DNA of 64,000 bases from an uncultured Gammaproteobacteria bacterium (GTDB taxonomy: Bacteria; Patescibacteriota; Patescibacteriia; Magasanikbacterales; UBA922), in assembly GCA_964519725.1 (NCBI GenBank), contig CAZFKS010000005.1:6024-70023 (forward strand), given 5' to 3'. The notes under the pieces are model-generated. The model had not been told where the DNA came from and made no database searches. It was given only the letters and a program-made list of their open reading frames with translations. Shown piece after piece: positions 1 to 64,000 of the stretch (within the stretch, counting starts at the first letter, position 1; each line of letters begins with the position of its first letter). The position numbers were made by a program, and so were the translations under genes.

Positions 1-2814
1 GTCATAACCATAACACTTGATACAAACACCTTTTGGTAATTTACATTGCATGACTGAACGAACGTGCACTTCAGTAATTGAAGTTTTTTCAACCACACGG
101 GCAATTTCTGGAGTAATTACTTCGCCTTTTTTCACCAGCACTTTGTCACCGTCTTTTACATCAGCCAAAACAAAGCGACCCATGATCCGTTCAGAAAGTT
201 TTTCACCCATTTGTTCAGATTCGGTTTTACCAAAGACTTCACCAGTGGTATCGCCACAATCTTCAATTTTTACAATCACATCTTGAGCCACGTCAACCAA
301 CCGACGAGTCAAATAACCAGCGTTAGCCGTACGAAGCGCAGTATCTGACAAACCTTTACGAGTACCGTGTGATGAGATAAAGAACTCAAGCACATCGAAA
401 CCTTCTTTAAAGTTACCACGCACAGGGAGTTCGATAATTTCACCACTTGGTGAAGCTACCAAACCTTTCATCGCAATCACCTGACCAAGTTGGGCCCATG
501 AACCACGCGCACCAGAGTCAATCATGGCAAAAACCGCGTCGTTTTTATTAAGCACTTCTTTGGTGCGAGACAACATCCGGTCTTTAATTTCAGTCCAGAT
601 TTCCAGCACTTTAGCGTGACGTTCCGCATCAGTTAACAAACCTTCAGCGTATTGAGTTTCCACCTCTTCAGTGCGGCGTGAGCCTTCGGAAAGCAAGTCT
701 GGTTTTTCTTTAATTTCTGGGAATTGATCTTTACCAAGTGAGTAACCAGATTTAGTTACATACTTATAACCAAGACCTTTAATACTATCCAGCAAATACG
801 CAGTTTCTTGTTGACCGTAAATTTCAAGTAATTGCTGAATGATGTTTGAAAGGTGTTTCTTGGTAATGGTTTCATTAAAGTACGGCAATTTGTTTGGCAA
901 AATTTCATTGAAGAAAATCCGACCAATTGAAGTTTCAATCAGTGGACTAGTGCCTTCTGGGAATTTTGACATGTCAGTGAGACGGACTTTAATGCGTTCT
1001 TTCAAAGTGATTTTGCGAGTTTTGTACGCATATTTAGCTTCAGTAATATCAGCGAAAACTTTTTTCACTTCTGCCGTATCAGTGTCATTGTACTTGGTGA
1101 GGTAATAGCAACCAAGCGCAATATCTTGTTGCGGTGTAATTACTGGAGAACCAGTCGCTGGTTTGAGGAGGTTCTTTTCTGAAGCCATGAGATTTTCTGC
1201 TTCCCATTTAGCTTGTTCAGAAAGTGGAAGATGAACAGCCATTTGGTCACCATCAAAGTCAGCGTTGAAAGCCGCACAAACGAGTGGGTGGAGGCGGATC
1301 GCTTTACCTTCTACCAAAGTTGGACGGAAAGCTTGAATACCAAGGCGGTGAAGGGTTGGAGCGCGGTTCAAAAGCACGCGGGTAGTTTTGGTTAAGTTTT
1401 CCAAAATATCCCACACTTCTGGGGCATTACTTTCAATAAAGCGTGAAGCAGAGCGCACATTGTGAGCGAGTTCACGTTTAATGATTTCAGCCATGACAAA
1501 TGGTTTGAACAATTCCAAGGCCATGCTTTTTGGCAAACCACATTCATCAATGCGGAGTTTTGGACCAACCACAATTACGGAACGACCAGAGTAGTCAACG
1601 CGTTTACCCAGTAAGTTTTGGCGGAAACGACCTTGTTTACCTTTCAAGATATCAGCCAGTGAGCGAAGTTGGCGTTTTTGACCAGTACTGGCGCGCACAG
1701 TTTTGGTGGCGCGAGCATTGTTATCAATGAGCGCGTCAACCGCTTCTTGGAGCATGCGTTTTTCGTTGCGGCAAATAACTTCTGGCGCATTAAGTTCAAT
1801 CAAGCGGCGCAAACGATTGTTACGGTTGATTACGCGGCGATACAAATCATTCAAATCTGAAGTGGCAAACCGACCACCATCAAGTGCCACCATTGGACGC
1901 AAATCTGGTGGAACCACTGGAATTACGGTCATGATCATCCACTCTGGACGGATGTTATTTTTGTGCAAACTGGTGAGCAATTTTACGCGGCGAACCAAGC
2001 GACCACGTTTAGCACCCTTACTCTTTTCAATTTCTTTTTCTAATTGCGCAATTGTTTCAGTCAAATTCAAACGTGACAATAAACTGTGAACAGCACTGGC
2101 ACCAATTCCCGCTTCAAACAAGTGACCGTAGCGGATAGACAATTCTTGGTAGCGCGCTTCTGACAATACTGACAACATGGCAATTTCTTTGAGTTCGCCT
2201 TCGGCTGCAGAAAAATCTTCATCAAGCGCACTGAGTTTTTCATCACGCTCTTTGACCATTTTTTCCGCTTCATTACCAGCCAAGGCATCAATTTTCTTGC
2301 CGTATTCAGTTTCTAATTGTTTGCGCTTTGATTTATATTCTTTTTTGAGCGCTTCTTCCGTGGCATCACGTTCTGCTTCATCAACATGAGTCACAATAAA
2401 TGACGCAAAGTAGATTACTTTTTCCAAAGCTTGAATTGAGAGATCAAGCACCAAACCAAGACGTGATGGAATCGTGCGGAGGAACCAAATGTGTGACACT
2501 GGGGTCGCGAGTTCAATGTGACCCATGCGTTCACGACGAACCAGTGAGTGGGTAACTTCTACGCCACACTTGTCACAAACAATGCCTTTGTAACGGATTT
2601 TTTTATATTTTCCACAGTAACATTCCCAGTCTTTGGTTGGCCCGAAAACTTCTTCGGCAAACAAACCGCCTTTTTCTGGTTTTTGGGTGCGGTAGTTAAT
2701 GGTTTCTGGTTTGTAAACTTCACCGTGAGACCAACCACGAATTACTTGTGGTGACGCTACTTTGAGACGGAGTGAGTCAAAGTTTGGCGCAGCGAGAGGG
2801 TTATTATATTGCAT
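1..2814 (-). CDS. rpoC: DNA-directed RNA polymerase subunit beta' (partial; start codon at 2814, gene runs off window edge)
   Basis: Reverse-strand translation from the ATG at 2812-2814 gives MQYNNPLAAPNFDSLRLKVASPQVIRGWSHGEVYKPETINYRTQKPEKGGLFAEEVFGPTKDWECYCGKYKKIRYKGIVCDKCGVEVTH..., the conserved beta' N-terminus with its zinc-binding Cys cluster. It lies immediately downstream of rpoB. It is absent from the ORF track because no stop codon falls inside the window. Confidence 0.9.
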   Translation of the reverse strand, partial: MQYNNPLAAPNFDSLRLKVASPQVIRGWSHGEVYKPETINYRTQKPEKGGLFAEEVFGPTKDWECYCGKYKKIRYKGIVCDKCGVEVTHSLVRRERMGHIELATPVSHIWFLRTIPSRLGLVLDLSIQALEKVIYFASFIVTHVDEAERDATEEALKKEYKSKRKQLETEYGKKIDALAGNEAEKMVKERDEKLSALDEDFSAAEGELKEIAMLSVLSEARYQELSIRYGHLFEAGIGASAVHSLLSRLNLTETIAQLEKEIEKSKGAKRGRLVRRVKLLTSLHKNNIRPEWMIMTVIPVVPPDLRPMVALDGGRFATSDLNDLYRRVINRNNRLRRLIELNAPEVICRNEKRMLQEAVDALIDNNARATKTVRASTGQKRQLRSLADILKGKQGRFRQNLLGKRVDYSGRSVIVVGPKLRIDECGLPKSMALELFKPFVMAEIIKRELAHNVRSASRFIESNAPEVWDILENLTKTTRVLLNRAPTLHRLGIQAFRPTLVEGKAIRLHPLVCAAFNADFDGDQMAVHLPLSEQAKWEAENLMASEKNLLKPATGSPVITPQQDIALGCYYLTKYNDTDTAEVKKVFADITEAKYAYKTRKITLKERIKVRLTDMSKFPEGTSPLIETSIGRIFFNEILPNKLPYFNETITKKHLSNIIQQLLEIYGQQETAYLLDSIKGLGYKYVTKSGYSLGKDQFPEIKEKPDLLSEGSRRTEEVETQYAEGLLTDAERHAKVLEIWTEIKDRMLSRTKEVLNKNDAVFAMIDSGARGSWAQLGQVIAMKGLVASPSGEIIELPVRGNFKEGFDVLEFFISSHGTRKGLSDTALRTANAGYLTRRLVDVAQDVIVKIEDCGDTTGEVFGKTESEQMGEKLSERIMGRFVLADVKDGDKVLVKKGEVITPEIARVVEKTSITEVHVRSVMQCKLPKGVCIKCYGYD

Positions 2815-2838
2815 ATAGGTAGGAGATTAGTGGAAGAT

Positions 2839-5800
2839 TTAGGCTTCTACATTTTCTTCTGTTCCCTCAGCTGCGACCTCAGCTGATTCACTAGGATTGC
2901 TTTCTTGTAATTCAACATCAAGGGCCAAACCTTTCAATTCGCGAACCAGAACGTTAAATGATTCTGGTAAGTTGATCTTGGTAATTTGTTCACCCTTAAT
3001 AATGGCTTCGTAGGCTTTAGCGCGACCAGGCACATCATCAGATTTAATGGTGAGAATTTCTTGGAGCGTGTGTGCTGCACCATATGCTTCGAGCGCCCAA
3101 ACTTCCATTTCACCAAACCGTTGACCACCAAATTGAGCCTTACCACCGAGCGGTTGTTGGGTAATCAAACTGTATGGACCAATTGAACGTTGGTGAATCT
3201 TGTCTTCAACCATGTGGTTGAGTTTGAGCATGTAGTTGTAACCAACGGTTGTTTTGTGGTCATATGGTTCACCAGTACGGCCATCGTACAGTTGTGATTG
3301 GCCATCAACTGGCAGACCAGCTTTCTTGAGTTCTTCAGAAATTTGTTCTTCAGTAATACCATTCAAAACTGGAGTCGCGGCTTTATAACCGTGCGCATTG
3401 GCAGCGAGACCAAGGTGGTTTTCCAAAAGCTGACCAAGGTTCATACGAGAAATAACACCCAGTGGTGAAAGAATCACATCAACTGGTGTACCGTCAGCCA
3501 GGAATGGCATGTCTTCAGCTGGAACAACGCGTGAAATCACACCTTTGTTACCGTGACGACCAGCCATCTTGTCACCAACCTGCACTTTACGCATGTCAGC
3601 GACCGTGACTTGAACTTGTTTGATCACACCTGGTTGCAATTTATCACCAGCATCAGCCGAGAACACTTTAACATCAATCACTTTTCCTTTTTCACCATGC
3701 TCCAAGTAGAGTGATGAGTCGCGCACGTCGCGGGCTTTTTCACCAAAGATAGCGCGGAGTAAGCGTTCTTCTGGGGTCAATTCAGTTTCACCTTTTGGTG
3801 TAATTTTACCAACCAAAATATCGCCAGAGTGAACTTCAGCTCCAATACGCACAATCCCTTCTGAATCAAGGTTCTTTAATTTTTCTTCACTTACGTTTGG
3901 AATGTCACTAGTGACAACTTCTGGTCCAAGTTTAGTTTCGCGAACATCAGTGGTGTAGTGTTCAATTTGAATTGAAGTGTAGCGGTCATTTTGCACCAAG
4001 CGTTCAGAAAGAATGATCGCGTCTTCGTAGTTATAACCTTCCCACACCATGTAAGCGACGAGCACGTTTTGACCAAGTGAAAGTTCAGCGTCTTTAATGG
4101 CCGGACCATCACAAATTGGTTGACCCTTTTTCACTTTTTGGCCAAGCACCACACTTGGTGTTTGGTTAATACAACTCGAAGCGTTAGAACGAATAAATTT
4201 GTGTAAGTGGTATTCGTAAACCTTGCCTTTTTTACCAGTAATTTGAATGTAATTACCAGTTACGGCAGTTACTTCACCATCTTCTTCAGCAGTGAAAACA
4301 TAACCACTAGAGAGAGCGGCGGCACGTTCCACACCGGTACCAACTAGTGGTGGATCAGCTTTAATACATGGCACAGCTTGGCGTTGCATGTTTGTACCCA
4401 TGAGCGCACGAGTCGCGTCATCGTGTTCGAGGAATGGAATCAAACTAGTGGCTACTGACAAAATTTGGTTTGAAGCTACGTCCAAATATTCAATATCACC
4501 AACATCAGCGTTGTTTGGTTGACCATGAACACGGGCTGGAACTTTACCTTGAATCAAGAAGCCTTTTTCATCACGAGGTAATTTGGCACTCGCAGTGGTT
4601 GTGCGTTCTTCTTGGAATGAGTTTAAATAAACCACTTCACTAGAAACGCGTGATTTAACGAGCACTTCAGTGAGATCTTTTTTAGCCGCTAATTTTTTGG
4701 CAATTTCAGCAGTGATAGTTTCACCAGCTTTTACAATGCCGCTAACATCTTCACGCGCAATTTCATTTTCCGTAAATTCAGCCTTGTTTGGTACACGGTT
4801 AATAACTTTGCGGTATGGGGTTTCCAGGAAACCAAACGCATTCATGCGCGCAAAGGTTGAAAGGTGGCCAACGAGACCAATATTTGGACCTTCTGGAGTC
4901 GCAATTGGACAAATACGACCATAGTGAGTGGTGTGCACGTCGCGAACTTCAAAGCCAGCGCGATCACGTGATAAACCACCAGGTCCAAGCGCTGATACGC
5001 GGCGTTTATGTTCAAGTTCGGCGAGCGGGTTAACTTGGTCCATGAATTGTGACAACTGTGAACTCATGAAGAATTCACGGATCACGCTAATCACAGGGCG
5101 AGCGTTGATTAATTTGTTTGGCACAATACTATCAATATCCATGGTACTCATGCGATCCTTGATAATACGTTCCATGCGAGCGAGACCAATCCGGAAGCGG
5201 TTTTGCACCAGTTCACCAACGGCGCGTACGCGACGGTTACCGAGATGGTCAATATCATCAGGAATTTCTTGGGTTACGTTGAGGCGAACTACTTCGCGGA
5301 GTACTTGCAGCACCTTATCAAGTGACAGCACCCGGTTTTCTTTGGCTGATAGGGCCTCATCACTCAAACCAAGGTTAAATTTGGTGTTAAATTTGTACAC
5401 ACCAACATTACCTAGATCATAGCGATCAAAGTTAAAGAACATGGCGTGGATCAAACTCTTAGCATTATCAGCCGTTGCCAGGTCACCCGGACGAATACGG
5501 CGGTAAACTTCGATCAAACCTTCTTCTTCATTACTTGAAGTGTCTTTTTTCAAAGTTTCTTCAATGTAATCAATGTTTGGGTGGTTATTAACGTCTTTAA
5601 ATGCCTCGCGAATGCCATCATCAGTTGACAAACCAAAAGCGCGGAGTAAGGCAGTGGCCGCCACTTTACGCTTGCGATCAACTTTTACCCAGAGAACATT
5701 ATTTTGGTCAGTTTCAACTTCGATCCAAGCACCACGGTTTGGAATAATTTTGGCACCATAGAAGTGGCGGCCGCGGAGATCATCAGCAGTAAAGAAAGCA

Positions 5801-6234
5801 CCAGGAGAGCGGATAAGCTGAGACACAACCACACGCTCAATCCCATTGATCATAAACGTACCCCGGTCAGTCATGAGCGGGATATCACCCAAATAAATTT
5901 CTTGCTTGTTAGATTTGCCAGTGCGCTTGTTCACCAATTTTACTTGCACGCGGAGTGGTGCCTCGTAAGTAACATTCTTATCGCGACACTTGGTTTCAGA
6001 AAATTTGGCTTCATCTAGGTAATATTCCTCAAAAAAGAGTTCCAAATCACGGCCAGTAAAGTCAGTTAATGGGGAAATTTCATCAAAAAGCTCCCGGATT
6101 CCTTCTTTTAGGAACCAGGCGTAAGAGGTTTTTTGTACCTCAATTAAGTCTGGGGTTTCAACCGCGTCACGGATGTCTGTAAAGAACTTCCGTTCCAGGG
6201 TTTTGAGCGCTTGTCGCTTATAAACTGGCTGCAT
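2839..6234 (-). CDS. rpoB: DNA-directed RNA polymerase subunit beta
   Basis: 1131-aa ORF with hallmark beta-subunit segments (GEMEVWALEAYGAAHTLQEILTIKSDD, RFGEMEVWALE, NMQRQAVP). Confidence 0.97.
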   Translation of the reverse strand: MQPVYKRQALKTLERKFFTDIRDAVETPDLIEVQKTSYAWFLKEGIRELFDEISPLTDFTGRDLELFFEEYYLDEAKFSETKCRDKNVTYEAPLRVQVKLVNKRTGKSNKQEIYLGDIPLMTDRGTFMINGIERVVVSQLIRSPGAFFTADDLRGRHFYGAKIIPNRGAWIEVETDQNNVLWVKVDRKRKVAATALLRAFGLSTDDGIREAFKDVNNHPNIDYIEETLKKDTSSNEEEGLIEVYRRIRPGDLATADNAKSLIHAMFFNFDRYDLGNVGVYKFNTKFNLGLSDEALSAKENRVLSLDKVLQVLREVVRLNVTQEIPDDIDHLGNRRVRAVGELVQNRFRIGLARMERIIKDRMSTMDIDSIVPNKLINARPVISVIREFFMSSQLSQFMDQVNPLAELEHKRRVSALGPGGLSRDRAGFEVRDVHTTHYGRICPIATPEGPNIGLVGHLSTFARMNAFGFLETPYRKVINRVPNKAEFTENEIAREDVSGIVKAGETITAEIAKKLAAKKDLTEVLVKSRVSSEVVYLNSFQEERTTTASAKLPRDEKGFLIQGKVPARVHGQPNNADVGDIEYLDVASNQILSVATSLIPFLEHDDATRALMGTNMQRQAVPCIKADPPLVGTGVERAAALSSGYVFTAEEDGEVTAVTGNYIQITGKKGKVYEYHLHKFIRSNASSCINQTPSVVLGQKVKKGQPICDGPAIKDAELSLGQNVLVAYMVWEGYNYEDAIILSERLVQNDRYTSIQIEHYTTDVRETKLGPEVVTSDIPNVSEEKLKNLDSEGIVRIGAEVHSGDILVGKITPKGETELTPEERLLRAIFGEKARDVRDSSLYLEHGEKGKVIDVKVFSADAGDKLQPGVIKQVQVTVADMRKVQVGDKMAGRHGNKGVISRVVPAEDMPFLADGTPVDVILSPLGVISRMNLGQLLENHLGLAANAHGYKAATPVLNGITEEQISEELKKAGLPVDGQSQLYDGRTGEPYDHKTTVGYNYMLKLNHMVEDKIHQRSIGPYSLITQQPLGGKAQFGGQRFGEMEVWALEAYGAAHTLQEILTIKSDDVPGRAKAYEAIIKGEQITKINLPESFNVLVRELKGLALDVELQESNPSESAEVAAEGTEENVEA

Positions 6235-6596
6235 AAATTAGGGAAAACAAAAAATTCCTTTGGGTAAAGGTTTATTATTTAAAGTGGATTGTAGTGAATT
6301 GTGAGCATCATGGAGGGTTACCGGACTAAGGTGGCCTGCGCCATAGCCAGTTACTTCCGAGCCTAGAAGCGTGCCAGGGAAGAAAACTGCCTCAAAACAT
6401 GACTTGAAAATCTTCACAAGCATACCTGAATTTTCAGGCGCTGTCAAGAAAGAACGGTAAAGCTAATTCTTGTCAAGAGTTTTAACTTTTTTGGCTTATT
6501 TAAGTGCTTTTTTCAAAAAACCCCCCTCTTAAAATACCTTTTTATTTTTGCACATTATCCACATTTTTTCTAAACACTGTTGATAACTTTTAATTA

Positions 6597-6625
6597 TTGA
6601 CCCGGTCATTACTTTTTATTAAAAT
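6597..6625 (+). promoter_or_regulatory. sigma70-like promoter (TTGACC, 17-nt spacer, TAAAAT) upstream of the GC-rich small ORF
   Basis: The -35 TTGACC at 6597-6602 and the -10 TAAAAT at 6620-6625 are separated by exactly 17 nt. They are followed by AGGAGG and then the ATG at 6656. Confidence 0.4.
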
Positions 6626-6655
6626 GATGCAGACATACTAGGAGGAATCGAGATC

Positions 6656-6958
6656 ATGACGCAGATTACGGCGTTCGAGATTATCCCTAACGGCAGGTGG
6701 TCACCGACCCTGATTGACATCCGGGCAGCCCAAAAGGCAAAAGGGCGGATTACCTTCCTGACTCGGATCTACGGAGGTCCAGAGCCAGTCCGCATCCCCT
6801 GTACCATCATCGAGGTTTCCTGCCCTGACCTGGCGGATGTGCCCGAAGAGTTCGTGTGCTGCACAGTCCAGGCCAAGGTGGATGGAAGTGCCCCAAAGTC
6901 ATTTATCATCACATATAATCCAGCCGACAAAAGGGGGGTCGGCATGGCCACTTCATGA
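6656..6958 (+). CDS. hypothetical 100-aa protein on a high-GC islet
   Basis: ORF with a canonical SD (ctAGGAGGaatcgagatcATG), GC-rich codons unlike its neighbours, followed by the hairpin at 6971-6997. No recognisable domain. Confidence 0.5.
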   Translation: MTQITAFEIIPNGRWSPTLIDIRAAQKAKGRITFLTRIYGGPEPVRIPCTIIEVSCPDLADVPEEFVCCTVQAKVDGSAPKSFIITYNPADKRGVGMATS

Positions 6959-6970
6959 TCTGAACCCATC

Positions 6971-6997
6971 CGTGCCCCGATGTTAATTCGGGGCACG
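6971..6997 (+). terminator. GC-rich hairpin after the 100-aa ORF
   Basis: Inverted repeat cgtgccccg ... cggggcacg with a 9-nt loop. A T-run follows about 20 nt downstream. Confidence 0.4.
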
Positions 6998-7075
6998 GCC
7001 ACACCACAGCATTCAGCTGTTTTTATTTTACAGTCAAAAAAATAAAAATATGTTACAATATACACACTAACTCCT

Positions 7076-9433
7076 ATGCCCCGTCGCGCTCAGGAAGAAT
7101 CTTCCCTTAACCCCACTTTATCCCGGGGGATTATTTTTATTGTTTTGGTGGTTTCGGCGTTCATTATTACACTGAGTTTTTTTGGTAAAGCTGGTCCAGT
7201 TGGGATCATGCTCAATGATTATGTACTCAGTTTTCTGTTTGGTGCGATTCGGTACACGGTTCCATTTATTATTTTAACTTTGGCCTGGTTTATTATTCGC
7301 GACACTGAGTATGATTACCGGCCAACCCATATTTTGGGCACTATTTTATTTTTTGTTTCACTCGGAAGTTTAGTTCACCTGCATTATCCACCAGAAGAAA
7401 TGTGGACCGCTGCGATTAATGGTCAAGGTGGTGGCGTGTTTGGGATGTTTGCCTGGGTTCTCAAAACATATTTAGGAACAATTGCTGGTGGCGCAATTTT
7501 GGTAGCACTTGGTTTAGTGTCAATTTTCCTGTTGTACAACACGGCAATTACACATTTTGTCATGCTCCACCGCGCGCTTTTGGCTGGCCTTGGTATGGTT
7601 GGAAACGGTCTCATTACCCTCTGCCGCAAATTATTTGTGCGCGAAAAATCTGGTGTAAATTTTAGTGTAAAAGGTGATTATTCCAAAGGTGATGAAGACG
7701 AGGAAGAAGTTGAAGAAGATGAAGACGCACCAGCTTTTGCCAAAAAGAGTTTAGCTGAAGAGGATGAGGAAGAAGATGAAGGCGAGGAGGATGAAGAAAT
7801 AGAAGATGAGGAAGAAGTTGAAGAAGATGAAGAGGAAGACGATCGGCCACCCCAAGGTGACGTGTGGTCAAAAAAAGTAGTGATTAAAAATTTACCACCA
7901 ATGGATTTACTGTCTGACAAACGTGGTAAACCAACTAGCGGTGATGTTGATGCGAATGCGGAAATTATTAAAAGCACCTTTGATCAATTTGGGATTGATG
8001 TCACTATGGGTGAAGTGCGCGTTGGCCCAACTGTAACGCAGTACACCATGAAACCAGCACCAGGTGTGAAATTGACCCGTATTACTGGACTTAGTCCAAA
8101 CCTCGCCCTCGCACTTGCCGCGCAAACCATTCGCATTGAAGCGCCAATTCCAGGCAAAGCTTTGGTTGGGGTTGAAGTACCAAACCAAAAAACCGCGATG
8201 GTCAGTATTAAGGAATTAATTGAAGACAAAGAATATCGTCAACGCCCACACAACATGATGATGGTACTAGGTAAAGATGTAGCCGGAAAAGTTTGGCTGG
8301 GTGAATTAACTCGCATGCCACACTTACTGATTGCTGGTGCGACTGGTTCTGGAAAAACTGTGTGTGTGAATACGATTATCATGGGTTTGTTGTATCAAAA
8401 CACCGCTGAAACACTGCGCTTTATCATGGTTGACCCCAAACGCGTGGAATTAACTTTGTACAATGGCATTCCACATTTGCTGACTCCAGTTATTACTAAC
8501 ACGCAAAAAACTGTTAATGCCCTCAAATGGACCATTGGTGAAATGGAACGCCGGTTTGAAGTTTTAGCAGCGGCTGGCAGTCGTGATATCAATTCTTACA
8601 ATCAAAAAAATCCGGCCAATAAATTACCGTACATTGTTTTTGTCATTGATGAATTGGCTGATTTAATGGCCACTGCGGCCAGTGAAGTTGAAGCTGGAAT
8701 TATTCGCATCGCCCAAATGGCGCGTGCGGTTGGTATTCATTTATTGGTGGCCACACAGCGTCCAAGTGTGGATGTCATTACTGGTTTAATGAAAGCGAAT
8801 ATTCCAGGACGCATCGCATTTTCGGTGGCATCAGCCATTGACTCACGCACCATTCTTGACTCACCAGGTGCTGAAAAATTACTTGGTCGCGGTGACATGT
8901 TATTCTCATCCGCTGACATGAGTAAACCAATGCGTATTCAAGGGGCCTATATTTCTGAAGAAGAAATGAAACGCATTGTGGAATATTTGAAAGGTGATGA
9001 AGAACCAGAATATGATGAATCAATTACTGGAGTTACCAATCAAAACGGTGGTGCCACCGGCAGTATGTTTGGTGGTCCAAGTGATGACCGCGACCCATTA
9101 TTTGAAGAAGCAAAAAAGTTTATTATTCAAGCTGGCAAAGCTTCAGCTTCGCTCTTGCAACGTCGGCTTAAAGTTGGGTATGCGCGCGCCGCTCGTTTAC
9201 TAGATGAATTAGAAGAAGCCGGCATTGTTGGACCAGCTGATGGTGCCAAACCACGTGAAATTTTGGCGACAGCGGCTGGATATGGTACAATGGATGCGCC
9301 TTCAGCCAGTTCTTTTGACCCAGTGACCGAAGAAGAAGCTGAAGACGAAGAAGATGAGGAAGAAGACCCTGAAGATGATGCAGTCGAAGATGAAATCGAC
9401 ACAGACGAACAAGGCAATCGGTTCCAACACTAA
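7076..9433 (+). CDS. ftsK: DNA translocase FtsK/SpoIIIE
   Basis: N-terminal TM helices and an acidic low-complexity linker. Walker A GATGSGKTVCVN, VDPKRVEL, LLVATQRPSVDVITG, and a C-terminal gamma winged-helix (LLQRRLKVGYARAARLLDELEEAGIVGP). Confidence 0.95.
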   Translation: MPRRAQEESSLNPTLSRGIIFIVLVVSAFIITLSFFGKAGPVGIMLNDYVLSFLFGAIRYTVPFIILTLAWFIIRDTEYDYRPTHILGTILFFVSLGSLVHLHYPPEEMWTAAINGQGGGVFGMFAWVLKTYLGTIAGGAILVALGLVSIFLLYNTAITHFVMLHRALLAGLGMVGNGLITLCRKLFVREKSGVNFSVKGDYSKGDEDEEEVEEDEDAPAFAKKSLAEEDEEEDEGEEDEEIEDEEEVEEDEEEDDRPPQGDVWSKKVVIKNLPPMDLLSDKRGKPTSGDVDANAEIIKSTFDQFGIDVTMGEVRVGPTVTQYTMKPAPGVKLTRITGLSPNLALALAAQTIRIEAPIPGKALVGVEVPNQKTAMVSIKELIEDKEYRQRPHNMMMVLGKDVAGKVWLGELTRMPHLLIAGATGSGKTVCVNTIIMGLLYQNTAETLRFIMVDPKRVELTLYNGIPHLLTPVITNTQKTVNALKWTIGEMERRFEVLAAAGSRDINSYNQKNPANKLPYIVFVIDELADLMATAASEVEAGIIRIAQMARAVGIHLLVATQRPSVDVITGLMKANIPGRIAFSVASAIDSRTILDSPGAEKLLGRGDMLFSSADMSKPMRIQGAYISEEEMKRIVEYLKGDEEPEYDESITGVTNQNGGATGSMFGGPSDDRDPLFEEAKKFIIQAGKASASLLQRRLKVGYARAARLLDELEEAGIVGPADGAKPREILATAAGYGTMDAPSASSFDPVTEEEAEDEEDEEEDPEDDAVEDEIDTDEQGNRFQH

Positions 9434-9441
9434 TTACCACT

Positions 9442-10152
9442 GTGCCTAACTTTACCAAAAAAAATCTCCAGGGTGAGCAGCGAGTTTGTTGGCGCTTACG
9501 ATCAATCCGTGAAGCGCGTGGTCTTACCATTGAAGCGCTCGCGAATCACACCAAAATTAACAAGGCCTATTTATTGGCTCTGGAAGACTGCCGGTTTAGT
9601 GATATCCCCTTCTCGGCCCTATACATTAAAAACTTTGTTAAAAAATACGTCCTAGCTTTGGGTGAAGACCCAGAACCATTTATTAGTCAGTTTTGCATTG
9701 AAGAATTAGACAATGTTCAAGTCGCGCCACCAGCTCCAAAACGAAATGCGTGGTTGTTTTTCACTGCCTGGCCATCAGTGGTGCGCAATAGTTTATTTGG
9801 ATTGGCCGGCTTATCCGTGGTTTTTTATTTAGGTTTGCAGGTTAAAGACACCATTTCCCCACCCAATCTATCACTGGTTGGCCCTGACAATGGTTTTATT
9901 GCTTATGACAACACCATTAGACTTCAGGGTGCCAGTGAACCAGCCACCACCGTGATGATCAATGGCCAAGCCATTAAAAGTGATGAGCATGGTAATTTTG
10001 CTGAAGCCATTGCCTTGACCCCAGGTGTAAACACCATTGTAGTTGAAGCCAAGAAAAAACACGGTAAGAGCACTCAAACTACCCGTCACATTATTTATCG
10101 CGAGTCTGAACACTTTAGTGCGCAGAGCAATGTTTTAGGCAGTACGAACTAG
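9442..10152 (+). CDS. RodZ-like HTH (XRE-type) membrane protein
   Basis: N-terminal HTH (GLTIEALANHTKINKAYLLALE), a single TM segment, and a C-terminal DUF4115-like domain. Confidence 0.7.
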   Translation: MPNFTKKNLQGEQRVCWRLRSIREARGLTIEALANHTKINKAYLLALEDCRFSDIPFSALYIKNFVKKYVLALGEDPEPFISQFCIEELDNVQVAPPAPKRNAWLFFTAWPSVVRNSLFGLAGLSVVFYLGLQVKDTISPPNLSLVGPDNGFIAYDNTIRLQGASEPATTVMINGQAIKSDEHGNFAEAIALTPGVNTIVVEAKKKHGKSTQTTRHIIYRESEHFSAQSNVLGSTN

Positions 10153-10208
10153 AATTTATACACCGTTTGTGCACATTGACGGGGCCAGACAAAACCCGTA
10201 CCATAAGA

Positions 10209-10230
10209 AGAGCCCAGGCTCTTTTTTTGT
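10209..10230 (+). terminator. intrinsic terminator
   Basis: Hairpin agagcc-cag-ggctct followed by a T7 run. Confidence 0.5.
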
Positions 10231-10251
10231 CCACCGCTTTAACTAAAACAT

Positions 10252-11334
10252 ATGCCAAAAATGTCTCAAGAACAACAGTCTAAAATGAAGGCCGCGGCCT
10301 CAGCTATTGATCAGATTAAAGAAAAGTTTGGTGATAATGCCATCATGCGCTTTGGTGAAGCCAAAAGTAGCCAAGTTGATGCCGTTCCAACTGGTTCGCT
10401 CTCTCTTGATATTGCGCTTGGGGTAAAAGGTGTGCCACGCGGTCGTATTATTGAAGTCTTTGGACCAGAAGCTAGTGGTAAAACCACCTTAGCTCAACAT
10501 ATTATTGCCGAAGTCCAACGTCGTGGTGGAATTGCCGCGTTTGTAGATGCTGAACATGCCCTTGACCCTGATTATGCGCGCAAAATTGGGGTAGACGTCG
10601 ACAACATGCTGATTTCTCAGCCAGATACTGGTGAACAAGCTCTCGAAATCGTGGAAACTTTGGTGCGTTCCAATGCCGTTGACGTGGTAGTGGTTGACTC
10701 AGTCGCTGCCTTGGTGCCAAAAGCGGAAATTGAAGGTGAAATGGGTGACTCACACATGGGTCTCCAGGCTCGGCTCATGAGTCAAGCCCTTCGCAAACTG
10801 ACTGGTATTATTAGTAAAACCAACACCGTGGTAATTTTCATTAACCAAATCCGCCAAAAAATTGGTGTATTCTTTGGTAATCCAGAAACTACCACTGGTG
10901 GTAATGCGCTGAAATTCTACTGTTCAGTGCGCATTGAAGTTCGCCGTGCTGCCCAAATTAAGCAAGGTGAAAAAATTATTGGTAACCGGGTGAAAGTTAA
11001 GGTAGTAAAAAACAAAGTGGCCGCCCCATTCCGCACGACTGAGTTTGATATCATGTATAACGAAGGTATTTCTGTAGCTGGTGATGTGCTTGATACTGGC
11101 GTGCTCCACCGCGTTATTGCCAAGTCTGGTAACAGTTACTCATTTGGCGAAGAAAAACTGGGGGTTGGTCGTGAAAAAGCCAAGCAATTCCTCAAGGAAA
11201 ATCCCCCACTCATTGCTGAAATAGTAGACAAAGTGTGGGAAGCAGTTATGCGCGGTGAATTACCTGAAGAAGAAAAAGGTAAACCAGGTGAAGCCGAGGA
11301 CATGGATGACGAAGTTCCGCCACCACTAGAATAA
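10252..11334 (+). CDS. recA: recombinase RecA
   Basis: [36 protein letters not shown] and other canonical RecA motifs. 360 aa with an acidic C-terminal tail. Confidence 0.97.
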
Positions 11335-11343
11335 AGTGAAAAT

Positions 11344-11380
11344 AAAAAAATCCTCTGTCAGTCGGCAGAGGATTTTTTTA
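11344..11380. terminator. bidirectional intrinsic terminator
   Basis: Hairpin aatcctctg ... cagaggatt flanked by A and T runs, between convergent recA and the SpoIID-like gene. Confidence 0.6.
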
Positions 11381-13231
11381 TTAGTAAATCCGGTGTAATT
11401 CAACGCCTGTGTAATAATATTTAATTAGTTGTACCCAATCAAGTTTTTCTTCTTCGGCTTTAATGGCCGCGTCACGCTGAGACATGCCAATTCCATGACC
11501 AAACATTGATTTATTATCGCGCTCATCATAAATCGCTGGGACTGAAACGAGCCAAGGTCGCTTTGCACCCCAAACCTCAGCCCAACTGCGCGTACGGCCA
11601 TCACTATTACCAAAATATGGTGTAATCACGACTTCATTATTATAGGTTACCATTTGTCCTCGAGTGGTATTTACGGCATCAATAAAGCGCGGCATAGCCG
11701 GTTCATTGGCTGCGCCTAAGTAGAGCTGATCACCAGTAGTAGCCACCACATCAAAGAACCGACTATCGTGTTTACTGGTAGTCTGAATGTAGTAAGCATA
11801 AGTCCGCTGGGCCACGGCCTGGGCTTTTAGATATTCAATTGGCGAACTATTCGCATTTTCCCCCATCCCAATCATGTAATCTTCAAAATTCAAATCATTA
11901 ATTAAATACAAGGAATTATTTTGGTCCTGAGCCTGACGCAATTCAAGTCCGCCGCGGTATTGATTGTAATTTCGACTGCGGCCAGAAATTTTACGCTCGT
12001 AATTAGAAATAGTAATAATCGCGTGTGGGTTAGTGGCTGGTTCAACCCGAATAAAAGTGCCTGAGGTGACACTAATTCCCTCAGCTTCAAATTTATAGGT
12101 TCCGCTTTTGAAACTTAATGTACCCACTGTGTTACGTGGTAAGGTGGCGAGAATGCCGGTTGCATCAACCACATTATAATCATCTTCAGCTGAAATTACT
12201 TTGGCCAGTCCTCCAGTTGGTTCTTTCCACAGTCCAACCCGAATGCGTGGCTCAGTGGCTAAGCGTGGTGATTCAGTTAAAAAGCCATAACCAGGCGCGG
12301 CTGTACCAGCAAATGGCTCAGTGTAATCACCTGGCGCATCAGCCGTCACGGTAATTGGAATTTTAATATCAGCGGTAGTTGGATTTTCCCCTTTAAAAGT
12401 CACTTTAAATTTAGCTTCATAGGTTCCAGTTTTAGGGGGCGCGCGGAAAGTAATTTGGTCACGCCAAAATTGGTCTTTGGGCACGCTAATGGTTTTATCT
12501 AAGGCCACTTGTCGACTAGACCAATTCACATCAGCCACATTGGTTGGTCCAGTTTGTTCAATAGTGGCCGCAGTCCAGGCAGTTTTCCCAATGTTTTGGT
12601 AACCAAATAACAACACTACTGGTTCACCCCCAGTGGTGTTCACGGTTTTTGGATTTAAAAAAATACGATTAGCGGTGCTATCAGTACTCGCACTTGGTTC
12701 AGTCACCACACTACTACTTGGCGGTGCCGTTACTTTAATTTTAACAAAAAAGTAACCATTTTTTACCCAGGAATAATTTTCTGAAGCCAGATAAAATTTT
12801 TCCGTATATTCACCAGGCTTCAAAGTGGCCGGCGCTTTAAATGTCACGGTTAATTTACCAGTTTGTCCAGGTTTAACCGTAGTCGCAATTTTTCCAGTTT
12901 GTTTGGCGGTGGTCCAATCTGACGCAAAAAACGCAGATTTTCGGTCGCGCGGTTCCATGGTGTAGGCCGAAATGTATTGGCCAGTGGAGGACCAAGTAGC
13001 GGTACCAGTATTTTTGAAAGTGAAAGTGATCGCCTTGCTAGTCCCAGCCTGGATTGTAACTGGGTCAGGCGCCGATTGGCTGACCAAACTAGCTGAATAA
13101 GCAGGATCTTTAACCGTGACTTGAGGCGTGGCCGCGTGCACCAAACTAGGAAAAATAGCTGCACCAAGCCAGAAAAAAAGTGAAAGAAAAGTTAATTTAT
13201 TTCGACGCATAGGTAGTTTGTATTTTACCAA
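11381..13231 (-). CDS. secreted SpoIID/LytB-domain protein with N-terminal tandem Ig-like repeats
   Basis: Signal peptide (MRRNKLTFLSLFFWLGAAIFPSLVHAA; alternative start at 13210). The C-terminus carries the SpoIID/LytB signature (YLKAQAVAQRTYAYY ... TPYFGNSDGRTRSWAEVWG). Repeated TFKNTGTATW-like beta-sandwich segments precede it. Confidence 0.8.
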   Translation of the reverse strand: MVKYKLPMRRNKLTFLSLFFWLGAAIFPSLVHAATPQVTVKDPAYSASLVSQSAPDPVTIQAGTSKAITFTFKNTGTATWSSTGQYISAYTMEPRDRKSAFFASDWTTAKQTGKIATTVKPGQTGKLTVTFKAPATLKPGEYTEKFYLASENYSWVKNGYFFVKIKVTAPPSSSVVTEPSASTDSTANRIFLNPKTVNTTGGEPVVLLFGYQNIGKTAWTAATIEQTGPTNVADVNWSSRQVALDKTISVPKDQFWRDQITFRAPPKTGTYEAKFKVTFKGENPTTADIKIPITVTADAPGDYTEPFAGTAAPGYGFLTESPRLATEPRIRVGLWKEPTGGLAKVISAEDDYNVVDATGILATLPRNTVGTLSFKSGTYKFEAEGISVTSGTFIRVEPATNPHAIITISNYERKISGRSRNYNQYRGGLELRQAQDQNNSLYLINDLNFEDYMIGMGENANSSPIEYLKAQAVAQRTYAYYIQTTSKHDSRFFDVVATTGDQLYLGAANEPAMPRFIDAVNTTRGQMVTYNNEVVITPYFGNSDGRTRSWAEVWGAKRPWLVSVPAIYDERDNKSMFGHGIGMSQRDAAIKAEEEKLDWVQLIKYYYTGVELHRIY

Positions 13232-13288
13232 AAATTGCCCGGCCGGGCAATTGAAAATTTGGATAAAATAAGGTTAAATACAGGCACT

Positions 13289-14722
13289 ATGTCAGTGACG
13301 CAAAAAATCGCTCAAAATACCATTATTCAAATTGGTGGGAAAGTAATTTCTACTGCCCTTGGCCTAATTGGAATTGGACTCTTGGCCCGATATTTAGGTG
13401 TCGAACGCTTTGGCTGGTACACCACGGCCATTACTTTTTTGCAATTTGCCGGAATTTTAATTGATTTTGGGCTGATTCCAGTAACCGCGCAAATGCTTGG
13501 GGCTGGCAAATATGCACAAAATATTTTACTGAAAAATTTACTTGCCTACCGGTTTGTTACGGCCCTAGTCTTCTTTGGTATTACACCGCTCGTAGCCCTG
13601 TTATTTCACCAGTACCCGATTGAAGTTAAACTCGCGATCGCCCTATTATCAGTGTCATTTTTGGCCATTGCCATGAATCAAGTGTTGACTGGCTATTTTC
13701 AAAAAGAACTCAGCATGCAAACTCCAGTTCTAGGTGAAATTGTGGGCCGGATTGTTTTAGTGGCTGGTTTATTAATTGGCCAAAAATTACAGGTTAGTTT
13801 TCTGACTACGATGGGCGTAATTGCGGCGGCAAGTTTAGCTTACACAACGGTTTTATGGCTTGGTGTAAAACGCCGCGAACCAGCTGGTTTCCGGTTTGAT
13901 TGGCCAATTTGGCGCGCGATTACTATAACTATGTGGCCAATTGCCGTGTCAGTTATTTTCAATGTGGTGTATTTAAAAGGTGATACCATTTTGCTGTCAC
14001 TGTACCGATCGCAAACTGAAGTTGGTTTATACGGCGCAGCTTACCGCGTGATTGATATTTTGGCTCAACTGGCTATGCTCATGATGGGAGTAGTTTTACC
14101 AATTTTAGCCAGTAATTTTGCGCGTAAAAATTGGACTGAATTTAAAGAACAATACCAAACTGGTTTTGATTCACTCATGCTGCTGGCCGTGCCCGTAGTG
14201 TTTGGGATTTGGTTATTAGCTGAACCAATTATGACGTTTGTGGCTGGCCCAGAATTTTTGGCTAGTGGCCACATGCTCCGGATTTTATCGCTCGCCATTT
14301 TTGGTGTTTATTTGGGCGCTTTATTTGGTCACACGGCTGTGGCCATTGGGAAACAAAAAGCCACGATGTGGATTTATATTTCTGATGCGATCATTACCTT
14401 AGCCGGCTATTTGTATGTCATTCCCCGCTTTGGTTGGTTTGGTGCAGCCACACTCACGGTTTTTTCTGAGCTGTACGCTGGTATCTTACTCGCCTTACTG
14501 ATTAGTCATTATTCACCGGCCAAATTAAACTTTAAAAAATTTGGCAAAATTATTATTGCGTCACTCCTCATGGTTGGCGCCCTCCTTTTAATTGGTGATT
14601 TTTCTTTACTCCTCTTAATTCCAGTTGGCGCCCTGGTTTACCTGGGCACACTGTATGTGCTGGGTGGATTTTCTCTACAAAATTTGCGCGCTTTATTTAG
14701 ACCAACAACGTCTTTGCACTAA
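13289..14722 (+). CDS. polysaccharide biosynthesis protein / Wzx-MurJ-like flippase (MOP superfamily)
   Basis: Start chosen at MSVTQKIAQNTIIQIGGKVISTALGLIGIGLLARYLG, typical of the PF01943 N-terminus. About 12 TM helices; the ORF track start at 13235 is a likely over-extension. Confidence 0.75.
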   Translation: MSVTQKIAQNTIIQIGGKVISTALGLIGIGLLARYLGVERFGWYTTAITFLQFAGILIDFGLIPVTAQMLGAGKYAQNILLKNLLAYRFVTALVFFGITPLVALLFHQYPIEVKLAIALLSVSFLAIAMNQVLTGYFQKELSMQTPVLGEIVGRIVLVAGLLIGQKLQVSFLTTMGVIAAASLAYTTVLWLGVKRREPAGFRFDWPIWRAITITMWPIAVSVIFNVVYLKGDTILLSLYRSQTEVGLYGAAYRVIDILAQLAMLMMGVVLPILASNFARKNWTEFKEQYQTGFDSLMLLAVPVVFGIWLLAEPIMTFVAGPEFLASGHMLRILSLAIFGVYLGALFGHTAVAIGKQKATMWIYISDAIITLAGYLYVIPRFGWFGAATLTVFSELYAGILLALLISHYSPAKLNFKKFGKIIIASLLMVGALLLIGDFSLLLLIPVGALVYLGTLYVLGGFSLQNLRALFRPTTSLH

Positions 14723-14723
14723 T

Positions 14724-15917
14724 ATGGTTTGGCTGCTCACTGGTTTATTTGCGCTTTTACCCCTGTATTTACTGCGCTTTCAGCTTGGGCCATTACCAAC
14801 CACAGCCCTAGAAATTTTAGTGTGGTTAGTAGTTGGTGTTTGGATTTTTGAAAAAATTAAAACCCGTCAATTTAATTTTAATGTTCCGAACCAGAAATTA
14901 TTTTTAATTTCAACTGCCTTATTTTTACTAGGGGCAACTATTGGCGTGTTGGTTAGTCCGAATTTACGCGCGGCTCTTGGTGAATGGAAAGCATTTTACG
15001 TTGAGCCCGTGTTAATTGGTTTAATTATTTTAGATACTGTTAAGACTAAGGCTGAGGCCAATAAAATATTGCTCGGACTTTTACTCGGCGCGCTTTTAAC
15101 TGCCCTGCTTGGCACGTACCAACACTTTACGGGCTGGCTTGTACCCTACAGTTTTTGGGCCAATCGCAATACTTACCGTGTGACCAGTGTGTATGGTTTT
15201 CCTAATGGGGTTGGTTTATTATTGGCCCCATTATTGCCTATTAGTATTTATTTAACCCGGGAATACTGGGCCAAAGTCACTCGCCAAAAGTCCGCGCTCG
15301 CTCTCAGCGCCATTATTTTATTCATTGTTTTTGCACCGCTGGCGATTGTCTTTGCTAAAACTACCGCGGCTCTGGTTGGTTTAGCGGCTGGCCTGGGCGT
15401 GTTATTACTTTGTTTTAAACGAGCGCGTTTACCAACGGTAATTCTTGGTTTAATTTCATTTATTAGTTTATTTTTCTTGCCACCCAATCCAATCACGAAT
15501 GAACTTCTAGCCCGTGATTTTTCTGGACAACTCCGCCGTGATATTTGGACTGAGACAATCACATACTTAAAAATGCACCCAGTGGTTGGTACTGGCGTGG
15601 CTGGTTACGCTACTGAAATTGCGTCACTGCGACATAATAAAAACATTGAAGTTTTCCACCACCCTCATAATATTTTTTTAACACTGTGGGTGAATATTGG
15701 TTTAATTGGTCTCATTGGTTTTATTGGCTTACTGGTATGGTTTGGTAAAACAATTTGGCCACTAACTGGCTCCAATCGGGCGTTCAAAATTACTTTACTG
15801 GTCACCATGACGGTTTGGCTTACCATGGGTTTGGTGGATTCACCGTATATTAAAAATGACTGGGCCTTAATCTTTTGGCTCTACCTCTGCCTAGCTAAAT
15901 TGGCTCCTGAAAAATAA
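14724..15917 (+). CDS. O-antigen ligase (Wzy_C) family membrane protein
   Basis: Polytopic membrane protein with a periplasmic loop containing HPHNIFLTLWVNIGLIGLIGF. Start at MVWLLTG directly after the flippase stop; the ORF track start at 14625 overlaps the upstream gene. Confidence 0.75.
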   Translation: MVWLLTGLFALLPLYLLRFQLGPLPTTALEILVWLVVGVWIFEKIKTRQFNFNVPNQKLFLISTALFLLGATIGVLVSPNLRAALGEWKAFYVEPVLIGLIILDTVKTKAEANKILLGLLLGALLTALLGTYQHFTGWLVPYSFWANRNTYRVTSVYGFPNGVGLLLAPLLPISIYLTREYWAKVTRQKSALALSAIILFIVFAPLAIVFAKTTAALVGLAAGLGVLLLCFKRARLPTVILGLISFISLFFLPPNPITNELLARDFSGQLRRDIWTETITYLKMHPVVGTGVAGYATEIASLRHNKNIEVFHHPHNIFLTLWVNIGLIGLIGFIGLLVWFGKTIWPLTGSNRAFKITLLVTMTVWLTMGLVDSPYIKNDWALIFWLYLCLAKLAPEK

Positions 15918-15948
15918 AAAATATTGGCTCATCTTAGCCAATATTTTA
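15915..15948 (+). terminator. AT-rich perfect hairpin terminator
   Basis: aatattggct-catctt-agccaatatt followed by T residues. Confidence 0.45.
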
Positions 15949-15958
15949 TATATAATGG

Positions 15959-17581
15959 TTGACAAGGCAAGACAGTCTTGATACACTGTTTACACGTATG
16001 AATTCTGTTGAACCTGACAGTGCTTTGGCCAAATCGGCCGCAACCCTTGAAAATGTCACCCGCCTCCGCGAGGCTAACTTGTCTAAAAGACCAGTTTTGC
16101 AAGATATCTTAAAAAAACACGGCACCCGCTCCGTGTTTCGTTTTATTAAAGAATACACCACTAAACCTTTGCCCGCTCCAGACACAGCGCGGCAAGAAGA
16201 ATTTTTAGCGGCTTTTCACGCCGAAGTTGAACCACGGTTAGGCAAAGCCAGTGCTGACCGCGGTGTGCGTCAGTTGCGCAAATATTATTATGTTTCAACC
16301 ACTGACCACTTTGGCCCAATGTATCACCCTTGGGTATTTAACTTTAATTTACTCGCTGCTGCGGCCTGTCGCGATACTGAAGATGATGATTTAAGTGCGG
16401 TAATTACTTTGGCCTGTTCTAATGTTTCACTAAATAATTTTTCTTTCCCCCGCGGGCTCATGTTTACTACGGCTGGTGAAGATGGCAAAGCCAAGCACAA
16501 TCGTTTGGCCTTTTTGCCAAGTAATGCGCATTCCTATCCGGTTTACAATTTCCGCCCCTATGTTCAGGCTGATATTGATAAAATTAAAAAATTAGTGCCT
16601 GATCAATTGAAAAATGTTTTGCACGCCGCCGAGTTAAAAGAAAAATTGTTTGATATTTTAGATAGTATTTACGCAGCTCCAGACGTACTAGCGGCCAAAA
16701 ATTACGCTGACCAAGTGTCGATTACTAACCAACGTTTGTGGCGTGAACTGCAGTGTGATTGTACTGATCATAAACAAATTGATTTTATCTACATTGAACA
16801 AGAACGGGTCGTGGCTCGATTACTTACTGAACACCATTTAACTCCAGACAGTCCGATTGGGGCGCGGTTATTTGATAAAGCTGCGGCCGAACGCTTACTC
16901 AAAGCTTTTGACCGTGTTCCAGAAGGATTTAATGCTGAAGCTGAAACTGGAACTTATTTGTTTTGGTACTTACCCCCACAAGATAAACACCGGGTGCGGT
17001 TAGTTTTTGCTGGGGACTCACTAAAATCAGCTGACGGCACAGTTTCAATTCCACTTACCAAAGAAGCAATTATTAGTGGCCTAGAAAAAGGTGAGTTGAT
17101 TCCAAGTGTACTGCTCACTTTCCTCATGATGTACTGCTACTATGGTGTAACTTGTCTTGGTGGTATGGGTCAAACTGGATATTTGCCGCAAATTCAAGCG
17201 GCTTGGTGTAAACTCATGACCGAAGAAAACCGAATAAATGAACTGAAAGTTTGTGAAAAATTGTATGGTAGCTATTTAGGTGGTGAAGTGACCGTAGCCT
17301 ACATTGATAGTTTGAACGGGGTATTTGCCCCGGCCACGTCACTTGATTTAATTCTATATGGTGATGACGACGCGCGCGCTTGTATTACTGGCCAGGCCAA
17401 GAGTATCACCTTAAATGAAGCCATGGACCCACTCTGGCCAGATGATTATCCAATGCACTTTAAATCTTGGGAACAAGACCCAGCTTTGGCCGCAATCACT
17501 AGTGAGGATATTGCAAAATTAACTGGTTTATCCGACCGAATTTCACCGTGCTTACACTTAGACTGTAAAATTTACCACTAA
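15959..17581 (+). CDS. hypothetical protein (540 aa; alternative start at 15998)
   Basis: Long ORF with host-like codon usage inside the envelope-glycan cluster. No domain recognised. Confidence 0.6.
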   Translation: MTRQDSLDTLFTRMNSVEPDSALAKSAATLENVTRLREANLSKRPVLQDILKKHGTRSVFRFIKEYTTKPLPAPDTARQEEFLAAFHAEVEPRLGKASADRGVRQLRKYYYVSTTDHFGPMYHPWVFNFNLLAAAACRDTEDDDLSAVITLACSNVSLNNFSFPRGLMFTTAGEDGKAKHNRLAFLPSNAHSYPVYNFRPYVQADIDKIKKLVPDQLKNVLHAAELKEKLFDILDSIYAAPDVLAAKNYADQVSITNQRLWRELQCDCTDHKQIDFIYIEQERVVARLLTEHHLTPDSPIGARLFDKAAAERLLKAFDRVPEGFNAEAETGTYLFWYLPPQDKHRVRLVFAGDSLKSADGTVSIPLTKEAIISGLEKGELIPSVLLTFLMMYCYYGVTCLGGMGQTGYLPQIQAAWCKLMTEENRINELKVCEKLYGSYLGGEVTVAYIDSLNGVFAPATSLDLILYGDDDARACITGQAKSITLNEAMDPLWPDDYPMHFKSWEQDPALAAITSEDIAKLTGLSDRISPCLHLDCKIYH

Positions 17582-17584
17582 AGT

Positions 17585-18250
17585 ATGTCTTATCGCGACA
17601 CTTTACTTGACCTCTGGGCCAAGCCGCACGATTATTTTGCCCAATCACACGCGGAAATGGTGCCGTTTGTGCCAGCCACTGCCAAAAAAATAATTGATAT
17701 TGGTTGTGGCAAAGGTGAATTAGGTGAACAAGTTAAAGTTGCGCGCCAGGCTGAAGTGTGGGGTTTAGAGATTGATACGTCTGCGGCTAGAGTTGCTGAA
17801 GGTAGACTCGATAAAGTTTTAACTGGCGACATTGTGGCGCTTTTGCCAGAACTGCCAGACAATTATTTTGATGCCATTATTTTCTGCGATATTTTAGAAC
17901 ACATTGTTGACCCGTTTTCACTACTCATAGCGATCAAGAAAAAACTTGCGCCTGGCGGGGTAGTAGTTTGTTCCATTCCCAATGTCCGGTATTTATTAAC
18001 TCTCAAAACTTTGTTCATTGATAAAGATTGGCATTACACGCACGAGGGCGTGCTCGACAAAACTCACCTGCGTTTTTTCACAGCCAAAAGTATTCGCGAC
18101 ATGCTTGAGGCGTTAGATTTTGAAGTTAAAACTTTGCAAGGCATTAACCCAATTGTGTCCTACAAATTTAGTATTTTAAATGTTCTCTCCCTTGGCTATT
18201 TATCTGATACGCGGTATATTCAGTTTGCTTGCGTGGCTAAACCTAATTAA
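17585..18250 (+). CDS. class I SAM-dependent methyltransferase
   Basis: Motif I IIDIGCGKGELGE, then VWGLEIDTSAA and FDAIIFCDILEHIVDP (Methyltransf_11/23-like). Confidence 0.85.
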   Translation: MSYRDTLLDLWAKPHDYFAQSHAEMVPFVPATAKKIIDIGCGKGELGEQVKVARQAEVWGLEIDTSAARVAEGRLDKVLTGDIVALLPELPDNYFDAIIFCDILEHIVDPFSLLIAIKKKLAPGGVVVCSIPNVRYLLTLKTLFIDKDWHYTHEGVLDKTHLRFFTAKSIRDMLEALDFEVKTLQGINPIVSYKFSILNVLSLGYLSDTRYIQFACVAKPN

Positions 18251-18252
18251 AT

Positions 18253-18873
18253 ATGATTCTCCTCCTCACTAATTTCATTGTTTCATTTATTGAACGCGTT
18301 GGTTATGTGGGCCTGGCCGCACTTATGGCCTTAGAAGCGATTATTGCACCAATTCCGAGTGAATTAATTGTGCCTTTTTCTGGATTTTTAATTAGTGATG
18401 GTCGTTTTTCTTGGCTGGGGGTTTTAATTGCCACCACCATTGGCAGCACAGTTGGTGCCTACGCTTTATATGCGCTTGGAAAATATGGTGGCCGACCACT
18501 CATTACCAAATGGGGTCACTGGGTATTTGTTAAACCAGAAGATATTACAAAAACGGAAAATTTTTTTGCGAATCATGGTCGCAAAGCAGTTTTCCTCAGT
18601 AAATTTGTGCCCATTGTGCGTAGCTATATTTCTTTGCCGGCTGGCTTATCCAACATGCCGCTTATTCCATTTTTTTTATATTCTACTATTGGCTCAATTA
18701 TTTGGAACAGCTTCTTGGTTTACCTTGGTTTTACCCTCAAAAATAACTGGGCAGAGGCCGCCGACAAAATTGGCCGGTATGACACACCAGCCAAAATCAT
18801 CGTGATCATGGCTATTCTTGTCTTTGTAGCCCGCCACATTTACAAAAACCGCCGCCAACCTAGTGCTGCTTAA
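18253..18873 (+). CDS. DedA/VTT-domain membrane protein
   Basis: GYVGLAALMALEAIIAPIPSELIVPFSGFL and KWGHWVF, consistent with the DedA family. Confidence 0.85.
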   Translation: MILLLTNFIVSFIERVGYVGLAALMALEAIIAPIPSELIVPFSGFLISDGRFSWLGVLIATTIGSTVGAYALYALGKYGGRPLITKWGHWVFVKPEDITKTENFFANHGRKAVFLSKFVPIVRSYISLPAGLSNMPLIPFFLYSTIGSIIWNSFLVYLGFTLKNNWAEAADKIGRYDTPAKIIVIMAILVFVARHIYKNRRQPSAA

Positions 18874-19789
18874 AGTGCTGCAACCGGAAATCTTGCCAAG
18901 CAACTTTATCAAAGTGTAAGTGCATTTGCGAAACTAAAATTCCAGCCATCACAATCGTTCCGCCCACAAATTGCGCATAATGAACTTCTTCACGCATGAA
19001 CACAAAGGCAACCGCGGTCGCAAATAAAGGATATAACGCATCATAAAAGGCGGCTTCACTGCCTTTTATTTTTGTTAGGGCCGCGTACCATAGTGATTGA
19101 GCGGCAATAATTGGAATGGCCACAATGAGCCCAATTGCCAGTAGTGAATCCTGATCAAACGACACTGTAATACTGCCCTCGACTGAGAAAAACATCATGC
19201 CCGCAAAAATCGTCAGCCCGCCAATAATATTACGGACAATTAAAACTAATTCATGGGACACATGACTAATTTTCTTTTTGTACAAAATATTGGCAAAAGC
19301 AAAGGCCACGGCCGCGAGTACAAAATAACTATCATTGAGGGAAAAGTGTGGTTTCACTGAAAACAAATCCGTGCTATAAGCAGCCAAACCAATTAAACTA
19401 ATAAAAATACCAACAACATGATTAAAATGAATTTTTTCTCGAAGCATGATTTTGGCTAAAATTACCATGAATGGTGTTTGGAGCGACAGCAGCAAAACTC
19501 CATTTAACACGGTGGAGTGCGCATAACCCATTTGCATACTGAGCGGCCCCACCACACCGGCCAAAAATCCCATTGATAAAAAAATGTAAAACGCTTTATG
19601 ATTATGCAGCCGACTGATTTTCTTGAGTTCGGGATAGACACCAAATGAAAATAATAAAATGCAGCCCGTTAAAATTTCGGTCAGGAACGCCACTACAGCT
19701 GGGCTATTGTGCGCCAACGCAAACTTCGACAAAGTTGGATAGGTCGCGAACAAAATAATGGACAAAATTGACTTGATTTTATTATTCAT
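18860..19789 (-). CDS. EamA/DMT-family transporter
   Basis: Ten TM helices with duplicated EamA-like halves. Confidence 0.8.
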   Translation of the reverse strand: MNNKIKSILSIILFATYPTLSKFALAHNSPAVVAFLTEILTGCILLFSFGVYPELKKISRLHNHKAFYIFLSMGFLAGVVGPLSMQMGYAHSTVLNGVLLLSLQTPFMVILAKIMLREKIHFNHVVGIFISLIGLAAYSTDLFSVKPHFSLNDSYFVLAAVAFAFANILYKKKISHVSHELVLIVRNIIGGLTIFAGMMFFSVEGSITVSFDQDSLLAIGLIVAIPIIAAQSLWYAALTKIKGSEAAFYDALYPLFATAVAFVFMREEVHYAQFVGGTIVMAGILVSQMHLHFDKVAWQDFRLQHFKQH

Positions 19790-19843
19790 AACCGGTAGGA
19801 TTGGCCCAGTATATCAAATTTTCGCACTGGCGAAAAATATTAC

Positions 19844-19933
<90 letters not shown>

Positions 19934-19975
19934 GATTGGCAACTTTGAACTTTTTAAAGCCAGTCATATAGCCAT

Positions 19976-20299
19976 ATGAAAGCAGCTATTAAGTGGATCT
20001 TAGGAGTAGTGCTCATAGTTTGGGTGCTTTCTGCTGCGCCGGGGCTCTTGGCGGGTATTTTTTGGGCAGATAGCAATGCTCCGTGGGAGAAAGTTGATGC
20101 CTTTTATTATCCTGATGCCAACAACCTTACAGAATGGGAAAACCAAATGGATGTGGGTTCAGTTCAGGCTTGTCGTGATTGGGTAGAAGATTCAGCAGCA
20201 GCAAAAGGCGATCCTAGTTTAGAGCGTGGTGACTACGAGTGTGGAGTTGGATGTAAAAGTAAGGATGGATTCAATGTCTGCCGCTTAACGGTTGATTAA
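19976..20299 (+). CDS. small secreted/anchored Cys-containing protein (107 aa) on the tRNA-Ser islet
   Basis: N-terminal hydrophobic signal/anchor with four Cys in the mature part. Codon usage (ata, aag, agg) differs from native genes. Confidence 0.5.
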   Translation: MKAAIKWILGVVLIVWVLSAAPGLLAGIFWADSNAPWEKVDAFYYPDANNLTEWENQMDVGSVQACRDWVEDSAAAKGDPSLERGDYECGVGCKSKDGFNVCRLTVD

Positions 20300-20302
20300 T
20301 TT

Positions 20303-21724
20303 ATGAAAACCAGAGTTTTACTCATAAATTTTACTCAGGCAGAAGCCGACAAAATAAAAGTTCCGCCTAGTGTTGATATTCATAGGGGCTATTTGAGCGA
20401 CCTTTTGCCTTACGAAAAGATCTATAACGAGGAGTTCAATAAAACCTTAGGGAAGATGTGTCAAGCCTATTTTCCATTGGCGATACACGAATACAAAGTC
20501 ATATTCGTAAAACTTCATACAGTTCCAGGTTTGGAGGAAGAGTTCGAAGATAAGCTTGAGTCTTATCACGAAAAAATCGTGAACGATCTAATCAATTACA
20601 TCCTTCAAGGAAGTGGCTACTTAGTGGTAATGCTTGGAAATTATCAATCTGCAAAGATGTTCCATCTTGGAATACAAGACATCACTTTGCATAAAACTAT
20701 TGGTAGGGATAGCACCATCAATACAGTAAACACCGAGTTCAACAAGGTCTTTGAAAGGCTTGAAAGTGAGGTCATTATGCCGACTGAGAGCTATATCACC
20801 GTAGATGATAAAGAGGATGATTTTTACAAGAAGTTCTCATCGAGTTTTACAATTAAAAATATCTACAAAAATCAGGCAGGAAATGTTCTTGGTTGCTATC
20901 ACAATAACAGCAGGTATTATGGCGACTGCAGCCCAGGCTTCTTTCTGTTGCCCCTTTTCCGTAATAGCAATGTTGCTGTAGCGGAATTGCTAAAGGAGTT
21001 TTCACGTCATACGCAAAAGTTTTTGCCAGAGTTTTACCAATCCGATTGGCAAGACTCGGATGATTATCTTCCTGTCCAAGTACAGGAGTATCAAGACAAA
21101 ATTAGCAAGATTATTCAAAAAGCAGAGAGCCTTATTCAAGAGCAGAAAACCAAGAGAGATAACGCTAGAGCAAAATATCACTACTTGGTTGAACTCCTCT
21201 CTCAGAAACACGATGTGCTCAAGACCGCGGTAATAACTACTCTTCAGGAAGTCTTCAAATTGCCTGTAGATGACTCAGATGCAATAAAGAAAACCACGTT
21301 AGACCACGAAGATATTGTGGTTCAGGTGGGTAGTGAGCAAATCTTAGTTGAAATCAAAGGCGATAATGCTTCCTATCCTGGTACGGGACATATAGCTCAA
21401 CTATGGAAGCATTTGAAGAATAAGAAAGAGATTGAGCGTGGAGCACTTATTCTAAATTATGATGTGAGTACAGAACCAGAGAAAAGAAAGCTTGCCTACA
21501 CAGGTGAGGAGAAACACCAAATAGCTGACATCATCTATATTGATACGAGAGCATTACACGATTTGGCTATAGCAATCATTGATTACGGAATGAAACCTGA
21601 AGATGCTACAAAAATCCTTTTCCAAAATGGAAGAGTCACGTTCAACTTGGATAAACACACAGAGGAGTTTCAAAGTAAAAATGTCGCCGATAAATCGGTG
21701 TCTCTCGCAAACAAGTCAAACTAG
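20303..21724 (+). CDS. 473-aa protein with a coiled-coil segment and a C-terminal PD-(D/E)xK nuclease-like motif
   Basis: Near the C-terminus, LDHEDIVVQVGSEQILVEIKGD fits D-x13-E-x-K of the restriction-endonuclease fold. A coiled-coil (QEYQDKISKIIQKAESLIQEQKTKRDNARAKYHYLVELLS) precedes it. Codon bias (AAG/AGA/ATA-rich) is unlike its neighbours. Confidence 0.65.
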   Translation: MKTRVLLINFTQAEADKIKVPPSVDIHRGYLSDLLPYEKIYNEEFNKTLGKMCQAYFPLAIHEYKVIFVKLHTVPGLEEEFEDKLESYHEKIVNDLINYILQGSGYLVVMLGNYQSAKMFHLGIQDITLHKTIGRDSTINTVNTEFNKVFERLESEVIMPTESYITVDDKEDDFYKKFSSSFTIKNIYKNQAGNVLGCYHNNSRYYGDCSPGFFLLPLFRNSNVAVAELLKEFSRHTQKFLPEFYQSDWQDSDDYLPVQVQEYQDKISKIIQKAESLIQEQKTKRDNARAKYHYLVELLSQKHDVLKTAVITTLQEVFKLPVDDSDAIKKTTLDHEDIVVQVGSEQILVEIKGDNASYPGTGHIAQLWKHLKNKKEIERGALILNYDVSTEPEKRKLAYTGEEKHQIADIIYIDTRALHDLAIAIIDYGMKPEDATKILFQNGRVTFNLDKHTEEFQSKNVADKSVSLANKSN

Positions 21725-22043
21725 TAAACAGAAAATTTAAGGGGAATAACGCTAACCTATTACTGAGTATTCCACAACACTTCTTTCTTTGAGAGGATTT
21801 GAGTTTTGGTATCTCAAACCACTCTGGGTGCTCTTTGTGCATAGCGCGCAATTTCGGTATGATTTTATCGAGATAGCTGAACGTTAGGCCGCGTTTCGGT
21901 TCAAAGTTCCGCCAATCATCACTGCCTTTGTCACGACGTAACTTTATCGAAGTTGGATTATATTTATTACCGTCATGACTATGGCATAACATAGTCACAT
22001 TGTTCAGAATTAAACCAAAAGAATATGTCGACTTCGCAATCAA
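21642..22043 (-). CDS. hypothetical 133-aa protein (possible HNH-like C...H..H..N motif; C-terminal 28 codons overlap the 473-aa gene)
   Basis: The N-terminal two-thirds look protein-like (LCHSHDGNKYNPTS...HKEHPEWFE). The C-terminal tail reads antisense to the convergent gene, so the true end or the gene's reality is uncertain. Confidence 0.35.
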   Translation of the reverse strand: MIAKSTYSFGLILNNVTMLCHSHDGNKYNPTSIKLRRDKGSDDWRNFEPKRGLTFSYLDKIIPKLRAMHKEHPEWFEIPKLKSSQRKKCCGILSNRLALFPLNFLFTSLTCLRETPIYRRHFYFETPLCVYPS

Positions 22044-22351
22044 CGGCTGATTTTATTCTGGATCAAATTAATTTACCAAGCACAGCCGTGCGCAAAATGT
22101 TTGGTGAGTATGCCCTGTATTATCAAGGAAAAGTAGTGGCCTTGATTTGCGACAACACCCTGTTTGTAAAAATCACACCACCAGGCGCAGAGTTTGCGCA
22201 TGATTATTACGAGGAAGGCTTTCCTTACCCAGGCGCCAAACCGGCGTTAAAAATTAGTCCAGAACAAGTTGAAGATTCTGAATGGCTCACCGAACTAATT
22301 GAAATTACGGCGCAGAATTTGCCGACTCCCAAGCCCAAGAAAAAAGCCTAG
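22025..22351 (+). CDS. TfoX N-terminal domain protein
   Basis: RKMFGEYALYYQGKVVALICDNTLFVKITP matches the TfoX_N (Sxy N-terminal) fold. Codon usage is host-like. Confidence 0.65.
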   Translation: MSTSQSTADFILDQINLPSTAVRKMFGEYALYYQGKVVALICDNTLFVKITPPGAEFAHDYYEEGFPYPGAKPALKISPEQVEDSEWLTELIEITAQNLPTPKPKKKA

Positions 22352-22402
22352 ACTAATTTCTAGAGTCCGATATACTGAAGTTACTCTTAACTTTATTTCT
22401 AT

Positions 22403-23414
22403 GAATTGGCCTCAAAACTTCAAAGTGACTGACGCGCTTAAAATCGGCGGCGTTGTACTCATTGCGTTTGTTGTTCTAGCCGTTGGTTTAAACTTACTTA
22501 GCTCCCCTTTCCGGTCACTCATGACTAATTTTGGTGGTGGCTACAGTACTAGTGAAAGTGCACCCCCAATGTACGGTGGTATGACCAAAGAAATGGTCGA
22601 TGAAGTATCATTGTCCGCGCGCAATGTCGCTGGAACCATTGCCCCACCAACTACAGGCACTAGTGGCAATGATGCCGAGAATTATGAAGTGGTAAATTAC
22701 AACGGGCGCATTGAAACGGGAAATATTAGTAAAACTTGTGGTGCAATTGCCGAGTTAAAAGCCAAAGATTATGTGGTTTTTGAAAACTCGAATGAGTCAG
22801 ATAATTATTGCAATTACACGTTCAAAGTGGCCGCTGACCACGTAGCTGAAGTAAAGGGAATAATTAAAAACCTGGATCCAGAGGAATTAACTGAAAATAA
22901 ATACACGATTAAAAATCAGGTGGCTGATTACACGAGTGAAATTGATATTTTAAAAAAGAAAGCCGAAGTGATTGAAACCACTTTGAAAAACGCTGTGGCG
23001 GCGTACGATGAAATTACTGGTCTAGCCAGTCGTACCCAGGACGCTAGTGCGCTGGCCAAAGTAATTGATAGCAAAATTCAAACTATTGAACGTTTGACTC
23101 AGGAGCGCCTCATGATCAATGAGCAGTTAGATCGTTTGGCCCGTGGCAAAGCTGAACAACTGGATCGTTTAGCTTACACTTATTTCACCATCAATGTTTA
23201 CGAGCATAAATATTTTGATGGTGAGGGCCTAAAAAACTCTTGGAAAAATGCAGTCAGTCAATTTTTCTTTGACTTAAATGAAATTGCCCAACACCTGACG
23301 ATTGGTCTGGTCACCTTACTGATCACTGCTGCCCAATTTGTACTCATGTTCTTTATTATAGTGGTCATTGCCAAATACGTTTGGCGTGGCAGCAAGTACA
23401 TTTGGAATAAATAA
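22403..23414 (+). CDS. membrane-anchored coiled-coil protein (DUF4349-like architecture)
   Basis: Start taken at MNWPQNF. N-terminal TM, Cys pair, long coiled-coil, C-terminal TM hairpin (IGLVTLLITAAQFVLMFFIIVVIAKYVW). Confidence 0.55.
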
Positions 23415-23425
23415 AGTTTGTAAAT

Positions 23426-23460
23426 AAAAAAGCCTCCGTTAGCTGATGGAGGCTTTTTTA
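23426..23460. terminator. bidirectional intrinsic terminator
   Basis: aaaaagcctcc-gttagctgat-ggaggcttttt between convergent genes. Confidence 0.6.
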
Positions 23461-24216
23461 TTACTTACCTTCGTTTTGATCACAGTAATAATCAATAGCT
23501 TTATGCACAAAAGCAGCTAATCCTGGTCTGAATTTTTCGTAATATTCAGTGTACCGCGGATCATCTTCGTACATTTTTCCTAAATTACGGAACATTTCGT
23601 ACGAACAGTCATAGAAAAAATTCACGCCATCATGACTTTTTTTAATCAGTGCCTGAACGGTTTCACTTTCAATTGGCAAATCCATGGCCGCAGCCAGCGC
23701 CTCCATGTGCTTTTTGCCATCGTCTTTTAATTTCTGCATGTCAGCTTTGGTCATTTTACTAACCTTGGCCTGTGATTGTTTGTACGCATCAGTATTCCCC
23801 CATTTTTCCTTGGCTTCCTGGGCATACTCTTTCATGTCTTCGTCGGCAAAAGCATCGTAAAGTTCTTCGTCCTTCATATTAGTTTCGTGGTTAATTTTTT
23901 TAATTGTGCTATCAATGGTATGAATTAATTTGCTCAGCCGCTTTTTCTTAAGTTCAATCAATTTGCGATGATCTTGTAAAGCCGTAGCTAAGTCAAAATA
24001 CGGCGAGTTTAAAATTCGCTTAATATCACTGAGGGCAAAATCCAATTCTCGAAAAAAGAGGATTTGTTGTAGTTTGAGCAGCTCAGCCTCTTCATAAACC
24101 CGATACCCATTTGACTGGACGCGACTAGGACTAAGTAACCCAATCTCATCATAATAATGCAGTGTGCGCACACTGGTTCCAGCTAGTTTGGCTAGGGTCT
24201 GAACAGTATAATTCAT
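23461..24216 (-). CDS. MerR-family regulator with a TipAS-like C-terminal effector domain
   Basis: N-terminal MerR HTH (YTVQTLAKLAGTSVRTLHYYDEIGLL) and a C-terminal TipAS/Mta-like region. Confidence 0.85.
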   Translation of the reverse strand: MNYTVQTLAKLAGTSVRTLHYYDEIGLLSPSRVQSNGYRVYEEAELLKLQQILFFRELDFALSDIKRILNSPYFDLATALQDHRKLIELKKKRLSKLIHTIDSTIKKINHETNMKDEELYDAFADEDMKEYAQEAKEKWGNTDAYKQSQAKVSKMTKADMQKLKDDGKKHMEALAAAMDLPIESETVQALIKKSHDGVNFFYDCSYEMFRNLGKMYEDDPRYTEYYEKFRPGLAAFVHKAIDYYCDQNEGK

Positions 24217-24329
24217 AAGGTTTCGACTGACCTAAGAGTAGCATAAACTATCCCGTTACGTCAGGGTCAAACCTTGTGGTGTGGATAAACAAGGTTTATA
24301 CTGAGGTTACTTACTATTAAACAACTTAT

Positions 24330-24659
24330 ATGGGAATTATTATTCATTGGCTCGTGGTTACTCTCGCAATTATGGTTAGTGCTTATCTTTTGCCTGGGGT
24401 AAAAGTGGCTGGTTTTATTCCAGCACTCGCGGCCGCAGTCGTTCTAGGCTTACTCAATTTAATTGTTAAACCAATTCTGATTTTCCTGACCCTACCAATT
24501 AATATTTTGACCTTAGGTTTATTTACCTTGGTGATCAACGCGGCCATTATTATACTCGCTACCAAAATTGTGCCTGGTTTTACGGTGGCCAGTTGGGGTT
24601 GGGCAATTTTGTTTGGCATTGTGCTTGGTATTGTGAATGCCTTATTTGGCAGTCGTTAA
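24330..24659 (+). CDS. DUF360 / phage-holin-4-like four-TM membrane protein
   Basis: 109 aa with four TM helices and a YvlD-like LPGVKVAGF...LINAAIIILATKIVPGF pattern. Divergent from the MerR gene. Confidence 0.75.
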   Translation: MGIIIHWLVVTLAIMVSAYLLPGVKVAGFIPALAAAVVLGLLNLIVKPILIFLTLPINILTLGLFTLVINAAIIILATKIVPGFTVASWGWAILFGIVLGIVNALFGSR

Positions 24660-24660
24660 T

Positions 24661-25845
24661 ATGAAAAAAAATAAACAATGGGCAATTTTTGCCAGTTTTA
24701 GTGTTGTTATTTTAGCCGCGTTAATTTGGGCCGGGCATTACTTAGCACTATTTAAATCTGGACTTGAGCCAGTGGAAGAAAGCCATTTACCCTACACTAC
24801 GAGCACTCACCCGAATGCAGTTAGTTACACTGTCGAAGAAGTGGCGAATGGCCTCGATGTACCATGGAGCTTTGTGTTTACAGCACCAAATCGGATTTTA
24901 ATTTCTGAACGGCCAGGAAAAATTCGGCAAATGGTGGATGGTAAATTTCCCGAGCACTCAATTTTGTACGAATTTAAAGAAGTCGCCGCAAACGGTGAAG
25001 AAGGTTTAATGTCACTGGCCCTGGCTCCAGATTATGCGGCCAGTCACATTGTGTATGCGGCTGTGGCATATAATGCTGACGGAAAATCATGGGTTAAAAT
25101 TGTGACTTTAGTTGATCAAAAAGATCAACTAATTTTAGGCAAAGTTATTTTAGATAAAATTCCCGCTGCGCAATACCACGCGGGTACAGCTTTATCATTT
25201 GGATCAGACGGAAAATTGTATATTTCCACTGGTGATGCCACTAGTAAAGATCAGGCCCAAAATCTGGATTCATTATCAGGTAAAATTTTGCGCTTAAACT
25301 CTGACGGTACAATTCCAGCTGATAATCCATTTCCAAACAGCCCAGTCTTTAGTTATGGCCACCGTAATCCGCAGGGTTTGGCGTGGTTAAATGGCAAATT
25401 GTATGAAAGTGAACATGGTCCATCAATTTTTGACGGCCCAGCTGGTGGTGATGAAATCAATTTAATTCAAGCCGGAAAAAATTACGGTTGGCCACTAGTG
25501 TCACACGAAAAACATAAAGATGGCACAGAGTTTCCCCTCAAAGTGTTCACTCCAGCCGAAGCCCCAGCTTCACTCCTAGCCTACACTGGCAAAACTTTGC
25601 CACAATTTACTGGTAATTTATTTTTTGGGGCACTCAAAGGCGAAGGTTTAGTGCGCTTAGTTCTAGACCCAGCTGAGCCAAGTAAAATTATTCAAGTAGA
25701 AAAATTAGCCGCGGTAAAATATGGCCGGATTCGCGCAGTTGTCCAAGGCCCTGACGGAAATATTTATTTCTCTACTTCTAACCAAGACGGACGCGGTAAG
25801 CCAGCTAACACGGATGATCGCATTTTCCGCATTAGACCAGATTAA
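24661..25845 (+). CDS. PQQ-dependent soluble glucose/sorbosone dehydrogenase (GSDH) family beta-propeller
   Basis: Signal/anchor followed by GSDH motifs (RILISERPGKIR, EEGLMSLALAPDY, LYISTGD, NYGWP). Start at MKKNKQW. Confidence 0.8.
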   Translation: MKKNKQWAIFASFSVVILAALIWAGHYLALFKSGLEPVEESHLPYTTSTHPNAVSYTVEEVANGLDVPWSFVFTAPNRILISERPGKIRQMVDGKFPEHSILYEFKEVAANGEEGLMSLALAPDYAASHIVYAAVAYNADGKSWVKIVTLVDQKDQLILGKVILDKIPAAQYHAGTALSFGSDGKLYISTGDATSKDQAQNLDSLSGKILRLNSDGTIPADNPFPNSPVFSYGHRNPQGLAWLNGKLYESEHGPSIFDGPAGGDEINLIQAGKNYGWPLVSHEKHKDGTEFPLKVFTPAEAPASLLAYTGKTLPQFTGNLFFGALKGEGLVRLVLDPAEPSKIIQVEKLAAVKYGRIRAVVQGPDGNIYFSTSNQDGRGKPANTDDRIFRIRPD

Positions 25846-25846
25846 T

Positions 25847-26212
25847 ATGATTGTTTTTTGTGATAAAAATGGTCGCGCTGTGTTTTGGGTGACTGACAAC
25901 ACCAGACTGATTGATGCGCGCGGCAAAAGTCATGGGTTAGTTGAGGGCAGTGATGTGTTTGATTTTTCTGGCCAGCATCGTGGCTGGTATATTGATGGTT
26001 TACTGCGCGATGAAGGCGGACGGGTAGTGGCGTTTTGGTCAGATTTGCGGTCAGCGCCAAACAGTCCCGTGTTACCAATTTTGCACTTGCCGTTTCCAGC
26101 CGAACCAGTGCCCGAAGTTTTTCCCACTAAACCAGTGTTTAGCGTGAGTCCAATTGCACCTCAGTTGCATTTAGACTGGTCAAACTTAAGTCCACTAGAA
26201 TGGCTGCCATAA
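25847..26212 (+). CDS. small protein with four short beta-repeats (4-fold beta-flower-like)
   Basis: Start at MIVFCDKNGRAVFW. Repeats are DkNGrav, DarGkshG, FDFSGQHRGW and RDEGGRVVAF. The upstream in-frame extension overlaps the GSDH gene and was trimmed. Confidence 0.5.
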   Translation: MIVFCDKNGRAVFWVTDNTRLIDARGKSHGLVEGSDVFDFSGQHRGWYIDGLLRDEGGRVVAFWSDLRSAPNSPVLPILHLPFPAEPVPEVFPTKPVFSVSPIAPQLHLDWSNLSPLEWLP

Positions 26213-26213
26213 T

Positions 26214-26933
26214 ATGAAATCTGTTTCAGTTACTGCGGCCGCTGCCCAAAAAGCACTCAAAGCCAAAGGTAGTGCGGCCAAAGCTAAAAGTAGTAGTTGG
26301 TTTTTTAAAACTGGGCCTGGACAGTATGGTGAGGGTGATATTTTTTGGGGCGTGACTGTGCCAGAACAGCGCGCCATTGCTAAACAATTTATGCAGTTGC
26401 CACTCGAGCAGCTGCAAATTTTACTGAACAATAAAATTCACGAGCAACGCTTAACAGCGCTACTTATTCTCACCTATCAATTTGCCAAAGCTAATGAAAC
26501 TGAACAGAAAAAAATCTATGCGTTTTATTTAAAAAATACTAAACGCATAAATAACTGGGATTTAGTGGATGCCAGTGCGCGCGATATTGTGGGTAAATAT
26601 TTAATTGCGCATAAAAGTGAGCGAAAAATTTTGTACCAATTAGTGAAATCAAGAAACTTGTGGGAGCGTCGGATCAGTATTATTTCGACTTTTGCGTTTA
26701 TTCAACAAAAAGATTTTGCTGACACGATTAAAATCAGTGAACTACTGCTCAATGACAAAGAAGATTTAATGCATAAAGCCGTGGGCTGGATGCTCCGAGA
26801 AATGGGCAAGCGCGATCGTACTGTGCTAGTAAAGTTTTTACAAACGCACAAAAATAAACTGCCACGCACAGCTCTGCGTTACGCGATTGAGCATTTTCCA
26901 CCAGAAATTAGGAAGTCATATTTAGCCAAATGA
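26214..26933 (+). CDS. DNA alkylation repair protein (AlkD/AlkC-like HEAT-repeat glycosylase)
   Basis: NNWDLVDASARDIVGKYL ... WERRISIISTF ... HKAVGWMLREMGKRD, characteristic of PF08713. Confidence 0.8.
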   Translation: MKSVSVTAAAAQKALKAKGSAAKAKSSSWFFKTGPGQYGEGDIFWGVTVPEQRAIAKQFMQLPLEQLQILLNNKIHEQRLTALLILTYQFAKANETEQKKIYAFYLKNTKRINNWDLVDASARDIVGKYLIAHKSERKILYQLVKSRNLWERRISIISTFAFIQQKDFADTIKISELLLNDKEDLMHKAVGWMLREMGKRDRTVLVKFLQTHKNKLPRTALRYAIEHFPPEIRKSYLAK

Positions 26934-27763
26934 AATTAACAGCTGCGCAAATTAAAAAATTCCAAACCAAAATTTGGGATTATTATGCGGCGAATGGCCG
27001 TGATTTTGCGTGGCGCAAAAATATTACGCCCTATTTGGTAGCGGTTTCAGAAATCATGCTGCAACAAACCCAGACCAAGCGTGTGGCCGAAAAGTTTCCT
27101 GACTTTATTAAAAAATTTCCTGATTTTAAAAGTCTAGCAGTGGCCTCTACTGCCGACGTAATCTTAGCGTGGCAAGGTCTTGGTTATAATCGCCGCGCCC
27201 TGTATTTGCGGGCCTTAGCGCAAGCAGTGGTAAACGAATATCAGGGCAAATTACCAACTGAGCCAGAAGAATTAATTAAATTGCCAGGAGTAGGAAAAAA
27301 TACGGCTGGTTCAATTGCCGCGTTTGCGTTTAATAAACCCACGGTTTTTATTGAAACTAATATTCGGTCAGTCTTTTTACACGAATTTTTTTCTGAACAA
27401 AATGCGATTTCTGACCCAGATTTATTGCCTTTAATTGAGGCTACAGTACCAAGTAAAAATCCGCGCGAGTGGTATTATGCACTGATGGATTATGGTGTTC
27501 ACTTAAAAAAAGAACATAAAAATCCCAGCCGGGCCAGCAAACATCATACCAAACAAAGCAAGTTCATTGGTTCCAAACGCCAAGTGCGGGGAGAAATTTT
27601 GCGCCGCCTCGGGGTTGAACCGCTTAGTTTACACAAATTAGAAAAATACGTGCGTAAATTAGAATCGGGCCGAATTGAAGAACTTCCAGTTATTTTAAAA
27701 GAGCTGGTAAATGAGGGTTTTATTGAGCAAAATGGGCCGATTTTCACCCTCAAACAGACTTGA
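26930..27763 (+). CDS. HhH-GPD base-excision DNA glycosylase (MutY/EndoIII-like, no Fe-S Cys cluster seen)
   Basis: QTQTKRVAEKF ... LPGVGKNTAGSIAAFAF helix-hairpin-helix GPD motif. Contains an internal KFPDFIK duplication. Confidence 0.8.
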   Translation: MKLTAAQIKKFQTKIWDYYAANGRDFAWRKNITPYLVAVSEIMLQQTQTKRVAEKFPDFIKKFPDFKSLAVASTADVILAWQGLGYNRRALYLRALAQAVVNEYQGKLPTEPEELIKLPGVGKNTAGSIAAFAFNKPTVFIETNIRSVFLHEFFSEQNAISDPDLLPLIEATVPSKNPREWYYALMDYGVHLKKEHKNPSRASKHHTKQSKFIGSKRQVRGEILRRLGVEPLSLHKLEKYVRKLESGRIEELPVILKELVNEGFIEQNGPIFTLKQT

Positions 27764-27807
27764 TTTATATACCAAGTTGGTCTAAAATAGACCAGCTTTT
27801 TATATAT

Positions 27808-29574
27808 ATGAAAAAATATCTACCCTACTTTAAACTTAGTATTGCCCTGTCGATCGCACTTACTGTCAATCATTTTGCCCCAGAAATTTTGCATCTCCTG
27901 AACCACGGCTCAGAAGGGGCACTGCTTTTGGCTTTCTTTGGCTTTGCGGCGCTAGCTGTCCTTAGTTTTACAGTTTTTCACCTATCACAAAATACGGTTT
28001 TACCACCTTTTGTAGTGGCAATCTTTTTTGGCCTTGCGGCCCAAGACTTATTGGCACCAATTATTGGAAATACAGTGGTCTTAGGTGATATTGTTGCTTT
28101 TGGTGCGACTTTAATTCTTTTTAGTGGCGGATTAGAAACCCCATTCACCAACTTTAAAAAATTATTCTGGAAAATCGCGTCTTTATCTTTCCCTGGTCTT
28201 ATTTTAACTGCCTTTTTATTTGCCTGGACAATTTTATTACTAAACAACTGGTTATCACTGTCAGTTAGTTTACCAGTAGCTGTCCTACTAGGTGCGGTAC
28301 TTGCCTCAACCGATCCGGCCGCCATTATCCCAATTTTAAAAGGTCTTCGGTTTAAAAATCGAGACACCAAGGACATAATCATTTCTGAAAGTGCGCTCAC
28401 TGATGTAACTGGCACTCTACTTACAGTCGCATTTTTAGGCCTCATTACGACGGGCAAAACTTTTAGCACTATTGGAGACTGGTATGGTGCTTTGGCAACG
28501 AGTGGTAGTCTTATTATTCTTGCCAAGCAAATTTTGTTTGGCGTTTTAATGGGTTTAATTGGCTTTGGGCTTTTATATGGACTTTCCAAACTTAAAGAAA
28601 AACACCAGGCTGAATACGAGGCAGACGCTGCTTTCTTTTTGTTCGTACCAATTGTCATTTTTACTTTTGCAGTGCCCTTTGGTGGCAGCGGTTATTTAGC
28701 CGCTTTCGTAGCCGGACTTTTATATGTACTCACTAAACATTTACATGAGACTGAACGTTTTTTCAACCATACCATTGAAGGCTTTTTGAAGCCTACCATT
28801 TTCTTGCTTTTAGGCGCTTTGGTCAACTTAGAAAGTCTGTTTGCCTACGCTTTAATTGGAGTACTTGCGGCCACAGTGTTTATGTTTGTCATTCGTCCGC
28901 TGTCAGTATTTATCAGTTTGACAGGTTTTCGATTCGCAAAAACTGACAGATTAACGATCCGCGAATTACTGTTCATATCATTTGTACGTGAAACAGGTGC
29001 GATCCCGGCAGTACTTTTGGTAACGATTGTTAGTCTTGGTCTGCCCGGTACAGAACCCTTAGTACCAATTGGTATGTGGGTTATCCTTCTTACTTTAATC
29101 ATTGAGCCCCCACTAACTCCTTGGCTGGCAAAAAAATTAGCAGTTGCCTCTCCAATGATGGACACTAGTGACCTCGATTTAGACAATGGCACTGTTCCAT
29201 TTGTAGTTCTAGGCTCTCGCGGTAATTCATATATTGAACGTTTACCCAAAGTTGTTGATTGGGCCGATAATCACCGAATTAATAGAATCGTGCTCCTGCA
29301 TTGTCCAGAAGACAAATATACGACTGAACTAGCCGAAAAGATTAGAGTGGAAGCAAACACAGAGTTTAATAAAATTAATCAATTCAGAAGCCAGAGCGGT
29401 AGATCCGAAATTACTTTTGATTATGTTAGTCGCACTGGTTTCCTACAGACTAATATTGATGAGCTTGCCAGAGAACACCGTGGAGTGACAGCGATTTTTG
29501 TTGGACGCAAAGTGCTTGACTATCGCTTGGAAGAAATTAAGAACCTAGAAGTACCACTTTTCTTCATTGATTAA
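27808..29574 (+). CDS. cation:proton antiporter (Na+/H+ exchanger family) with a C-terminal soluble domain
   Basis: Polytopic N-terminal domain with DPAAIIPILKGL and ISESALTDVTGTLL (PF00999), then a C-terminal cytoplasmic extension of about 180 aa. Confidence 0.8.
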   Translation: MKKYLPYFKLSIALSIALTVNHFAPEILHLLNHGSEGALLLAFFGFAALAVLSFTVFHLSQNTVLPPFVVAIFFGLAAQDLLAPIIGNTVVLGDIVAFGATLILFSGGLETPFTNFKKLFWKIASLSFPGLILTAFLFAWTILLLNNWLSLSVSLPVAVLLGAVLASTDPAAIIPILKGLRFKNRDTKDIIISESALTDVTGTLLTVAFLGLITTGKTFSTIGDWYGALATSGSLIILAKQILFGVLMGLIGFGLLYGLSKLKEKHQAEYEADAAFFLFVPIVIFTFAVPFGGSGYLAAFVAGLLYVLTKHLHETERFFNHTIEGFLKPTIFLLLGALVNLESLFAYALIGVLAATVFMFVIRPLSVFISLTGFRFAKTDRLTIRELLFISFVRETGAIPAVLLVTIVSLGLPGTEPLVPIGMWVILLTLIIEPPLTPWLAKKLAVASPMMDTSDLDLDNGTVPFVVLGSRGNSYIERLPKVVDWADNHRINRIVLLHCPEDKYTTELAEKIRVEANTEFNKINQFRSQSGRSEITFDYVSRTGFLQTNIDELAREHRGVTAIFVGRKVLDYRLEEIKNLEVPLFFID

Positions 29575-29603
29575 ATTAGCCTTACCTGCTAAAGTAGCCC
29601 TCT

Positions 29604-30899
29604 ATGAAGATTGAAAAATTAGTGTTTGGAGGGCAAGGTTTGGCCCGCACTTCAGAAATTAATAAGCACGGCGAAACAGTGAATCGCACGGTTTTTGTGT
29701 GGAACGCACTCCCTGGCGAAGAAGTGGAAGTGGAATATTTGGAAAAGAAAAAAGATACAGCCGAAGCCATTGCTACCAAAATCATCACCCCGTCAGAAGA
29801 CCGCACTGAACCAGTGGAGCCACAATTTTTATCTTCTAGTCCCTGGCAAATGATTAAACCTGCGGCTGAAACACGGTTGAAGCAAGAAGTAGCCGTAGAA
29901 ACTTATGGTCGCAATGGTGGCTTAATTTTGCAGAGTAACCCTCCACCAATTATTTCTGATGAGGCCAATTACTTTGGTTACCGCAATAAAATTGAATTTA
30001 GTTTTGTAGAACATGCGGGTCAAATGTCCCTGGCTTTTTATGGTCGCGGCTCGCGCCAAAAATTTCCGGTCACTGGTTCCCTGCTCGCTGAACCAATTAT
30101 TAATGAGACTGCGCAAAAAATTCTCACCTGGATTAATGAAGTTAAAATTCCAATTCGTAGTCTCAAGGCCCTGATTGTCCGGAGTAATGGCGCGGGCCAA
30201 GCGATTGCGGCCTTATTTATCAAGGACAAACTGGAGTTTGACCACTTCCCTACCACTACTGAAACTTTTTTAGGCTTTCACTTGTATTACTCAACGCACA
30301 AAAGCCCAGCTTCAGTGCCAACTGAATTGCTCTACTCAACTGGCCAGGATTATTTAATCGCTGACCTGCTCGGCACAAAATTAAAATTCGGCCTACTTAG
30401 TTTTTTCCAAATTAATATTCCAGTTTTCACCACGGCGCTCAAAGATATTGCGGCATTTATTGGTCCAAAAGACACCGTAATTGATTTTTACTCAGGCGTA
30501 GGCGCCATTTCCCTGCCCCTGGCCAAAAATCGCGCGCGGACAATTATGGTAGAAAGTAATGCTGAGGCCGTGGATTATGCCAAAGAAAATATCACACTCA
30601 ACCATATTTCTGGGGCCGAAGCGCACTGCGTCCCAGCCGAAAAAATAATTGAATTAATTGATTCAAACAGCACGGTAATTGTTGACCCACCACGCGCTGG
30701 CCTCCATGAAAAAGTCACCTTGCAACTTTTGGCCAAAAAACCGCCGCGCATTGTGTATTTGTCCTGCGACCTATCTACTCAAGCACGCGATATTCAGCGT
30801 TTGTCTGAAAGTTACAAACCAGTGTTTATGAAGCTCTATAACTTTTTCCCGCGCACGCCACATATTGAAGGTTTGGTGGTTTTGGAGCGGATCAATTAA
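29604..30899 (+). CDS. 23S rRNA (uracil-5)-methyltransferase RlmD/RumA-like (TRAM + SAM MTase)
   Basis: N-terminal TRAM (VFGGQGLARTSE...VFVWNALPGEEVEV) and C-terminal MTase motifs (VIDFYSGVGAISL, VDPPRAGL, LSCDLSTQARD). Confidence 0.8.
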   Translation: MKIEKLVFGGQGLARTSEINKHGETVNRTVFVWNALPGEEVEVEYLEKKKDTAEAIATKIITPSEDRTEPVEPQFLSSSPWQMIKPAAETRLKQEVAVETYGRNGGLILQSNPPPIISDEANYFGYRNKIEFSFVEHAGQMSLAFYGRGSRQKFPVTGSLLAEPIINETAQKILTWINEVKIPIRSLKALIVRSNGAGQAIAALFIKDKLEFDHFPTTTETFLGFHLYYSTHKSPASVPTELLYSTGQDYLIADLLGTKLKFGLLSFFQINIPVFTTALKDIAAFIGPKDTVIDFYSGVGAISLPLAKNRARTIMVESNAEAVDYAKENITLNHISGAEAHCVPAEKIIELIDSNSTVIVDPPRAGLHEKVTLQLLAKKPPRIVYLSCDLSTQARDIQRLSESYKPVFMKLYNFFPRTPHIEGLVVLERIN

Positions 30900-30954
30900 A
30901 CTAGCCAAAACCCAATGTTTTCAGTATAATTAATCTATCTAATTAACAAAAAAT

Positions 30955-31599
30955 ATGGATCAAAAACGCATACTTACTTGGGGAGGTTTTATTCTAGGAA
31001 TGGTGGCTTTACTGTTCCTCTTGGCTAAATTAGGTTCTGGCACACCAAGCGGTGGCCAAGTTGGCGCCCCACTCAAAAATGGCGTTATGGAGACTGAGTG
31101 GTCAAAAGGTTCAGCTACTGCCCCACATACTATTGTTGAATACAGTGATTTCCAATGCCCAAGTTGCGCTGGTTATTACCCGCTTCTCAAACAATTAGCC
31201 ACTGAACACCCAAATGATGTCCGCGTAGTCTACCGTCATTTCCCACTGGAACAAATTCACAAAAACGCTCGGGCAGCAGCGCGCGCGGCTGAAGCCGCTG
31301 GTCGCCAAGGTAAATTCTTTGAAATGCACGACGCGCTCTTTAACACCCAAACTACTTGGGAAGACGATGCTGCCCCAAACATTTTCTTTGAAGATTTAGC
31401 TGGTTCGCTCGGCCTTGATACCACCAAATTTAAAGCTGATTTAGCTGACAGTAGTATTGATAATCAAATTAATGCTGGCTTATCTAGCGGCCAAGCGTCT
31501 GGTGTGAACTCAACCCCATCATTATTCCTGGACGGCAAATTAATTAGTAATCCTGGCACATATGAAGAATTGGTTAGCTTGGTTACTGCGCAAAAATAA
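30955..31599 (+). CDS. DsbA-like thiol-disulfide oxidoreductase (membrane-anchored)
   Basis: TM anchor then a thioredoxin fold with a CPSC active site (IVEYSDFQCPSCAGYYP). Confidence 0.8.
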   Translation: MDQKRILTWGGFILGMVALLFLLAKLGSGTPSGGQVGAPLKNGVMETEWSKGSATAPHTIVEYSDFQCPSCAGYYPLLKQLATEHPNDVRVVYRHFPLEQIHKNARAAARAAEAAGRQGKFFEMHDALFNTQTTWEDDAAPNIFFEDLAGSLGLDTTKFKADLADSSIDNQINAGLSSGQASGVNSTPSLFLDGKLISNPGTYEELVSLVTAQK

Positions 31600-32020
31600 T
31601 TTTCCGCGAGGCCTTGTAATTACTGGATTTATTGTTGCCTTACTTGGTTTTGCTGATTCTAGTTACTTAGCGTTTGAAAAATTAAGTGGCCGTATTCCAC
31701 CGTGCGTAATTACCTCTGGTTGTGATACAGTGACCACTAGTAAATACTCATATATCGGTCCAGTTCCAATTGCAGTTTTGGGCGCACTGTATTACTTAAC
31801 AATGGTTGTATTATTCTTACTCGCGATTGATACCAAAGATGACAAGTGGGCCGCCGCCGCCTTTAAATTAAGTATTTTTGGTTTCTTGTTTAGTATTTAC
31901 TTAGTGTCTTTGCAAGCGTTTGTGCTGCATGCGTACTGTGTATACTGCATGGGTTCAGCACTGACGTCTACCACTTTGTTTGGCTTGGCGGCGTACGCTA
32001 AAACCAAAAAATATTTCTAG
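31562..32020 (+). CDS. vitamin K epoxide reductase (VKOR) family protein
   Basis: Four or five TM helices, a loop Cys pair (PPCVITSGC) and a CVYC active site. Overlaps the dsbA-like stop by 38 nt. Confidence 0.7.
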   Translation: MKNWLAWLLRKNNFPRGLVITGFIVALLGFADSSYLAFEKLSGRIPPCVITSGCDTVTTSKYSYIGPVPIAVLGALYYLTMVVLFLLAIDTKDDKWAAAAFKLSIFGFLFSIYLVSLQAFVLHAYCVYCMGSALTSTTLFGLAAYAKTKKYF

Positions 32021-32021
32021 T

Positions 32022-32960
32022 ATGATTCTGGTGTCTGGTTCAATGGCTTATGATTACATCATGGCCTTTCCTGATCAATTTAAAAACCACATTTTACCTG
32101 AGCAAATTCACATTTTAAATGTGTCATTTGTGGTTGATAAAATGCAAAAAAATCTGGGTGGAACAGCGGGCAATATTGCGTACACCCTGAAATTGCTTGG
32201 CGCAGATCCACTACTCTTTGCCCCACTCGGAACTGATCACCACGAATATTCAGCGCATTTAAAACAGCACAATATTTCCGCCAAATACGCCCCAATTTCA
32301 AATGACACCATGATGGCCGCGGCCTATGTGACCACTGACAAAGACAACAATCAAATCACAGCCTTTTACAATGGTGCGTGCGCTGAAGCGACTGATTTAA
32401 AGGTGCAATTTGTGGCCGAACCAATTGAGCTGGCAATTATTTCACCAACCAAAAAAGAAGCCATGATTGCGCATGCCAAAGAGTGTTATGATCGCAATAT
32501 TCCGTTTGTGTTTGATCCTAGTCACCAGTTAACCGCCTTTGATAATCGCGAATTAGCCATGCTAATTGGACAGTCAGATTTTTACATTGCCAATGATTAT
32601 GAAATGAAATTGACTGAAGAAAAAACTGGTTGGGATTTGCTTGAATTATTAAATCACACCAAAACAGTAATTTTAACGCGTGGTCACGAAGGTTCAACGA
32701 TTATTACCAAAGACGAGCGAATTGAAATTCCAGTTTGCCCGCCAGTGTCGGTTGAAGATCCAACTGGGGCGGGTGATGCGTACCGGGCCGGCTTTTTTGC
32801 GGCTTACACCCGCGGCGCTAAATTAGAAACCTGCGGACGCGCTGGAGCTGTGGCCGCGACCTATGCGATTGAACATTATGGCACGCAAAAACATTATTTT
32901 ACTCTTGAGGATTTTAAAAAACGGTATCAAGATACATTTAGTGAAAATTTAACTTGGTAA
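32022..32960 (+). CDS. PfkB-family carbohydrate/nucleoside kinase (adenosine-kinase-like)
   Basis: GG motif region and [14 protein letters not shown] anion hole. Start at MILVSGS. Confidence 0.8.
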
Positions 32961-32968
32961 TAAATTTT

Positions 32969-34381
32969 ATGAAATTCACTGACTACAAAGTAGCTGACCT
33001 TAAACTAGCCGACTGGGGCCGCAAAGAAATTACTATCGCTGAGCAGGAAATGCCTGGGCTCATGGCCATCCGGGAAAAATACGCGCCAAAAAAACCGCTG
33101 AGGGGTGTGAACATTACTGGCTCACTTCACATGACCATTCAAACTGCGGTTCTGATTGAAACCCTCAAAGCTCTAGGTGCTAATGTGCGCTGGGCTAGTT
33201 GTAATATTTTTTCCACCCAAGACCAAGCCGCCGCCGCCATTGCTGCCGCGGGAATTCCAGTGTTTGCTTGGAAAGGTGAAACGCTCGCTGAATACTGGTG
33301 GTGCACAGAAAAGGCACTTAACTTTGGTAATGGTCGCGGTCCAGATTTAATTGTTGATGATGGTAGTGACGCCACCCTTCTTATTCACAAAGGTGTCGAA
33401 GTGGAAATGAATCCAGGTTTACTGACTAAAAATTACAAAACCGAGGGGGCTGATTTCCAAGAACTGATGAAGCTTTTGCAAGCTGAATATAAAAAGAATC
33501 CTAAGCGCTGGCAAACTGTGGCTAACACGGTACGCGGTGTGTCAGAAGAAACGACCACTGGTGTGCATCGCCTAGAACAAATGGTACGCGACCACAAACT
33601 TTTATTCCCAGCCATTAATGTTAATGACTCGGTTACCAAAAGTAAGTTTGATAATGTTTATGGTTGCCGTCACTCAATTATTGATGGCTTAAACCGCGCC
33701 ATGGATGTAATGTTGGCTGGTAAAGTGGCCGTGGTTTGCGGTTATGGTGATGTTGGTAAAGGTTGCGCCCAAGCGCTCCAAGGCCAAGGCGCACGCGTGA
33801 TTGTGACTGAAGTTGATCCCATTTGTGCACTCCAAGCGGCCATGGAAGGTTTTGAAGTGACCACGGTAGAAAACACTTTGGGCCGCGCTGATATTTATGT
33901 CACGGCCACTGGCAATATTGATGTAATCACTGTTGAACACATGAAGAAAATGAAACCAGAAGCAATTGTGTGCAACATTGGTCACTTTGACAATGAAATT
34001 CAAGTGGAAAAACTAAATAAAACTGCCGGAGTCAAAAGAGTAAACATTAAACCACAAGTTGATAAATACATTTTTGGCAAAAAAGCCATGTATTTACTGG
34101 CTGAGGGCCGGCTTATGAATTTGGGTTGTGCCACTGGTCACCCAAGTTTTGTGATGAGTAATTCATTTAGTAATCAAGTGCTGGCGCAATTAGATTTGTG
34201 GAAACACAAAGATGAATACGAACCAAAAGTGTACTTGCTACCAAAAGAATTAGACGAAGAAGTGGCCCGTTTACACCTAGCCAAAATCGGGGTCAAGCTC
34301 ACTAAGCTTAGCAAAGACCAGGCTAAATACATTGGCGTGAGCGACACCGGACCATTTAAAAATGAAACATACCGATACTAA
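32969..34381 (+). CDS. ahcY: adenosylhomocysteinase
   Basis: [28 protein letters not shown] and an NAD-binding [10 protein letters not shown]. 471 aa. Confidence 0.95.
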
Positions 34382-34382
34382 G

Positions 34383-34407
34383 AAAAATCCCCTAACGGGG
34401 ATTTTTT
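34383..34407. terminator. bidirectional intrinsic terminator
   Basis: atcccc-taac-ggggat followed by T5. Confidence 0.6.
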
Positions 34408-35890
34408 AACGCATTGCTACAGCTGGAGCGGTTGAAGTTTGATATTCAGCCAAGAGGGTTTGCAAAGCTTGAAGATTTTTATGGTATTCTTTGTCACCCT
34501 TAACCACAAACTCATTCCATTTTTCCGAACCACTTCCCAACAGCATTCCTTTTTCACCCTCCACCGTGGAAACCTCCAAAGCCACTTTTCTTTTCTCTGC
34601 CCAACCCTGCAAGTTAATGGCTAATTCGACGAGATGTTTTTCCATTTGGGCACCTGGCTGTGTTTCAGCTAGGGTTCCGTACCATGTTTCAATTGCTTGA
34701 GTCCGTTTTTCAATATGAAAATTTTGCCGGCTGAACAATGACGGAACATCATCATTATACGCGCCCTTAACACCCTCTAGTTCAAATTCACGTTGGTTGG
34801 CAATCGCATCTTTTATGCGCTCATCATATGCCCGAACCGCGAGTTCTGATTTCAAAAAATCAACTAGAGCTTGTCGCAATTTCGTTTGAATATTTTTAGG
34901 CGCTTTTTCTATTTGTGGAATGGCATGTTTAGCCAATTCAACCGCTGAATTCACTTGTTTAGTGTAGAAATCTTCGTGATTTTTTAGTGGTAAGTAATTT
35001 TCGCTAGTATAAAAAATACTACTGGTACCGTAGCCACTGCCCATGACCGGAGGCTGAACGTAAATTGATTCCTGAAAAATTCCTCGCATGGTCTGTAATT
35101 CAGTCTCTGGTATGGCTAGCAAATTAGCCAGTTCAGGTGCAAATTTTTCGGAAAATTTTATACTCCGGTCAATTTGATGGCCAAATTTTAAATATACACC
35201 CAAAAGTCCAGGGCCTGATTCTTCGACTGACAAACCAAGGCCTTTTTTCGGGTGCTCTGAAACATAACGTTTAAACTGTTTAAAAAGATAAGATGTATCA
35301 GGCACCTCAACACTTTCTGGCATGATCAAAAAAGAATCTGGCACTGGGGGTGGTGAAAATTCATCAGCTGATTTAAGTAACTCGGCGGTGGCGTTCTTGG
35401 CCTCTTCAAACTGCTGATATTCCTGTCCCACTTTGGCTGCGCCCAAGACTCCGAGACCAACCAAGGGCCCAGCCATAAAACGGCGAAATTTTTCCATTCG
35501 GGTCGCAATTTCTTTTCGAAAAACTTTAAATTCAGCTAGCAGACCCTCTAGTTTTTGCACGGCTTCAGGCGATTTTTTACCAAGCCATTCATCGCGCAAA
35601 GTCTTAATTTCCGCAATTAAAGTATCAATTTCAACCCGAGCCAAATTTTTATCAATGTGCCCTTCAGCCAAATTCTTTTTAATGTCAGCCAAATGACCAA
35701 CAAACTTTTCCCAAATTGCCTGAGCCTGGGTTTCAGGGGCTTTGAGCGCAGCTTCTACTATCTCATTGACCTCCGGCAAAGTTTGGTACAATTCGGGTGT
35801 TTCCTGTTCCGTATCCTCCTCAGCCTGAGGTTCAAATTCAGCGACAAAATGTGATGATTCGGCTTCAGTGCCGGCACTAAGTCTACCCAT
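34406..35890 (-). CDS. hypothetical acidic coiled-coil protein (494 aa from MGRLSAG)
   Basis: Long ORF with host-like codon usage, an acidic N-terminus and predicted coiled-coils. No recognised domain. Divergent from the ABC permease array. Confidence 0.55.
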   Translation of the reverse strand: MGRLSAGTEAESSHFVAEFEPQAEEDTEQETPELYQTLPEVNEIVEAALKAPETQAQAIWEKFVGHLADIKKNLAEGHIDKNLARVEIDTLIAEIKTLRDEWLGKKSPEAVQKLEGLLAEFKVFRKEIATRMEKFRRFMAGPLVGLGVLGAAKVGQEYQQFEEAKNATAELLKSADEFSPPPVPDSFLIMPESVEVPDTSYLFKQFKRYVSEHPKKGLGLSVEESGPGLLGVYLKFGHQIDRSIKFSEKFAPELANLLAIPETELQTMRGIFQESIYVQPPVMGSGYGTSSIFYTSENYLPLKNHEDFYTKQVNSAVELAKHAIPQIEKAPKNIQTKLRQALVDFLKSELAVRAYDERIKDAIANQREFELEGVKGAYNDDVPSLFSRQNFHIEKRTQAIETWYGTLAETQPGAQMEKHLVELAINLQGWAEKRKVALEVSTVEGEKGMLLGSGSEKWNEFVVKGDKEYHKNLQALQTLLAEYQTSTAPAVAMR

Positions 35891-35969
35891 AAAATATAAT
35901 AATACCTTAAGGGTAAATGGTAATTGCCAAAAAGTCAAAAAACACCTAGAATTAAAGGTAATTTCTCAC

Positions 35970-36761
35970 ATGAGCAAGTATCTACGGGCGTACAAAAATT
36001 CAGTTTCAGCTTTTTTACAGTACCGATTAAACTTGGTGCTATATTCAGTTGGCCATGCCATTAGTTTGTCTGGTCTATTTTTTCTGTGGTTGACTATTTA
36101 CCAGACTGGCGGGCAAGTTGGGTCATACAGTTTTACTGAGATTATCACCTATTACATACTAATTTCTTTTTTGCGTTTAACGATTAACGATGCCGTGGGC
36201 GCGAGTTTTGACATGATTGATGACATTCGTGAGGGCCGAATTACGGCATTTTTGATTAAACCCTACAGTTATCTAGCTTCAATGCTCGCCAATATTTTAG
36301 GACGCACCACGGTTAACTTTACCTTTGTTTTACCGGTTACTTTTGTCTTTATTTGGATTTTTAATTTTTTCAGTGTTTTACCAAACACCCAACACGCGCT
36401 GTGGTTTGTGCTTTTCCTAGGAATCGCCCTGTTCATGTACTTTTTGCTGTACGCTCTAGTCGCCCTGTGTGCATTTTGGGTTGAACAAGGACACAACTAT
36501 GTTTATGCCCTCATTGTGTTTAGTAACTTTTTAAACGGTTCACTCTTGCCGCTGGATATTTTTCCGGCTTGGTTTCAAAATCTGAGTAATTACGGGCCAT
36601 TTCAATTTCTCATGTATGTTCCGATTCAAGTTTTTTTAGAAAAACCATTAGATTATAGTAATTTAATAATTAAAGCGGGCATCTGGCTGATAATTTTATC
36701 GATCACGTTAATTGGCATATTTCGAGTGGGCGTCAAAAAATACGAAGGCACTGGCATATGA
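35970..36761 (+). CDS. ABC-2 family permease, type A (copy 1)
   Basis: Six TM helices with a conserved YxxGGxVGSYSFTEIITYYILISF ... DIREGRITAFLIKPYS pattern. Start at MSKYLRAY. Confidence 0.75.
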   Translation: MSKYLRAYKNSVSAFLQYRLNLVLYSVGHAISLSGLFFLWLTIYQTGGQVGSYSFTEIITYYILISFLRLTINDAVGASFDMIDDIREGRITAFLIKPYSYLASMLANILGRTTVNFTFVLPVTFVFIWIFNFFSVLPNTQHALWFVLFLGIALFMYFLLYALVALCAFWVEQGHNYVYALIVFSNFLNGSLLPLDIFPAWFQNLSNYGPFQFLMYVPIQVFLEKPLDYSNLIIKAGIWLIILSITLIGIFRVGVKKYEGTGI

Positions 36762-37543
36762 AATACCTTCGGATTTACTGGGTTTTACTTAAAACCAACC
36801 TGATTAATACCATGACTTACCGGTCAAATTTTTTCGCTGGTGCAATTATTACCGGATTTGAAACTGTGATTTCATTCTACGCAATTAAAATTTTATTCAC
36901 GCACATCAGTGGCATTGCGGGTTGGTCATACACCGACATGATGGTTTTAACTGGAATTGGTTTTCTAGCGAATAGTATTAGTTGGTTTACTTTCAGAGCC
37001 GGTGTTGAAAAATTAGATCATTTAATTAACAAGGGAGATTTTGATTTCATGCTCCTTAGACCAATTAGCGCTCGCTTTTTAGTAAGTGTATATCGGCTTG
37101 ACGTCGAAGATGCGGCTCGCGGCTTAGTTGGAATTAGTATTTTACTTCGCGGATTATCTTTGGGTGATTATCACATTGGTTTTTTCAATATTTTGCTTTT
37201 TTTGATCGCCTTTTTAGCGGGTGAAATTATTTTATACTGCATTCAAATTAGCCTCAAAACCATGAGCTTCAAAACTATTCAGGGTTGGGCCAGTAACAAT
37301 ACTTTTTTCCGAATCCAAGAAATCAGCCAATACCCCGTGGATATTTACCGCGGCCTAACCAAAATGATCTACACGTTCGTTATTCCAGTCTTGTTTATTG
37401 CCACAGTTCCAGCTAAGATTTTACTAGGTAAAGGCAGTTTGTGGCTGGCTTTAGGCGCAGTAGTGGCCGCGGCCACAGCCTTATTAGTTTCTCAGTTAAT
37501 TTGGCGCATGGCCGTTAAAAGCTATTCCAGCGCTTCCAGCTAA
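36758..37543 (+). CDS. ABC-2 family permease, type B (copy 1)
   Basis: IAGWSYTDMMVL ... LDHLINKGDFDFMLLRPIS. ATGA start/stop overlap with the upstream gene. Confidence 0.75.
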   Translation: MKYLRIYWVLLKTNLINTMTYRSNFFAGAIITGFETVISFYAIKILFTHISGIAGWSYTDMMVLTGIGFLANSISWFTFRAGVEKLDHLINKGDFDFMLLRPISARFLVSVYRLDVEDAARGLVGISILLRGLSLGDYHIGFFNILLFLIAFLAGEIILYCIQISLKTMSFKTIQGWASNNTFFRIQEISQYPVDIYRGLTKMIYTFVIPVLFIATVPAKILLGKGSLWLALGAVVAAATALLVSQLIWRMAVKSYSSASS

Positions 37544-37544
37544 T

Positions 37545-38339
37545 ATGCAAAAATACTGGCAATTACTTGGCATGTTTATTACCCGGTACCTTAGTTACCG
37601 AGCGCGGGTAGTGATTCACGCGATTACTGATTCGACTCAGTATTTACTCTTTCCATTTTTGTGGATGGCAATTTTTGCCAATTCCAGGCCGCCCGGTGGA
37701 TTTACGATTAATAGTTTAGTGACCTATTACATTGTCATGGCCATTGTGACCGCTGGTTTTACCGCTCACCCCTCAAGGCATGTGCGCAACGAACTCCACG
37801 ATGGGAGTGTAAATCGGTTTTTAATTTCACCCCTGCCGTTTTTTAACAAAATGCTCATGGCCGAGATTTCGTACAAATGTATTTCTTCAATTTTGGCCGC
37901 GATTACCTTGATTACCCTATTCATTTTTGCGCGTGAAAGTGTAGTTTTTCCTGATTCAATCGTGCGTTGGGGTTTGTTTTTAATCAGTCTGATTTTTACT
38001 TTTTCTATTTCTTTTTTAATCGAGTATATTTTAGGCCTTGGTTCAATGTGGATTGGGGATATTCACTCAATTCAAACTTGGGAAGAAATTATGAATGCGA
38101 TTTTTTCTGGCCGGCTCGCCCCACTCGCGTTTTTGCCCTTATTTTTGCAGCACGGCGCAGCCTACTTGCCATTTCAATACATTGCGTTTGTGCCAGCGCA
38201 AATTTTTCTGGGCCGGATTTCCACTACTGAAACCTGGGTCGCATTTAGCCACGCCCTGGTTTGGGTGGCGATTTTAGGTACGATTGTTTATGTCATGTGG
38301 CGCCGCGGTTTATACCGTTATGATGGCTCAAGTATATGA
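37545..38339 (+). CDS. ABC-2 family permease, type A (copy 2)
   Basis: GGFTINSLVTYYIVMAIV ... ELHDGSVNRFLISPLP, paralogous to copy 1A. Confidence 0.75.
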   Translation: MQKYWQLLGMFITRYLSYRARVVIHAITDSTQYLLFPFLWMAIFANSRPPGGFTINSLVTYYIVMAIVTAGFTAHPSRHVRNELHDGSVNRFLISPLPFFNKMLMAEISYKCISSILAAITLITLFIFARESVVFPDSIVRWGLFLISLIFTFSISFLIEYILGLGSMWIGDIHSIQTWEEIMNAIFSGRLAPLAFLPLFLQHGAAYLPFQYIAFVPAQIFLGRISTTETWVAFSHALVWVAILGTIVYVMWRRGLYRYDGSSI

Positions 38340-39124
38340 GAAAATATTTACACATTTATAAAATTTTAATTGCCAATGCGATTTCACGCGAGGCTCAATT
38401 TCGTGCTGACACCTGGATGAACTGGTTTACCCACTTAGGTTTCATGGGCTTTTTGGTTCTACTCTTTGAGGTATTTTTTCAATTCACTAATTCAATTGCT
38501 GGCTGGTCAAAACCCGAGGTTTTCCTACTCATTATTATTTTTACAATTTCCCAACAATTATTTCACTTTTTCTTTCGCAATAATTTGTGGGATTTACCGA
38601 ATAAAATTACGGACGGGAAACTCGACGTGTATTTAACTTCGCCAGTTAATATTATTTTCTTAGTTTGTGCGCGTGAAGTTACAACCAAGGCCCTTCTCCG
38701 AATTTTCACTCAATTTATTTTACTCGGCTGGCTCCTGACTCATTATAATTTGGTTCTTTCGGCTTGGTCCTGGCTCAGTATTGTAGTGTTATTATTTGTC
38801 GGACTCATTACCCAAGTCGCCTTTGCTTTAATCATCAATACTTTTAGTTTCTGGTTTTTACGGATTGATAATGTGAATGACGCTTGGTTTTACGTGGGTC
38901 AAATGGGCCGTTACCCGCTTTCAGTTTTACCACAAACATTGTCACTCATTGCGTTTACCGCAGTGCCAATTGCTTACCAAAGTTTTGTACCAGTTGGTTT
39001 TGGCCTTGGTAAATTGGGCTGGCTATTCTTTTTTGGTGCGCTTGGCTGGGCCACTTTCTTGAGCCTGGTGGCGATTAGCTTCTGGAATTTTGGCTTAAAA
39101 CATTATGAAAGTGCGTCAGTATGA
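38336..39124 (+). CDS. ABC-2 family permease, type B (copy 2)
   Basis: IAGWSKPEVFLL ... KITDGKLDVYLTSPVN. Overlapping start/stop. Confidence 0.75.
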   Translation: MRKYLHIYKILIANAISREAQFRADTWMNWFTHLGFMGFLVLLFEVFFQFTNSIAGWSKPEVFLLIIIFTISQQLFHFFFRNNLWDLPNKITDGKLDVYLTSPVNIIFLVCAREVTTKALLRIFTQFILLGWLLTHYNLVLSAWSWLSIVVLLFVGLITQVAFALIINTFSFWFLRIDNVNDAWFYVGQMGRYPLSVLPQTLSLIAFTAVPIAYQSFVPVGFGLGKLGWLFFFGALGWATFLSLVAISFWNFGLKHYESASV

Positions 39125-39918
39125 AGCTTAATTGGCGCATGTATAAACAATTTGCGGAAATCGCTTGGTCAGAAACAATTGCATACCGTTTAAATTTTTT
39201 CCTCAGTCGCGTGCGTTATATTTTGGCAGTGATCCTGCTCTTTTTTGTTTGGCAGAGTGTGGGCACCACCCAAAAAACTGTCGGCACTTTTACCACTAAT
39301 GAAATTATCACTTACACAGTGGGCTTGTTGGTCGTTCGCGCGCTAGTTTTTGGCTACCAATCCCGGCGGGTAGCGGCTGATATTAATAATGGCACACTCA
39401 GTACTTACCTTTTGAAACCCGCTGAGTACTTGGGTTTTATGTTTATCAAAGAGTGCACCCAAAAATTTGTGTCCTTAATTAGTTCAATTGTTGAACTAAC
39501 CATTCTACTTTTTATTTTCCCGATTCCATTTACCGCTCCGCCAGTTGCAGTTTGGTTGCAAGTGGCTGTGATTATTTTTTTGGCCCACATCATGTACTTT
39601 TGCCTCAGCACCACCTTTAGTTTAATTGCGTTTTGGTCCAAAGAAGCCTTTGGTCCACGTTTTTTATTTGAGTGGTTTTTGGAATTTGCGGCCGGAGCCT
39701 ACATTCCAATTGCCTTATTCCCAGGACCTGTCCGGACTTTATTTGAACACCTACCATTTGTCCACTTTGTTTCCACTCCACTCTTAGTTTTCCTCCAAAA
39801 AATTACTCCAAGCCCAGCGCTATGGTTTGAACTTTTGGCCTGGTGCGTGTTTTTTGCCGGCGCCATGCTCATGGTTTGGCAGATTGGTTTGCGGCAGTAT
39901 CGCGCTGAAGGCCTATGA
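39121..39918 (+). CDS. ABC-2 family permease, type A (copy 3)
   Basis: GTFTTNEIITYTVGLLVV ... DINNGTLSTYLLKPAE. Confidence 0.75.
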   Translation: MKLNWRMYKQFAEIAWSETIAYRLNFFLSRVRYILAVILLFFVWQSVGTTQKTVGTFTTNEIITYTVGLLVVRALVFGYQSRRVAADINNGTLSTYLLKPAEYLGFMFIKECTQKFVSLISSIVELTILLFIFPIPFTAPPVAVWLQVAVIIFLAHIMYFCLSTTFSLIAFWSKEAFGPRFLFEWFLEFAAGAYIPIALFPGPVRTLFEHLPFVHFVSTPLLVFLQKITPSPALWFELLAWCVFFAGAMLMVWQIGLRQYRAEGL

Positions 39919-40697
39919 AATACCCACATATTCTAAGGCAATTGGCCAGCCTATCACTCCAAGACATGCTAACATCGCGCGTCGATAGTCTGGCTTATCT
40001 GCTGGGAAAAATTCTCCGCTTTGGTTTATTTTGGTTGACTATTACTGGAATTTATCACTTTCTTCCCCAAATCGCTGGCTATTCTTACACGGAATTATTA
40101 ACTTTTTTTCTAACTTTTAATTTAGTAGACGTGATGGGTCAAGCTTTATTCCGCGGAGTTTATTTTTTAGGTGATGCGGTAAAATATGGCCGGTTTGACT
40201 ACATGTTGGTAAAGCCAATTCGGCCCTTATTTTTTGTTTTGTTTCGTTTTATTGATTGGTTGGACTGTGTATTCCTGATTCCGATCACAATTTTAATGAT
40301 ATCTGTTTTAAGCACACTTGGCCCTCAGGTCACAGCCGCTAATTTAATTTGGTATGTTTGTGGTTTAATAATTGCCTTAATTATTAGTCTGACTATTCAC
40401 ATTGCGGCGGCTGGCATTACGGTTCGAGCAGGTGAAAGTGAGCAAGTAGTTTGGTTATACCGCGAAATTTTCCAGCTTGGTCGTTTTCCGACAGAAATTT
40501 TTCCCCTGCGCCTACAACTAGTTTTAACCTATGTTATTCCAATTGCGATTAGCATTGCCTGGCCAACTAAAATTTTATTGGGCTATTTGTCACCAAGCTA
40601 TTTGTGGCTGGGCGCAGGGATTAGCTTATTAGCCCTAGCCGCGTCTTTACGGTTCTGGCGGTCCAGTTTATACTATTATTCAAGTGCTTCTAGCTAA
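39915..40697 (+). CDS. ABC-2 family permease, type B (copy 3)
   Basis: IAGYSYTELLTF ... AVKYGRFDYMLVKPIR. C-terminal YYYSSASS resembles copy 1B's KSYSSASS. Confidence 0.75.
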   Translation: MKYPHILRQLASLSLQDMLTSRVDSLAYLLGKILRFGLFWLTITGIYHFLPQIAGYSYTELLTFFLTFNLVDVMGQALFRGVYFLGDAVKYGRFDYMLVKPIRPLFFVLFRFIDWLDCVFLIPITILMISVLSTLGPQVTAANLIWYVCGLIIALIISLTIHIAAAGITVRAGESEQVVWLYREIFQLGRFPTEIFPLRLQLVLTYVIPIAISIAWPTKILLGYLSPSYLWLGAGISLLALAASLRFWRSSLYYYSSASS

Positions 40698-40718
40698 AGA
40701 GAGGCTTAATTATCTACT

Positions 40719-41702
40719 ATGGCGACCATTTCTGTTAAAAATTTGAATAAAAAGTACGAATACTATCGTAAGTCTTCAGGGCTGTGGAATTCAGTAAAAA
40801 GCCTATTTCACCGTGAAAAATTATTCACTGAGGCAGTCAAAGATATTTCGTTTGAAATTAAAGAGGGCGAATTTGTTGGGTTTTTAGGCCCAAATGGCGC
40901 GGGAAAAACTACGACCCTAAAAATGTTATCCGGAATTTTGTACCCTACCAGTGGTAAGGCCACAGTGCTGGGGTATGTACCAAGTAAACGCCAAGCCGTT
41001 TTTCAAAAACAATTTGCCCTGGTCATGGGTCAAAAAAATCAGCTCTGGTGGGACTTACCAGCCATGGAAAGTTTTCTTTTAAACAAAGCGATTTATGAAG
41101 TTCCAGACGCTGAGTTTGACGCCAGTTTAAATGAACTGACTGAACTCCTGGAAATTAAAGATATTTTGGATATTCCAGTGCGCAAACTTTCGCTTGGCCA
41201 ACGCATGAAATGCGAACTGGCCGCTGCCCTCCTCCACTCACCAAAGGTATTATTTCTCGACGAACCAACCATTGGTCTAGATGTTGTTTCACAAAATAAT
41301 ATTCGTGAGTTCTTAAAAAAATACAATAAAACCAAGAAAACTACGATTATTTTGACTTCCCACTACATGGAAGATGTGGCGGCCCTCTGCGAGCGCGTCA
41401 TTATTATTAATTATGGTCAAGTGATTTACGATGGCAAATTGGCCGCTCTCCTAGACGAGCACGCTGATCATAAAATTTTGGAAATCACGTTTACGGAAGA
41501 TATTGAAAAAAGCACACTCCAAAAATACGGCACAGTCAAAGAATACAAAACCAAGTACGCGATTGTCGAGGTGCCAAAAACTTCGGCCAAAAAAGTAGCG
41601 GCGGAAATTCTGACAAAACTTCCAGTAGATGATATACTCATTAATGAAGTGAGTATTGATGATGTAATCCGTCACATTTTCTCGCTGAGTAAAAAATCGT
41701 AA
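40719..41702 (+). CDS. ABC transporter ATP-binding protein (partner of the ABC-2 permeases)
   Basis: Walker A GPNGAGKTTTLKM, signature LSLGQRMK, Walker B LFLDEPTIGLD, and a C-terminal extension domain. Confidence 0.9.
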   Translation: MATISVKNLNKKYEYYRKSSGLWNSVKSLFHREKLFTEAVKDISFEIKEGEFVGFLGPNGAGKTTTLKMLSGILYPTSGKATVLGYVPSKRQAVFQKQFALVMGQKNQLWWDLPAMESFLLNKAIYEVPDAEFDASLNELTELLEIKDILDIPVRKLSLGQRMKCELAAALLHSPKVLFLDEPTIGLDVVSQNNIREFLKKYNKTKKTTIILTSHYMEDVAALCERVIIINYGQVIYDGKLAALLDEHADHKILEITFTEDIEKSTLQKYGTVKEYKTKYAIVEVPKTSAKKVAAEILTKLPVDDILINEVSIDDVIRHIFSLSKKS

Positions 41703-41713
41703 TTTCCTGTCCT

Positions 41714-42787
41714 ATGGTTAAGACTGAAAAAGTGAATTTTAGCAAAATGCGCTCGGCCTTTTTCTTTGGCCTGATTGCGCTGTTGACTATGGCCATGCTC
41801 TATTTATTTCAACCTTTCTTTTACCCAATTTTCTGGGCCGCGGTAATTGCCGTAATGTTTTACCCACACTACGAATGGTTAAATAATTATCTCAAAATGC
41901 CAAATCTCAATGCTGGGATTATGGTTGGTATAGTGATTTTGACTATTTTCATCCCATTAACACTGGTGTTTGCGCTCCTGGCCAGTGAAGCGGGCAAAGC
42001 TTATGGTCGGGTAGATGTAAATGACATCACTCCACATGTGCAAAAATTAACTGAATGGTTAAATCACACACCACTTGGCAATATGTTACCAAGTTCACCA
42101 GCAGAGTGGAGTAAAAAAACTGCCGAGTGGGGTGAAAAAATTAGTGGCTCAATGCTGACCTATTTGAAAAGCTTTACTCAAAACTCGTTCAGTTTTATTT
42201 TCAATTTATTCCTAATGTTTTACTCGCTCTTTTTCTTTTTCCGTGACGGTAAAGCCATACTCATGCGTCTCATGCACTTATCACCGCTTGGGGAAAAATA
42301 TGAAATCATGCTTTACGAACATTTCACTTCCACCACGCGCGCCACTTTGAAGAGCACCCTGATTGTGGGCACAATTCAGGGACTACTAGGTGCACTTTTG
42401 TTCTGGCTAACTGGGGTGTCAGGTGCGTTTGTGTGGGGCGTGTTAATGTTGGTGTTCTGTTTAATTCCAGCGGTTGGTTCATTTATTGTCTGGCTCCCAA
42501 TTGGTTTAATCATGCTGGCACTTGGCAATATTTGGCAGGGTGTAACAATTTTAGCCGTTGGTGCGCTCGTCATTAGTACGATTGATAATTTCCTCCGCCC
42601 ACCACTCATCGGCAAGGACATTCAGATGCACCCACTCTTGGTTTTATTCTCAACCCTTGGCGGAATTTTCGTATTTGGCATTTCTGGGTTTGTGATCGGG
42701 CCAGTTCTAGCTTCGCTCTACCTCGCGACCATGAGCATTTACGACCATTACTACAAAAACGAATTAGACTTAGAACATAAAGCTTAA
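41714..42787 (+). CDS. AI-2E family transporter (PerM/UPF0118)
   Basis: Eight TM helices with a typical AI-2E N-terminus (FFFGLIALLTMAMLYLFQPFFYPIFWAAVIAV) and a C-terminal GPVLASL. Confidence 0.8.
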   Translation: MVKTEKVNFSKMRSAFFFGLIALLTMAMLYLFQPFFYPIFWAAVIAVMFYPHYEWLNNYLKMPNLNAGIMVGIVILTIFIPLTLVFALLASEAGKAYGRVDVNDITPHVQKLTEWLNHTPLGNMLPSSPAEWSKKTAEWGEKISGSMLTYLKSFTQNSFSFIFNLFLMFYSLFFFFRDGKAILMRLMHLSPLGEKYEIMLYEHFTSTTRATLKSTLIVGTIQGLLGALLFWLTGVSGAFVWGVLMLVFCLIPAVGSFIVWLPIGLIMLALGNIWQGVTILAVGALVISTIDNFLRPPLIGKDIQMHPLLVLFSTLGGIFVFGISGFVIGPVLASLYLATMSIYDHYYKNELDLEHKA

Positions 42788-42793
42788 GCAAAC

Positions 42794-42819
42794 AAAAAAT
42801 CCCCACGTGGGGATTTTTT
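42794..42819. terminator. intrinsic terminator
   Basis: aaaaaatcccc-acgt-ggggatttttt. Confidence 0.6.
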
Positions 42820-42869
42820 AATAAAAATGGTTGGGCGGCGAGCGGGCGCGTCGTCGTCCAACGCGCGGC

Positions 42870-43124
42870 TCACCGCCTAGTTCTCGGCGAAGAGGGCGGG
42901 GGCAATTCCACGGCCGGACCCAGAGGATTTACCTCGGAGATCCGGTAGTTGTTGGCCTGCACATAACTCGGAGGCACACTCTTCAGCGCCTCCGCGTGAG
43001 TGGTTAGTCCACTTTTGTGCAAGACCCACTTGCTTTTCGGATCGCTCCTGACCTCCACCTTCCAGGTGGAGGGTTCTGGAATTGGCTGGGCCGGGATAAA
43101 CTTCAAAGGCTTCTTGGTGCTCAC
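42870..43124 (-). CDS. hypothetical 84-aa protein on the high-GC islet abutting tRNA-Leu (GTG start)
   Basis: GC-rich ORF preceded by a strong SD (ccAAGGAGAtcgtcGTG) and followed by a GC-rich imperfect hairpin. No recognised domain. An alternative overlapping 99-aa frame exists but has a poorer start context. Confidence 0.45.
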   Translation of the reverse strand: MSTKKPLKFIPAQPIPEPSTWKVEVRSDPKSKWVLHKSGLTTHAEALKSVPPSYVQANNYRISEVNPLGPAVELPPPSSPRTRR

Positions 43125-43185
43125 GACGATCTCCTTGGACAGACCAAATCTGTCTTAGTTTGTACTTATTTATCATATTTTAAAT

Positions 43186-43222
43186 AAAAAAACAAGATCC
43201 AGAGTCAGGATCTTAGTTTTAG
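43186..43222 (-). terminator. intrinsic terminator following tRNA-Leu
   Basis: On the minus strand: ctaagatcc-tgactctg-ggatcttg followed by T7. Confidence 0.5.
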
Positions 43223-43225
43223 GTG

Positions 43226-43308
43226 TGCCGCGGGCGGGACTCGAACCCGCACGACCTTGCGATCGGGGGATTTTAAGTCCCCTGTGTATACCATTTCACC
43301 ACCGCGGC
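43226..43308 (-). tRNA. tRNA-Leu (anticodon TAA), type II with a long variable arm, CCA not encoded
   Basis: Minus-strand sequence GCCGCGGTGGTGAAATGGTATACACAGGGGACTTAAAATCCCCCGATCGCAAGGTCGTGCGGGTTCGAGTCCCGCCCGCGGCA. Anticodon loop CTTAAAA, 15-nt variable arm, acceptor GCCGCGG/CCGCGGC. Confidence 0.85.
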
Positions 43309-43347
43309 GCAGGAATATAATAGCAGAGCTTACAATCCTTTTCAAGC

Positions 43348-43887
43348 CTACTTCTCCCAAAAGACCTCTTTCTCCCCAGCCTCGGTATTGAGGTACCGTC
43401 CCAGCACAAAGAGCGCATCACTCAGCCGGTTTAAATATTTTTGCACCACTGCCAACCCATTATATTCACTTGCCAGCCCAACCACTTGCCGCTCGGCCCG
43501 CCGGCAAATTGCCCGGGCCACAAAACTCTGGGCTGCCCCCAAACTTCCACCTGGTAAAATAAATTGCGTCAGTGGCGACAAATTTTCTGACCAAGCATCA
43601 ATCCATGCTTCTAGTTCTATCACTGCACTTTCAGGCAGTTGTGGCACAGCTACCAAATCCGTTTGCACCGCGGCAAGCTGCGACCCCACCACAAACAAAT
43701 TATTCTGCATGGTTTTTAATTTACTTTTTACACTTTCAGGCGTCACCAAAGCCACCAGCACTCCTAGGGCGCTATTCAGTTCATCTACCTCACCAATCGC
43801 TTCCATTTCAAGGCAATTTTTCTTAACCCGTTTTCCACCCAAGAGCGACGTTTCGCCCTGATCCCCAGTTTTAGTGTAAATTTTCAT
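43348..43887 (-). CDS. ATP:cob(I)alamin adenosyltransferase, PduO/MMAB type
   Basis: MKIYTKTGDQGETSLLGGKRVKKNCLEMEAIGEVDELNSALG is the canonical PduO-type N-terminus. Confidence 0.85.
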   Translation of the reverse strand: MKIYTKTGDQGETSLLGGKRVKKNCLEMEAIGEVDELNSALGVLVALVTPESVKSKLKTMQNNLFVVGSQLAAVQTDLVAVPQLPESAVIELEAWIDAWSENLSPLTQFILPGGSLGAAQSFVARAICRRAERQVVGLASEYNGLAVVQKYLNRLSDALFVLGRYLNTEAGEKEVFWEK

Positions 43888-43928
43888 ACTTGCGTTTTGG
43901 CTCAAAAATAGTTAAGCTGCCTAGCACT

Positions 43929-44624
43929 ATGACACAAACTCAGCCTATCCCGCAACACCTCGCCATTATTCTGGACGGCAATCGCCGCTGGGCCGCAGAA
44001 CGCGGTTTACCCAAATTAGTTGGCCACACCCAAGGTGCCAAAAATCTCCGCATCATTGCCAAAGCCGCGCAAAAAGCGGGTGTAAAATATTTAACTGTTT
44101 ACGCCCTCTCCACTGAAAACTTAAAAGAGCGTAGCCCCGAAGAATTAAAACATTTGTTTGAATTGTTTGAACAATTAGTCGATTATCTGGGTGATTTTAT
44201 TTCTAATAATGCGCAACTCCGATTAATTGGCAACATTGACGGCCTCCCTACCAAAACCGCCACTAATTTACGCAAAGTGGCTGAAGAAACCAAAAATAAT
44301 CAGGACTTTGTATTAACCATTGCGGTTAATTACGGTGGCCGCGACGAGCTCACCCGCGCCCTGCAAAAAATTTCCGCGCAAAATATTCAAGCTGCCGAAA
44401 TTACTGAAGATTTAATTTCCCAAAATTTAGATACCGCTGGCATTCCTGACGTTGATTTACTCATTCGCCCAGGCGGACACCACCGTTTATCTAATTTTCT
44501 TTCCTGGCAATCCACCTATGCCGAACTCTACTTTGTGGATGTAAAATGGCCTGGTTTTGATGAAAATGAATTACAAAAAGCCTTCGCTTGGTTTGCCGAA
44601 CAACAGCGCAACCGCGGCAAATGA
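43929..44624 (+). CDS. uppS: isoprenyl transferase (undecaprenyl diphosphate synthase)
   Basis: HLAIILDGNRRWA, GHTQGAKNL, LTVYALSTEN and RPGGHHRLSNFLSWQSTYAELYF are classic cis-prenyltransferase motifs. Confidence 0.9.
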   Translation: MTQTQPIPQHLAIILDGNRRWAAERGLPKLVGHTQGAKNLRIIAKAAQKAGVKYLTVYALSTENLKERSPEELKHLFELFEQLVDYLGDFISNNAQLRLIGNIDGLPTKTATNLRKVAEETKNNQDFVLTIAVNYGGRDELTRALQKISAQNIQAAEITEDLISQNLDTAGIPDVDLLIRPGGHHRLSNFLSWQSTYAELYFVDVKWPGFDENELQKAFAWFAEQQRNRGK

Positions 44625-45371
44625 TTACTTTTTCTTAGCAATCCGCGAGACTTCCCAAGTAATTGCAAACAAATTATTGAGCGTGTGGTATAAATCAGCC
44701 GACTCAATAATCATCCCAAAATTTTCTTTTTGTGTGCCAATTAGGCCCACTTTATTGTCGTACAAATACACGGTCATGGGAAAAATTAAATTATTTGGCG
44801 CATAACGAAGCTCACGTTTTTCTGACTCGCTAGCTGGCCAAACTTCAGCCACTTCTTTTTGTTCAGATCGAATTACTTGCAAGGTCAAACCAGTGTTCAC
44901 ACGCTCTTTGACATACCAGGCCATGTATTCTGGACCAGGCACACGATACAAATCTTCCATTGATAAAATGCCGCGCAGAATTTTTGAGCGACAAGTGAGC
45001 GTATCAGCAAACACAGTTTTAATTCCCGAAACACCAGCGTAAAAACGAATATGTGGACGCACGCCCGTAGTGTTAAGAAGCGAAGCTAGTTCTGGTAACA
45101 CCGCTTCCAACTTGCGCTCTTTTTCCTTTAAAATATTTTTTAATTTTTGTGGATCTTCAGCTGTGTAAATCCGGGTTCGACCACGCGTAGTCAAACTAAC
45201 CAGACCCATGGCGTGCAGTTGCGTTAAAATTTCGTGCGTAGTGGTGCGCGGCAGCCCAGCTTGAACTGAAACCTCACGGGCAGTGCCAGTGCCCACTGAT
45301 AATGCGGCCAAATATACCCCACCTTTGGTCTTGTTTAGGCCAAATTCTTCCAAAACCTTTTGAATATTCAT
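44625..45371 (-). CDS. TrmB-family transcriptional regulator
   Basis: N-terminal TrmB wHTH (GLNKTKGGVYLAALSVGTGTAREVSVQAGLPRTTTHEILTQL) plus a TrmB C-terminal domain. Start at MNIQKV. Confidence 0.75.
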   Translation of the reverse strand: MNIQKVLEEFGLNKTKGGVYLAALSVGTGTAREVSVQAGLPRTTTHEILTQLHAMGLVSLTTRGRTRIYTAEDPQKLKNILKEKERKLEAVLPELASLLNTTGVRPHIRFYAGVSGIKTVFADTLTCRSKILRGILSMEDLYRVPGPEYMAWYVKERVNTGLTLQVIRSEQKEVAEVWPASESEKRELRYAPNNLIFPMTVYLYDNKVGLIGTQKENFGMIIESADLYHTLNNLFAITWEVSRIAKKK

Positions 45372-45539
45372 ATTGACGATATTTTCCGACAACAAGTGAT
45401 TGCTGTTTTTTAGCTTATCCTAGCAAAATATCTATACCACAGAATGCAATTTTTGTCAATATGTACTATAATTGTAGACGAACTTTTTGTCCAGTGGTAA
45501 TGTTGGCCGTTGCCGATACTGGCAGCGAGGGAGGGGAGA

Positions 45540-46244
45540 ATGGACCTAAAAGGACAAGTACGGAAAATAGGGCGGCCAATTTGGCGACATGCGGCTTTGC
45601 ACCGGATTTCTCAGGGGGAATTTACCCCTGACGAGATGCGGCGCTTTGTCCTGCAGCGCCATGCTTTAGCCACAGGTTTTGTCGGACTCCTCAAGAGCAT
45701 CATCCGGAATACGGACGACGAGGCTCTCAGAGAGTGTGTCTGGCAAAACCTGGCGGACGAGACCGGTCACGGCGTAGAGCGTGATTCGCATGCCACCTGG
45801 CGTGCGGATTATCTGCGCGGACTTGGGCTTGACCCGCCCTACACAGCACCGCTCTGGAGCGGCACCAGGCACTACAATGAGGTTTTGCGCGAGCTCAGCT
45901 CCGCCAATCCTCTCGTCAGTGCTGGTGCACTTTGGCTCCTGGAGCGGAGCCTTCCACCTGAATTTGCGCGAATCCGGCGCGGACTCGAGCGGGTGTTCCC
46001 AAACACCTTTGTGCTCAGTCTGGCTGATACAGCCGAAGTGCGTGCTCGCAAAGAGCGCACCCGGTTGTATCTCGTGGATCACGAACGGCACGATGCCGCG
46101 TACCACGAGCCTGACTTGCGACGTGTGCTTACCCGTCCCGACTGGGACGGACGTGCGTGCGCGTCAATTCTCTTAGGCGCTGAGCTCGTCGCCGCTGCCA
46201 AAGTGAAGTTCTACGACTCGGTCGCAGACTCGCTTGGCAAGTAA
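45540..46244 (+). CDS. hypothetical high-GC protein (234 aa), possibly heme-oxygenase-like/PqqC-TenA-like helical fold
   Basis: Strong SD (GGGAGGGGagaATG). GC3-rich codons and an all-helical, Arg-rich composition. The NLADETGHG segment is weakly reminiscent of iron-containing redox/PqqC-like proteins. Followed by the GC hairpin at 46251-46270. Confidence 0.55.
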   Translation: MDLKGQVRKIGRPIWRHAALHRISQGEFTPDEMRRFVLQRHALATGFVGLLKSIIRNTDDEALRECVWQNLADETGHGVERDSHATWRADYLRGLGLDPPYTAPLWSGTRHYNEVLRELSSANPLVSAGALWLLERSLPPEFARIRRGLERVFPNTFVLSLADTAEVRARKERTRLYLVDHERHDAAYHEPDLRRVLTRPDWDGRACASILLGAELVAAAKVKFYDSVADSLGK

Positions 46245-46294
46245 ACGCTCCCCCGGTCGCAAGGCCGGGGTCAACTCTTTGCAAAGTGAGAAAT

Positions 46295-46321
46295 AAAAAA
46301 TCCCCGCCAGGGGATTTTTTA
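46295..46321. terminator. bidirectional intrinsic terminator between the convergent high-GC genes
   Basis: aaaaaatcccc-gcca-ggggatttttt. An upstream GC hairpin ccccggtcgcaaggccgggg and the palindrome ctttgcaaag also lie here. Confidence 0.55.
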
Positions 46322-46418
46322 TTTTAAACCAACTTAATATTCATTTAAAAAAAATAAATACTCAGTTAGGTTGCGCGGCCGATCCTTTTCGGACCAGTCA
46401 CCGCGCTTCCCTCCTGCG

Positions 46419-46994
46419 CTAGTCTTTGGTGATGGGGTCTGGGTCCCCTTCAGCCATTCCGTAGCGCTTTTGACCGCGATCAGTCTTGTGGTCGATGGTG
46501 CCATGTGACACTTCAACCACTGTGGCGCTGCAGAGCGGTCGCAGAACCAGCTGAACCGGTGAGCGATCGGGCCCAAACGTCTGGGGAACCTCCCCAACGT
46601 TCAGAACCGAGAGCACTGCGCCTTTCCAGTCGGCTGGGTCCGGGCGGTAGTTCTGGTCGAACACCACACCGGCCGGAATCACGAGCCGTTTTTTGGCCGG
46701 ACCAGTCTTGGCCACGACCTCGGCGAACCACCCTGGCGGTGGAACAAAGGTGAGTCCGGTGGCGAACTCGGCCGCTTGTCCGGGAAGGACTGTGAACTCC
46801 TCCACAGGAAACACGTCCCAGCCCGAGTCTGAGGCATGGGATTTGGTGGGAATTCTTCCCCCCATTTCCCGAGCCCTCGGGTGAAGGCTGAATTTGAAGA
46901 CCGCAGGGCCCTTTTCCTCGAGCCGAGAAATTCTCCAGTTGATCCAGCCGAATCCAAACACCACGACCGCTGTAACGACACTTTCAAAGACCAT
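46419..46994 (-). CDS. hypothetical high-GC protein (191 aa) with dUTPase/dCTP-deaminase-like beta-barrel motifs and an N-terminal TM segment
   Basis: SD cGGAGGGAGaaaagccATG at MVFESVV. Segments SDSGWDV, VAKTGPAKK, GVVFDQNYRPD and RSPVQLVL align with dUTPase motifs I, III, IV and V in order. GC3-rich. Confidence 0.5.
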   Translation of the reverse strand: MVFESVVTAVVVFGFGWINWRISRLEEKGPAVFKFSLHPRAREMGGRIPTKSHASDSGWDVFPVEEFTVLPGQAAEFATGLTFVPPPGWFAEVVAKTGPAKKRLVIPAGVVFDQNYRPDPADWKGAVLSVLNVGEVPQTFGPDRSPVQLVLRPLCSATVVEVSHGTIDHKTDRGQKRYGMAEGDPDPITKD

Positions 46995-47085
46995 GGCTTT
47001 TCTCCCTCCGTTTTTGGAGTCCAATTTTACCATAAGGTTATATTTTTTCAATATTACTTAATGTCTCAAAATAAATATTTAAAAA

Positions 47086-47118
47086 ATAAAAAATCCCCCG
47101 ATTCCGGAGGATTTTTTA
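47086..47118. terminator. bidirectional intrinsic terminator
   Basis: aaaaaatcccccg-attc-cggaggatttttt between the dUTPase-like gene and the nrdJ 3' end. Confidence 0.55.
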
Positions 47119-47135
47119 TTAACTATCCCATCTCT

Positions 47136-50100
47136 TTAACTGCATCCTAGTGAATCACCACAGTTCAAACATTTGTAACAAGCACCGTTACGCACTGTAA
47201 TGTGTCCGCAGGTTGGACAAGCTGGAGCATCACCCATCATTTCACCAAGCGCAGCATCCATCGCATCCACGGCGCCAGTGTTTTCACTTGGCAATGGTAA
47301 TTCCATGGTTGCTTCTTCGGCCGTAGTTTCTACAGCTGGAACGGCCACCACTTGTGTGGTTGGTGCTGCCATCATGTCAGTTAAACGGGCTTGCGCACCA
47401 TTATCTGCTACTTGGCGAGTGGCAATTTGTTCAAAGCGATTTTTTTGAATTCCTTTTGGTGGCACCTGCACAAAGTCTGTGCGGCCGAGGTATTCCATAC
47501 CCAAAACGCGGAACACGAAATCAATCACTGAGGTACAAATTTTTACATTTGGATGGTCAGTCATGCCAGCTGGTTCAAAACGGGTAAAGACAAAGTTTTC
47601 AACAAACTTTTCGAGCGGCACACCGTATTGCAAACCAATTGAAACTGAAATTGCAAACATGTTTAACATACTGCGGAAACCAGCGCCTTCTTTGTACATA
47701 TCAATGAAAATTTCCGCCAGTTTTCCGTCTGGATATTCACCAGTGCGTAACCAAATTTGTTGATTACCAATTTTAGCTGACACAGTAATCCCACTGCGTT
47801 TAGCTGGTAAGCGGCGTTTTTCACCGTGCACATACACGTGGTGGTCAGTTACAGTGCCGTCTTTACTGTACATTTCCATGGCGTGTGAATCTGGCGTGTG
47901 ACTACTCATGATCTGACTGACTTTTTGTAGAGCAGTCGAAAGATCAGCCGCCGTAGTTGAAACAGCTGCGCGGAGCGGTTCAACTTTTGTTTCTTCTTTT
48001 TCTTTTTTATCTTCAGCTTTCTTAGAAGACGTAGCGAGCGGCTGTGAAAGTTTTGATCCGTCGCGGTAAAGTGCTACAGCCTTCAAACAAAGTTCCCAAG
48101 ATTCCCAGTACGCTTGTTTTACATCTTCCAAAGTGGCTTCATTTGGCATGTTAATGGTCTTGGAAATCGCCCCGGAGAGGAATGGCTGAGCAGAAGCCAT
48201 CATGCGCAAGTGGCCGCGCCAGTGAATATAACGTTGACCTTTTTTTCCACATTTATTAGCACAGTCAAAAATTGGGTAGTGACTCTCAGCCAAATGTGGC
48301 GCACCTTCAATGGTCATGGCTCCACACACATATTCATTGGCCGCTTCAATTTGATCGGCAGTAAAACCAAGACCAGCGAGCATGTTAAAGTTTGGATCAT
48401 TGTACTCAGTTGGAGTAAAGCCAGCCCGTTTCAAGCAATCCTCGCCCAAGGTCCACATGTTGAACGCAAATTTAATTTCAAAGGCTGAACCAAGCGCTTT
48501 ATTAAGCGCCACTAAATCAGCGTCAGTGAAACCTTTAGCTTTCAAAGTGTCAGCATTGATAAATGGCGCTTTGGTAATGTCCCCAGTGCCTTTCATATAA
48601 TCAACAATGTCACTAATTTGACTGGTCGTATAGCCCAAATTCTTGAGTGCGACTGGCACTGCATCATTAACAATTTTGAAATATCCCCCACCAGCCAATT
48701 TTTTGAATTTTACCAAGGCAAAATCTGGTTCAACCCCAGTGGTAGCACAGTCCATTAAGAGACCAATGGTTCCAGTTGGTGCGAGCAAGGTGGTTTGGGC
48801 ATTGCGGTAACCATATTCTTCACCCCACTCTAAAGCTTCATTCCAGGATTCACGGGCCGCGGCCAACAAATAAGCCGGAGCATACTCAGGATTAATTCCC
48901 ACTGGTTTCACCGTTAATTTTTCGTAATCAGCGTCTGGAGCATTAAAGGCCGCGCGACGGTGGTTGCGAATAACGCGGAGCATGTCTTTTTTATTGAGTT
49001 CGTACTTTGGGAAAGTGCCCAGGAAACGAGCCATTTCCGCGCTAGTGCGGTAACTTTCACCAGTCATGAGCGCAGTAACAGCGCCAGTGAACGCGTAGGC
49101 TTCTTCTGATTCATACGGAATTCCACTCATCATCAAGACTGACCCAATGTTAGCATAACCAAGACCCAAAGTGCGGAACTCATAACTCATTTGCGCAATT
49201 TCTTTACTTGGGAATTGAGCCATGAGCACGGAAACCTCCAAAACTACAGTCCACAAACGAGTGGCATGTTTGAAACCGTCAACATCAAAGGTCAAAGTGG
49301 CTGGGTCGAAAAAGTGCACCAAGTTAAGTGAGGCCAAGTTACAAGCTGTGTTGTCGAGGAACAAATATTCACTGCATGGATTTGAGCCATTAATCCGACC
49401 AGATTGTGGTGAAGTGTGCCATTCATTAATATTGTCATCAAACTGGAGACCAGGATCAGCACAAGCCCAGGCCGCAAACGCAATTTGATCCCAAAGTTCT
49501 TGAGCTTTCAAAGTTTTGCAAGTTGACCCATCAGTGCGCCAAGTCAAATTCCAACTACCATCGTTTTTGAGTGCTTCCATGTATTTGTTTGGAACACGCA
49601 CTGAGTTGTTGGAATTTTGACCAGATACGGTTTGGTACGCTTCACCCTCGTAATCAGATGGATAACCAGCGGCCATGAGCGCGGCCACTTTCTTTTCTTC
49701 TTCTACCTTCCAGTTAATGAAAGTCAAAATATCTGGGTGGTCAAGATTCAAAATCACCATTTTGGCAGCGCGGCGAGTCGTACCACCAGATTTAATGGCG
49801 CCAGCAGCGCGATCACCAATTTTTAACCAACTCATGAGGCCAGAAGATTTACCGCCACCTGACAAAGGTTCGCCACGACCACGAAGATTGGAGAAATTGG
49901 TTCCAGTTCCAGAACCATATTTGAACAAACGTGCTTCACGCACCCAAAGATCCATGATCCCGCCCTCATTTACCAGGTCGTCATTAATTGATTGGATAAA
50001 ACAAGCGTGTGGTTGCGGGTGAGAGTAGGCGTCTTTGGCGCGAGTGAGCACACCAGTGTCTGGGTCAACGTAATAATGTCCCTGTGCTCCGCTGTTAATT

Positions 50101-50633
50101 CCGTAAGCCCAATGCAAGCCAGTGTTAAACCACTGTGGTGAGTTTGGGGCAGCCATTTGGCGGAGTAACATTACCACCATTTCATCGTAAAAAATCTCGG
50201 CATCCTTTGGTGATGCAAAGTAACCATATTTTTCACCCCAATATCGCCAAGTTCCGGCCAGCCGGTGCATTGTCTGCTTTACGCTGGTTTCAGGTCCTAG
50301 CATGGGAGACCCGTCCGCGTTCAGCTTTGGCGTTCCATCAGCGTTAAACTGAGGTACACCGGCTTTTCGGAAATACTTTTGGGCAATAATATCAGTCGCA
50401 ACTTGTGACCAACTCTTTGGGATTTCAATGTCTTTCATTTCAAAGACAACCGTTCCATCTGGTTCACGGATCACTGAGCTGCGTTTTTCGTACTCTATTA
50501 AATCAAATGGGCTGATTCCTTCCTGACTAAATCGGCGCGTAACACGAAGTCCATTGTCATTGTACGCAAAAGTAGTATTGGCTTGTTGCCCGAGTTTGAG
50601 TCCGGCAATAAATTTGGAATCAGTTGGCCCCAT
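47136..50633 (-). CDS. nrdJ: adenosylcobalamin-dependent (class II) ribonucleotide reductase
   Basis: 1165 aa with a class II RNR N-terminus (MGPTDSKFIAGLKLGQQANTTFAYNDNGLRVTRRF...), an active-site region and a C-terminal zinc-ribbon CPTCGH...CYKCLNCG. Confidence 0.93.
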   Translation of the reverse strand: MGPTDSKFIAGLKLGQQANTTFAYNDNGLRVTRRFSQEGISPFDLIEYEKRSSVIREPDGTVVFEMKDIEIPKSWSQVATDIIAQKYFRKAGVPQFNADGTPKLNADGSPMLGPETSVKQTMHRLAGTWRYWGEKYGYFASPKDAEIFYDEMVVMLLRQMAAPNSPQWFNTGLHWAYGINSGAQGHYYVDPDTGVLTRAKDAYSHPQPHACFIQSINDDLVNEGGIMDLWVREARLFKYGSGTGTNFSNLRGRGEPLSGGGKSSGLMSWLKIGDRAAGAIKSGGTTRRAAKMVILNLDHPDILTFINWKVEEEKKVAALMAAGYPSDYEGEAYQTVSGQNSNNSVRVPNKYMEALKNDGSWNLTWRTDGSTCKTLKAQELWDQIAFAAWACADPGLQFDDNINEWHTSPQSGRINGSNPCSEYLFLDNTACNLASLNLVHFFDPATLTFDVDGFKHATRLWTVVLEVSVLMAQFPSKEIAQMSYEFRTLGLGYANIGSVLMMSGIPYESEEAYAFTGAVTALMTGESYRTSAEMARFLGTFPKYELNKKDMLRVIRNHRRAAFNAPDADYEKLTVKPVGINPEYAPAYLLAAARESWNEALEWGEEYGYRNAQTTLLAPTGTIGLLMDCATTGVEPDFALVKFKKLAGGGYFKIVNDAVPVALKNLGYTTSQISDIVDYMKGTGDITKAPFINADTLKAKGFTDADLVALNKALGSAFEIKFAFNMWTLGEDCLKRAGFTPTEYNDPNFNMLAGLGFTADQIEAANEYVCGAMTIEGAPHLAESHYPIFDCANKCGKKGQRYIHWRGHLRMMASAQPFLSGAISKTINMPNEATLEDVKQAYWESWELCLKAVALYRDGSKLSQPLATSSKKAEDKKEKEETKVEPLRAAVSTTAADLSTALQKVSQIMSSHTPDSHAMEMYSKDGTVTDHHVYVHGEKRRLPAKRSGITVSAKIGNQQIWLRTGEYPDGKLAEIFIDMYKEGAGFRSMLNMFAISVSIGLQYGVPLEKFVENFVFTRFEPAGMTDHPNVKICTSVIDFVFRVLGMEYLGRTDFVQVPPKGIQKNRFEQIATRQVADNGAQARLTDMMAAPTTQVVAVPAVETTAEEATMELPLPSENTGAVDAMDAALGEMMGDAPACPTCGHITVRNGACYKCLNCGDSLGCS

Positions 50634-50714
50634 ATGGCGATTGTTAAGAGGTTTGAGTTAAAAAAACACCGACCGCCAGTCAAACTCTAGGGAATATCGG
50701 TGCGCTCCTTAATG

Positions 50715-50762
50715 AACTATATCTTGTGGTGCAAATTGATTTTGACCACAATATATTGTTTT
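50715..50762. promoter_or_regulatory. candidate tandem NrdR boxes upstream of nrdJ
   Basis: Two near-palindromic 16-mers, gaaCTATATCTTGtgg (50715-50730) and ccaCAATATATTGttt (50747-50762), match the NrdR-box core CwAtATaTwG. Their centres are 32 bp apart, the canonical tandem spacing. They lie 82-130 nt upstream of the nrdJ start. Confidence 0.45.
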
Positions 50763-50941
50763 TGACAGGCACGACGTATTATAACACAGACTTTTGGACG
50801 GTACTAGAATTGAGGGTTAAGGGGATTTTTTGACCTTAACAAAAGCAATTTTAATTGTGTCGCAAAACAAAAAAATTAAGTTATCCACATCGTCTAACAA
50901 AACTTGTTATTTTTCTGGTACAAACTTATACTTAGCAAACT

Positions 50942-51991
50942 ATGGAAGACGAACTCTGGGCAGACAATTCAGCGGATTTTGATCGATTAGTTGGGGCCGA
51001 CGCACAAACCGGCGAAGATCAAGTGGAAGTGACCTTGCGACCACAGCTTTTGGCTGAATTTATTGGCCAAGATCATATTAAAGACTCACTGGGGATTGCA
51101 ATTGCTGCGGCCGTGAAGCGGGGCGAGCCACTCGAGCATATTTTGCTGTACGGCAATCCTGGGCTTGGTAAAACCACACTAGCGCACATTATTGCCCGAG
51201 AAATGAGTGGGCATGTCAAAGTAACCTCTGGCCCAGCCTTGGAACGCGTAGGTGATTTGGCTGCGATTTTATCTAACCTCAAAACTGGTGATATTTTATT
51301 TATCGATGAAATTCACCGTTTAAATAAAACCGTTGAAGAAGTGTTATATAGTGCCATGGAAGATTTTGTGCTTGATGTGGTAATTGGCAAAGGCCCAGCG
51401 GCGCGCACCTTGCGCTTGCCACTGGAAAAATTTACGTTAATTGGCGCCACCACTAAATTAAATTTAGTCGCTGCCCCACTGCGTGATCGGTTTGGTCATG
51501 TGTTTCACTTAAATTTTTATGAGCCTCACGAAATTGCGACCATTGTCAAACGCAGCGCAGAAATTTTAAATTTAGAACTTGAACAAACTGCGGCTGACCT
51601 CATTGCCGGACGGGCCCGGCGCACACCGCGCGTAGCTAATCGTTTACTAAAACGCGGCCGTGATTACGCGGAAATTGCCGGGAATGGTATACTGTCAGCG
51701 GCCACGGCCCAAGCTTCACTCGATCTCCTAAAAATTGATACACACGGGCTTGATGAAGTGGATCGTAAATTGCTTACTAGTATTATTACTACTTTTGCGG
51801 GCGGGCCAGTTGGTTTAAATACCTTAGCCGCCGCAATTGCGGAAGACGTGGAAACGATTGAGGATATTTACGAACCATATTTACTACAACTTGGTTTTAT
51901 TGAACGCACACCGCGCGGACGCAAAGCCACGCGACTGGCATATTTACATTTAGGTCACCAACCAATAGCTCAATCTGGATTAGAGGTATGA
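50942..51991 (+). CDS. ruvB: Holliday junction branch migration helicase RuvB
   Basis: [13 protein letters not shown], Walker [15 protein letters not shown] and DEIHRL sensor motifs. Confidence 0.95.
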
Positions 51992-52260
51992 TCATTGCCC
52001 TACCACTGTATCTTTTTCTCTTCATTTACTTTGGCTTTTTAGCAATTTTTGTTTTATTTGTGGTAATTAATTTTTACCACATTGTTAGTAGTGGCGTTTT
52101 AACCGTAGTAAATTTTGTGGTCACAGTTTTAATTGCCGCGGTCACGGTGTTTGCCCTATTTGGCACTTACCAATTACTTAAAGATACTGATTGGAAACAA
52201 AGTGTGACAATTTTTGATTCTAGTTGGATCACCAATACTTTCCCTGAATCTAGTTTGTAA
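51988..52260 (+). CDS. small hydrophobic membrane protein (90 aa)
   Basis: Two or three predicted TM helices. Start overlaps the ruvB stop (ATGA). Confidence 0.45.
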
Positions 52261-52261
52261 T

Positions 52262-52807
52262 ATGAATTTGTCACATTTTACTAGACAAAAATCTTACGAA
52301 CACGTGGAATATGTGTTGCGCCGACACTGGTTTACTTTTTTGCCAGTGGTTTTTAGTTTTTTGGCCATGATTTTATTACCCATTGGTGTTTACTTTGGCA
52401 TTCAATATTTGTTTCCTGATTTATTAACTGGTCCAATGATCACCCCAATTTTAATTTTACTCGCGAGTGGATTTCTACTATTTGCGCTCATGTTTTTTTA
52501 CATTCAATTCATTGATTATTACTTGGATATTTGGATTGTAACTAATGATCGCATTATTGATACTGAACAAAAAGGTTTGTTTGCACGCACCGTGACCGAA
52601 CTGGAACTGTTTCAAATTCAAGATGTGACCACCAATGTCACAGGATTTTTCCCAACCATTTTAAAATATGGTGATTTGGTAATTGCGACTGCTTCAAACA
52701 CTTCGACAATTATTTTTCATGACATTCCTAATCCAGAATTTATCCGCCAGGAAATTGTGCGGCTTGCTGAAGTTGATCGTAGTTATCACACTGGTCGCAC
52801 GGTTTAA
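52262..52807 (+). CDS. membrane protein with a bacterial PH (bPH_2, YdbS/YdbT-like) domain
   Basis: Two TM helices then YYLDIWIVTNDRIIDTEQKGLFARTVTELELFQIQDV...KYGDLVIATAS. Start at MNLSHF. Confidence 0.7.
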   Translation: MNLSHFTRQKSYEHVEYVLRRHWFTFLPVVFSFLAMILLPIGVYFGIQYLFPDLLTGPMITPILILLASGFLLFALMFFYIQFIDYYLDIWIVTNDRIIDTEQKGLFARTVTELELFQIQDVTTNVTGFFPTILKYGDLVIATASNTSTIIFHDIPNPEFIRQEIVRLAEVDRSYHTGRTV

Positions 52808-52826
52808 CACCTGCCAGTAAATTAAT

Positions 52827-53120
52827 ATGGCGCCAATTGAAATTAATGTAGTGACTCTACTAACTGCGTACGGAATTATAATTAATTTGTACGCGTTTTT
52901 TATCTTCGGGTTTGATAAGGCCAGATCAGCGCAGGCTGGCGCGCGGCGCGTGCGGGAGCGAACTTTATGGTTAAGTATGTTTCTCGGTGGATCAATTGGC
53001 GCACTCGTGGGCATGTATTTGTTTCGGCACAAAACTAAAAAACTTTCTTTTCAGGCCATGGCCGCAGTCATTTTAATGCTTCAAATCTTGCTTTTTGTCT
53101 TCTTTTCCTCTAGTATGTAG
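52827..53120 (+). CDS. DUF1294-domain membrane protein
   Basis: FGFDKARSAQAGARRVRERTLWLSMFLGGSIGALVGMYLFRHKTKKLSF matches the DUF1294 signature. Confidence 0.75.
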   Translation: MAPIEINVVTLLTAYGIIINLYAFFIFGFDKARSAQAGARRVRERTLWLSMFLGGSIGALVGMYLFRHKTKKLSFQAMAAVILMLQILLFVFFSSSM

Positions 53121-53167
53121 CCCACGGACAATCGTGTCCGCCCTTTGCCTCGAAAGAGGTTCCAACC

Positions 53168-53488
53168 ATGATCCCCGGAAGGCACAGTTTTTCCCTGGAA
53201 GAAGGAGCGGAGCTGACGCTCCCAGCCTGGGCAGAGAGAACCATCTTCGCTTCCAAGCATGCGGACCGGTTCCCAGATACGCCGTGCGTGCTGCCCGTGC
53301 GCCAGTACGCTAGTGGGCTCTATGAGCCTGTGGCGCCGCGCCGAAAGGGTGGTACCAAGGAGATCGGACGCCATCTGTTCATCCCCAGCGGCGTAAAGGC
53401 GGGGGAAACCCTGTACATCCTGTGGGTGGACGACCGCTCTGCGGCCGCAGTCCGCAAGAAGGATCTACCCTCTCGCCCCCTCTGCTGA
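53168..53488 (+). CDS. hypothetical high-GC protein (106 aa)
   Basis: GC-rich ORF beginning right after the DUF1294 stop, with an SD (cgaAAGAGGttccaaccATG). Followed by GC-rich inverted repeats and a host-type terminator. No recognised domain. Confidence 0.45.
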   Translation: MIPGRHSFSLEEGAELTLPAWAERTIFASKHADRFPDTPCVLPVRQYASGLYEPVAPRRKGGTKEIGRHLFIPSGVKAGETLYILWVDDRSAAAVRKKDLPSRPLC

Positions 53489-53545
53489 CACCCTCCTCCT
53501 CCGACTCGGTGCGGCGCGCCAGCGCCCCGAGTCAACCCCATCTTA

Positions 53546-53571
53546 CAAAAAACGACTTTGGTCGTTTTTTT
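53546..53571 (+). terminator. intrinsic terminator
   Basis: aaaaaacgac-tttg-gtcgttttttt. Confidence 0.6.
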
Positions 53572-53602
53572 AATTGTTTTTTCTGCGCACAAATGATACA
53601 TT

Positions 53603-55261
53603 TTGATCAAACAATACTTTATGAAAGCATCTGATTTATTTGTTAAAGCCTTAGAAAACGAAGGGGTGGAATATATTTTTGGCATTCCGGGTGAAGAAAA
53701 TTTGGATTTACTGGAATCGCTACGCCAATCAAATATTAAATTAATTGTCACTCGCCACGAACAAGCCGCGGGTTTTATGGCGGCAACGTATGGCCGGCTC
53801 ACTGGCAAAACCGGTGTTTGTTTATCTACGCTTGGACCAGGCGCCACTAATTTTGTGACTGCAGCCGCGTACGCTCAGCTTGGGGCCATGCCAATGCTCA
53901 TGATTACTGGCCAAAAACCAATTAAAAAGAGTAAGCAGGGTCAATTTCAAATTGTGGATGTGGTTGGAATGATGAAACCGCTCACTAAATTTGCCAAACA
54001 AATTGTCAGCGCACACTCCATTCCATCCATGATCCGGGAAGCCTTCCGCATGGCCGAAGAAGAGCGACCAGGTGCAGTCCATTTAGAATTGCCCGAAGAC
54101 ATTGCGGCCGAAGACACTGATGCGCAAATTATTTTAGTTAATAAAGCTCGCCGCGCTGTGCCAGAAGAAAAAGCAATTACGCAGGCAGTGAAATTAATTA
54201 AAGCGGCCAAACACCCACTTTTATTAATTGGTGCTGGCGCAAATCGCAAATTAGTTTCCAAAATGCTGCGCGAATTTATTGATCACACTGGCATTCCATT
54301 TTTTTGCACGCAAATGGGTAAGGGTGTGGTTGATGAAAAGCACCCATTGTATTTAGGCACAGCCGCGCTTTCTGCAAATGATTATTTGCACTGCGCGATT
54401 GATCGCGCGGATTTAATTATTAATGTTGGTCATGATGTGGTGGAAAAACCGCCGTTTATTATGAAAGCGGGCGGGCCAAAAGTGATTCACATTAATTTTC
54501 TCAGCGCCAAAGTTGATGAAGTTTATTTTCCAAATTTAGAAGTAATCGGTGATATTGGCAATGCGATCTGGCAATTAAAAGAACAATTAACCCCACAAAA
54601 TAATTGGGATTTTGCGTATTTCTTGAAAGTAAAAAAACAGATTGATGAACATTTGGTGCGTGATGTGAGTGATGCGCGTTTTCCAATTATTCCGCAGCGG
54701 ATTGTGTCAGAGGTGCGGAAAGCCATGCCCGACAATGGAATTATTACGCTTGATAATGGCATGTATAAATTGTGGTTTGCGCGGTATTATCCGGCCTGCG
54801 AACGCAACACGATTCTACTCGACAATGCACTGGCCACTATGGGCGCCGGTCTACCGTCAGCCATGGCCGCAGCCCTCATGTATCCAGATAAAAAAGTTTT
54901 GACCGTGTGTGGTGACGGTGGTTTTATGATGAATTCACAGGAAATGGAAACTGCGGTGCGGTTAGGATTAAATTTAACCGTCCTGATTTTAAATGACAGT
55001 GGTTATGGCATGATTAAATGGAAACAAACGGCCATGGGCCACGGTGATTTTGGTTTAGATTTTGCAAACCCAGATTTTGTAAAATATGCTGAAGCGTACG
55101 GAGCGCATGGTTACCGCGTGACTAATAACGAGGAATTAGCCAACCTTTTACAAAAAACTCTCAGCACGCCTGGCGTACATTTAATTGATGTGCCAATTGA
55201 TTATTCCGAAAATGATCGCGTTTTGACCAAGGAATTACAGGCTAAACAATGTATTGTTTAA
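53603..55261 (+). CDS. acetolactate-synthase-like thiamine-diphosphate enzyme (large subunit family)
   Basis: N-terminal TPP_N (GIPGEENLDLLESL), a central domain, and C-terminal GDGGFMMNSQEMETAVRLGLNLTVLILNDSGYGMI (TPP-binding GDG...N). Alternative start at 53621. Confidence 0.85.
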   Translation: MIKQYFMKASDLFVKALENEGVEYIFGIPGEENLDLLESLRQSNIKLIVTRHEQAAGFMAATYGRLTGKTGVCLSTLGPGATNFVTAAAYAQLGAMPMLMITGQKPIKKSKQGQFQIVDVVGMMKPLTKFAKQIVSAHSIPSMIREAFRMAEEERPGAVHLELPEDIAAEDTDAQIILVNKARRAVPEEKAITQAVKLIKAAKHPLLLIGAGANRKLVSKMLREFIDHTGIPFFCTQMGKGVVDEKHPLYLGTAALSANDYLHCAIDRADLIINVGHDVVEKPPFIMKAGGPKVIHINFLSAKVDEVYFPNLEVIGDIGNAIWQLKEQLTPQNNWDFAYFLKVKKQIDEHLVRDVSDARFPIIPQRIVSEVRKAMPDNGIITLDNGMYKLWFARYYPACERNTILLDNALATMGAGLPSAMAAALMYPDKKVLTVCGDGGFMMNSQEMETAVRLGLNLTVLILNDSGYGMIKWKQTAMGHGDFGLDFANPDFVKYAEAYGAHGYRVTNNEELANLLQKTLSTPGVHLIDVPIDYSENDRVLTKELQAKQCIV

Positions 55262-56627
55262 TATGCCACTTATTTCTATTAACCCAACCACTGGTGAAAC
55301 TATTCGCGAATTTACCGAATTAAGACCTGAACAAATTGAGGCTAAGTTGGCTCTGGCCGCGCACGCGTTTCAAGATTGGAAAAATAAAAGTTTTACTGAA
55401 CGGGCGGAAAAAATGAAAAAGATTGCTGGGGTACTGCGCGTTAATGCCGAAAAATATGGCCTCATTGCTACACAGGAAATGGGTAAACCAATTAAAGAAG
55501 CCAAGGCAGAAGTGGAAAAATGCGCTTGGGTTTGTGATTATTACGCTGACAATGCGGAGAAATTTTTAACTCCAGAAATTGCACCAAGTGACGCAAGTGA
55601 AAGTTATGTGCGTTTTGACCCAATGGGTGCAGTCTTGGCCGTGATGCCCTGGAATTTTCCATATTGGCAACTTTTCCGTTTTGCGGCTGGGACAATTATG
55701 GCTGGTAATGTGGTAGTCATGAAACATGCGTCCAATGTGCAGGGTTGTGGCGAAGCAATTGAAGAAGCATTTAAATTAGCTGGTTTTCCTGAAGGTGTGT
55801 TTCAAAATTTGCCAGTTTCTTCTGGCGCCATTGAAGGCATTATTCGTGACAAAAGAATTATTGGTGTGACTTTAACTGGCTCAGAAAAAGCTGGTCGGTC
55901 AGTGGCTTCAATTGCCGCTGATGAAGTAAAAAAATCTGTCCTTGAACTCGGCGGCTCTGATCCATTTATTGTTTTGGAGGACGCAGATATTGCGGCCGCA
56001 GCGCAAGCCGCGACTATTTCCCGCTTAATGAATTGTGGTCAAGTGTGTCTCGCGGCCAAACGGTTTATTGTGGTGGAATCTGTGGCGGAAAAATTCTTAG
56101 CAGAATTTAAAACTGCATTTGAAAATTTTAAAGTTGGCGACCCAACGAGTACGGACACACAAATGGGCCCACTCATGAGTGCCAAAGCTGTGGAAGAAAT
56201 TGATAAACAAGTAAAACAATCAATCGAGAAAGGCGCGCGTTTAGTAACTGGCGGACAAAAATTAGACCGCGTGGGTAGCTTTTATGCGCCAACGATTTTG
56301 GCTGATGTAAGCGCTGGAATGGCGGCTTTTTTCGAAGAAATTTTTGGACCAGTCGCGGCTGTTATTACTGTAAAAAATGAAGCTGAAGCCATTCGTGTAG
56401 CCAATGACTCTGACTTTGGTCTCAGTGCTTCACTCTGGACTAATGATAAAGAAAAGGCTAAAAAACTCGCCGCACAAATTGAAGTTGGCTCAGTTTTCAT
56501 CAACGGAATGGTTAAATCTGACCCACGTTTACCGCTTGGTGGCGTCAAACGTTCTGGTTTTGGCCGCGAACTCTACTCATTTGGTATCCGCGAATTTGTA
56601 AACGTCAAATCAGTTTGGATTAAATAA
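55254..56627 (+). CDS. NAD(P)-dependent aldehyde dehydrogenase (succinate-semialdehyde-DH-like)
   Basis: Aldehyde dehydrogenase family motifs (FPYWQLFRFAAGTIMAGNVVVMKHAS, LTGSEKAGRSVA, ELGGSDP, catalytic C in MNCGQVCLAAKRF). Overlaps the upstream gene by 8 nt. Confidence 0.9.
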   Translation: MFNMPLISINPTTGETIREFTELRPEQIEAKLALAAHAFQDWKNKSFTERAEKMKKIAGVLRVNAEKYGLIATQEMGKPIKEAKAEVEKCAWVCDYYADNAEKFLTPEIAPSDASESYVRFDPMGAVLAVMPWNFPYWQLFRFAAGTIMAGNVVVMKHASNVQGCGEAIEEAFKLAGFPEGVFQNLPVSSGAIEGIIRDKRIIGVTLTGSEKAGRSVASIAADEVKKSVLELGGSDPFIVLEDADIAAAAQAATISRLMNCGQVCLAAKRFIVVESVAEKFLAEFKTAFENFKVGDPTSTDTQMGPLMSAKAVEEIDKQVKQSIEKGARLVTGGQKLDRVGSFYAPTILADVSAGMAAFFEEIFGPVAAVITVKNEAEAIRVANDSDFGLSASLWTNDKEKAKKLAAQIEVGSVFINGMVKSDPRLPLGGVKRSGFGRELYSFGIREFVNVKSVWIK

Positions 56628-56628
56628 T

Positions 56629-56892
56629 ATGAAAGACGCGGCCGAGCTAGCACTTAGTTTAGAAAAATTAAAAAACCAAGTACCACTGGGTGCGCGTTAT
56701 TTTCATTACAAAAATCCCAACCAATTTTACACCGTTGTTGCACACGGAATTATTGAAGCGACTGAGGAACTAGCCATTTCCTACCAAGCGGAGTATGATG
56801 ATAAACTTGTTTGGATTCGCCCGGCTTCGGTATTTTTGGAAGAAGTTGAGTGGGAAGGAAAATTTACACTTCGTTTTACGCGTGTAGCATAG
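56629..56892 (+). CDS. DUF1653-domain protein
   Basis: YFHYKNPNQFYTVVAHGIIEATEELAISYQAEYDDKLVWIRPASVF matches the DUF1653 pattern. Confidence 0.7.
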   Translation: MKDAAELALSLEKLKNQVPLGARYFHYKNPNQFYTVVAHGIIEATEELAISYQAEYDDKLVWIRPASVFLEEVEWEGKFTLRFTRVA

Positions 56893-56918
56893 TCGCAAAC
56901 AATTTTCTGTGTTAAAAT

Positions 56919-56951
56919 AAAAACATCCCGAGTATTTACAAAGGATGTTTT
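56919..56951. terminator. intrinsic terminator (long loop)
   Basis: aaaacatcc-(14-nt loop)-ggatgtttt. Confidence 0.4.
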
Positions 56952-57020
56952 AATTAATTTTCGAACGGGGTTCTGGCTGGACGCCGTCTCCCCGATCTGC
57001 TGGCAATTAGTTGTTCTTCT

Positions 57021-57248
57021 TTACTGAAACGCCAGGAGCGCGTTCAGCTCCTGCATGACCTCCTTCTTCTCTCCCTCAGGGAGATTTTCGAGGATTCTCT
57101 GGAGAGCTGGGGTTGCCAGTTCTGTGACACTGAGGTCACTAAGCAGCCCCGCGCGTCCGTCCTTTTGGCACTCCTCTACCTGCTCTCCGCAGGCGATGAA
57201 AATGAACTTGGAAGAGCTTCGAAATTCCCTGAATGATACGATAACCAT
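57021..57248 (-). CDS. hypothetical high-GC small protein (75 aa from MVIVSF)
   Basis: GC-rich segment 56950-57300 with an SD (gacGAGGTGGtATG). Helical, acidic C-terminal half. No recognised domain. Confidence 0.4.
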   Translation of the reverse strand: MVIVSFREFRSSSKFIFIACGEQVEECQKDGRAGLLSDLSVTELATPALQRILENLPEGEKKEVMQELNALLAFQ

Positions 57249-57317
57249 ACCACCTCGTCTGTGCCAGCAGACCGAGCACCCTACCAAATTTATCCTTTTT
57301 TGTCAATACCCAAGGAT

Positions 57318-59144
57318 ATGTCTGTCCCTATTACCGAGATAAGCAAAACCATTCGCCACCACATTCTCACCATGACCACAGCGGCAGGTTCTGGACACCC
57401 AACCTCATCTTTGTCAGCCACTGACCTAATGTCGACTTTAATGTTTGGTGGTTTTTTTCGGTTTGATATTAAAAATCCAGCTCATCCAAATAATGATCGC
57501 TTAATTTTTTCCAAAGGCCATGCTTCTCCACTTTTCTACGCCCTCTGGGCAGTAGCTGGTGGATTTCCAAAGACAGAATTAAACACTTTGCGCCAATTTG
57601 GCAGTCGACTAGAAGGTCATCCAACTTTGAAATTTCCTTTTACAGAAGCCGCCACTGGTTCACTTGGTCAGGGCTTGTCGATAGGTGTGGGTATGGCGAT
57701 CAATGCCAAATATTTAGATAAATTGCCTTACAAAACATACGTACTACTTGGCGACAGTGAAATGGCCGAGGGTTCAAATTGGGAGGCCATGATGAGCGCA
57801 GCACATTATAAATTAAATAATTTAGTGACGATCATTGATGTTAACCGTTTGGGTCAGCGCGGTGAAACCATGTTTGGTAAAGACGCAAATAATTATAAAC
57901 AGAAAGCCGAAAGTTTTGGTTGGAAAGCTGTAGTGATTGATGGGCACAAGGTGAGTGAAATTCAGCGCGCGTTTAAACTAGCGCAAAAATCCAAACAGCC
58001 GTTCATGATTGTGGCCAAAACTCTGAAAGGTAAAGGCGTTAAATTTTTGGAAAATAAAGAAGGCTGGCATGGCAAAGCACTAGATGCAACTCAGTTGCAA
58101 GAAGCATTAACTGGTCTTGGGAAAGTTAATGAAAAATTGGTCATGAGTGTTAAAAAACCACTAAATAAAAAACCAGCTAAACTTAAAATTAGGCCGCTAG
58201 CGGAAATTGATAAACGCGCTGATTATGACCGCAAATTGGCCACCCGCGAAGCTTATGGTCATGCCCTAGTTGAAATGTTCCCACATTTTCCAAACATGGT
58301 CGTGCTTGATGCTGAAGTTAGTAATTCCAGTTTTGCGGAAACTTTCAAGAAAAAATATCCTAAACATTTTTTTGAAATGTTTATTGCTGAGCAAAATATG
58401 GTTGGTGTGGCACTTGGACTTTCTCGCCGCGGCAAAATTCCGTTTGTTTCAACGTTTGCGGCCTTTTTTACGCGAGCAGCTGACCAAATACGCATGGCCC
58501 GACACTCGGGTGCAAATATTAAATTTGTTGGTTCTCACTGCGGTGTTTCAATTGGTGAAGATGGTGGCTCACAAATGGGCCTAGAAGATTTAGCCTTATT
58601 TCGCGCGGTTCCAGACAGTGTTGTGCTCTACCCAGCGGATCATGTGGCTGAAGAAAAATTAAGTATTGCTGCAGCCGAACACCCAGGCATTGTCTATCTT
58701 CGCACGACCCGCGGCGCAGTCGAACCGATTTATGAACCAGACCAAAAATTCACTATTGGCGGTAGTACTGTCCTCCGTTCTAGTTGGCGTGATAAAGTGA
58801 CAATTGTGGCGGCTGGAATTACTTTAGTTGAAGCTTTAAAAGCGTACGAATTATTAAAAAAACAAGGAATTACGGCTCGCATAATTGATCTATACTCAAT
58901 CAAACCACTTGATGTCGCGACTCTAAAAAAAGCCGCCAAAGAAACCAATGCTTTAATCGTGGTCGAGGACCATTATCCAGCTGGCGGAATTGGTGAAGCT
59001 GTGGCCACCGCCCTTTCTGGCAGCAAAACCCCAGTCATTTCGCTTGCTGTCAAAAAATTACCCATGAGTGGTAAGCCCGCGGAATTACTGACTTACGAAG
59101 AAATTAATGCTGACGCAATTGTGACAGCCGTAAAAAGTTTATAA
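57318..59144 (+). CDS. tkt: transketolase (full-length, N- and C-terminal halves fused)
   Basis: TKTIRHHILTMTTAAGSGHPTSSLSATDLMSTLMF, GDSEMAEGSNWEAMM, and pyrimidine-binding plus C-terminal domains. Start at MSVPITE; the upstream in-frame extension lies in the GC-rich islet. Confidence 0.9.
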   Translation: MSVPITEISKTIRHHILTMTTAAGSGHPTSSLSATDLMSTLMFGGFFRFDIKNPAHPNNDRLIFSKGHASPLFYALWAVAGGFPKTELNTLRQFGSRLEGHPTLKFPFTEAATGSLGQGLSIGVGMAINAKYLDKLPYKTYVLLGDSEMAEGSNWEAMMSAAHYKLNNLVTIIDVNRLGQRGETMFGKDANNYKQKAESFGWKAVVIDGHKVSEIQRAFKLAQKSKQPFMIVAKTLKGKGVKFLENKEGWHGKALDATQLQEALTGLGKVNEKLVMSVKKPLNKKPAKLKIRPLAEIDKRADYDRKLATREAYGHALVEMFPHFPNMVVLDAEVSNSSFAETFKKKYPKHFFEMFIAEQNMVGVALGLSRRGKIPFVSTFAAFFTRAADQIRMARHSGANIKFVGSHCGVSIGEDGGSQMGLEDLALFRAVPDSVVLYPADHVAEEKLSIAAAEHPGIVYLRTTRGAVEPIYEPDQKFTIGGSTVLRSSWRDKVTIVAAGITLVEALKAYELLKKQGITARIIDLYSIKPLDVATLKKAAKETNALIVVEDHYPAGGIGEAVATALSGSKTPVISLAVKKLPMSGKPAELLTYEEINADAIVTAVKSL

Positions 59145-59145
59145 C

Positions 59146-59176
59146 AAAAAATCCCGATTCGTCGGGATTTTTTTGT
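59146..59176. terminator. bidirectional intrinsic terminator
   Basis: aaaaaatcccgat-tcg-tcgggattttttt between convergent tkt and efp. Confidence 0.6.
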
Positions 59177-59184
59177 TTCGCAAA

Positions 59185-59751
59185 TTATTCAAGTGCGCGT
59201 CCGCCGTAGTCACCAGTTTCAGTATTTACCAAAATTTCTTCGCCTTCTTTAATGAAAATCGGCACATTCACACTCAACCCATTTTCCATAATCGCCACTT
59301 TGGTCACATTCCCACCTGAACTGTCACCTTTTACCGCTGGTGGTGAGTCAATTACTTTGTACTGAATTTTCTTGGGTAATTCAATTGCGACCACAGCGTC
59401 TTCGTGCATGAGCGCAATTACATCTAAACCATCTTTCAAAAATTTAGCATCTTCGCCAACCGTATCAGCACTAACATCAGCAGTTTCGTAAGTGTTTTGG
59501 TTCATGAATGAATAGAAGTCACCATTTTTATACAAATACTGCATGTTTTGGCGGTTTACTTGCACCACGTCCACAGTTTCACCACTTTTGTAAGTGATTT
59601 CCATGCCTTTACTGTTGGTAATGCCGCGGAGTTTGGTTTTGGTAAACGCTGAGCCCTTACCTGGGTTTACAAATTGCGCATCACTGACAACGTATAAATT
59701 GTCTTGGTGGCGGATAACCGCGCCTTTGCGAATATCGGTAGTGTCTCCCAT
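59185..59751 (-). CDS. efp: elongation factor P
   Basis: 188 aa. The KOW-like N-domain carries the modifiable Lys in the NPGKGSAF loop. Confidence 0.95.
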   Translation of the reverse strand: MGDTTDIRKGAVIRHQDNLYVVSDAQFVNPGKGSAFTKTKLRGITNSKGMEITYKSGETVDVVQVNRQNMQYLYKNGDFYSFMNQNTYETADVSADTVGEDAKFLKDGLDVIALMHEDAVVAIELPKKIQYKVIDSPPAVKGDSSGGNVTKVAIMENGLSVNVPIFIKEGEEILVNTETGDYGGRALE

Positions 59752-59774
59752 ATCGATTTTAATTAGTTGAAAGA

Positions 59775-60776
59775 TTATTTTTTAGGTTCAGAAAACAATT
59801 CTGACGCGGGTAATACTAGCACATCATTGATATTTTGGCAACCGGTCAGGGCCATCACTAGCCGGTCAATTCCCAGCGCAATCCCCGTGGATTTAGGCAT
59901 ATTTCTGACCGCATCAATGAATTCCAGATCGATATCATAGACGTCTCGGTCGAGCTCGGCCCGTTGTTTTTGCTCGGTTTTTAATCGGTCCAATTGCTCC
60001 TCAGCATCAGTTAATTCAGAAAAACCATTGGCTAGTTCGATTCCATCGACGTATACCTCAACTCGCTCAGCATAGCCAGGATCAGTCTCAGATTGGCGCG
60101 ATAATGAGGCCATAGGCATTGGGTAATGATGCACTGCGACCACACCCAAATCTTTTAATTTTGGTTCAATTTCATTGAGGAAAATCCGATAAAATAAATC
60201 CTCGTAACCCTCGGTCTCAGCCGGATTGTATCCCCGCTCGCGGCAAAGTTTTAACATTGACTCTTTATCCAGATACTCATCCAAATTTACGCCAGCAAAT
60301 TTTTGCCACAGTTCGCGCATGTGAAAGCGCTGGAATTTCCAATCAATTGCGAGTTTAGTTTTCTCAGATACAAAATCTAATAGGGCTTCGACATCATCAA
60401 TCAAAGCATTAAAATCCTTTTTGGCCCGGTACCATTCAATCATGGTGAACTCTGGATTGTGCGTGCCCCCAAAACTTTCGTGGTCGCGAAAAACTTTCCC
60501 GAGTGAAAAAATCTTCTCATAACCCGCAGCCAGCATTTTTTTGAGCGCATATTCTGGTGAAGTGTGGAGATAAGCCGGGAAAGCCTCGCCCTTTTCATTA
60601 TGAACCGTGGTTTTCATGTGATCCAAATGCGGTTCCTGCCCGGGCAAACGCAAAATCAGCGGCGTCTCCACCTCGACAAAACCTTCCTGCCAAAACCACT
60701 CGCGCACGGCCCGAATAATCGCAAAGCGCGCATCAAGGTCAGTTTTATGGGTAATAATATGGTTAACCTGGTTCAT
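59775..60776 (-). CDS. epmA: EF-P (R)-beta-lysine ligase EpmA (truncated class II LysRS paralogue)
   Basis: 333 aa with class II aaRS catalytic-core motifs (FVEVETPLI, FRDHESFGGTHNPEFTMIEWY, GIALGIDRLVM) and no anticodon-binding domain. Adjacent to efp. Confidence 0.8.
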   Translation of the reverse strand: MNQVNHIITHKTDLDARFAIIRAVREWFWQEGFVEVETPLILRLPGQEPHLDHMKTTVHNEKGEAFPAYLHTSPEYALKKMLAAGYEKIFSLGKVFRDHESFGGTHNPEFTMIEWYRAKKDFNALIDDVEALLDFVSEKTKLAIDWKFQRFHMRELWQKFAGVNLDEYLDKESMLKLCRERGYNPAETEGYEDLFYRIFLNEIEPKLKDLGVVAVHHYPMPMASLSRQSETDPGYAERVEVYVDGIELANGFSELTDAEEQLDRLKTEQKQRAELDRDVYDIDLEFIDAVRNMPKSTGIALGIDRLVMALTGCQNINDVLVLPASELFSEPKK

Positions 60777-60857
60777 ATTGGCTTATCCTAGCCTAAATTC
60801 TGGAAAATTTCAAGGTTGACAAATTGCCCGGAATTTAATAGACTAGTCCCTATGTAC

Positions 60858-60929
60858 GCGGGTGTCGTATAGCGGCTATTATGTCAGTTTTCCAAACTGA
60901 TGATGCGGGTTCGATTCCCGCCACCCGCT
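60858..60929 (+). tRNA. tRNA-Gly (anticodon TCC)
   Basis: GCGGGTG acceptor, anticodon stem TCAGT/ACTGA with loop TTTCCAA, T-arm GCGGGTTCGATTCCCGC, 3' CACCCGC. Confidence 0.85.
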
Positions 60930-60934
60930 CAGGA

Positions 60935-60965
60935 AATAATCCCTATATCCGGGATTATTTTTTAT
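60935..60965. terminator. bidirectional intrinsic terminator
   Basis: aataatccc-tatatcc-gggattatt followed by T6. Confidence 0.55.
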
Positions 60966-60971
60966 TTAATA

Positions 60972-63623
60972 TTACGGCAGCTTACTTATAGCATTTATGG
61001 TAGCTGCCCCAAAAGTTCCAGTTCCCTTTTTAAGCCCAATTGGTTTTAAAATTTTGTCTGCATTTGCTTCTTGGAATTTTACCAAGGCCTTAGCTGTAGC
61101 TGGACCAAAAATTATCGTCTCATTACCTGGCGAACCTGGACCATTTTTGGAAACAACAAACCCTTGTGCATTTAAAAATTGTTGTAGTGCTTTTACATCA
61201 TCACCTTTACTACCCAGCTGCAACGTACGTTTAAAAGTTGAGACTGTTGGCGTAGCTGGTGTTGCCGGACCAGTACTATTTGAACCAGAACTACTATTTC
61301 CCCCGGCCCCGTAAGAAACTGTTTGCGTAAATACTTCTGATGCCTGACCCGTTGGTGAATAGTATTTTAAATAAATCGTGTATATGCCAGTTTTGTTAGG
61401 CAAAATAAAATTTGTATCAGTATTCGGGTTAACTGGGATAATGATTGCATTTTTAAATGATGCGTCGAGTGAAGCCGAATACCCACGCACAGCGCCTGGA
61501 TTAGCATTTAGATTTAATTTGATATTAGGCGTAGTAACTTTAACTGTACTTGCACCAGAAGTGGGCTTATTGTTTACATTAAAGCTGAACAGCGGTGCAC
61601 TAAAAAATGCACTCGGCGCAGCTGCTGCTGGGCTACCGCTATCACCTGAAACGACATAAACAGTGGCTACAGCTGTGGCCACATTCGAATAATTACTAAA
61701 ATCATCCCCAGCAAAAATACTATAATAATAAGTACCATTAGCCAAAGAAGTGTCTGAATAGCTTGTACTTACCGTACTGGTTACGGCGGTGCCGTCAGTA
61801 ACCGAAGTTGGGTAACCCGTCGTACTACGGCGAATAGTTGAAGATGAAAAGTCAGAGACTGGATTGGTCCAGCTTAATATAATTGTATCCCCACTAGCCG
61901 TTGCCCTAAAGCCACTCGGTGCAACTGGGGCAGTCGTATCAATAGTTACGCTTGAAGTCCCAGCATTAGAATAATTTTCATAATCATCACTGGCAAAAAT
62001 ACTGTAATAGTGAATTCCATCATCTAAACTCGTTTGTGTTAGACTTGTGAGACTAGTCGAGGTAACCGATACGCCCTCATAAATCGAGCTTGGGAAACTT
62101 TCAGTGCCGCGTTGCAATCTATACAAAACAGCAGTTGCTGGAGCGGTCCAAGAAAGATAGACCGTTGACCCACTAGCCACGGCGGTAAGGGTTGGGGCTG
62201 ATGGTGGAGTGACATCAACCGTCACGCTAGCCCTACCTGCACTAGAATAATTCCCTTCAGCGTCACGAGCAAAAATACTGTAATAGTAGGTCGCATCACT
62301 CATTTCATTTTGAGTAAGAGTATTAAAAATGGTAGAAGTAACAGTTGTGCCTTCGGTAATTGAGCCAGGATACCCTGTAGTACTACGTTGTAGTAAGTAT
62401 GAAACTGCGTCTGCAGGAGCACTCCAATGCAAACTGATCGTAGACCCACTTTTCGATGCTTCAAGGATGGGTGCCTCTGGCGGTACAGCCACAGTAACTG
62501 TTGTGGTCACACCGGCACTGAAATATCCATCCATCGTTTCATTAAACAGTGTGTAATAATAGACACCGTCAGACAAATTAGAATCAACAAATGAGGTGTC
62601 CATAGTGACCGTAGAAGTGACAGCAGTGCCCTCAGTAGCCGTGGCCGGGTAGGTAGTCGTACTGCGACGAATAGTTACTCCCCGATAGTCTGAGTCAGAC
62701 ACACCGGTTGTCCAACCCAGTGTCACATCATCGCTATCAACACTGGCGGACAGACCAGACACAGCATTAATTGGGGAATAGGTCTGTACTACACCACTAG
62801 TATCAATAGTAGTAATTCTTCCAGAACTCGTACTAAAATCAAAACCTGCCAAATTTGAAAAGCTTTTCGACCATAAAAGTGTACCATCTGATACTGCCCG
62901 TTTAGCTAAACTACTAGCACTTGCATAATAAATAGCCGCACCATTGTTTGAAACCGCAAAACCTTTGGCACTACCAGCACTTGGCCCACCAGTAGCAATG
63001 GTTGTATCATAAGTCGTTAAATTTGTGCGGGCAAATCGACCAGAGATAGCCAGATAAAAAAGTTGGCTTCCGCCGTAGGCCATTTTCGCAATTGTTGATG
63101 ACGCCGTCGCAGTGGTAGCACCACCTAAAGCAGTGTTGAACATAGAGACCGTTACTGATTTTCCAGTATAGACTGTCCCATCACTCCCTAAAGTTATACT
63201 TGGCGATCCGGTAGAAAGCGTACTACTAGCAAAAAATGTAGCCACACTTCCATCTATATCATATCTATACACCGAATTTGGCGTCCCTTGTCCTGCAATA
63301 TAAATTTTACCACCAGAAACAGCTAGATCAGAGGCAGCAAAGTTTGGTAAGGATACGTTATAAGTAATCGCAGAAAAAGAACTGCCATCTGCTGAAAAGA
63401 CACCTAAGGTGGTCACACTGCTGCCGAGCACATATGCTTTACCGTCAACCGGGTCTACCCGTATCTGTCTAATTGTGCCAACGACACCAGTTGAGGCACT
63501 AGCAGAAAAACTCTGATATAACGGAGCCACAGCTTTGACTGTTTTTGCGATTATAAAAAAAGCGCTTACTCCTAAAATAGCAGCCATTGTGAGCCAAGTT
63601 TTTTTCTTCCAGAACACATTCAT
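60972..63623 (-). CDS. secreted cell-surface protein: beta-propeller-like region, four Fn3-like repeats, C-terminal peptidoglycan-binding (PG_binding_1) domain
   Basis: Signal/anchor MNVFWKKKTWLTMAAILGVSAFFIIA. Four repeats of about 90 aa, each with ...LxWTxxxxxxxYRLQRGTxxYPxSIxEGTxVTST... The C-terminus (GSKGDDVKALQQFLNAQGFVVSKNGPGSPGNETIIFGPATAKALVKFQ) is a PG-binding repeat. Confidence 0.8.
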   Translation of the reverse strand: MNVFWKKKTWLTMAAILGVSAFFIIAKTVKAVAPLYQSFSASASTGVVGTIRQIRVDPVDGKAYVLGSSVTTLGVFSADGSSFSAITYNVSLPNFAASDLAVSGGKIYIAGQGTPNSVYRYDIDGSVATFFASSTLSTGSPSITLGSDGTVYTGKSVTVSMFNTALGGATTATASSTIAKMAYGGSQLFYLAISGRFARTNLTTYDTTIATGGPSAGSAKGFAVSNNGAAIYYASASSLAKRAVSDGTLLWSKSFSNLAGFDFSTSSGRITTIDTSGVVQTYSPINAVSGLSASVDSDDVTLGWTTGVSDSDYRGVTIRRSTTTYPATATEGTAVTSTVTMDTSFVDSNLSDGVYYYTLFNETMDGYFSAGVTTTVTVAVPPEAPILEASKSGSTISLHWSAPADAVSYLLQRSTTGYPGSITEGTTVTSTIFNTLTQNEMSDATYYYSIFARDAEGNYSSAGRASVTVDVTPPSAPTLTAVASGSTVYLSWTAPATAVLYRLQRGTESFPSSIYEGVSVTSTSLTSLTQTSLDDGIHYYSIFASDDYENYSNAGTSSVTIDTTAPVAPSGFRATASGDTIILSWTNPVSDFSSSTIRRSTTGYPTSVTDGTAVTSTVSTSYSDTSLANGTYYYSIFAGDDFSNYSNVATAVATVYVVSGDSGSPAAAAPSAFFSAPLFSFNVNNKPTSGASTVKVTTPNIKLNLNANPGAVRGYSASLDASFKNAIIIPVNPNTDTNFILPNKTGIYTIYLKYYSPTGQASEVFTQTVSYGAGGNSSSGSNSTGPATPATPTVSTFKRTLQLGSKGDDVKALQQFLNAQGFVVSKNGPGSPGNETIIFGPATAKALVKFQEANADKILKPIGLKKGTGTFGAATINAISKLP

Positions 63624-63629
63624 ATTTAA

Positions 63630-63638
63630 ATTATACCA
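63630..63638 (-). promoter_or_regulatory. extended -10 element (TGgTATAAT) about 6 nt upstream of the surface-protein ATG, possibly a leaderless transcript
   Basis: Minus strand reads ttgTGgTATAATttaaatATG. No SD is present. Confidence 0.3.
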
Positions 63639-63663
63639 CAATTTTTCTTTTTTTAGGTAAATA

Positions 63664-63689
63664 AAAAAGAAGCTTTTACGCTTCTTTTT
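63664..63689. terminator. intrinsic terminator after the DEAD-box helicase gene
   Basis: aaaaagaagc-ttttac-gcttcttttt. Confidence 0.55.
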
Positions 63690-63698
63690 CATATTTTT

Positions 63699-64000
63699 TT
63701 AATACCTTTTCTTAAATATTTTTGGTGACACGCGGTTAGAATATGGGCGCGGTGAGCGTGGTGCAGAAGAGCGAGAGTATGAACTTGAGGCGCGGGTGTC
63801 GCTACCACTTTCAACAGCCGAGCGAATATCCAGTGGAATTCCCTCCAAACGTACACCACGGAGAGTGCTAATAAATTTGGTGGCGCGATTTTTATCAACT
63901 TCCACAATGGTGTAATCATTCTCCAGCTTAATATCACCAATTTGAATGCCTTTGGTGCCTGGGTAAGAATTCACTAAACCAAACAAGCGTGGCACAGAGA
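63699..64000 (-). CDS. DEAD-box ATP-dependent RNA helicase, C-terminal part only (gene continues beyond window end)
   Basis: The C-terminal DbpA-like RNA-binding domain (DYTIVEVDKNRATKFISTLRGVRLEGIPLDIRSA) and an RS-rich tail are present. The upstream helicase core lies outside the window. Confidence 0.65.
   Translation of the reverse strand, partial: SVPRLFGLVNSYPGTKGIQIGDIKLENDYTIVEVDKNRATKFISTLRGVRLEGIPLDIRSAVESGSDTRASSSYSRSSAPRSPRPYSNRVSPKIFKKRY

What the first reader, a model, noticed from the sequence alone, without database searches (positions are those of the whole stretch)
35970..42787. Triplicated heterodimeric ABC-2 permease module (A-B-A-B-A-B) served by one ATPase, coupled to an AI-2E transporter
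Six consecutive permease genes of about 260 aa have overlapping start/stop codons. They fall into two alternating paralogue classes: class A has the TEIITYY-like helix plus a DxxxGxxxxxLxKP loop; class B has the IAG(W/Y)S motif plus a DxxxxxKP loop. This amounts to three tandem copies of a two-permease unit, yet only one ATPase gene (with a C-terminal extension) follows, then an AI-2E transporter. Systems of this family that I know usually have one ATPase and two permeases. A three-fold expansion of the membrane component with a shared energiser suggests diversified substrate or peptide specificity, possibly export or immunity. A divergent 494-aa acidic coiled-coil protein upstream (34406-35890) may be functionally linked.
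Basis: seen in the sequence. Interest (0 to 1): 0.65.

Follow-up and report, generated by a model that had tools for sequence, protein, structure and literature searches.

The report
Three permease pairs, one ABC ATPase
A candidate-phyla-radiation bacterium carries an operon with three anciently diverged pairs of ABC-2 membrane subunits and a single highly conserved ATPase; related genomes mix and match such pairs like cassettes, a layout not described for this poorly understood transporter family.

Summary
Six back-to-back genes (35970-40697) all match Pfam PF06182 and alternate between two classes, A-B-A-B-A-B. One DrrA/ABCA-like ATPase and an AI-2E gene follow in the same apparent operon. 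It is not a recent triplication. Copies within a class share only 20-26% identity, about as much as with non-CPR homologues.

Across 83 related Patescibacteria loci the permeases fall into well-supported subclades that pair strictly (A1-B1, A2-B2, A3-B3 and others). These pairs occur in different numbers (1-3), orders and combinations next to one ATPase that stays 57-85% identical.

Best reading: three alternative heterodimeric type V membrane modules share one ATPase dimer. Positions conserved in all modules lie in the cytoplasmic TM2-TM3 loop and the C-terminal tails. Helices TM3-TM6 vary most.

The substrate is unknown. In other CPR lineages the array is flanked by GT2, GT4, Wzy_C and Wzx genes, and the fold is closest to Wzm, KpsM and TarG. 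This points weakly to lipid-linked glycans. Nothing supports peptide export or immunity. The acidic upstream protein is not linked. The AI-2E linkage is specific to one clade.

Verdict: a new variant of the known EVE/DUF990 ABC-2 family, of moderate interest.

The parts
35924..35952 (+). Promoter-like site (TTGCCA-17-TAGAAT), 18 nt upstream of the first permease start
   Evidence: Consensus scan, 10 of 12 matches; sequence read. This is a consensus match only; function is not shown.
35970..36761 (+). Permease P1, class A, subclade A1 (263 aa)
   Evidence: PF06182 E 2e-22. Identical to a 263-aa NCBI protein, P0121. A1 clade bootstrap 100. AF2 model pLDDT 86.7 with the type V helix pattern.
36758..37543 (+). 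Permease P2, class B, subclade B1 (261 aa); partner of P1
   Evidence: PF06182 E 5e-44. AF2 pLDDT 93.5. Foldseek best matches are Wzm, KpsM, NosY and TarG. A1 is always adjacent to B1 in the loci.
37545..38339 (+). Permease P3, class A, subclade A2 (264 aa)
   Evidence: PF06182 E 4e-22. A2 clade bootstrap 99.
38336..39124 (+). Permease P4, class B, subclade B2 (262 aa); partner of P3
   Evidence: PF06182 E 4e-40. B2 clade bootstrap 99. A2 and B2 are always adjacent.
39121..39918 (+). Permease P5, class A, subclade A3 (265 aa)
   Evidence: PF06182 E 1e-20. A3 clade bootstrap 94.
39915..40697 (+). Permease P6, class B, subclade B3 (260 aa); partner of P5
   Evidence: PF06182 E 3e-30. B3 clade bootstrap 100. 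This module is absent from the six closest relatives but present in L005, L007, L013, L017 and L026.
40719..41702 (+). Single ABC ATPase (327 aa), DrrA/NatA/ABCA-like, with intact Walker A, signature, Walker B and H-loop
   Evidence: PF00005 E 7e-28. Best NCBIfam model is drrA, 220 bits, below its cut-off. Nearest solved relatives are the ABCA3/7/4/1 NBDs and 4yer. It is 57-85% identical in 80+ CPR genomes, one locus per assembly. Motifs were read from the translation.
41714..42787 (+). AI-2E family membrane protein (357 aa), last gene of the apparent operon
   Evidence: PF01594 E 7e-52. It starts 11 nt after the ATPase stop. It lies immediately downstream of the ATPase in 20 Magasanik-type loci and in none of the others.
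42793..42820 (.). Bidirectional intrinsic-terminator-like hairpin (AAAAAATCCCCACGTGGGGATTTTTT), 6 nt after the AI-2E stop
   Evidence: Terminator scan, 12-pair stem; sequence read.

Best explanation
The operon encodes three alternative transporters that share one motor. Each adjacent A-B pair (P1-P2, P3-P4, P5-P6) is inferred to form a heterodimeric membrane domain of the type V (ABC-2) exporter fold. Each pair is inferred to dock a dimer of the single ATPase. The docking elements proposed are those conserved in every module: the cytoplasmic TM2-TM3 loop (G-x8-P motif) and the nearly invariant C-terminal tails (class A ...YEGxGI, class B ...YSSASS). The membrane helices differ between modules, which would give different substrate specificities.

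The three pairs are not recent copies. They belong to a repertoire of at least eight ancient A-B cassette types that Patescibacteria combine, one to three per operon, beside one conserved ATPase. The window's lineage kept three.

Shown:
- family, fold and the two classes;
- strict pairing of subclades;
- variable module content among relatives;
- a single ATPase per locus;
- the conservation pattern along the permease.

Inferred: physical assembly of each pair with the same ATPase, and separate specificities.

The substrate is not known. The leading guess, about 0.3, is membrane-embedded amphipathic molecules such as polyprenyl-phosphate-linked glycans.
For: - Family and classes.
- Fold: AF2 models with pLDDT 93.5 and 86.7 show an N-terminal interfacial helix, six TM helices and short helices between TM5 and TM6. 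Foldseek's top hits are Wzm, KpsM, NosY, TarG and ABCG25, with TM-scores of 0.5-0.6.
- Pairing: A1-B1, A2-B2, A3-B3, A6-B4, A8-B5, A9-B7 and A10-B8 are always adjacent. Clade bootstraps are 94-100, except B1 at 56. Sister groups are mirrored between the A and B trees (A1+A5 85; B2+B5 78 against A2+A8 43).
- Modularity: complete arrays next to the ATPase hold 2, 3, 4, 5 or 6 genes in 23, 8, 19, 3 and 6 loci. Module order differs: window 1-2-3, L007 and L017 1-3-2, L019 2-x-1, L026 3-2.
- One motor: 80 loci from 80 different assemblies each carry one ATPase of this type. At 84% ATPase identity the orthologous permeases are only 45-62% identical.
- Shared interface: positions conserved across the B modules are G93, D96, P102 and F107 (cytoplasmic loop), P193, P210 and P218, and the C-tail, which is 0.82 conserved. 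TM3-TM6 are the least conserved. The tails are near-invariant in all subclades.
- Single operon: overlapping genes, a promoter-like site and a terminator.
- Substrate lead: GT2/GT4 genes lie within 1 kb of the array in 27 loci and Wzy_C in 23. Of 28 Wzy_C copies, 24 are under 1 kb away and none is beyond 3 kb. Wzx lies 1-3 kb away. UppS is 1.1 kb downstream in the window. PMT or polyprenyl synthase genes sit next to non-CPR homologues. The ATPase is nearest to ABCA lipid transporters.
Against: - No complex was modelled or measured. Cross-pairing (A of one module with B of another) or assembly of only one pair with the ATPase cannot be excluded.
- Only 64 kb of this genome is visible, so a second ATPase of this type elsewhere is possible. 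None appeared twice per assembly, but that scan is pattern-limited and truncated at 80 loci.
- Foldseek E-values are all above 1e-3.
- The glycan link is synteny in other lineages. The window's own array has no GT or Wzy_C neighbour. Synteny among related MAGs is partly inherited rather than independent.
- The only characterised family member, EvrABC, exports viologens (PMC5417439, PMC10469934).
- Class-A-like 'A4' permeases occur without a B partner, so the A-B heterodimer rule is not universal.
Confidence: 0.6

Rival explanations
1. The modules are multidrug or cation efflux pumps. Like EvrABC of Synechocystis, each would export toxic quaternary-ammonium-type or other xenobiotic compounds, and extra modules would broaden the resistance spectrum. 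This is still a shared ATPase; only the substrate reading differs.
For: The only experimentally characterised member of the DUF990/EVE family exports viologens (PMC5417439; PMC10469934). The ATPase's best NCBIfam model is the daunorubicin-resistance drrA subfamily.
Against: - The drrA score (220) is below its cut-off of 312.
- The ATPase is 57-85% identical across many CPR classes and sits in a stable housekeeping neighbourhood (AhcY, UppS). This looks like a core function rather than accessory resistance.
- Glycan-assembly genes are tightly linked in about 27 loci.
- Drug pumps seldom keep strict, ancient subunit pairings in several parallel versions.
Confidence: 0.2
2. All six permeases and the ATPase build one large hetero-oligomeric machine rather than three separate transporters.
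For: All genes are translationally coupled in one operon. Conserved tails could mediate contacts between subunits.
Against: Relatives with the same ATPase work with 2, 3, 4 or 5 permease genes and with different module sets. Known transporters of this fold have two membrane domains (established knowledge for Wzm-Wzt, TarGH and ABCG2; the hits are).
Confidence: 0.05
3. The array is a peptide or bacteriocin export or immunity system, with the permease expansion matching several peptides.
For: ABC-2 systems with one ATPase and two permeases (LanFEG type) do protect against lantibiotics. The ATPase weakly matches TIGR03740 (120 bits).
Against: - TIGR03740's cut-off is 310 bits.
- The permeases match no NCBIfam or PADLOC model.
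- There is no conserved small ORF in or next to the operon.
- There are no modification enzymes, peptidase domains or regulators nearby.
- The neighbours in relatives are glycan genes or AI-2E.
Confidence: 0.04
4. The extra pairs are redundant or decaying paralogues with no separate function.
For: The permeases evolve much faster than the ATPase (45-62% against 84% identity), and modules are often lost.
Against: All six ORFs are full length and keep every family-invariant residue. Each has orthologues at 32-68% identity in genomes whose ATPase is 71-85% identical, so each has been kept over long times. Module 3 diverges at the same rate as modules 1 and 2.
Confidence: 0.06

Closest known systems
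EvrABC of Synechocystis PCC 6803 and the EVE/DUF990 family (TCDB 3.A.1.141; Pfam PF06182; COG3694/COG4587 permeases with a NatA/DrrA-like ATPase)
   Same: The same Pfam family for all six permeases. Two distinct permease classes per transporter. An ATPase of about 330 aa of the DrrA/NatA type (PMC5417439; PMC6003355).
   Different: The described systems, and the non-CPR contexts sampled here, have one pair or a lone permease, and the ATPase comes first where one is adjacent. Here three pairs precede one ATPase. Relatives carry one to three pairs drawn from at least eight subclades. No ppGpp riboswitch is present.
Type V ABC exporters for lipid-linked polymers: Wzm-Wzt (O antigen), KpsMT (capsule), TarGH (teichoic acid)
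   Same: These are the best structural matches to the P2 model (TM-score 0.5-0.6). They share the interfacial helix, six TM helices and re-entrant helices. In many CPR loci the array sits among GT2, GT4, Wzy_C and Wzx genes.
   Different: Those systems use a homodimer of one permease (PF01061). The window permeases do not hit PF01061 and work as A-B heterodimers. Sequence identity is 12-17%. No substrate-binding domain was identified on the ATPase.
Multitask ATPases of type I importers (MsmX, MsiK) and group II ECF transporters with exchangeable S components
   Same: One ATPase or energising module serves several different membrane modules (PMC7658222). This is the working principle proposed here.
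   Different: Those are importers with unrelated folds, and their membrane modules are usually scattered around the genome. Here the modules are type V exporter-fold pairs lined up in one operon with the ATPase. Sharing is inferred, not shown.
LolCDE and LptB2FG (one ATPase gene with two different permease subunits)
   Same: A heterodimeric membrane domain energised by a homodimer of a single ATPase gene product.
   Different: Different folds (types VII and VI), one pair only, and no modular expansion.

Membership tests
EVE / DUF990 family (TCDB 3.A.1.141; Pfam PF06182) | Permeases match PF06182 above the gathering score | tested here: met
   All six score 75-151 bits against a cut-off of 22.
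EVE / DUF990 family (TCDB 3.A.1.141; Pfam PF06182) | Two different permease subunits (EvrB/EvrC; COG3694/COG4587) per system | tested here: met
   There are two classes, with 15-20% identity across classes against 20-26% within a class. The family splits into 142 A and 97 B members. A direct comparison with EvrB/EvrC sequences was not possible because those sequences are not held.
EVE / DUF990 family (TCDB 3.A.1.141; Pfam PF06182) | Adjacent NatA/DrrA-type ATPase of about 330 aa | tested here: met
   The ATPase is 327 aa. The drrA subfamily is the best NCBIfam hit, below its cut-off. Non-CPR family operons have ATPases of 333-337 aa.
EVE / DUF990 family (TCDB 3.A.1.141; Pfam PF06182) | Operon of one ATPase plus exactly two permeases | tested here: not met
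   There are six permeases and one ATPase, and the ATPase comes last. This is the point of difference.
EVE / DUF990 family (TCDB 3.A.1.141; Pfam PF06182) | Viologen (quaternary ammonium) export | not testable with these tools
   This needs an experiment.
Type V (ABC-2) exporter fold | N-terminal interfacial helix, six TM helices, short re-entrant helices between TM5 and TM6, and a coupling element between TM2 and TM3 | tested here: met
   The helix pattern is seen in the AF2 models. The top 17 Foldseek hits are all type V transporters, though their E-values are 2e-3 or weaker.
Wzm-Wzt / KpsMT / TarGH polymer exporters | Homodimeric PF01061 permease | tested here: not met
   There is no PF01061 hit at E<0.01 for any window permease. 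The permeases come as A-B pairs.
Wzm-Wzt / KpsMT / TarGH polymer exporters | Genetic linkage to glycan assembly genes | tested here: inconclusive
   The linkage is strong in about 27 other CPR loci. It is absent next to the window's array, where only UppS lies 1.1 kb downstream and a Wzx gene 22 kb upstream.
LanFEG-type lantibiotic immunity ABC transporters | ATPase reaches TIGR03740; permeases are of LanE/LanG type; a peptide gene cluster lies nearby | tested here: not met
   TIGR03740 scores 120 bits against a cut-off of 310. No permease model matches. There is no conserved peptide ORF.
ppGpp-riboswitch-controlled natA-COG3694-COG4587 operons | ykkC subtype 2a riboswitch upstream | tested here: not met
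   Rfam finds only three tRNAs in the window. The leader is about 80 nt.
Anti-phage defence systems (PADLOC) | Match to a defence-system protein model | tested here: not met
   The permeases, AI-2E and the acidic protein have no hits. The ATPase shows only generic ABC/AAA similarity.

The most novel reading that the evidence does not exclude
Patescibacteria use one ultra-conserved ATPase as a common engine for a combinatorial library of at least eight ancient membrane-pair cassettes. Each cassette would translocate a different polyprenyl-linked glycan or scavenged lipid. The set of cassettes a lineage keeps would shape its surface chemistry and perhaps its host range. This would be an exporter-side counterpart of ECF or S-component modularity.
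Probability: 0.2. Interest if true: 0.75.

Novelty: new variant of a known kind. Interest (0 to 1): 0.5.

Why it matters
The DUF990/EVE family is widespread, yet it has one studied member and no solved structure. CPR bacteria have tiny genomes, yet some spend up to eight genes on this system and keep its ATPase as conserved as core enzymes.

Sharing one ATPase among several type V membrane modules would extend a principle so far described for importers (MsmX, ECF) to the exporter fold.

The strict A-B pairing, the invariant C-terminal tails and the glycan-gene neighbourhoods give concrete, testable handles. They could be used on how these organisms build or feed their envelopes, which remains an open problem for uncultured episymbionts.

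Tried and rejected
- An exact-sequence look-up of P2 found nothing on record. P1 (as P0121) was found only on a 2.5-kb Logan contig.
- The Rfam scan for a ppGpp or other riboswitch upstream was negative.
- A sequence search of the PDB with P2 gave no hit at E up to 10.
- Single-linkage clustering separated the two classes but not the modules. Average linkage and bootstrapped NJ trees were used instead.
- In seven loci, gaps of 0.8-7 kb between permeases and ATPase might have hidden divergent permeases. They hold unrelated genes: a reverse transcriptase, an ATP-grasp protein and membrane proteins.
- The defence or immunity reading was rejected (PADLOC negative). There are no conserved small ORFs.
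- The acidic 494-aa protein as a partner was rejected. It is found only in L001 and is replaced by Vut_1 in L082 and L083.
- Recent acquisition of module 3 was rejected. Its divergence follows the same trend against ATPase identity as modules 1 and 2.
- Literature searches found no description of multi-pair arrays.
- Not used: the third word-index protein search, the representative-library search and the metagenome scan. The 83 loci answered the copy-number question.
Full report
**1. What is in the window**

Between 35970 and 40697 on the plus strand lie six ORFs of 260-265 aa. Four junctions are ATGA start/stop overlaps and one is a 1-nt spacer. All six match Pfam PF06182 (ABC2_membrane_6, formerly DUF990) far above its gathering score.

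A 327-aa ABC ATPase follows after 21 nt, and an AI-2E family membrane protein after a further 11 nt. A promoter-like site (TTGCCA-17-TAGAAT) lies at 35924-35952. A strong bidirectional hairpin terminator lies at 42793-42820, 6 nt after the AI-2E stop. The eight genes therefore look like one operon.

The ATPase has intact Walker A, signature, Walker B and H-loop motifs (translation). Its best NCBIfam model is the drrA subfamily, below cut-off. Its nearest solved relatives are the nucleotide-binding domains of the lipid transporters ABCA3, ABCA7, ABCA4 and ABCA1. Its C-terminal extension is normal for this family, since non-CPR relatives are 333-337 aa.

**2. The alternation is real, but old**

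| Comparison | Identity | blastp E |
|---|---|---|
| P1, P3, P5 (class A) | 20-26% | 1e-16 to 3e-24 |
| P2, P4, P6 (class B) | 22-26% | 1e-10 to 6e-17 |
| Across classes | 15-20% | mostly weak |

With 254 permeases taken from 83 related loci and the window, single linkage at 32% identity gives two main groups of 142 and 97. The window's odd-numbered copies fall in one group and its even-numbered copies in the other.

Within each class, average-linkage clustering and bootstrapped neighbour-joining trees define subclades:

- Class A: A1 (bootstrap 100), A2 (99), A3 (94), A4 (100) and others.
- Class B: B2 (99), B3 (100), B1 (56) and others.
- Mean identity is 38-48% within a subclade and 22-28% between subclades.

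The window holds one member each of A1, B1, A2, B2, A3 and B3, in that order.

The three window copies of a class never form a clade (0/100 bootstraps for A1+A2+A3 and for B1+B2+B3). Non-CPR homologues nest among the CPR subclades (0/100 for an all-CPR clade). A window paralogue is as far from its sister copies (22-24%) as from Chloroflexi-type or Planctomycete-type homologues (22-26%). "Triplicated" is therefore true of the architecture but not of recent history.

**3. Origin and relatives**

A scan of one genome per species, using the ATPase as query, returned 80 loci from 80 different assemblies. By record title most are Patescibacteria: Magasanikbacteria, Kerfeldbacteria, Uhrbacteria, Moranbacteria, Falkowbacteria, Gracilibacteria, Peregrinibacteria and Saccharibacteria. 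Some third-party MAG records carry implausible proteobacterial titles. ATPase identity ranges from 57% to 84%.

The closest contigs (L082, L083, L001, L003) share the synteny VKOR, PfkB kinase, AhcY, array, ATPase, AI-2E, PduO-type adenosyltransferase, UppS.

**4. The pairs behave as cassettes**

In every locus an A subclade sits next to its own B subclade: A1-B1, A2-B2, A3-B3, A6-B4, A8-B5, A9-B7, A10-B8. The related clades A5 and A7 sit next to B1-like and B3-like partners.

Sister relationships are mirrored in the two trees. A1+A5 gets 85%. B2+B5 gets 78% against 43% for A2+A8. A3+A7 gets 47%. This is what duplication of A-B units predicts.

Module content varies freely. Complete arrays contiguous with the ATPase hold the following numbers of permease genes:

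| Permease genes | 2 | 3 | 4 | 5 | 6 |
|---|---|---|---|---|---|
| Loci | 23 | 8 | 19 | 3 | 6 |

The six-gene count includes the window. L074 adds a seventh six-gene case when its sixth gene, separated by an insertion, is counted.

Order and composition also differ:

| Locus | Modules, in order |
|---|---|
| Window | 1-2-3 |
| L007, L017 | 1-3-2 |
| L019 | 2, A8B5, 1 |
| L026 | 3-2 |
| L005 | 2-3 |
| L001-L004, L020 | 1-2 |
| L074, L078-L080 | modules on both sides of the ATPase |

The two nearest relatives (L082, L083) have 1-2 followed by a lone class-A-like A4 gene, in the slot where the window has A3-B3.

Module 3 is not a recent import. In genomes whose ATPase is 74-77% identical, A3/B3 are 32-45% identical to the window. 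Modules 1 and 2 in the same genomes show the same range. A three-module ancestor with differential loss fits best.

In seven loci unrelated genes have been inserted between the permeases and the ATPase.

Seven non-CPR contexts had one or two PF06182 genes and never more. This agrees with the literature layout of one ATPase and two permeases (PMC5417439; PMC6003355).

**5. Structure and the shared interface**

AlphaFold2 models of P2 (pLDDT 93.5) and P1 (86.7) show the same parts:

- an N-terminal amphipathic helix;
- six TM helices;
- three short helices between TM2 and TM3;
- short helices between TM5 and TM6.

Foldseek against the PDB ranks Wzm, KpsM, NosY, TarG and ABCG25 first, with TM-scores of 0.5-0.6. 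No E-value is better than 2e-3. No member of PF06182 has a solved structure detectable by sequence.

Positions conserved across B1, B2 and B3 lie in three places:

- the TM2-TM3 cytoplasmic segment (G93, D96, P102, F107);
- the TM5-TM6 segment (P193, P210, P218);
- the last seven residues, which are 0.82 conserved.

TM3 to TM6 are the least conserved (0.32-0.39). Class A has the matching G89 and P98.

The C-termini are class signatures kept in all subclades: [KR][KR]YEG[VT]GI for class A and [KR]xYSSASS for class B. In transporters of this fold the TM2-TM3 loop is the coupling element that contacts the ATPase (established knowledge for Wzm-Wzt and ABCG2).

Conservation at the cytoplasmic face, variable membrane helices and a slowly evolving single ATPase together are what a shared motor with exchangeable membrane modules predicts. 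At 84% ATPase identity the orthologous permeases are only 45-62% identical. The assembly itself is inferred.

**6. What might be transported**

Nothing in the window names a substrate. There is no riboswitch, no defence-system match and no conserved small ORF.

Across the other loci, three families recur next to the array: GT2/GT4 glycosyltransferases, a Wzy_C (O-antigen-ligase-like) membrane protein, and a Wzx-type flippase. The proximity is far from random:

- GT density is 28 per 100 kb within 1 kb of the array, against 2-8 further out.
- Of 28 Wzy_C genes, 24 lie within 1 kb and none beyond 3 kb.
- Wzx lies 1-3 kb away.
- The arrangements differ between lineages (upstream or downstream, either strand).

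Non-CPR homologues sit beside PMT-type glycosyltransferases or a polyprenyl synthase. The window has UppS 1.1 kb downstream.

Together with the Wzm/KpsM/TarG-like fold and the ABCA-like ATPase, this makes lipid-linked glycans or other membrane-embedded amphiphiles the leading guess. I put it at about 0.3.

The only experimental datum for the family is viologen export by EvrABC (PMC5417439; PMC10469934). Related MAGs share synteny by descent, and the window's own array lacks glycan neighbours.

**7. AI-2E and the acidic protein**

AI-2E is the immediate downstream gene in 20 loci, all of the Magasanikbacteria type, whatever modules they carry. In L082 and L083 it overlaps the ATPase gene. It is never there in the loci that have Wzy_C or GT neighbours. 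It is thus a stable clade-specific partner of unknown meaning.

The acidic 494-aa protein on the other strand has no Pfam match. It recurs only in L001 (54%) and is replaced by a Vut_1 gene in L082 and L083. It is not part of the system.

**8. Verdict**

It is wrong about recency, uniqueness, the peptide or immunity idea and the acidic protein.

The system belongs to the known EVE/DUF990 ABC-2 family but departs from that family's defining one-ATPase-two-permease layout. The CPR-wide picture of strictly paired, ancient, exchangeable A-B cassettes beside one conserved ATPase was not found in the searchable literature. I rate it a new variant of a known kind, with interest 0.5.

Noticed in passing
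window 42829-42866 (+), within the spacer 42825-43224: A 38-nt GC-rich sequence forms a perfect 12-bp hairpin (GGTTGGGCGGCGAGCGGGCGCGTCGTCGTCCAACGCGC). It is invariant in L001, L003 and L083 and nearly so in L082, and always lies just after the AI-2E terminator. The roughly 350 nt between it and tRNA-Leu differ between genomes, are GC-rich, and fold with z = -6.5 (minus strand) and -4.2 (plus strand). There is no Rfam match. The 84-aa ORF there is not conserved as protein.
   Followed up: partly
L082 13196-14014 and L083 4032-4850; also L006, L014, L023, L035, L038, L045, L062 (lone) and L040-L050, L054, L060, L064, L065 (doublets): A well-supported class-A-like subclade, 'A4' (43 copies, bootstrap 100), occurs without a class B partner. 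It is either alone next to the ATPase or present as A4-A4 doublets. In the window's closest relatives it occupies the slot that holds A3-B3 in the window.
   Followed up: partly
about 27 loci, e.g. L006, L009, L032, L033, L046, L051, L055, L057: GT2, GT4, Wzy_C (O-antigen-ligase-like) and Wzx genes directly flank the permease array or the ATPase in many non-Magasanik CPR lineages. This set does not overlap with the loci where AI-2E follows the ATPase.
   Followed up: yes
L089 5926-9469, L090 2667-6210, L095 1009-4710, L093 4336-7837: Non-CPR class B homologues occur as lone permeases between a fatty-acid desaturase and a PMT-type or unannotated membrane protein of about 560 aa, or as a pair after a polyprenyl synthase. 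No ABC ATPase is nearby.
   Followed up: no
L005 3279-4235 (-): A reverse-transcriptase-like ORF and other unrelated genes are inserted between the permease pairs and the ATPase, splitting the array by 7 kb.
   Followed up: no
record titles of L001, L007, L009, L011-L013, L074, L078 and others: Many third-party MAG records titled 'uncultured Gammaproteobacteria' or 'Pseudomonadales' carry loci that are 60-84% identical to, and syntenic with, Magasanikbacteria and other Patescibacteria loci. The titles look like mislabelled taxonomy.
   Followed up: no
window 45500-47200: This segment has GC of about 50% against a window mean of about 43%. It holds a 244-aa ORF and a 210-aa ORF of unclear identity and may be foreign DNA.
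   Followed up: no

What the first reader, a model, noticed from the sequence alone, without database searches (positions are those of the whole stretch)
42826..43225. High-GC islet 2 abutting the 3' end of tRNA-Leu
A roughly 350-bp segment of about 60% GC lies exactly between the AI-2E transporter terminator and tRNA-Leu(TAA), a second tRNA-adjacent insertion in this window. It carries an 84-aa GTG-initiated ORF with a strong AAGGAGA SD, a GC-rich imperfect hairpin downstream, and an overlapping alternative 99-aa frame. I found no conserved ncRNA motifs (RNase P, tmRNA, SRP) in it, so a protein-coding import is more likely than a structured RNA. That cannot be settled without covariance models.
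Basis: partly seen in the sequence, partly recalled or inferred. Interest (0 to 1): 0.6.

Follow-up and report, generated by a model that had tools for sequence, protein, structure and literature searches.

The report
Orphan small gene with conserved hairpin
The GC-rich patch next to tRNA-Leu is a real, fast-evolving 84-codon gene of unknown function, found only in one small group of uncultured Magasanikbacteria (CPR), and it ends in a 35-base hairpin element that is as conserved as the tRNA beside it.

Summary
Window 42826-43130 is 60% GC in a 43% GC window, and it carries an SD-preceded 84-codon GTG ORF (42870..43124, minus strand) that ends in a GC-rich hairpin. No Rfam family matches it. 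The ORF codes for protein: relatives at the same locus give dN/dS of 0.12-0.21 and a strong excess of third-position changes. The organism is a Candidatus Magasanikbacteria (CPR). The gene occurs in six lineages, always between tRNA-Leu(UAA) and an AI-2E transporter. It comes in two very divergent forms, W and L. More distant relatives have an empty slot or unrelated genes there. It is not a fresh import. Its synonymous divergence matches that of the flanking transporter, and its GC3 stays at 0.55-0.74 in every lineage against a window mean of 0.40. There is no integrase, no tRNA-end duplication, and no phage or plasmid match. AlphaFold gives a small beta-beta-alpha-alpha-beta core with proline-rich tails and no significant fold match. 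The unexpected part is the 3' element. The TGA stop sits in the 5' arm of a 17-19 bp hairpin. The hairpin's loop and 3' arm (42830-42864) are nearly invariant, although neighbouring synonymous sites are saturated. I read this as a 3'-UTR regulatory or stability element, and that reading is inferred. Interest is moderate to low.

The parts
43225..43308 (-). tRNA-Leu(UAA). This is the upstream neighbour and is context only, not part of the islet.
   Evidence: Found by ARAGORN and by Rfam at 60.5 bits. 9 of 83 columns vary among the six lineages.
43193..43215 (-). The tRNA-Leu gene's own terminator-like hairpin with a T7 run. It separates the tRNA from the small gene.
   Evidence: Flagged by the terminator scan. 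An equivalent hairpin of different sequence is present in L046, L045, L050 and L049.
43156..43192 (-). AT-rich promoter-like region. It holds TATGAT / TGaTAAAT (about 43168-43177) and is partly conserved as CATGATAAAAAT or TGGTAATAAAG in relatives.
   Evidence: Seen in the alignments. No strong -35 was found. Promoter function is inferred, not shown.
43138..43154 (-). 5'-UTR stem-loop GACAGA-uuugg-UCUGUC, placed 2-3 nt before the SD.
   Evidence: Found. Two of six pairs change on both sides and stay paired: A-U becomes G-C in L001, and G-C becomes A-U plus A-U becomes G-C in L049. The L-type lineages instead have a weaker SD-sequestering helix.
43130..43136 (-). Shine-Dalgarno AAGGAGA, 5 nt before the GTG start.
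   Evidence: Read directly from the sequence. AGGAGA or AGGGAG is conserved at the same distance in all lineages.
42870..43124 (-). 84-codon protein-coding gene (W-type). Sequence: MSTKKPLKFIPAQPIPEPSTWKVEVRSDPKSKWVLHKSGLTTHAEALKSVPPSYVQANNYRISEVNPLGPAVELPPPSSPRTRR.
   Evidence: ORF listed. dN/dS is 0.21 against L001 and 0.12 against L049. The L-type pairs give 0.16-0.19, with differences by codon position of 9/12/37. Homologs are P0001 at 94% and P0004 at 59% identity. AlphaFold2 predicts the core (residues 20-65) with pLDDT about 90.
42834..42877 (-). GC-rich hairpin H1, made of 10 + 8 bp with a GACGA loop. The TGA stop (42870-42872) lies in its 5' arm.
   Evidence: RNAfold gives -28 to -38 kcal/mol in all lineages. 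The 5' arm varies but re-pairs through G.U pairs and register shifts. It is not a canonical intrinsic terminator, because the U-run starts 7 nt after the stem.
42830..42864 (-). Near-invariant core of the 3' element: GCGTTGGACGACGACGCGC(C)CGCTCGCCGCCCAAC.
   Evidence: Only 2-3 variable columns of about 36 among six lineages. The 3' element is 93% identical between the window and L046, where the ORF is 39% and the AI-2E gene 68% identical. It is single-copy in the window and in all held loci.
42793..42820 (.). Bidirectional intrinsic terminator AAAAAATCCCCACGTGGGGATTTTTT, shared with the convergent AI-2E transporter gene.
   Evidence: Found. The same terminator type recurs at 34378 and 46291. 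In relatives the sequence differs but the structure is kept.

Best explanation
The islet is a single, independently expressed small-protein gene that has been inherited vertically within one subclade of Candidatus Magasanikbacteria.

On the minus strand the order is:
- the tRNA-Leu terminator;
- an AT-rich promoter-like box;
- a short 5' stem-loop;
- the SD;
- 84 codons;
- a TGA stop embedded in the 5' arm of a very stable GC-rich hairpin (H1);
- a U/A-rich spacer;
- the bidirectional terminator shared with the AI-2E gene.

The protein has a folded core of about 45 residues (beta-beta-alpha-alpha-beta) between proline-rich, probably disordered tails, and it ends in a basic C-terminus. It evolves 2-7 times faster than the neighbouring transporter but remains under purifying selection. 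Its function is unknown. These points are shown by the analyses.

The following is inferred. H1 is a 3'-UTR element that acts at the RNA level. It would protect the mRNA 3' end or control its processing, in the manner of lambda sib or a REP-type stabiliser. Its invariant loop and 3' arm would be read sequence-specifically by a trans-acting partner. That partner could be a protein, possibly the small basic protein itself, or target RNAs, if the segment is released as a 3'-UTR-derived small RNA that ends in the downstream terminator. High GC at synonymous sites is maintained by selection or biased conversion. It is not a leftover of recent transfer.
For: Coding status:
- dN/dS is 0.12-0.21 in five pairs.
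- Third-position differences are in excess (9/12/37, 16/18/49, 18/23/49).
- Other frames give omega 0.35-0.97.
- SD, start and stop are at the same places in all six lineages.

Vertical inheritance: dS of the small gene is 0.89, 1.36 and 1.73, against 0.65, 1.52 and 1.63 for the flanking AI-2E gene.

Restricted distribution:
- Only 5 relatives were found in the word-indexed search of 5.8 billion proteins.
- One strong hit was found in the full HMMER scan of 1.84 billion representatives.
- All relatives lie at the same locus.
- The slot is empty or holds other genes in L003-L007.

Fold: AlphaFold2 gives pLDDT about 90 for residues 20-65. The L-type model has the same order of secondary-structure elements but low confidence.

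3' element:
- The hairpin is stable in every lineage.
- The core is as conserved as the tRNA, while pS of the adjacent genes is 0.44-0.78.
- Variation is confined to the 5' arm, the bulge and the tail.
- No Rfam family matches.

Maintained GC: GC3 is 0.55-0.74 in six lineages, against 0.40 +/- 0.06 in the window.
Against: - No expression data exist. The promoter and the transcript ends are inferred from consensus-like motifs only.
- The function of the protein is unknown. Pfam, PHROGs, NCBIfam, PADLOC, PDB sequence search and Foldseek against PDB and BFVD gave nothing significant.
- Invariant stem positions give no covariation support. The two changes in L045/L050 weaken H1 on the ORF strand, producing A.C mismatches.
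- Homology between the W and L forms is only weakly supported: BLASTP finds nothing, the global alignment z-score is 2.1, and hhalign gives E = 0.046. Replacement of the ORF between conserved boundaries cannot be excluded.
- Excess RNA structure inside the ORF is strong in the window (z = -3.4) but not in L049 or L046.
Confidence: 0.72

Rival explanations
1. The invariant 3' core is itself coding. A micro-ORF would be translated by termination-reinitiation coupling. The ribosome stopping at TGA melts H1. A GGTGA Shine-Dalgarno-like motif overlaps the stop. A TTG start 8-10 nt downstream opens MDDDA(P/L)ARRPT(I/L)(F/Y/S)IKK..., 18-25 or more codons long. Combined peptide and pairing constraints would freeze the loop and 3' arm, while the intercistronic 5' arm stays free to vary.
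For: TTG, GGTGA and the reading frame are present in the window, L049, L046, L045 and L050, as read. Two of the five variable sites are synonymous third positions (GCG/GCA and ACC/ACA), and one is a conservative I/L change. This reading explains why the 5' arm varies and the 3' arm does not.
Against: - L001, the closest relative, has a 1-nt insertion that frameshifts the micro-ORF after codon 5.
- Synonymous positions are far too conserved for a purely coding constraint.
- The C-terminal part and the length are not conserved, and the ORF runs into the terminator.
- Open frames are expected by chance in GC-rich DNA.
- TTG is a weak start codon buried in a stem.
Confidence: 0.12
2. The islet is a small mobile or exchangeable cassette, a remnant of a tRNA-targeted island. 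The invariant core would be a DNA recombination site. It is an imperfect 12-bp inverted repeat, GTTGG(G/A)CG(G/A)CGA, with a 9-10 bp spacer. Different ORFs (W-type and L-type) would have been swapped in between the tRNA and this site.
For: - The slot between tRNA-Leu and the transporter holds unrelated cargo in L004, L005 and L006 and is empty in L003 and L007.
- The W and L ORFs are nearly unalignable (15-21% identity), although PduO identity across the clades (73%) equals that within the W clade (74%), where the ORF is 57% identical.
- The boundaries (tRNA and 3' core) are conserved.
- Between the window and L001 the ORF has 12 substitutions while the flanks are identical.
Against: - No integrase, transposase or reverse transcriptase lies within +/-10 kb.
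- No copy of the tRNA 3' end is found at the far boundary (p = 0.26).
- The core is single-copy, and it is absent from phage, plasmid, viral and metagenome scans.
- The order GTTRRRY...RYYYAAC is the reverse of an integron attC site.
- dS of the ORF equals that of the flanks within each clade.
- The weak W/L profile match aligns the same core motif, W-x-VEV...W.
Confidence: 0.1
3. The functional product is a structured non-coding RNA of about 330 nt on either strand, a CPR-specific housekeeping or regulatory RNA. On this reading the ORF is incidental to GC-rich sequence.
For: The 378-nt transcript folds far better than shuffled sequence: z = -6.3 on the minus strand and -5.0 on the plus strand. 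In the window the ORF region alone gives z = -3.4, or -5.0 against synonymous-codon shuffles. One internal hairpin keeps a pair through two synonymous changes in L049, as read. Structured RNAs do stand out as GC-rich islets in AT-richer genomes.
Against: - Clear codon-position and dN/dS signal is seen in one frame only.
- Internal structure is not conserved: z is -0.7 in L049 and L046.
- The middle of the region is unalignable between the W and L forms, whereas an RNA gene would keep several conserved patches.
- No Rfam hit is found even at E<=10.
- ARAGORN finds no tmRNA.
Confidence: 0.05

Closest known systems
Lineage-specific (ORFan) small-protein genes of CPR/Patescibacteria and other bacteria
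   Same: It is a short gene of under 100 codons with its own SD and terminator. It has no family assignment, a narrow taxonomic range, evolves faster than its neighbours, and sits in a variable intergenic slot next to a tRNA gene.
   Different: Its synonymous GC content is strongly and persistently elevated relative to the genome. Its 3' UTR is far more conserved than its coding sequence.
3'-UTR stem-loop retroregulators and stabilisers (lambda sib/int, REP-type 3' stabilisers) and 3'-UTR-derived small RNAs (e.g. CpxQ, SroC, MicL in enterobacteria). This comparison is from my own knowledge.
   Same: A stable hairpin lies just after the stop codon and ahead of the true terminator. A sequence-conserved segment is followed by an intrinsic terminator whose own sequence is free to vary.
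   Different: No processing site, RNase III dependence, partner protein or target is known. No expression data exist. CPR bacteria generally lack Hfq. The stop codon lies inside the stem.
tRNA-targeted genomic islands and integrative elements
   Same: The islet is located downstream of a tRNA gene. Its composition is atypical. It is present in some relatives and absent in others.
   Different: It has no integrase and no direct repeat of the tRNA 3' end. It carries a single gene. It lies beyond the tRNA's own terminator. It is as old as its flanks.
Fibronectin type III domain (Pfam PF00041)
   Same: Residues 19-71 give weak matches of about 25 bits per repeat to strands C-F of tandem FN3 proteins: S.YRIEVSSDGGSNW...YRVSAINTAG against STWKVEVRSDPKSKW...NYRISEVNPLG.
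   Different: Pfam's fn3 model does not hit the protein. The library E-value is inflated by repeat summation. The protein is too short for strands A and B. AlphaFold2 predicts two helices in the middle. The L-type lacks the F-strand motif.

Membership tests
Known structured RNA families (RNase P, tmRNA, SRP, 6S and all of Rfam 15) | A covariance-model score at or above the family's gathering threshold | tested here: not met
   cmscan at gathering thresholds finds only the three tRNAs in 64 kb. At E<=10 on 42700-43330 nothing falls inside the islet except one 10-bit chance hit. ARAGORN finds no tmRNA.
Protein-coding gene under selection | dN/dS well below 1 and an excess of third-position changes in one frame; conserved start, SD and stop | tested here: met
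   Omega is 0.12-0.21 in five pairs, and differences by codon position are for example 9/12/37. SD, start and TGA are conserved in position in six lineages.
tRNA-targeted integrative island | An integrase or recombinase gene inside or beside the island | tested here: not met
   The neighbours within +/-10 kb are ABC-2 permeases, an ABC ATPase, AI-2E, PduO, UppS, TrmB, an oxygenase-like gene, class II RNR and RuvB. No recombinase is present.
tRNA-targeted integrative island | A direct repeat of the tRNA 3' end at the distal boundary (attL/attR) | tested here: not met
   The best local alignment of the tRNA-Leu end to the 3' element scores 15, and 26% of shuffles do as well. The repeat finder shows no such repeat.
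Integron gene cassette (attC site) | R'' (RYYYAAC) directly after the ORF and R' (GTTRRRY) at the 3' end, forming the outer stem, usually in arrays or near an integron integrase | tested here: not met
   Read directly from the sequence, the order is reversed (GTTGGAC ... GCCCAAC) on both strands. There is a single copy and no integrase.
Diversity-generating retroelement target (variable region + IMH + hairpin) | A template repeat about 90% identical nearby, a reverse transcriptase, and adenine-specific, mostly non-synonymous variation at the C-terminus | tested here: not met
   There is no second copy of the ORF in the window and no reverse transcriptase among the neighbours scanned. The differences between the window and L001 are mostly synonymous and lie in the N-terminal two thirds. 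A remote template repeat elsewhere in the genome cannot be excluded.
Canonical intrinsic terminator | A GC-rich stem followed within 0-2 nt by a U-run | tested here: not met
   H1 is followed by CCAACCA before the U-run and was not called by the scan. The next hairpin (42793-42820) does meet the definition.
Bacterial SECIS (UGA recoding hairpin) | An in-frame, conserved coding sequence continuing after the UGA | tested here: not met
   The spacer after the TGA differs in length by 2 nt among lineages, so the downstream frame is not kept. Read.
Type I toxin-antitoxin (small toxin with a 3'-overlapping antisense RNA) | A small hydrophobic membrane peptide | tested here: not met
   The protein is hydrophilic and has no hydrophobic segment (sequence). 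AlphaFold2 predicts a soluble alpha/beta core. An antisense promoter is not conserved (variable TAATA[A/T/G]).
Fibronectin type III domain | A match to PF00041 and a seven-strand all-beta sandwich | tested here: not met
   There is no Pfam hit at E<=1. The model contains two helices and only three strands. The best FN3 structure in Foldseek has E = 3.3.
3'-UTR-derived small RNA or riboregulator | A sequence-conserved segment upstream of an intrinsic terminator whose own sequence is free to vary | tested here: met
   The core is invariant in six lineages, while the following terminator has three different sequences.
3'-UTR-derived small RNA or riboregulator | A stable short transcript with a defined 5' end, and identified targets | not testable with these tools
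   No transcript data are available. A simple complementarity scan of the 64-kb window gave no convincing target.

The most novel reading that the evidence does not exclude
The near-invariant 35-nt core, together with its masking 5' arm, is a new CPR-specific 3'-UTR riboregulator. It could be a small-RNA seed that is released when translation or an RNase opens hairpin H1. It could instead be the binding site through which the basic 84-aa protein controls its own mRNA. Either way, the gene and the element would form one co-evolving unit in which the protein diverges fast while its RNA partner stays frozen.
Probability: 0.25. Interest if true: 0.55.

Novelty: new member of a known kind. Interest (0 to 1): 0.36.

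Why it matters
This result settles a compositional anomaly. It is neither a missed housekeeping RNA nor a fresh island. It is a resident orphan gene whose GC-richness is actively maintained in a 43% GC CPR genome. Compositional 'islets' in such genomes therefore cannot be read as recent transfer by default. The practical lead is the 3' element. A 35-nt stretch as conserved as a tRNA, sitting next to saturated synonymous sites, is a clean candidate for a cis- or trans-acting RNA signal in a phylum where almost nothing is known about post-transcriptional control. The small protein family adds one more uncharacterised, fast-evolving CPR-specific fold.

Tried and rejected
1. **Known RNA families.** Rfam at gathering thresholds and at E<=10, plus ARAGORN, gave nothing.

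2. **Protein family libraries.** Pfam, PHROGs, NCBIfam and PADLOC, tried on the 84-, 99- and 58-aa frames and on relatives, gave nothing.

3. **PDB sequence search.** Only spurious designed-repeat hits were found.

5. **FN3 homology.** Rejected. The E-value is inflated by repeat summation, and the predicted fold disagrees.

6. **Multi-copy repeat (REP or MITE).** The element is a single copy in the window and in all loci.
   - An exact 21-mer in the metagenome collection and a 17-mer in viral contigs hit only chance matches in GC-rich coding DNA (ALDDDA).
   - A degenerate 26-mer found nothing in viral contigs.

7. **att duplication of the tRNA end.** Not significant.

8. **Phage or plasmid origin.** blastn and tblastn found nothing. 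The one exception is a 40-nt, 87.5% match in an unannotated stretch of a Paracoccus plasmid at E = 3e-3, which I judged to be chance.

9. **attC, DGR target, SECIS, type I TA, group II domain V and tRNA-like minihelix with CCA.** Each was considered from the sequence and rejected. See the membership rows. L049 lacks the CCA.

10. **Pairing of the hairpin loop with the start region.** A 7-bp match exists in the window only and is not conserved.

11. **Targets for the core within the window.** None was convincing.

12. **Conserved RNA structure inside the ORF.** It is strong in the window and absent in L049 and L046.

13. **Similarity between the 3' regions of islet 2 and islet 3.** Not significant.

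14. **The exact window protein in the assembly index.** Not on record.

Full report
**Observation.** The window is 43.4% GC. The stretch 42826-43130 is 60.0% GC. On the plus-strand map the order of features is as follows.

| Feature | Coordinates | Strand | Source |
|---|---|---|---|
| AI-2E transporter gene (PF01594) | 41714..42787 | + | |
| Bidirectional terminator | 42793-42820 | both | |
| GC-rich hairpin | 42834-42877 | - | |
| 84-codon GTG ORF, with AAGGAGA 5 nt upstream | 42870..43124 | - | |
| Small stem-loop | 43138-43154 | - | |
| AT-rich stretch | 43156-43192 | - | |
| tRNA-Leu terminator | 43193-43215 | - | |
| tRNA-Leu(UAA) | 43225-43308 | - | |

The GC-rich block is about 305 bp, and about 95 AT-rich bases separate it from the tRNA.

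**It is not a known RNA.** Rfam at gathering thresholds finds only the three tRNAs of the window. A permissive scan (E<=10) of 42700-43330 puts nothing meaningful in the islet. ARAGORN finds no tmRNA.

**Organism and relatives.** The transporter's closest relatives in the species-level genome set are Candidatus Magasanikbacteria (CPR/Patescibacteria) MAGs, with 74% identity at best.

The small protein has very few relatives:
- P0001 is 94% identical (L001, an ENA metagenome contig).
- P0004 is 59% identical. It was found only by the full HMMER scan of 1.84 billion representatives, and it is encoded on L049.

The nearest MAG (L002 = L046) carries a GC-rich islet at the same position with an 89-aa ORF that BLASTP cannot align to the window's protein. 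That ORF has its own relatives:
- P0003 is 76% identical (L045).
- P0009 is 63% identical (L050).

All six lineages share the layout PduO-type adenosyltransferase, tRNA-Leu(UAA), small ORF, AI-2E transporter. I call the two forms W (window, L001, L049) and L (L046/47/48, L045, L050).

More distant Magasanikbacteria keep the tRNA-Leu/AI-2E adjacency but differ in the slot between them:
- It is about 30-45 nt and empty in L003 and L007.
- It holds unrelated genes elsewhere: a MazG-like ORF in L004, a coiled-coil protein in L006, and three genes in L005.

**The ORF is a gene.** In the 84-aa frame, dN/dS values are as follows.

| Pair | dN/dS |
|---|---|
| window - L001 | 0.21 |
| window - L049 | 0.12 |
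| L046 - L045 | 0.16 |
| L046 - L050 | 0.19 |
| L045 - L050 | 0.17 |

Differences by codon position are 9/12/37, 16/18/49 and 18/23/49. Other frames of the window-L001 pair give omega 0.35-0.97. The 99-aa frame is cut by a TAG in the window. The SD, the start codon and the TGA stop fall at equivalent positions in all six lineages.

**It is not a recent import.** Synonymous divergence of the small gene equals that of the adjacent transporter:

| Pair | dS, small gene | dS, AI-2E |
|---|---|---|
| L046 - L045 | 0.89 | 0.65 |
| L046 - L050 | 1.36 | 1.52 |
| L045 - L050 | 1.73 | 1.63 |

Both are saturated between the window and L049. Despite this turnover, GC3 of the small gene is 0.55-0.74 in every lineage, against 0.40 +/- 0.06 for the 43 long ORFs of the window and 0.30-0.47 for the flanking transporter. 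The GC-richness is therefore maintained and is not a decaying signature of transfer.

Other evidence points the same way:
- No integrase, transposase or reverse transcriptase lies within +/-10 kb. The neighbours are housekeeping genes.
- The far boundary carries no copy of the tRNA 3' end.
- Phage, plasmid and viral-contig searches with DNA and protein find nothing.

The gene was gained once in the ancestor of this subclade or lost in others.

**The protein.** AlphaFold2 on the three W sequences gives a confident core: residues 20-65 have pLDDT about 90. The elements are strand 20-25, strand 34-40, helices 43-49 and 52-56, and strand 60-65. Low-confidence proline-rich tails flank the core. The L-type model is poor (pLDDT 55) but has the same order of elements plus a C-terminal helix.

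Profile-profile comparison aligns W residues 19-55 with L residues 37-72 around a shared W-x-VEV-x5-6-W motif, at E = 0.046. A global alignment gives z = 2.1. The two forms are thus probably orthologous, but this is not proven. The small gene is not clock-like: PduO is 73-74% identical both within the W clade and between clades, while the small protein drops from 57% to about 18%.

No family library, PDB sequence search or fold search gives a significant match. Weak hits to tandem FN3 proteins are only about 25 bits per repeat and conflict with the predicted helices. Function is unknown. The soluble basic character is compatible with nucleic-acid binding, but that is only a guess.

**The 3' element.** This is what deserves attention. 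In all six lineages the TGA stop lies in the 5' arm of hairpin H1. H1 has 17-19 bp, a GACGA loop, and a folding energy of -28 to -38 kcal/mol on the ORF strand.

From the loop through the 3' arm, the sequence GCGTTGGACGACGACGCGC(C)CGCTCGCCGCCCAAC (42830-42864) has only 2-3 variable columns out of about 36. The tRNA next door has 9 of 83. Between the window and L046, identity by feature is as follows.

| Feature | Nucleotide identity, window vs L046 |
|---|---|
| 3' element | 93% |
| tRNA-Leu | 89% |
| AI-2E gene | 68% |
| Downstream terminator | 59% |
| Small ORF | 39% |

With pS of 0.44-0.78 at neighbouring synonymous sites, a neutral 35-mer would carry many changes.

The variation that does exist lies in three places. 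The first is the 5' arm, which reads GC--CGC, GCGACGC, ACCGAGC or GTCATGT and always re-pairs, through G.U pairs in L049 and a register shift in L045/L050. The second is the bulge (C, T or AT). The third is the U/A-rich tail.

H1 is not the terminator. The U-run starts 7 nt after the stem, and a canonical bidirectional terminator follows whose sequence differs among lineages. The core is single-copy in the window and in all fetched loci. It was not found elsewhere.

**Interpretation.** What is shown: this is a resident, lineage-restricted, rapidly evolving but constrained small-protein gene with its own translation signals. In the W clade it has a covarying 5'-UTR stem-loop, in which two of six pairs change on both sides. 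Its 3'-UTR hairpin has a loop and 3' arm under strong sequence-level selection.

What is inferred: H1 acts in the RNA to stabilise or process the 3' end, and its invariant half is read by a trans partner. The asymmetry (free 5' arm, frozen loop and 3' arm, free terminator) is what one expects of two models. One is a 3'-UTR-derived small RNA whose seed is masked in the full-length mRNA. The other is a protein-binding site.

The main rival for the core is a translationally coupled micro-ORF: GGTGA, then 8-10 nt, then TTG, encoding MDDDA(P/L)ARRPT(I/L)(F/Y/S)IKK. It is open in five lineages but frameshifted in L001, and it is too conserved at synonymous sites. A DNA-site or cassette-exchange reading (a 12-bp imperfect inverted repeat) and a pure non-coding-RNA reading are less likely, for the reasons given under the rival explanations.

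**Verdict.** The finding is real and is now largely explained. It is an orphan small gene, not a missed housekeeping RNA and not a fresh island. Novelty is modest: a new small-protein family, plus an unusually conserved 3'-UTR element in a CPR bacterium. Interest is moderate to low unless transcript data show that the element is a functional riboregulator.

Noticed in passing
window 53168-53571: A third GC-rich islet has the same build as this one. It has a 106-aa ORF (53168..53488, plus strand, GC3 0.72) with no Pfam, NCBIfam or PADLOC match, then a GC-rich hairpin (GACTCGG...CCGAGTC, 53503-53533), then an AT-type terminator (about 53547-53571). Its 3' region shows no sequence similarity to that of islet 2.
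   Followed up: partly
window 45510-47051: This is a convergent pair of GC-rich genes of 57-59% GC. One is a Haem_oxygenas_2-type iron redox enzyme (45510..46244, plus strand). The other is a 210-aa ORF (46419..47051, minus strand) with only a sub-threshold dUTPase match. The oxygenase-like gene is also present, and also GC-rich, in L049 and L002. GC-rich resident genes are therefore a feature of this lineage.
   Followed up: partly
window 34378-34415, 42790-42827, 46291-46328: Nearly identical bidirectional terminators, AAAAAATCCCC-N4-GGGGATTTTTT, recur between convergent genes.
   Followed up: no
L003 about 7155-7260; L006 3959-4450: In two more distant Magasanikbacteria, an HNH-endonuclease-like ORF (...NLRVLCPNCHSLQ...) sits directly upstream of tRNA-Leu(UAA), in place of the PduO gene.
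   Followed up: no
L004 7233-7589; L005 7065-8680; L006 3420-3932: The slot between tRNA-Leu and the AI-2E gene holds unrelated cargo in other lineages. L004 has a MazG-like pyrophosphohydrolase. L005 has a lipoprotein, an XRE-type HTH protein and a membrane protein. L006 has a coiled-coil protein. This marks a local hot spot of gene turnover.
   Followed up: partly
L001 about 810-1340: This ENA metagenome contig is identical to the window across the tRNA and the transporter 3' end. Inside the transporter gene it switches abruptly to a patatin-like ORF. This is either an assembly chimera or a rearrangement. The contig's ORF region also carries 12 substitutions although its flanks are identical.
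   Followed up: no
window about 42800-43300: Gene orientation converges here, and GC skew turns clearly negative to the right of about 43.2 kb. I did not test whether this marks a replication-related switch. The conserved core does not resemble a canonical dif site (my own knowledge of dif consensus sequences).
   Followed up: no
window 7667-7861 and 9311-9409: Long Asp/Glu-rich low-complexity coding repeats (GAAGAAGATGA-type) appear in two places.
   Followed up: no
window 43348-50633: This is a functionally coherent neighbourhood. A PduO-type cob(I)alamin adenosyltransferase lies close to a class II (adenosylcobalamin-dependent) ribonucleotide reductase and a dUTPase-like ORF.
   Followed up: no

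What the first reader, a model, noticed from the sequence alone, without database searches (positions are those of the whole stretch)
45480..47060. High-GC islets 3 and 4: convergent pair (helical redox-like protein plus TM-anchored dUTPase-like protein) between trmB-like and nrdJ genes
A 1.6-kb block of markedly elevated GC contains two convergent genes, each with a canonical SD (GGGAGGGG, GGAGGGAG). One is a 234-aa Arg-rich all-helical protein with an ADETGHG segment, weakly heme-oxygenase/PqqC-like. The other is a 191-aa protein with an N-terminal hydrophobic helix followed by ordered matches to dUTPase motifs I, III, IV and V. Between them lie stacked hairpins (GC hairpin, CTTTGCAAAG palindrome, host-type terminator). 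A membrane-tethered dUTPase-like protein next to a B12-dependent RNR is unusual. dUTPase-like proteins are also used by mobile elements as regulators, so the fold alone does not establish a housekeeping role.
Basis: partly seen in the sequence, partly recalled or inferred. Interest (0 to 1): 0.65.

Follow-up and report, generated by a model that had tools for sequence, protein, structure and literature searches.

The report
Two persistently GC-rich CPR genes
The block holds two real genes of a Candidatus Magasanikbacteria-like chromosome, a CADD-like dimetal oxidase and a divergent dUTPase, and their high GC is not a fresh import from Actinobacteria but a trait kept in every known relative for reasons not yet explained.

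Summary
Window 45474-47018 has GC 0.57-0.62 against 0.434 for the window, and it holds two convergent genes with strong Shine-Dalgarno (SD) sites and stacked hairpins between them.

- **Gene 1 (45540-46244, +):** a heme-oxygenase-like dimetal oxidase (HDO; PF14518). A confident model matches Chlamydia CADD best, but CADD's sacrificial Tyr27 is Leu here.
- **Gene 2 (46419-46994, -), called dutL here:** a divergent trimeric-type dUTPase from a Patescibacteria-specific clade. The motif III Asp and most of motifs I-V are kept. Its hydrophobic N-terminus occurs only in this genome's copy.
- **"trmB-like" neighbour:** a TrmB-family transcription regulator.

Recent transfer from Actinobacteria is not supported. 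Both families are tiny and were found only in Magasanikbacteria-type contigs. Both are GC-rich in every relative (dutL GC3 0.66-0.96; flanking DNA 0.38-0.54 GC). Synonymous sites are saturated while dN/dS is 0.04-0.5.

The GC-rich unit matches the transcript. All five HDO coding sequences fold far better than synonymous shuffles (z -4 to -7.5). In other genera dutL heads a deoxynucleotide salvage/thymidylate cluster. Here it is a ~0.79 kb insertion flanked by a duplicated terminator. What maintains the GC is unresolved.

The parts
44625..45395 (-). TrmB-family HTH transcription regulator, divergent from the HDO gene
   Evidence: PF01978 E 2.7e-10. It is 84-87% identical and in the same position in L008, L009 and L010; a TrmB gene holds the same position in L024 and L030.
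45396..45539 (.). Divergent promoter region and HDO 5'UTR: conserved ACTATAAT -10 box (about 45465-45472), conserved 5'UTR hairpin GUUGCC..GGCAGC (45508-45527), SD GGGAGGGG
   Evidence: Alignment of four loci: the -10 block and the hairpin arms are conserved while the loop varies. Fold. A promoter-like site for trmB overlaps on the - strand.
45540..46244 (+). [quoted passage not shown] GC 0.59, GC3 0.62. The coding sequence is hyper-structured.
   Evidence: Candidate ligands E74, H84, E135, H181, D185 and H189 are invariant in 8 homologs. Folding z -7.5 against dinucleotide shuffles.
46251..46270 (+). Conserved 3'UTR hairpin, 8-bp GC stem with a GCAA loop, directly after the HDO stop
   Evidence: A matching hairpin follows the HDO in every locus, found by pattern in seven loci and in the window and by alignment in L008. 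One pair changes on both sides and stays paired, G-C to A-U; a neighbouring pair changes U-G to C-G.
46277..46286 (.). CTTTGCAAAG palindrome in a conserved 3'UTR block
   Evidence: Conserved in 4 of 5 HDO loci, lost in L026. Function unknown.
46291..46324 (.). Bidirectional intrinsic terminator, copy 1. It ends both the HDO and the dutL transcripts.
   Evidence: 15-nt arms, 100% complementary. Folds. Near-duplicate of 47084-47120.
46373..46406 (-). GC-rich hairpin in the dutL 3'UTR
   Evidence: Fold. The 40 nt after the stop are GC 0.57-0.72 in all nine dutL-type loci.
46419..46994 (-). dutL: divergent trimeric-type dUTPase of a Patescibacteria clade, 191 aa. Residues 1-30 are a lineage-specific hydrophobic extension. 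GC 0.59, GC3 0.66.
46995..47051 (-). dutL's own SD (GGAGGGAG, 47009-47002) and a promoter-like site (-35 TTGAAA at 47051-47046, -10 TAAAAT at 47029-47024)
   Evidence: Sequence. Consensus scan, 10 of 12 matches.
47084..47120 (.). Terminator copy 2 (the nrdJ terminator). Together with copy 1 it brackets the ~0.79 kb dutL insertion.
   Evidence: Direct repeats 46291-46305/47084-47098 (100%) and 46307-46323/47104-47120 (88%). Relatives have one terminator between HDO and nrdJ.
47136..50633 (-). nrdJ, class II (B12-dependent) ribonucleotide reductase. It is convergent with and next to the HDO gene in all relatives.
   Evidence: 89% identical to the L009 gene. Pfam families Ribonuc_red_2_N, Ribonuc_red_lgC and TSCPD on the L024 ortholog.

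Best explanation
The block is chromosomal DNA of a Candidatus Magasanikbacteria-like (CPR/Patescibacteria) bacterium. It carries two independent transcription units.

**Unit 1.** A TrmB-family regulator is transcribed divergently from a lineage-restricted heme-oxygenase-like dimetal oxidase (HDO). The HDO has the seven-helix fold and a candidate three-His/three-carboxylate metal site like CADD. It lacks CADD's sacrificial Tyr, so it most likely activates O2 on a free small-molecule substrate that is still unknown. It always lies tail-to-tail with nrdJ.

**Unit 2.** dutL is a derived member of a Patescibacteria-specific clade of homotrimer-type dUTPases. It most likely hydrolyses dUTP, or a close pyrimidine dNTP, to the monophosphate. 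In other Magasanikbacteria it is the first gene of a conserved cluster: Ndt-TrmB, then divergently dutL, then a YfbR-like HD 5'-deoxynucleotidase. That cluster continues into dCMP deaminase, ThyA, DHFR and Tmk. In this genome a ~0.79 kb dutL unit, with its own promoter and 3' hairpin, was inserted at the HDO/nrdJ terminator. The insertion duplicated the terminator, and the gene gained a new hydrophobic N-terminus.

**The high GC.** It is not a scar of recent transfer. It is an inherited, maintained property of both gene families. It covers the transcript (5'UTR/SD, coding sequence and 3' hairpin) and stops at the AT-rich promoter and terminator. In the HDO it comes with a large excess of base pairing.

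**Shown.** Gene identities, synteny, the insertion, persistence of the GC through saturated synonymous divergence, purifying selection, and the excess folding.

**Inferred.** Enzyme substrates, and that selection acting on the transcript (stability or structure) is what holds the composition.
For: **Identity.**
- PF14518 scores E 6e-13. The HDO model has pLDDT 89.7. CADD is the top fold match, TM 0.70-0.80.
- A profile of the HDO family hits CADD at E 8e-4. HDO E74, H84 and E135 fall on an acidic, a His and an acidic residue of CADD, and CADD Tyr27 aligns with Leu20. Tyr27 as CADD's substrate: PMC9522330.
- dutL matches PDB dUTPases at E 2e-8. Motif residues are conserved.
- Its nearest outgroup cluster contains a protein named 'dUTP diphosphatase [Patescibacteria group bacterium]'.

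**Organism.** The genome hits for dutL are Magasanikbacteria MAGs.

**Context.**
- Ndt-TrmB | dutL-HD in L001, L011 and L013, and in L027 with the related P0018-type dUTPase; dutL with the HD gene three genes downstream in L028.
- dCMP deaminase, a P-loop kinase, ThyA, DHFR and Tmk follow in L013 and L028. GyrB, ribosomal protein L1 and GatB are nearby.
- HDO-nrdJ adjacency in L009, L024, L025 and L026.

**Insertion.** A duplicated terminator flanks dutL, against a single terminator in relatives.

**GC persistence.**
- dutL GC is 0.59-0.72 and GC3 0.66-0.96 in eight genomes, with flanking DNA at 0.38-0.54.
- HDO GC is 0.51-0.59 against 0.42-0.44 overall.
- dS is about 1 or higher in 18 of 21 dutL pairs, the lowest being 0.67, with dN/dS 0.04-0.47. 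dS is also saturated for the HDO and its flanks.

**Rarity.** Five and eight sequences in 5.8e9 proteins. Two clusters below E 1e-30 among 1.84e9 representatives.

**Transcript-shaped unit.** GC is 0.57-0.72 in the 40 nt after the stop in all 14 loci, and low further out in most of them.

**Folding.**
- HDO z is -7.5 against dinucleotide shuffles.
- HDO z is -4.1 to -7.5 against synonymous shuffles in 5 of 5 homologs.
- It is still -4 to -6 when codons are shuffled only within 25-codon blocks.
- In the scan of 35 window ORFs, 32 lie between -2.4 and +1.4; the three outliers are the HDO, dutL and the 42877-43176 islet ORF.
Against: - No biochemical or expression data exist.
- The dutL structure prediction failed (pLDDT 36), so the trimer fold is not confirmed.
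- dutL scores below the curated cutoffs of PF00692 and TIGR00576.
- The motif IV basic residue is shifted by one position, and motif II reads K-T-G.
- L028 also has a canonical dUTPase in the same cluster. dutL may therefore have a different specificity or role.
- The excess folding is not general for dutL. z ranges from -0.1 to -6.2, with L011, L013, L023 and L001 near background. Structure alone cannot explain dutL's GC.
- The excess is about the same on both strands, so RNA-level and DNA-level causes are not separated.
- The consensus fold of five HDO sequences has no net covariation support (covariation term +11.9).
- The C-terminal three metal ligands are placed by motif only.
- The window's own genome was not identified by name.
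Confidence: 0.6

Rival explanations
1. Foreign origin. Both genes came from unsampled high-GC donors (a host, plasmid or phage pool). Either the transfer was ancient, or alleles are replaced in place again and again. That would keep the composition foreign and make the genes look fast-evolving.
For: - GC1, GC2 and GC3 are all raised, as in genes from high-GC genomes.
- The HDO and the 84-aa islet ORF are far more diverged (57-68% aa identity) than their flanks (84-89%).
- Islet content between TrmB and HD varies between genera, and most islet genes are orphans.
- dutL has clearly moved once.
Against: - No donor was found in 5.8e9 proteins, 1.84e9 representatives, viral contigs or phage records. 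The nearest outsiders are about 30% identical.
- The same locus and orientation recur across genera.
- dS is saturated between nearly all copies, so no recent shared import exists.
- An old import should have ameliorated, yet GC3 reaches 0.96.
Confidence: 0.15
2. A local mutational or repair bias drives GC upward at these loci regardless of function. GC-biased gene conversion at recombination hotspots is the main candidate.
For: - All three codon positions and the adjacent UTRs are GC-enriched.
- The islets are more diverged than their flanks, which fits frequent recombination.
Against: - The boundaries follow the transcript sharply and the neighbouring genes of the same cluster are unaffected. 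In L028 dutL GC3 is 0.81 while the canonical dUTPase has 0.13 and the HD gene 0.27.
- The trait moved with dutL to a new locus in the window.
- A shift from about 0.3 to 0.8-0.96 is far beyond the effects I recall being reported for gene conversion in bacteria (my own knowledge, not checked here).
Confidence: 0.1
3. Codon-based translational control. The genes are written in codons that are rare for the genome, so their translation depends on particular tRNAs or tRNA modifications. This would resemble codon-biased stress translation of RNR genes in yeast.
For: - GC3 is 0.66-0.96 where housekeeping genes, including ribosomal protein L1, have 0.25-0.5.
- The genes sit among nucleotide-pool genes under TrmB-type regulators.
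Against: - GC1, GC2 and the untranslated ends are also enriched. Codon choice alone does not explain that.
- No tRNA or modification data are available.
- The yeast parallel is recalled from memory, not tested.
Confidence: 0.1
4. dutL is not the housekeeping dUTPase. It is either a paralog with another specificity (for example dCTP, dTTP or a modified dNTP) or a signalling protein that acts on the neighbouring TrmB-type repressor, as phage dUTPases do with the SaPI repressor Stl.
For: - L028 has both dutL and a canonical dUTPase in one cluster.
- Motifs II, IV and V are altered and a 6-residue insert follows motif III.
- dutL is divergently paired with a TrmB-family regulator in L001, L011 and L013, as is the related P0018-type dUTPase in L027.
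- A 5-hmdU DNA kinase follows dutL-HD in L011.
Against: - The catalytic Asp, the motif IV Gln and the motif V Arg-Gly are invariant.
- No second dUTPase gene lies in the ThyA cluster of L013 (the gap there is too short), none was noticed in the L001 or L011 stretches, and the window has none.
- The related Patescibacteria clade is annotated as dUTPase.
Confidence: 0.15

Closest known systems
CADD / CT610 (Chlamydia trachomatis self-sacrificing p-aminobenzoate synthase) and the HDO superfamily (UndA, BesC, HrmI, SznF)
   Same: - Seven-helix heme-oxygenase-like fold, TM 0.70-0.80 to 8va9, 8vag and 1rcw.
- PF14518 membership.
- Acidic, His and acidic residues aligned to the N-terminal half of CADD's site, plus an invariant H-x3-D-x3-H on the last core helix.
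   Different: - 18-19% identity only.
- CADD Tyr27 aligns with Leu20 and Lys152 with Arg146.
- No folate genes nearby. The constant neighbours are a TrmB regulator and nrdJ.
- The last ligand spacing is H-x3-D-x3-H, not CADD's H-x3-D-x2-H (CADD numbering recalled from memory).
- The family has only 8 known sequence clusters.
Homotrimeric dUTPases (Dut; PF00692/TIGR00576), especially the Patescibacteria clade represented by HLD61199.1
   Same: - Ordered motifs I-V with the motif III Asp, Tyr-Arg, the motif IV Gln and the motif V Arg-Gly..aromatic-Gly.
- The YRP(D/E)xxD insert after motif III is shared with P0018 and P0019.
- Same locus type, Ndt-TrmB ... dUTPase ... HD.
   Different: - Scores are below the curated cutoffs.
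- Motif II is K-T-G.
- The motif IV basic residue is shifted by one position.
- Motif V ends YGMA(D/E)G, not FGSTG.
- dutL coexists with a canonical dUTPase in L028.
- GC3 is extreme.
Horizontally acquired genomic islands recognised by deviant GC
   Same: - Sharp GC step, deviant codon usage, orphan or fast-evolving content, and variable content at one locus.
- One clear insertion, with a duplicated target.
   Different: - The deviation is conserved in all relatives through saturated dS.
- No donor and no integrase or transposase was seen next to the block.
- The unit is a single transcript.
Phage dUTPases that derepress SaPI islands by binding the Stl repressor (moonlighting Dut)
   Same: A dUTPase-fold protein encoded next to a repressor-type gene, and an atypical sequence insert after motif III.
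   Different: - No phage or island context: GyrB, L1, GatB and HisRS are nearby.
- No homology to Stl was tested.
- Phage dUTPases are at most 30% identical.
- The resemblance is by recall only.

Membership tests
[quoted passage not shown] | Sequence match above the curated Pfam threshold | tested here: met
   49.4 bits against a cutoff of 28.9, E 6.3e-13. All eight homologs carry PF14518.
[quoted passage not shown] | Seven-helix heme-oxygenase-type bundle | tested here: met
   AlphaFold model with pLDDT 89.7, all-helical. Foldseek probability 1.00 to CADD, HrmI, BesC, UndA and PqqC. The fold definition is from PMC13108848.
[quoted passage not shown] | Three-His/three-carboxylate metal ligand set on the core helices | tested here: inconclusive
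   E74, H84 and E135 align with an acidic, a His and an acidic residue of CADD. H181, D185 and H189 are invariant on the last long helix, but they were placed by motif, not by superposition.
CADD-type self-sacrificing pABA synthase | Sacrificial tyrosine (CtCADD Tyr27) and neighbouring Lys152 | tested here: not met
   The aligned residues are Leu20 and Arg146, both invariant in the family. The roles of Tyr27 and Lys152 are from PMC9522330.
CADD-type self-sacrificing pABA synthase | Location in a folate biosynthesis gene cluster | tested here: not met
   The neighbours are TrmB, uppS, PduO-type adenosyltransferase and nrdJ in all six loci.
Homotrimeric dUTPase (PF00692 / TIGR00576) | Score above the curated family cutoff | tested here: not met
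   PF00692 scores 15.4 bits against 22. TIGR00576 scores 39.3 against 102.55. The homology itself is significant: PDB dUTPases at E 2e-8 and PHROG dUTPase at 1e-6.
Homotrimeric dUTPase (PF00692 / TIGR00576) | Motif III catalytic Asp with Tyr-Arg | tested here: met
   D113, Y116 and R117 are invariant in the family, and D113 and R117 across all nine aligned sequences. D113 aligns with the catalytic Asp of 3so2 and 1dut.
Homotrimeric dUTPase (PF00692 / TIGR00576) | Motifs I, II, IV and V (phosphate- and uracil-binding residues) | tested here: inconclusive
   - Motif I DSGWDV is kept.
- Motif II reads K-T-G, where canonical enzymes have R/K-S-G.
- The motif IV Gln is kept, but the basic residue lies one position earlier.
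- Motif V RGxKRYG is kept, without the Ser/Thr-Gly tail.
Homotrimeric dUTPase (PF00692 / TIGR00576) | Jelly-roll fold assembling into a trimer with shared active sites | not testable with these tools
   The prediction failed (pLDDT 36 with a 5-sequence alignment). No multimer prediction was available.
   Only the window copy, and its identical Logan contig, has it. Six homologs start 2-13 residues before the FxFSIHP block. P0003 and P0015 have other, non-hydrophobic extensions.
Recently acquired genomic island (HGT from high-GC Actinobacteria) | Closest relatives in the proposed donor group | tested here: not met
   All close relatives lie in Magasanikbacteria-type contigs. The next ones are Patescibacteria dUTPases. 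The HDO has no relatives beyond its 8 clusters.
Recently acquired genomic island (HGT from high-GC Actinobacteria) | Deviant composition absent from, or decaying in, related genomes | tested here: not met
   The composition is equally or more deviant in every relative, with dS saturated.

The most novel reading that the evidence does not exclude
These are compositional islands without transfer. A set of lineage-specific Magasanikbacteria genes would be held for very long times at GC3 0.5-0.96, inside 36-49% GC genomes, by a force that acts on the transcription unit itself. That set includes a dUTPase paralog of the thymidylate cluster and an nrdJ-linked dimetal oxidase. The most likely force is selection for GC-rich, heavily base-paired and therefore long-lived or specially regulated mRNAs with conserved 5' and 3' hairpins. 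A further possibility is a U/T-poor design that keeps nucleotide-pool enzymes expressible when pyrimidine pools fail. If so, deviant GC in CPR genomes is not a reliable HGT signal, and transcript composition is a selected regulatory trait.
Probability: 0.3. Interest if true: 0.75.

Novelty: new variant of a known kind. Interest (0 to 1): 0.5.

Why it matters
1. It corrects a tempting misreading. A sharp GC island holding 'actinobacterial-looking' genes in a CPR genome is not evidence of recent transfer here. Compositional HGT detectors would mislabel these loci.
2. It defines two small, uncharacterised enzyme families. One is an nrdJ-linked HDO that cannot work like CADD. The other is a derived dUTPase clade that heads the deoxynucleotide salvage/thymidylate cluster of Magasanikbacteria and can coexist with a canonical dUTPase. 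Both bear on how ultra-small, salvage-dependent bacteria manage dNTP pools.
3. GC3 up to 0.96 persists through saturated synonymous divergence, and the HDO coding sequence is consistently hyper-structured. That is an unexplained evolutionary signal, and it can be tested with metatranscriptomes, structure probing and population data.

Tried and rejected
- **Dual coding or antisense gene as the cause of high GC3.** No alternative frame is open beyond synonymous-shuffle expectation consistently across homologs. Rejected.
- **Known RNA family in the block.** Nothing reached a gathering score. Only terminator-like weak hits appeared.
- **Phage or viral origin.** No HDO relatives in IMG/VR or INPHARED. 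dutL has only 27-30% matches to ordinary phage dUTPases.
- **Defence system.** No PADLOC hit for either protein.
- **Repeated REP-like element.** The HDO 3' hairpin motif occurs once per locus, and only after the HDO.
- **Conserved global mRNA structure of the HDO.** RNAalifold gave no net covariation. Only local hairpins are conserved, for example alignment columns 243-272 and the 3' end. Suppression of synonymous change is weak: 17 of 102 sites are invariant, and the best window has p 0.005 before correction.
- **Metagenome scan for the HDO.** It found nothing.
- **dutL structure prediction.** It failed.
- **First RNA-folding script.** It timed out and was rerun with fewer shuffles.
- **Literature searches on GC islands in Patescibacteria/Magasanikbacteria.** They found nothing relevant.
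Full report
**1. Observation**

The block is real. GC in 300-nt windows rises from about 0.43 to 0.58-0.62 between 45550 and 46900, with a dip at the intergenic terminator. The window mean is 0.434 and the sd of 200-nt windows is 0.051. 45474-47018 is the longest of six segments above 0.54.

Two convergent ORFs fill the block: 45540-46244 (+, 234 aa) and 46419-46994 (-, 191 aa). Each has a strong SD site. GC3 is 0.62 and 0.66 against 0.40-0.41 in trmB, uppS and nrdJ. GC1 and GC2 are also raised.

The hairpins between the genes are confirmed:
- a GC hairpin with a GCAA loop at 46251-46270;
- the CTTTGCAAAG palindrome at 46277-46286;
- a bidirectional terminator at 46291-46324;
- a GC hairpin after the dutL stop at 46373-46406.

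The gene called 'trmB-like' is a TrmB-family HTH transcription regulator (PF01978). The other neighbours are a PduO-type cobalamin adenosyltransferase, uppS and nrdJ.

**2. Gene 1 is an HDO**

- PF14518 scores E 6e-13, above its cutoff. There are weak hits to the CADD and BesC models.
- A model built from the eight known homologs is confident (pLDDT 89.7) and all-helical.
- Foldseek against the PDB ranks Chlamydia CADD first (TM 0.70-0.80), followed by HrmI, BesC, UndA, PqqC and TenA.
- A profile of the family hits CADD at E 8e-4.
- E74, H84 and E135 align with an acidic, a His and an acidic residue in CADD's N-terminal half. D180/H181/E182, H184/D185 and H189/E190 are invariant on the last long helix. 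This fits the three-His/three-carboxylate set that defines most HDOs (PMC13108848). I could not measure distances in the model.
- CADD's substrate tyrosine, Tyr27 (PMC9522330), aligns with an invariant Leu, and Lys152 aligns with Arg. No folate genes are nearby.

So this is an HDO but not a CADD-type pABA synthase. Its substrate is unknown.

**3. Gene 2 (dutL) is a divergent dUTPase**

It is below the curated cutoffs of PF00692 and TIGR00576. It is nonetheless significantly similar to solved dUTPases (E 2e-8 over residues 48-180) and to the PHROG dUTPase family.

In alignments:
- motif I (DSGWDV), the motif III Asp-x-x-Tyr-Arg, the motif IV Gln and the motif V Arg-Gly...Tyr-Gly are conserved;
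- motif II reads K-T-G;
- the motif IV basic residue sits one position early;
- a six-residue insert (PDPxDxxG) follows motif III.

An exhaustive profile search of 1.84e9 representatives found only two clusters below E 1e-30. After those come ordinary dUTPases from 85 bits downward. The nearest outgroup (P0018, P0019) shares the YRP(D/E) insert, and its cluster includes a protein that NCBI names 'dUTP diphosphatase [Patescibacteria group bacterium]'.

The hydrophobic N-terminus has a Kyte-Doolittle mean of 1.66 and a predicted helix at residues 5-24. It exists only in the window's copy. The dutL structure prediction failed.

**4. Organism and context**

The genome hits for dutL are Candidatus Magasanikbacteria MAGs.

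- In three genera (L001/L012, L011, L013) the arrangement is Ndt, then TrmB, then divergently dutL, then a YfbR-like HD phosphohydrolase. The same arrangement holds in L027, where the P0018-type dUTPase takes dutL's place. In L028 dutL lies at the contig edge with the HD gene three genes downstream.
- In L013 and L028 the cluster continues with dCMP deaminase, a P-loop kinase, ThyA, DHFR and Tmk. GyrB, ribosomal protein L1 and GatB are nearby. L001 adds a MazG-like gene. L028 adds thymidine kinase and also a canonical dUTPase.
- This places dutL in chromosomal pyrimidine deoxynucleotide metabolism. It also leaves open that dutL is a specialised paralog.
- The HDO is found only in close relatives of the window's organism. 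Where the upstream DNA is present it lies next to the orthologous TrmB regulator, except in L025. It is always tail-to-tail with nrdJ.
- Relatives carry the HDO without dutL, or dutL without the HDO. The two are not a functional pair.

**5. dutL was inserted here**

In relatives, one terminator separates the HDO and nrdJ. In the window, two near-identical copies of that terminator (46291-46323 and 47084-47120) flank a ~0.79 kb unit. The unit consists of dutL, its promoter-like site and SD, and its 3' hairpin. The new N-terminal 30 codons are less GC-rich, about 0.51 over the first 90 nt. They look like an addition made at the new site.

**6. The GC is not a transfer scar**

- dutL is GC 0.59-0.72 with GC3 0.66-0.96 in eight genomes, with flanking DNA at 0.38-0.54 GC. 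In L028 it has GC3 0.81 while a canonical dUTPase in the same cluster has GC3 0.13.
- The HDO is GC 0.51-0.59 in all six loci, against 0.42-0.44 overall.
- Synonymous divergence between dutL copies is about 1 or higher in 18 of 21 pairs, and 0.67 at the lowest. dN/dS is 0.04-0.47.
- For the HDO and its flanks dS is also saturated. HDO dN is about three times that of its flanks.
- The proteins are therefore under purifying selection, and synonymous sites have turned over while staying G/C.
- No donor lineage appears in any database searched.

**7. What the GC tracks**

- The enrichment begins around the SD/5'UTR. It covers the coding sequence and the first 40-80 nt after the stop, where there is always a GC hairpin. 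It ends at the AT-rich promoter and terminator in all 14 loci examined.
- The HDO 5'UTR hairpin (arms conserved, loop variable) and the GCAA-loop 3' hairpin are conserved. In the 3' hairpin one pair changes on both sides (G-C to A-U) and a neighbouring pair changes U-G to C-G.
- The HDO coding sequence folds far better than controls: z -7.5 against dinucleotide shuffles, and -4.1 to -7.5 against synonymous-codon shuffles in all five homologs. It is still -4 to -6 when codons are shuffled only within 25-codon blocks.
- In the scan of 35 window ORFs, 32 lie between -2.4 and +1.4. The three outliers are the HDO (-6.6), dutL (-4.4) and the 42877-43176 islet ORF (-4.0).
- For dutL the excess varies, from -0.1 to -6.2.
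- The excess is similar on both strands. The consensus fold shows no net covariation.
- Dual coding is not supported.

I therefore favour selection acting on the transcript, for stability or structure. This is an inference, and it does not fully account for dutL. Import from unsampled donors, biased gene conversion and codon-based translational control remain possible.

**8. Verdict**

The protein assignments are largely right. The membrane anchor is a local peculiarity. The HGT reading is not supported.

Both proteins are new, narrow variants of known superfamilies. The surprising element is the long-term maintenance of extreme GC, and for the HDO of hyper-structure, in single transcription units of low-GC CPR genomes.

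Noticed in passing
L011:11274-12191 (+): A 305-aa protein matches the 5-hmdU DNA kinase helical domain (PF18723, E 1.6e-54). It lies directly after dutL-HD in Magasanikbacteria RIFOXYD2_FULL_41_14, in chromosomal surroundings (HisRS, Fur, ZIP transporter). This is an enzyme of phage thymidine hypermodification in a CPR genome.
   Followed up: no
L027:4546-8946: A 4.4 kb GC-rich block: seven of its eight genes are GC 0.56-0.60 (one is 0.49), against 0.43-0.48 for the adjacent Ndt, TrmB and HD genes. It lies between TrmB and the HD gene and holds seven orphan ORFs plus the P0018-type dUTPase. A faint Y1-transposase-like gene follows the HD gene.
   Followed up: partly
window 6656-6958 (+), 42870-43124 (-), 53168-53488 (+), 57021-57287 (-): Four more single-gene GC islets (GC 0.54-0.63), all small ORFs with no significant Pfam hit. 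The 84-aa one is syntenic and GC-rich in L008, with an ORF in the same position in L024. It is only 57% identical where its flanks are 74-88%, and the 99-aa ORF overlapping it (42877-43176) has excess folding (z -4.0).
   Followed up: partly
L028:72-611 and L028:4969-5394: One cluster holds both dutL (GC3 0.81) and a canonical 141-aa dUTPase (GC3 0.13) in a genome region of about 38% GC. This is the starkest contrast seen.
   Followed up: partly
L013:11479-12428 and L013:12410-13453: Two GC-rich orphan ORFs (141 and 178 aa, GC 0.59-0.66) lie between the HD gene and a dCMP deaminase. The deaminase carries an unmatched N-terminal extension of about 190 aa.
   Followed up: no
window 45782-45811: A 13-bp hairpin inside the HDO coding sequence (TGATTCGCATGCC ACCT GGCGTGCGGATTA, encoding DSHATWRA). 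It is kept in all five homologs apart from one broken pair in one sequence, and the synonymous sites are nearly unchanged even though dS is saturated elsewhere.
   Followed up: partly
window 43249-43268 (-): A segment of tRNA-Leu(UAA) resembles the HDO 3' hairpin motif (CCCCGATCGCAAGGTCGTGC, 2 mismatches). This is probably coincidence.
   Followed up: no
L024:7086-9065: Relative to the window, this close relative has two extra genes between uppS and trmB: a GC-rich 250-aa orphan (GC 0.53) and a second, AT-rich 387-aa TrmB-family protein (GC 0.36).
   Followed up: no
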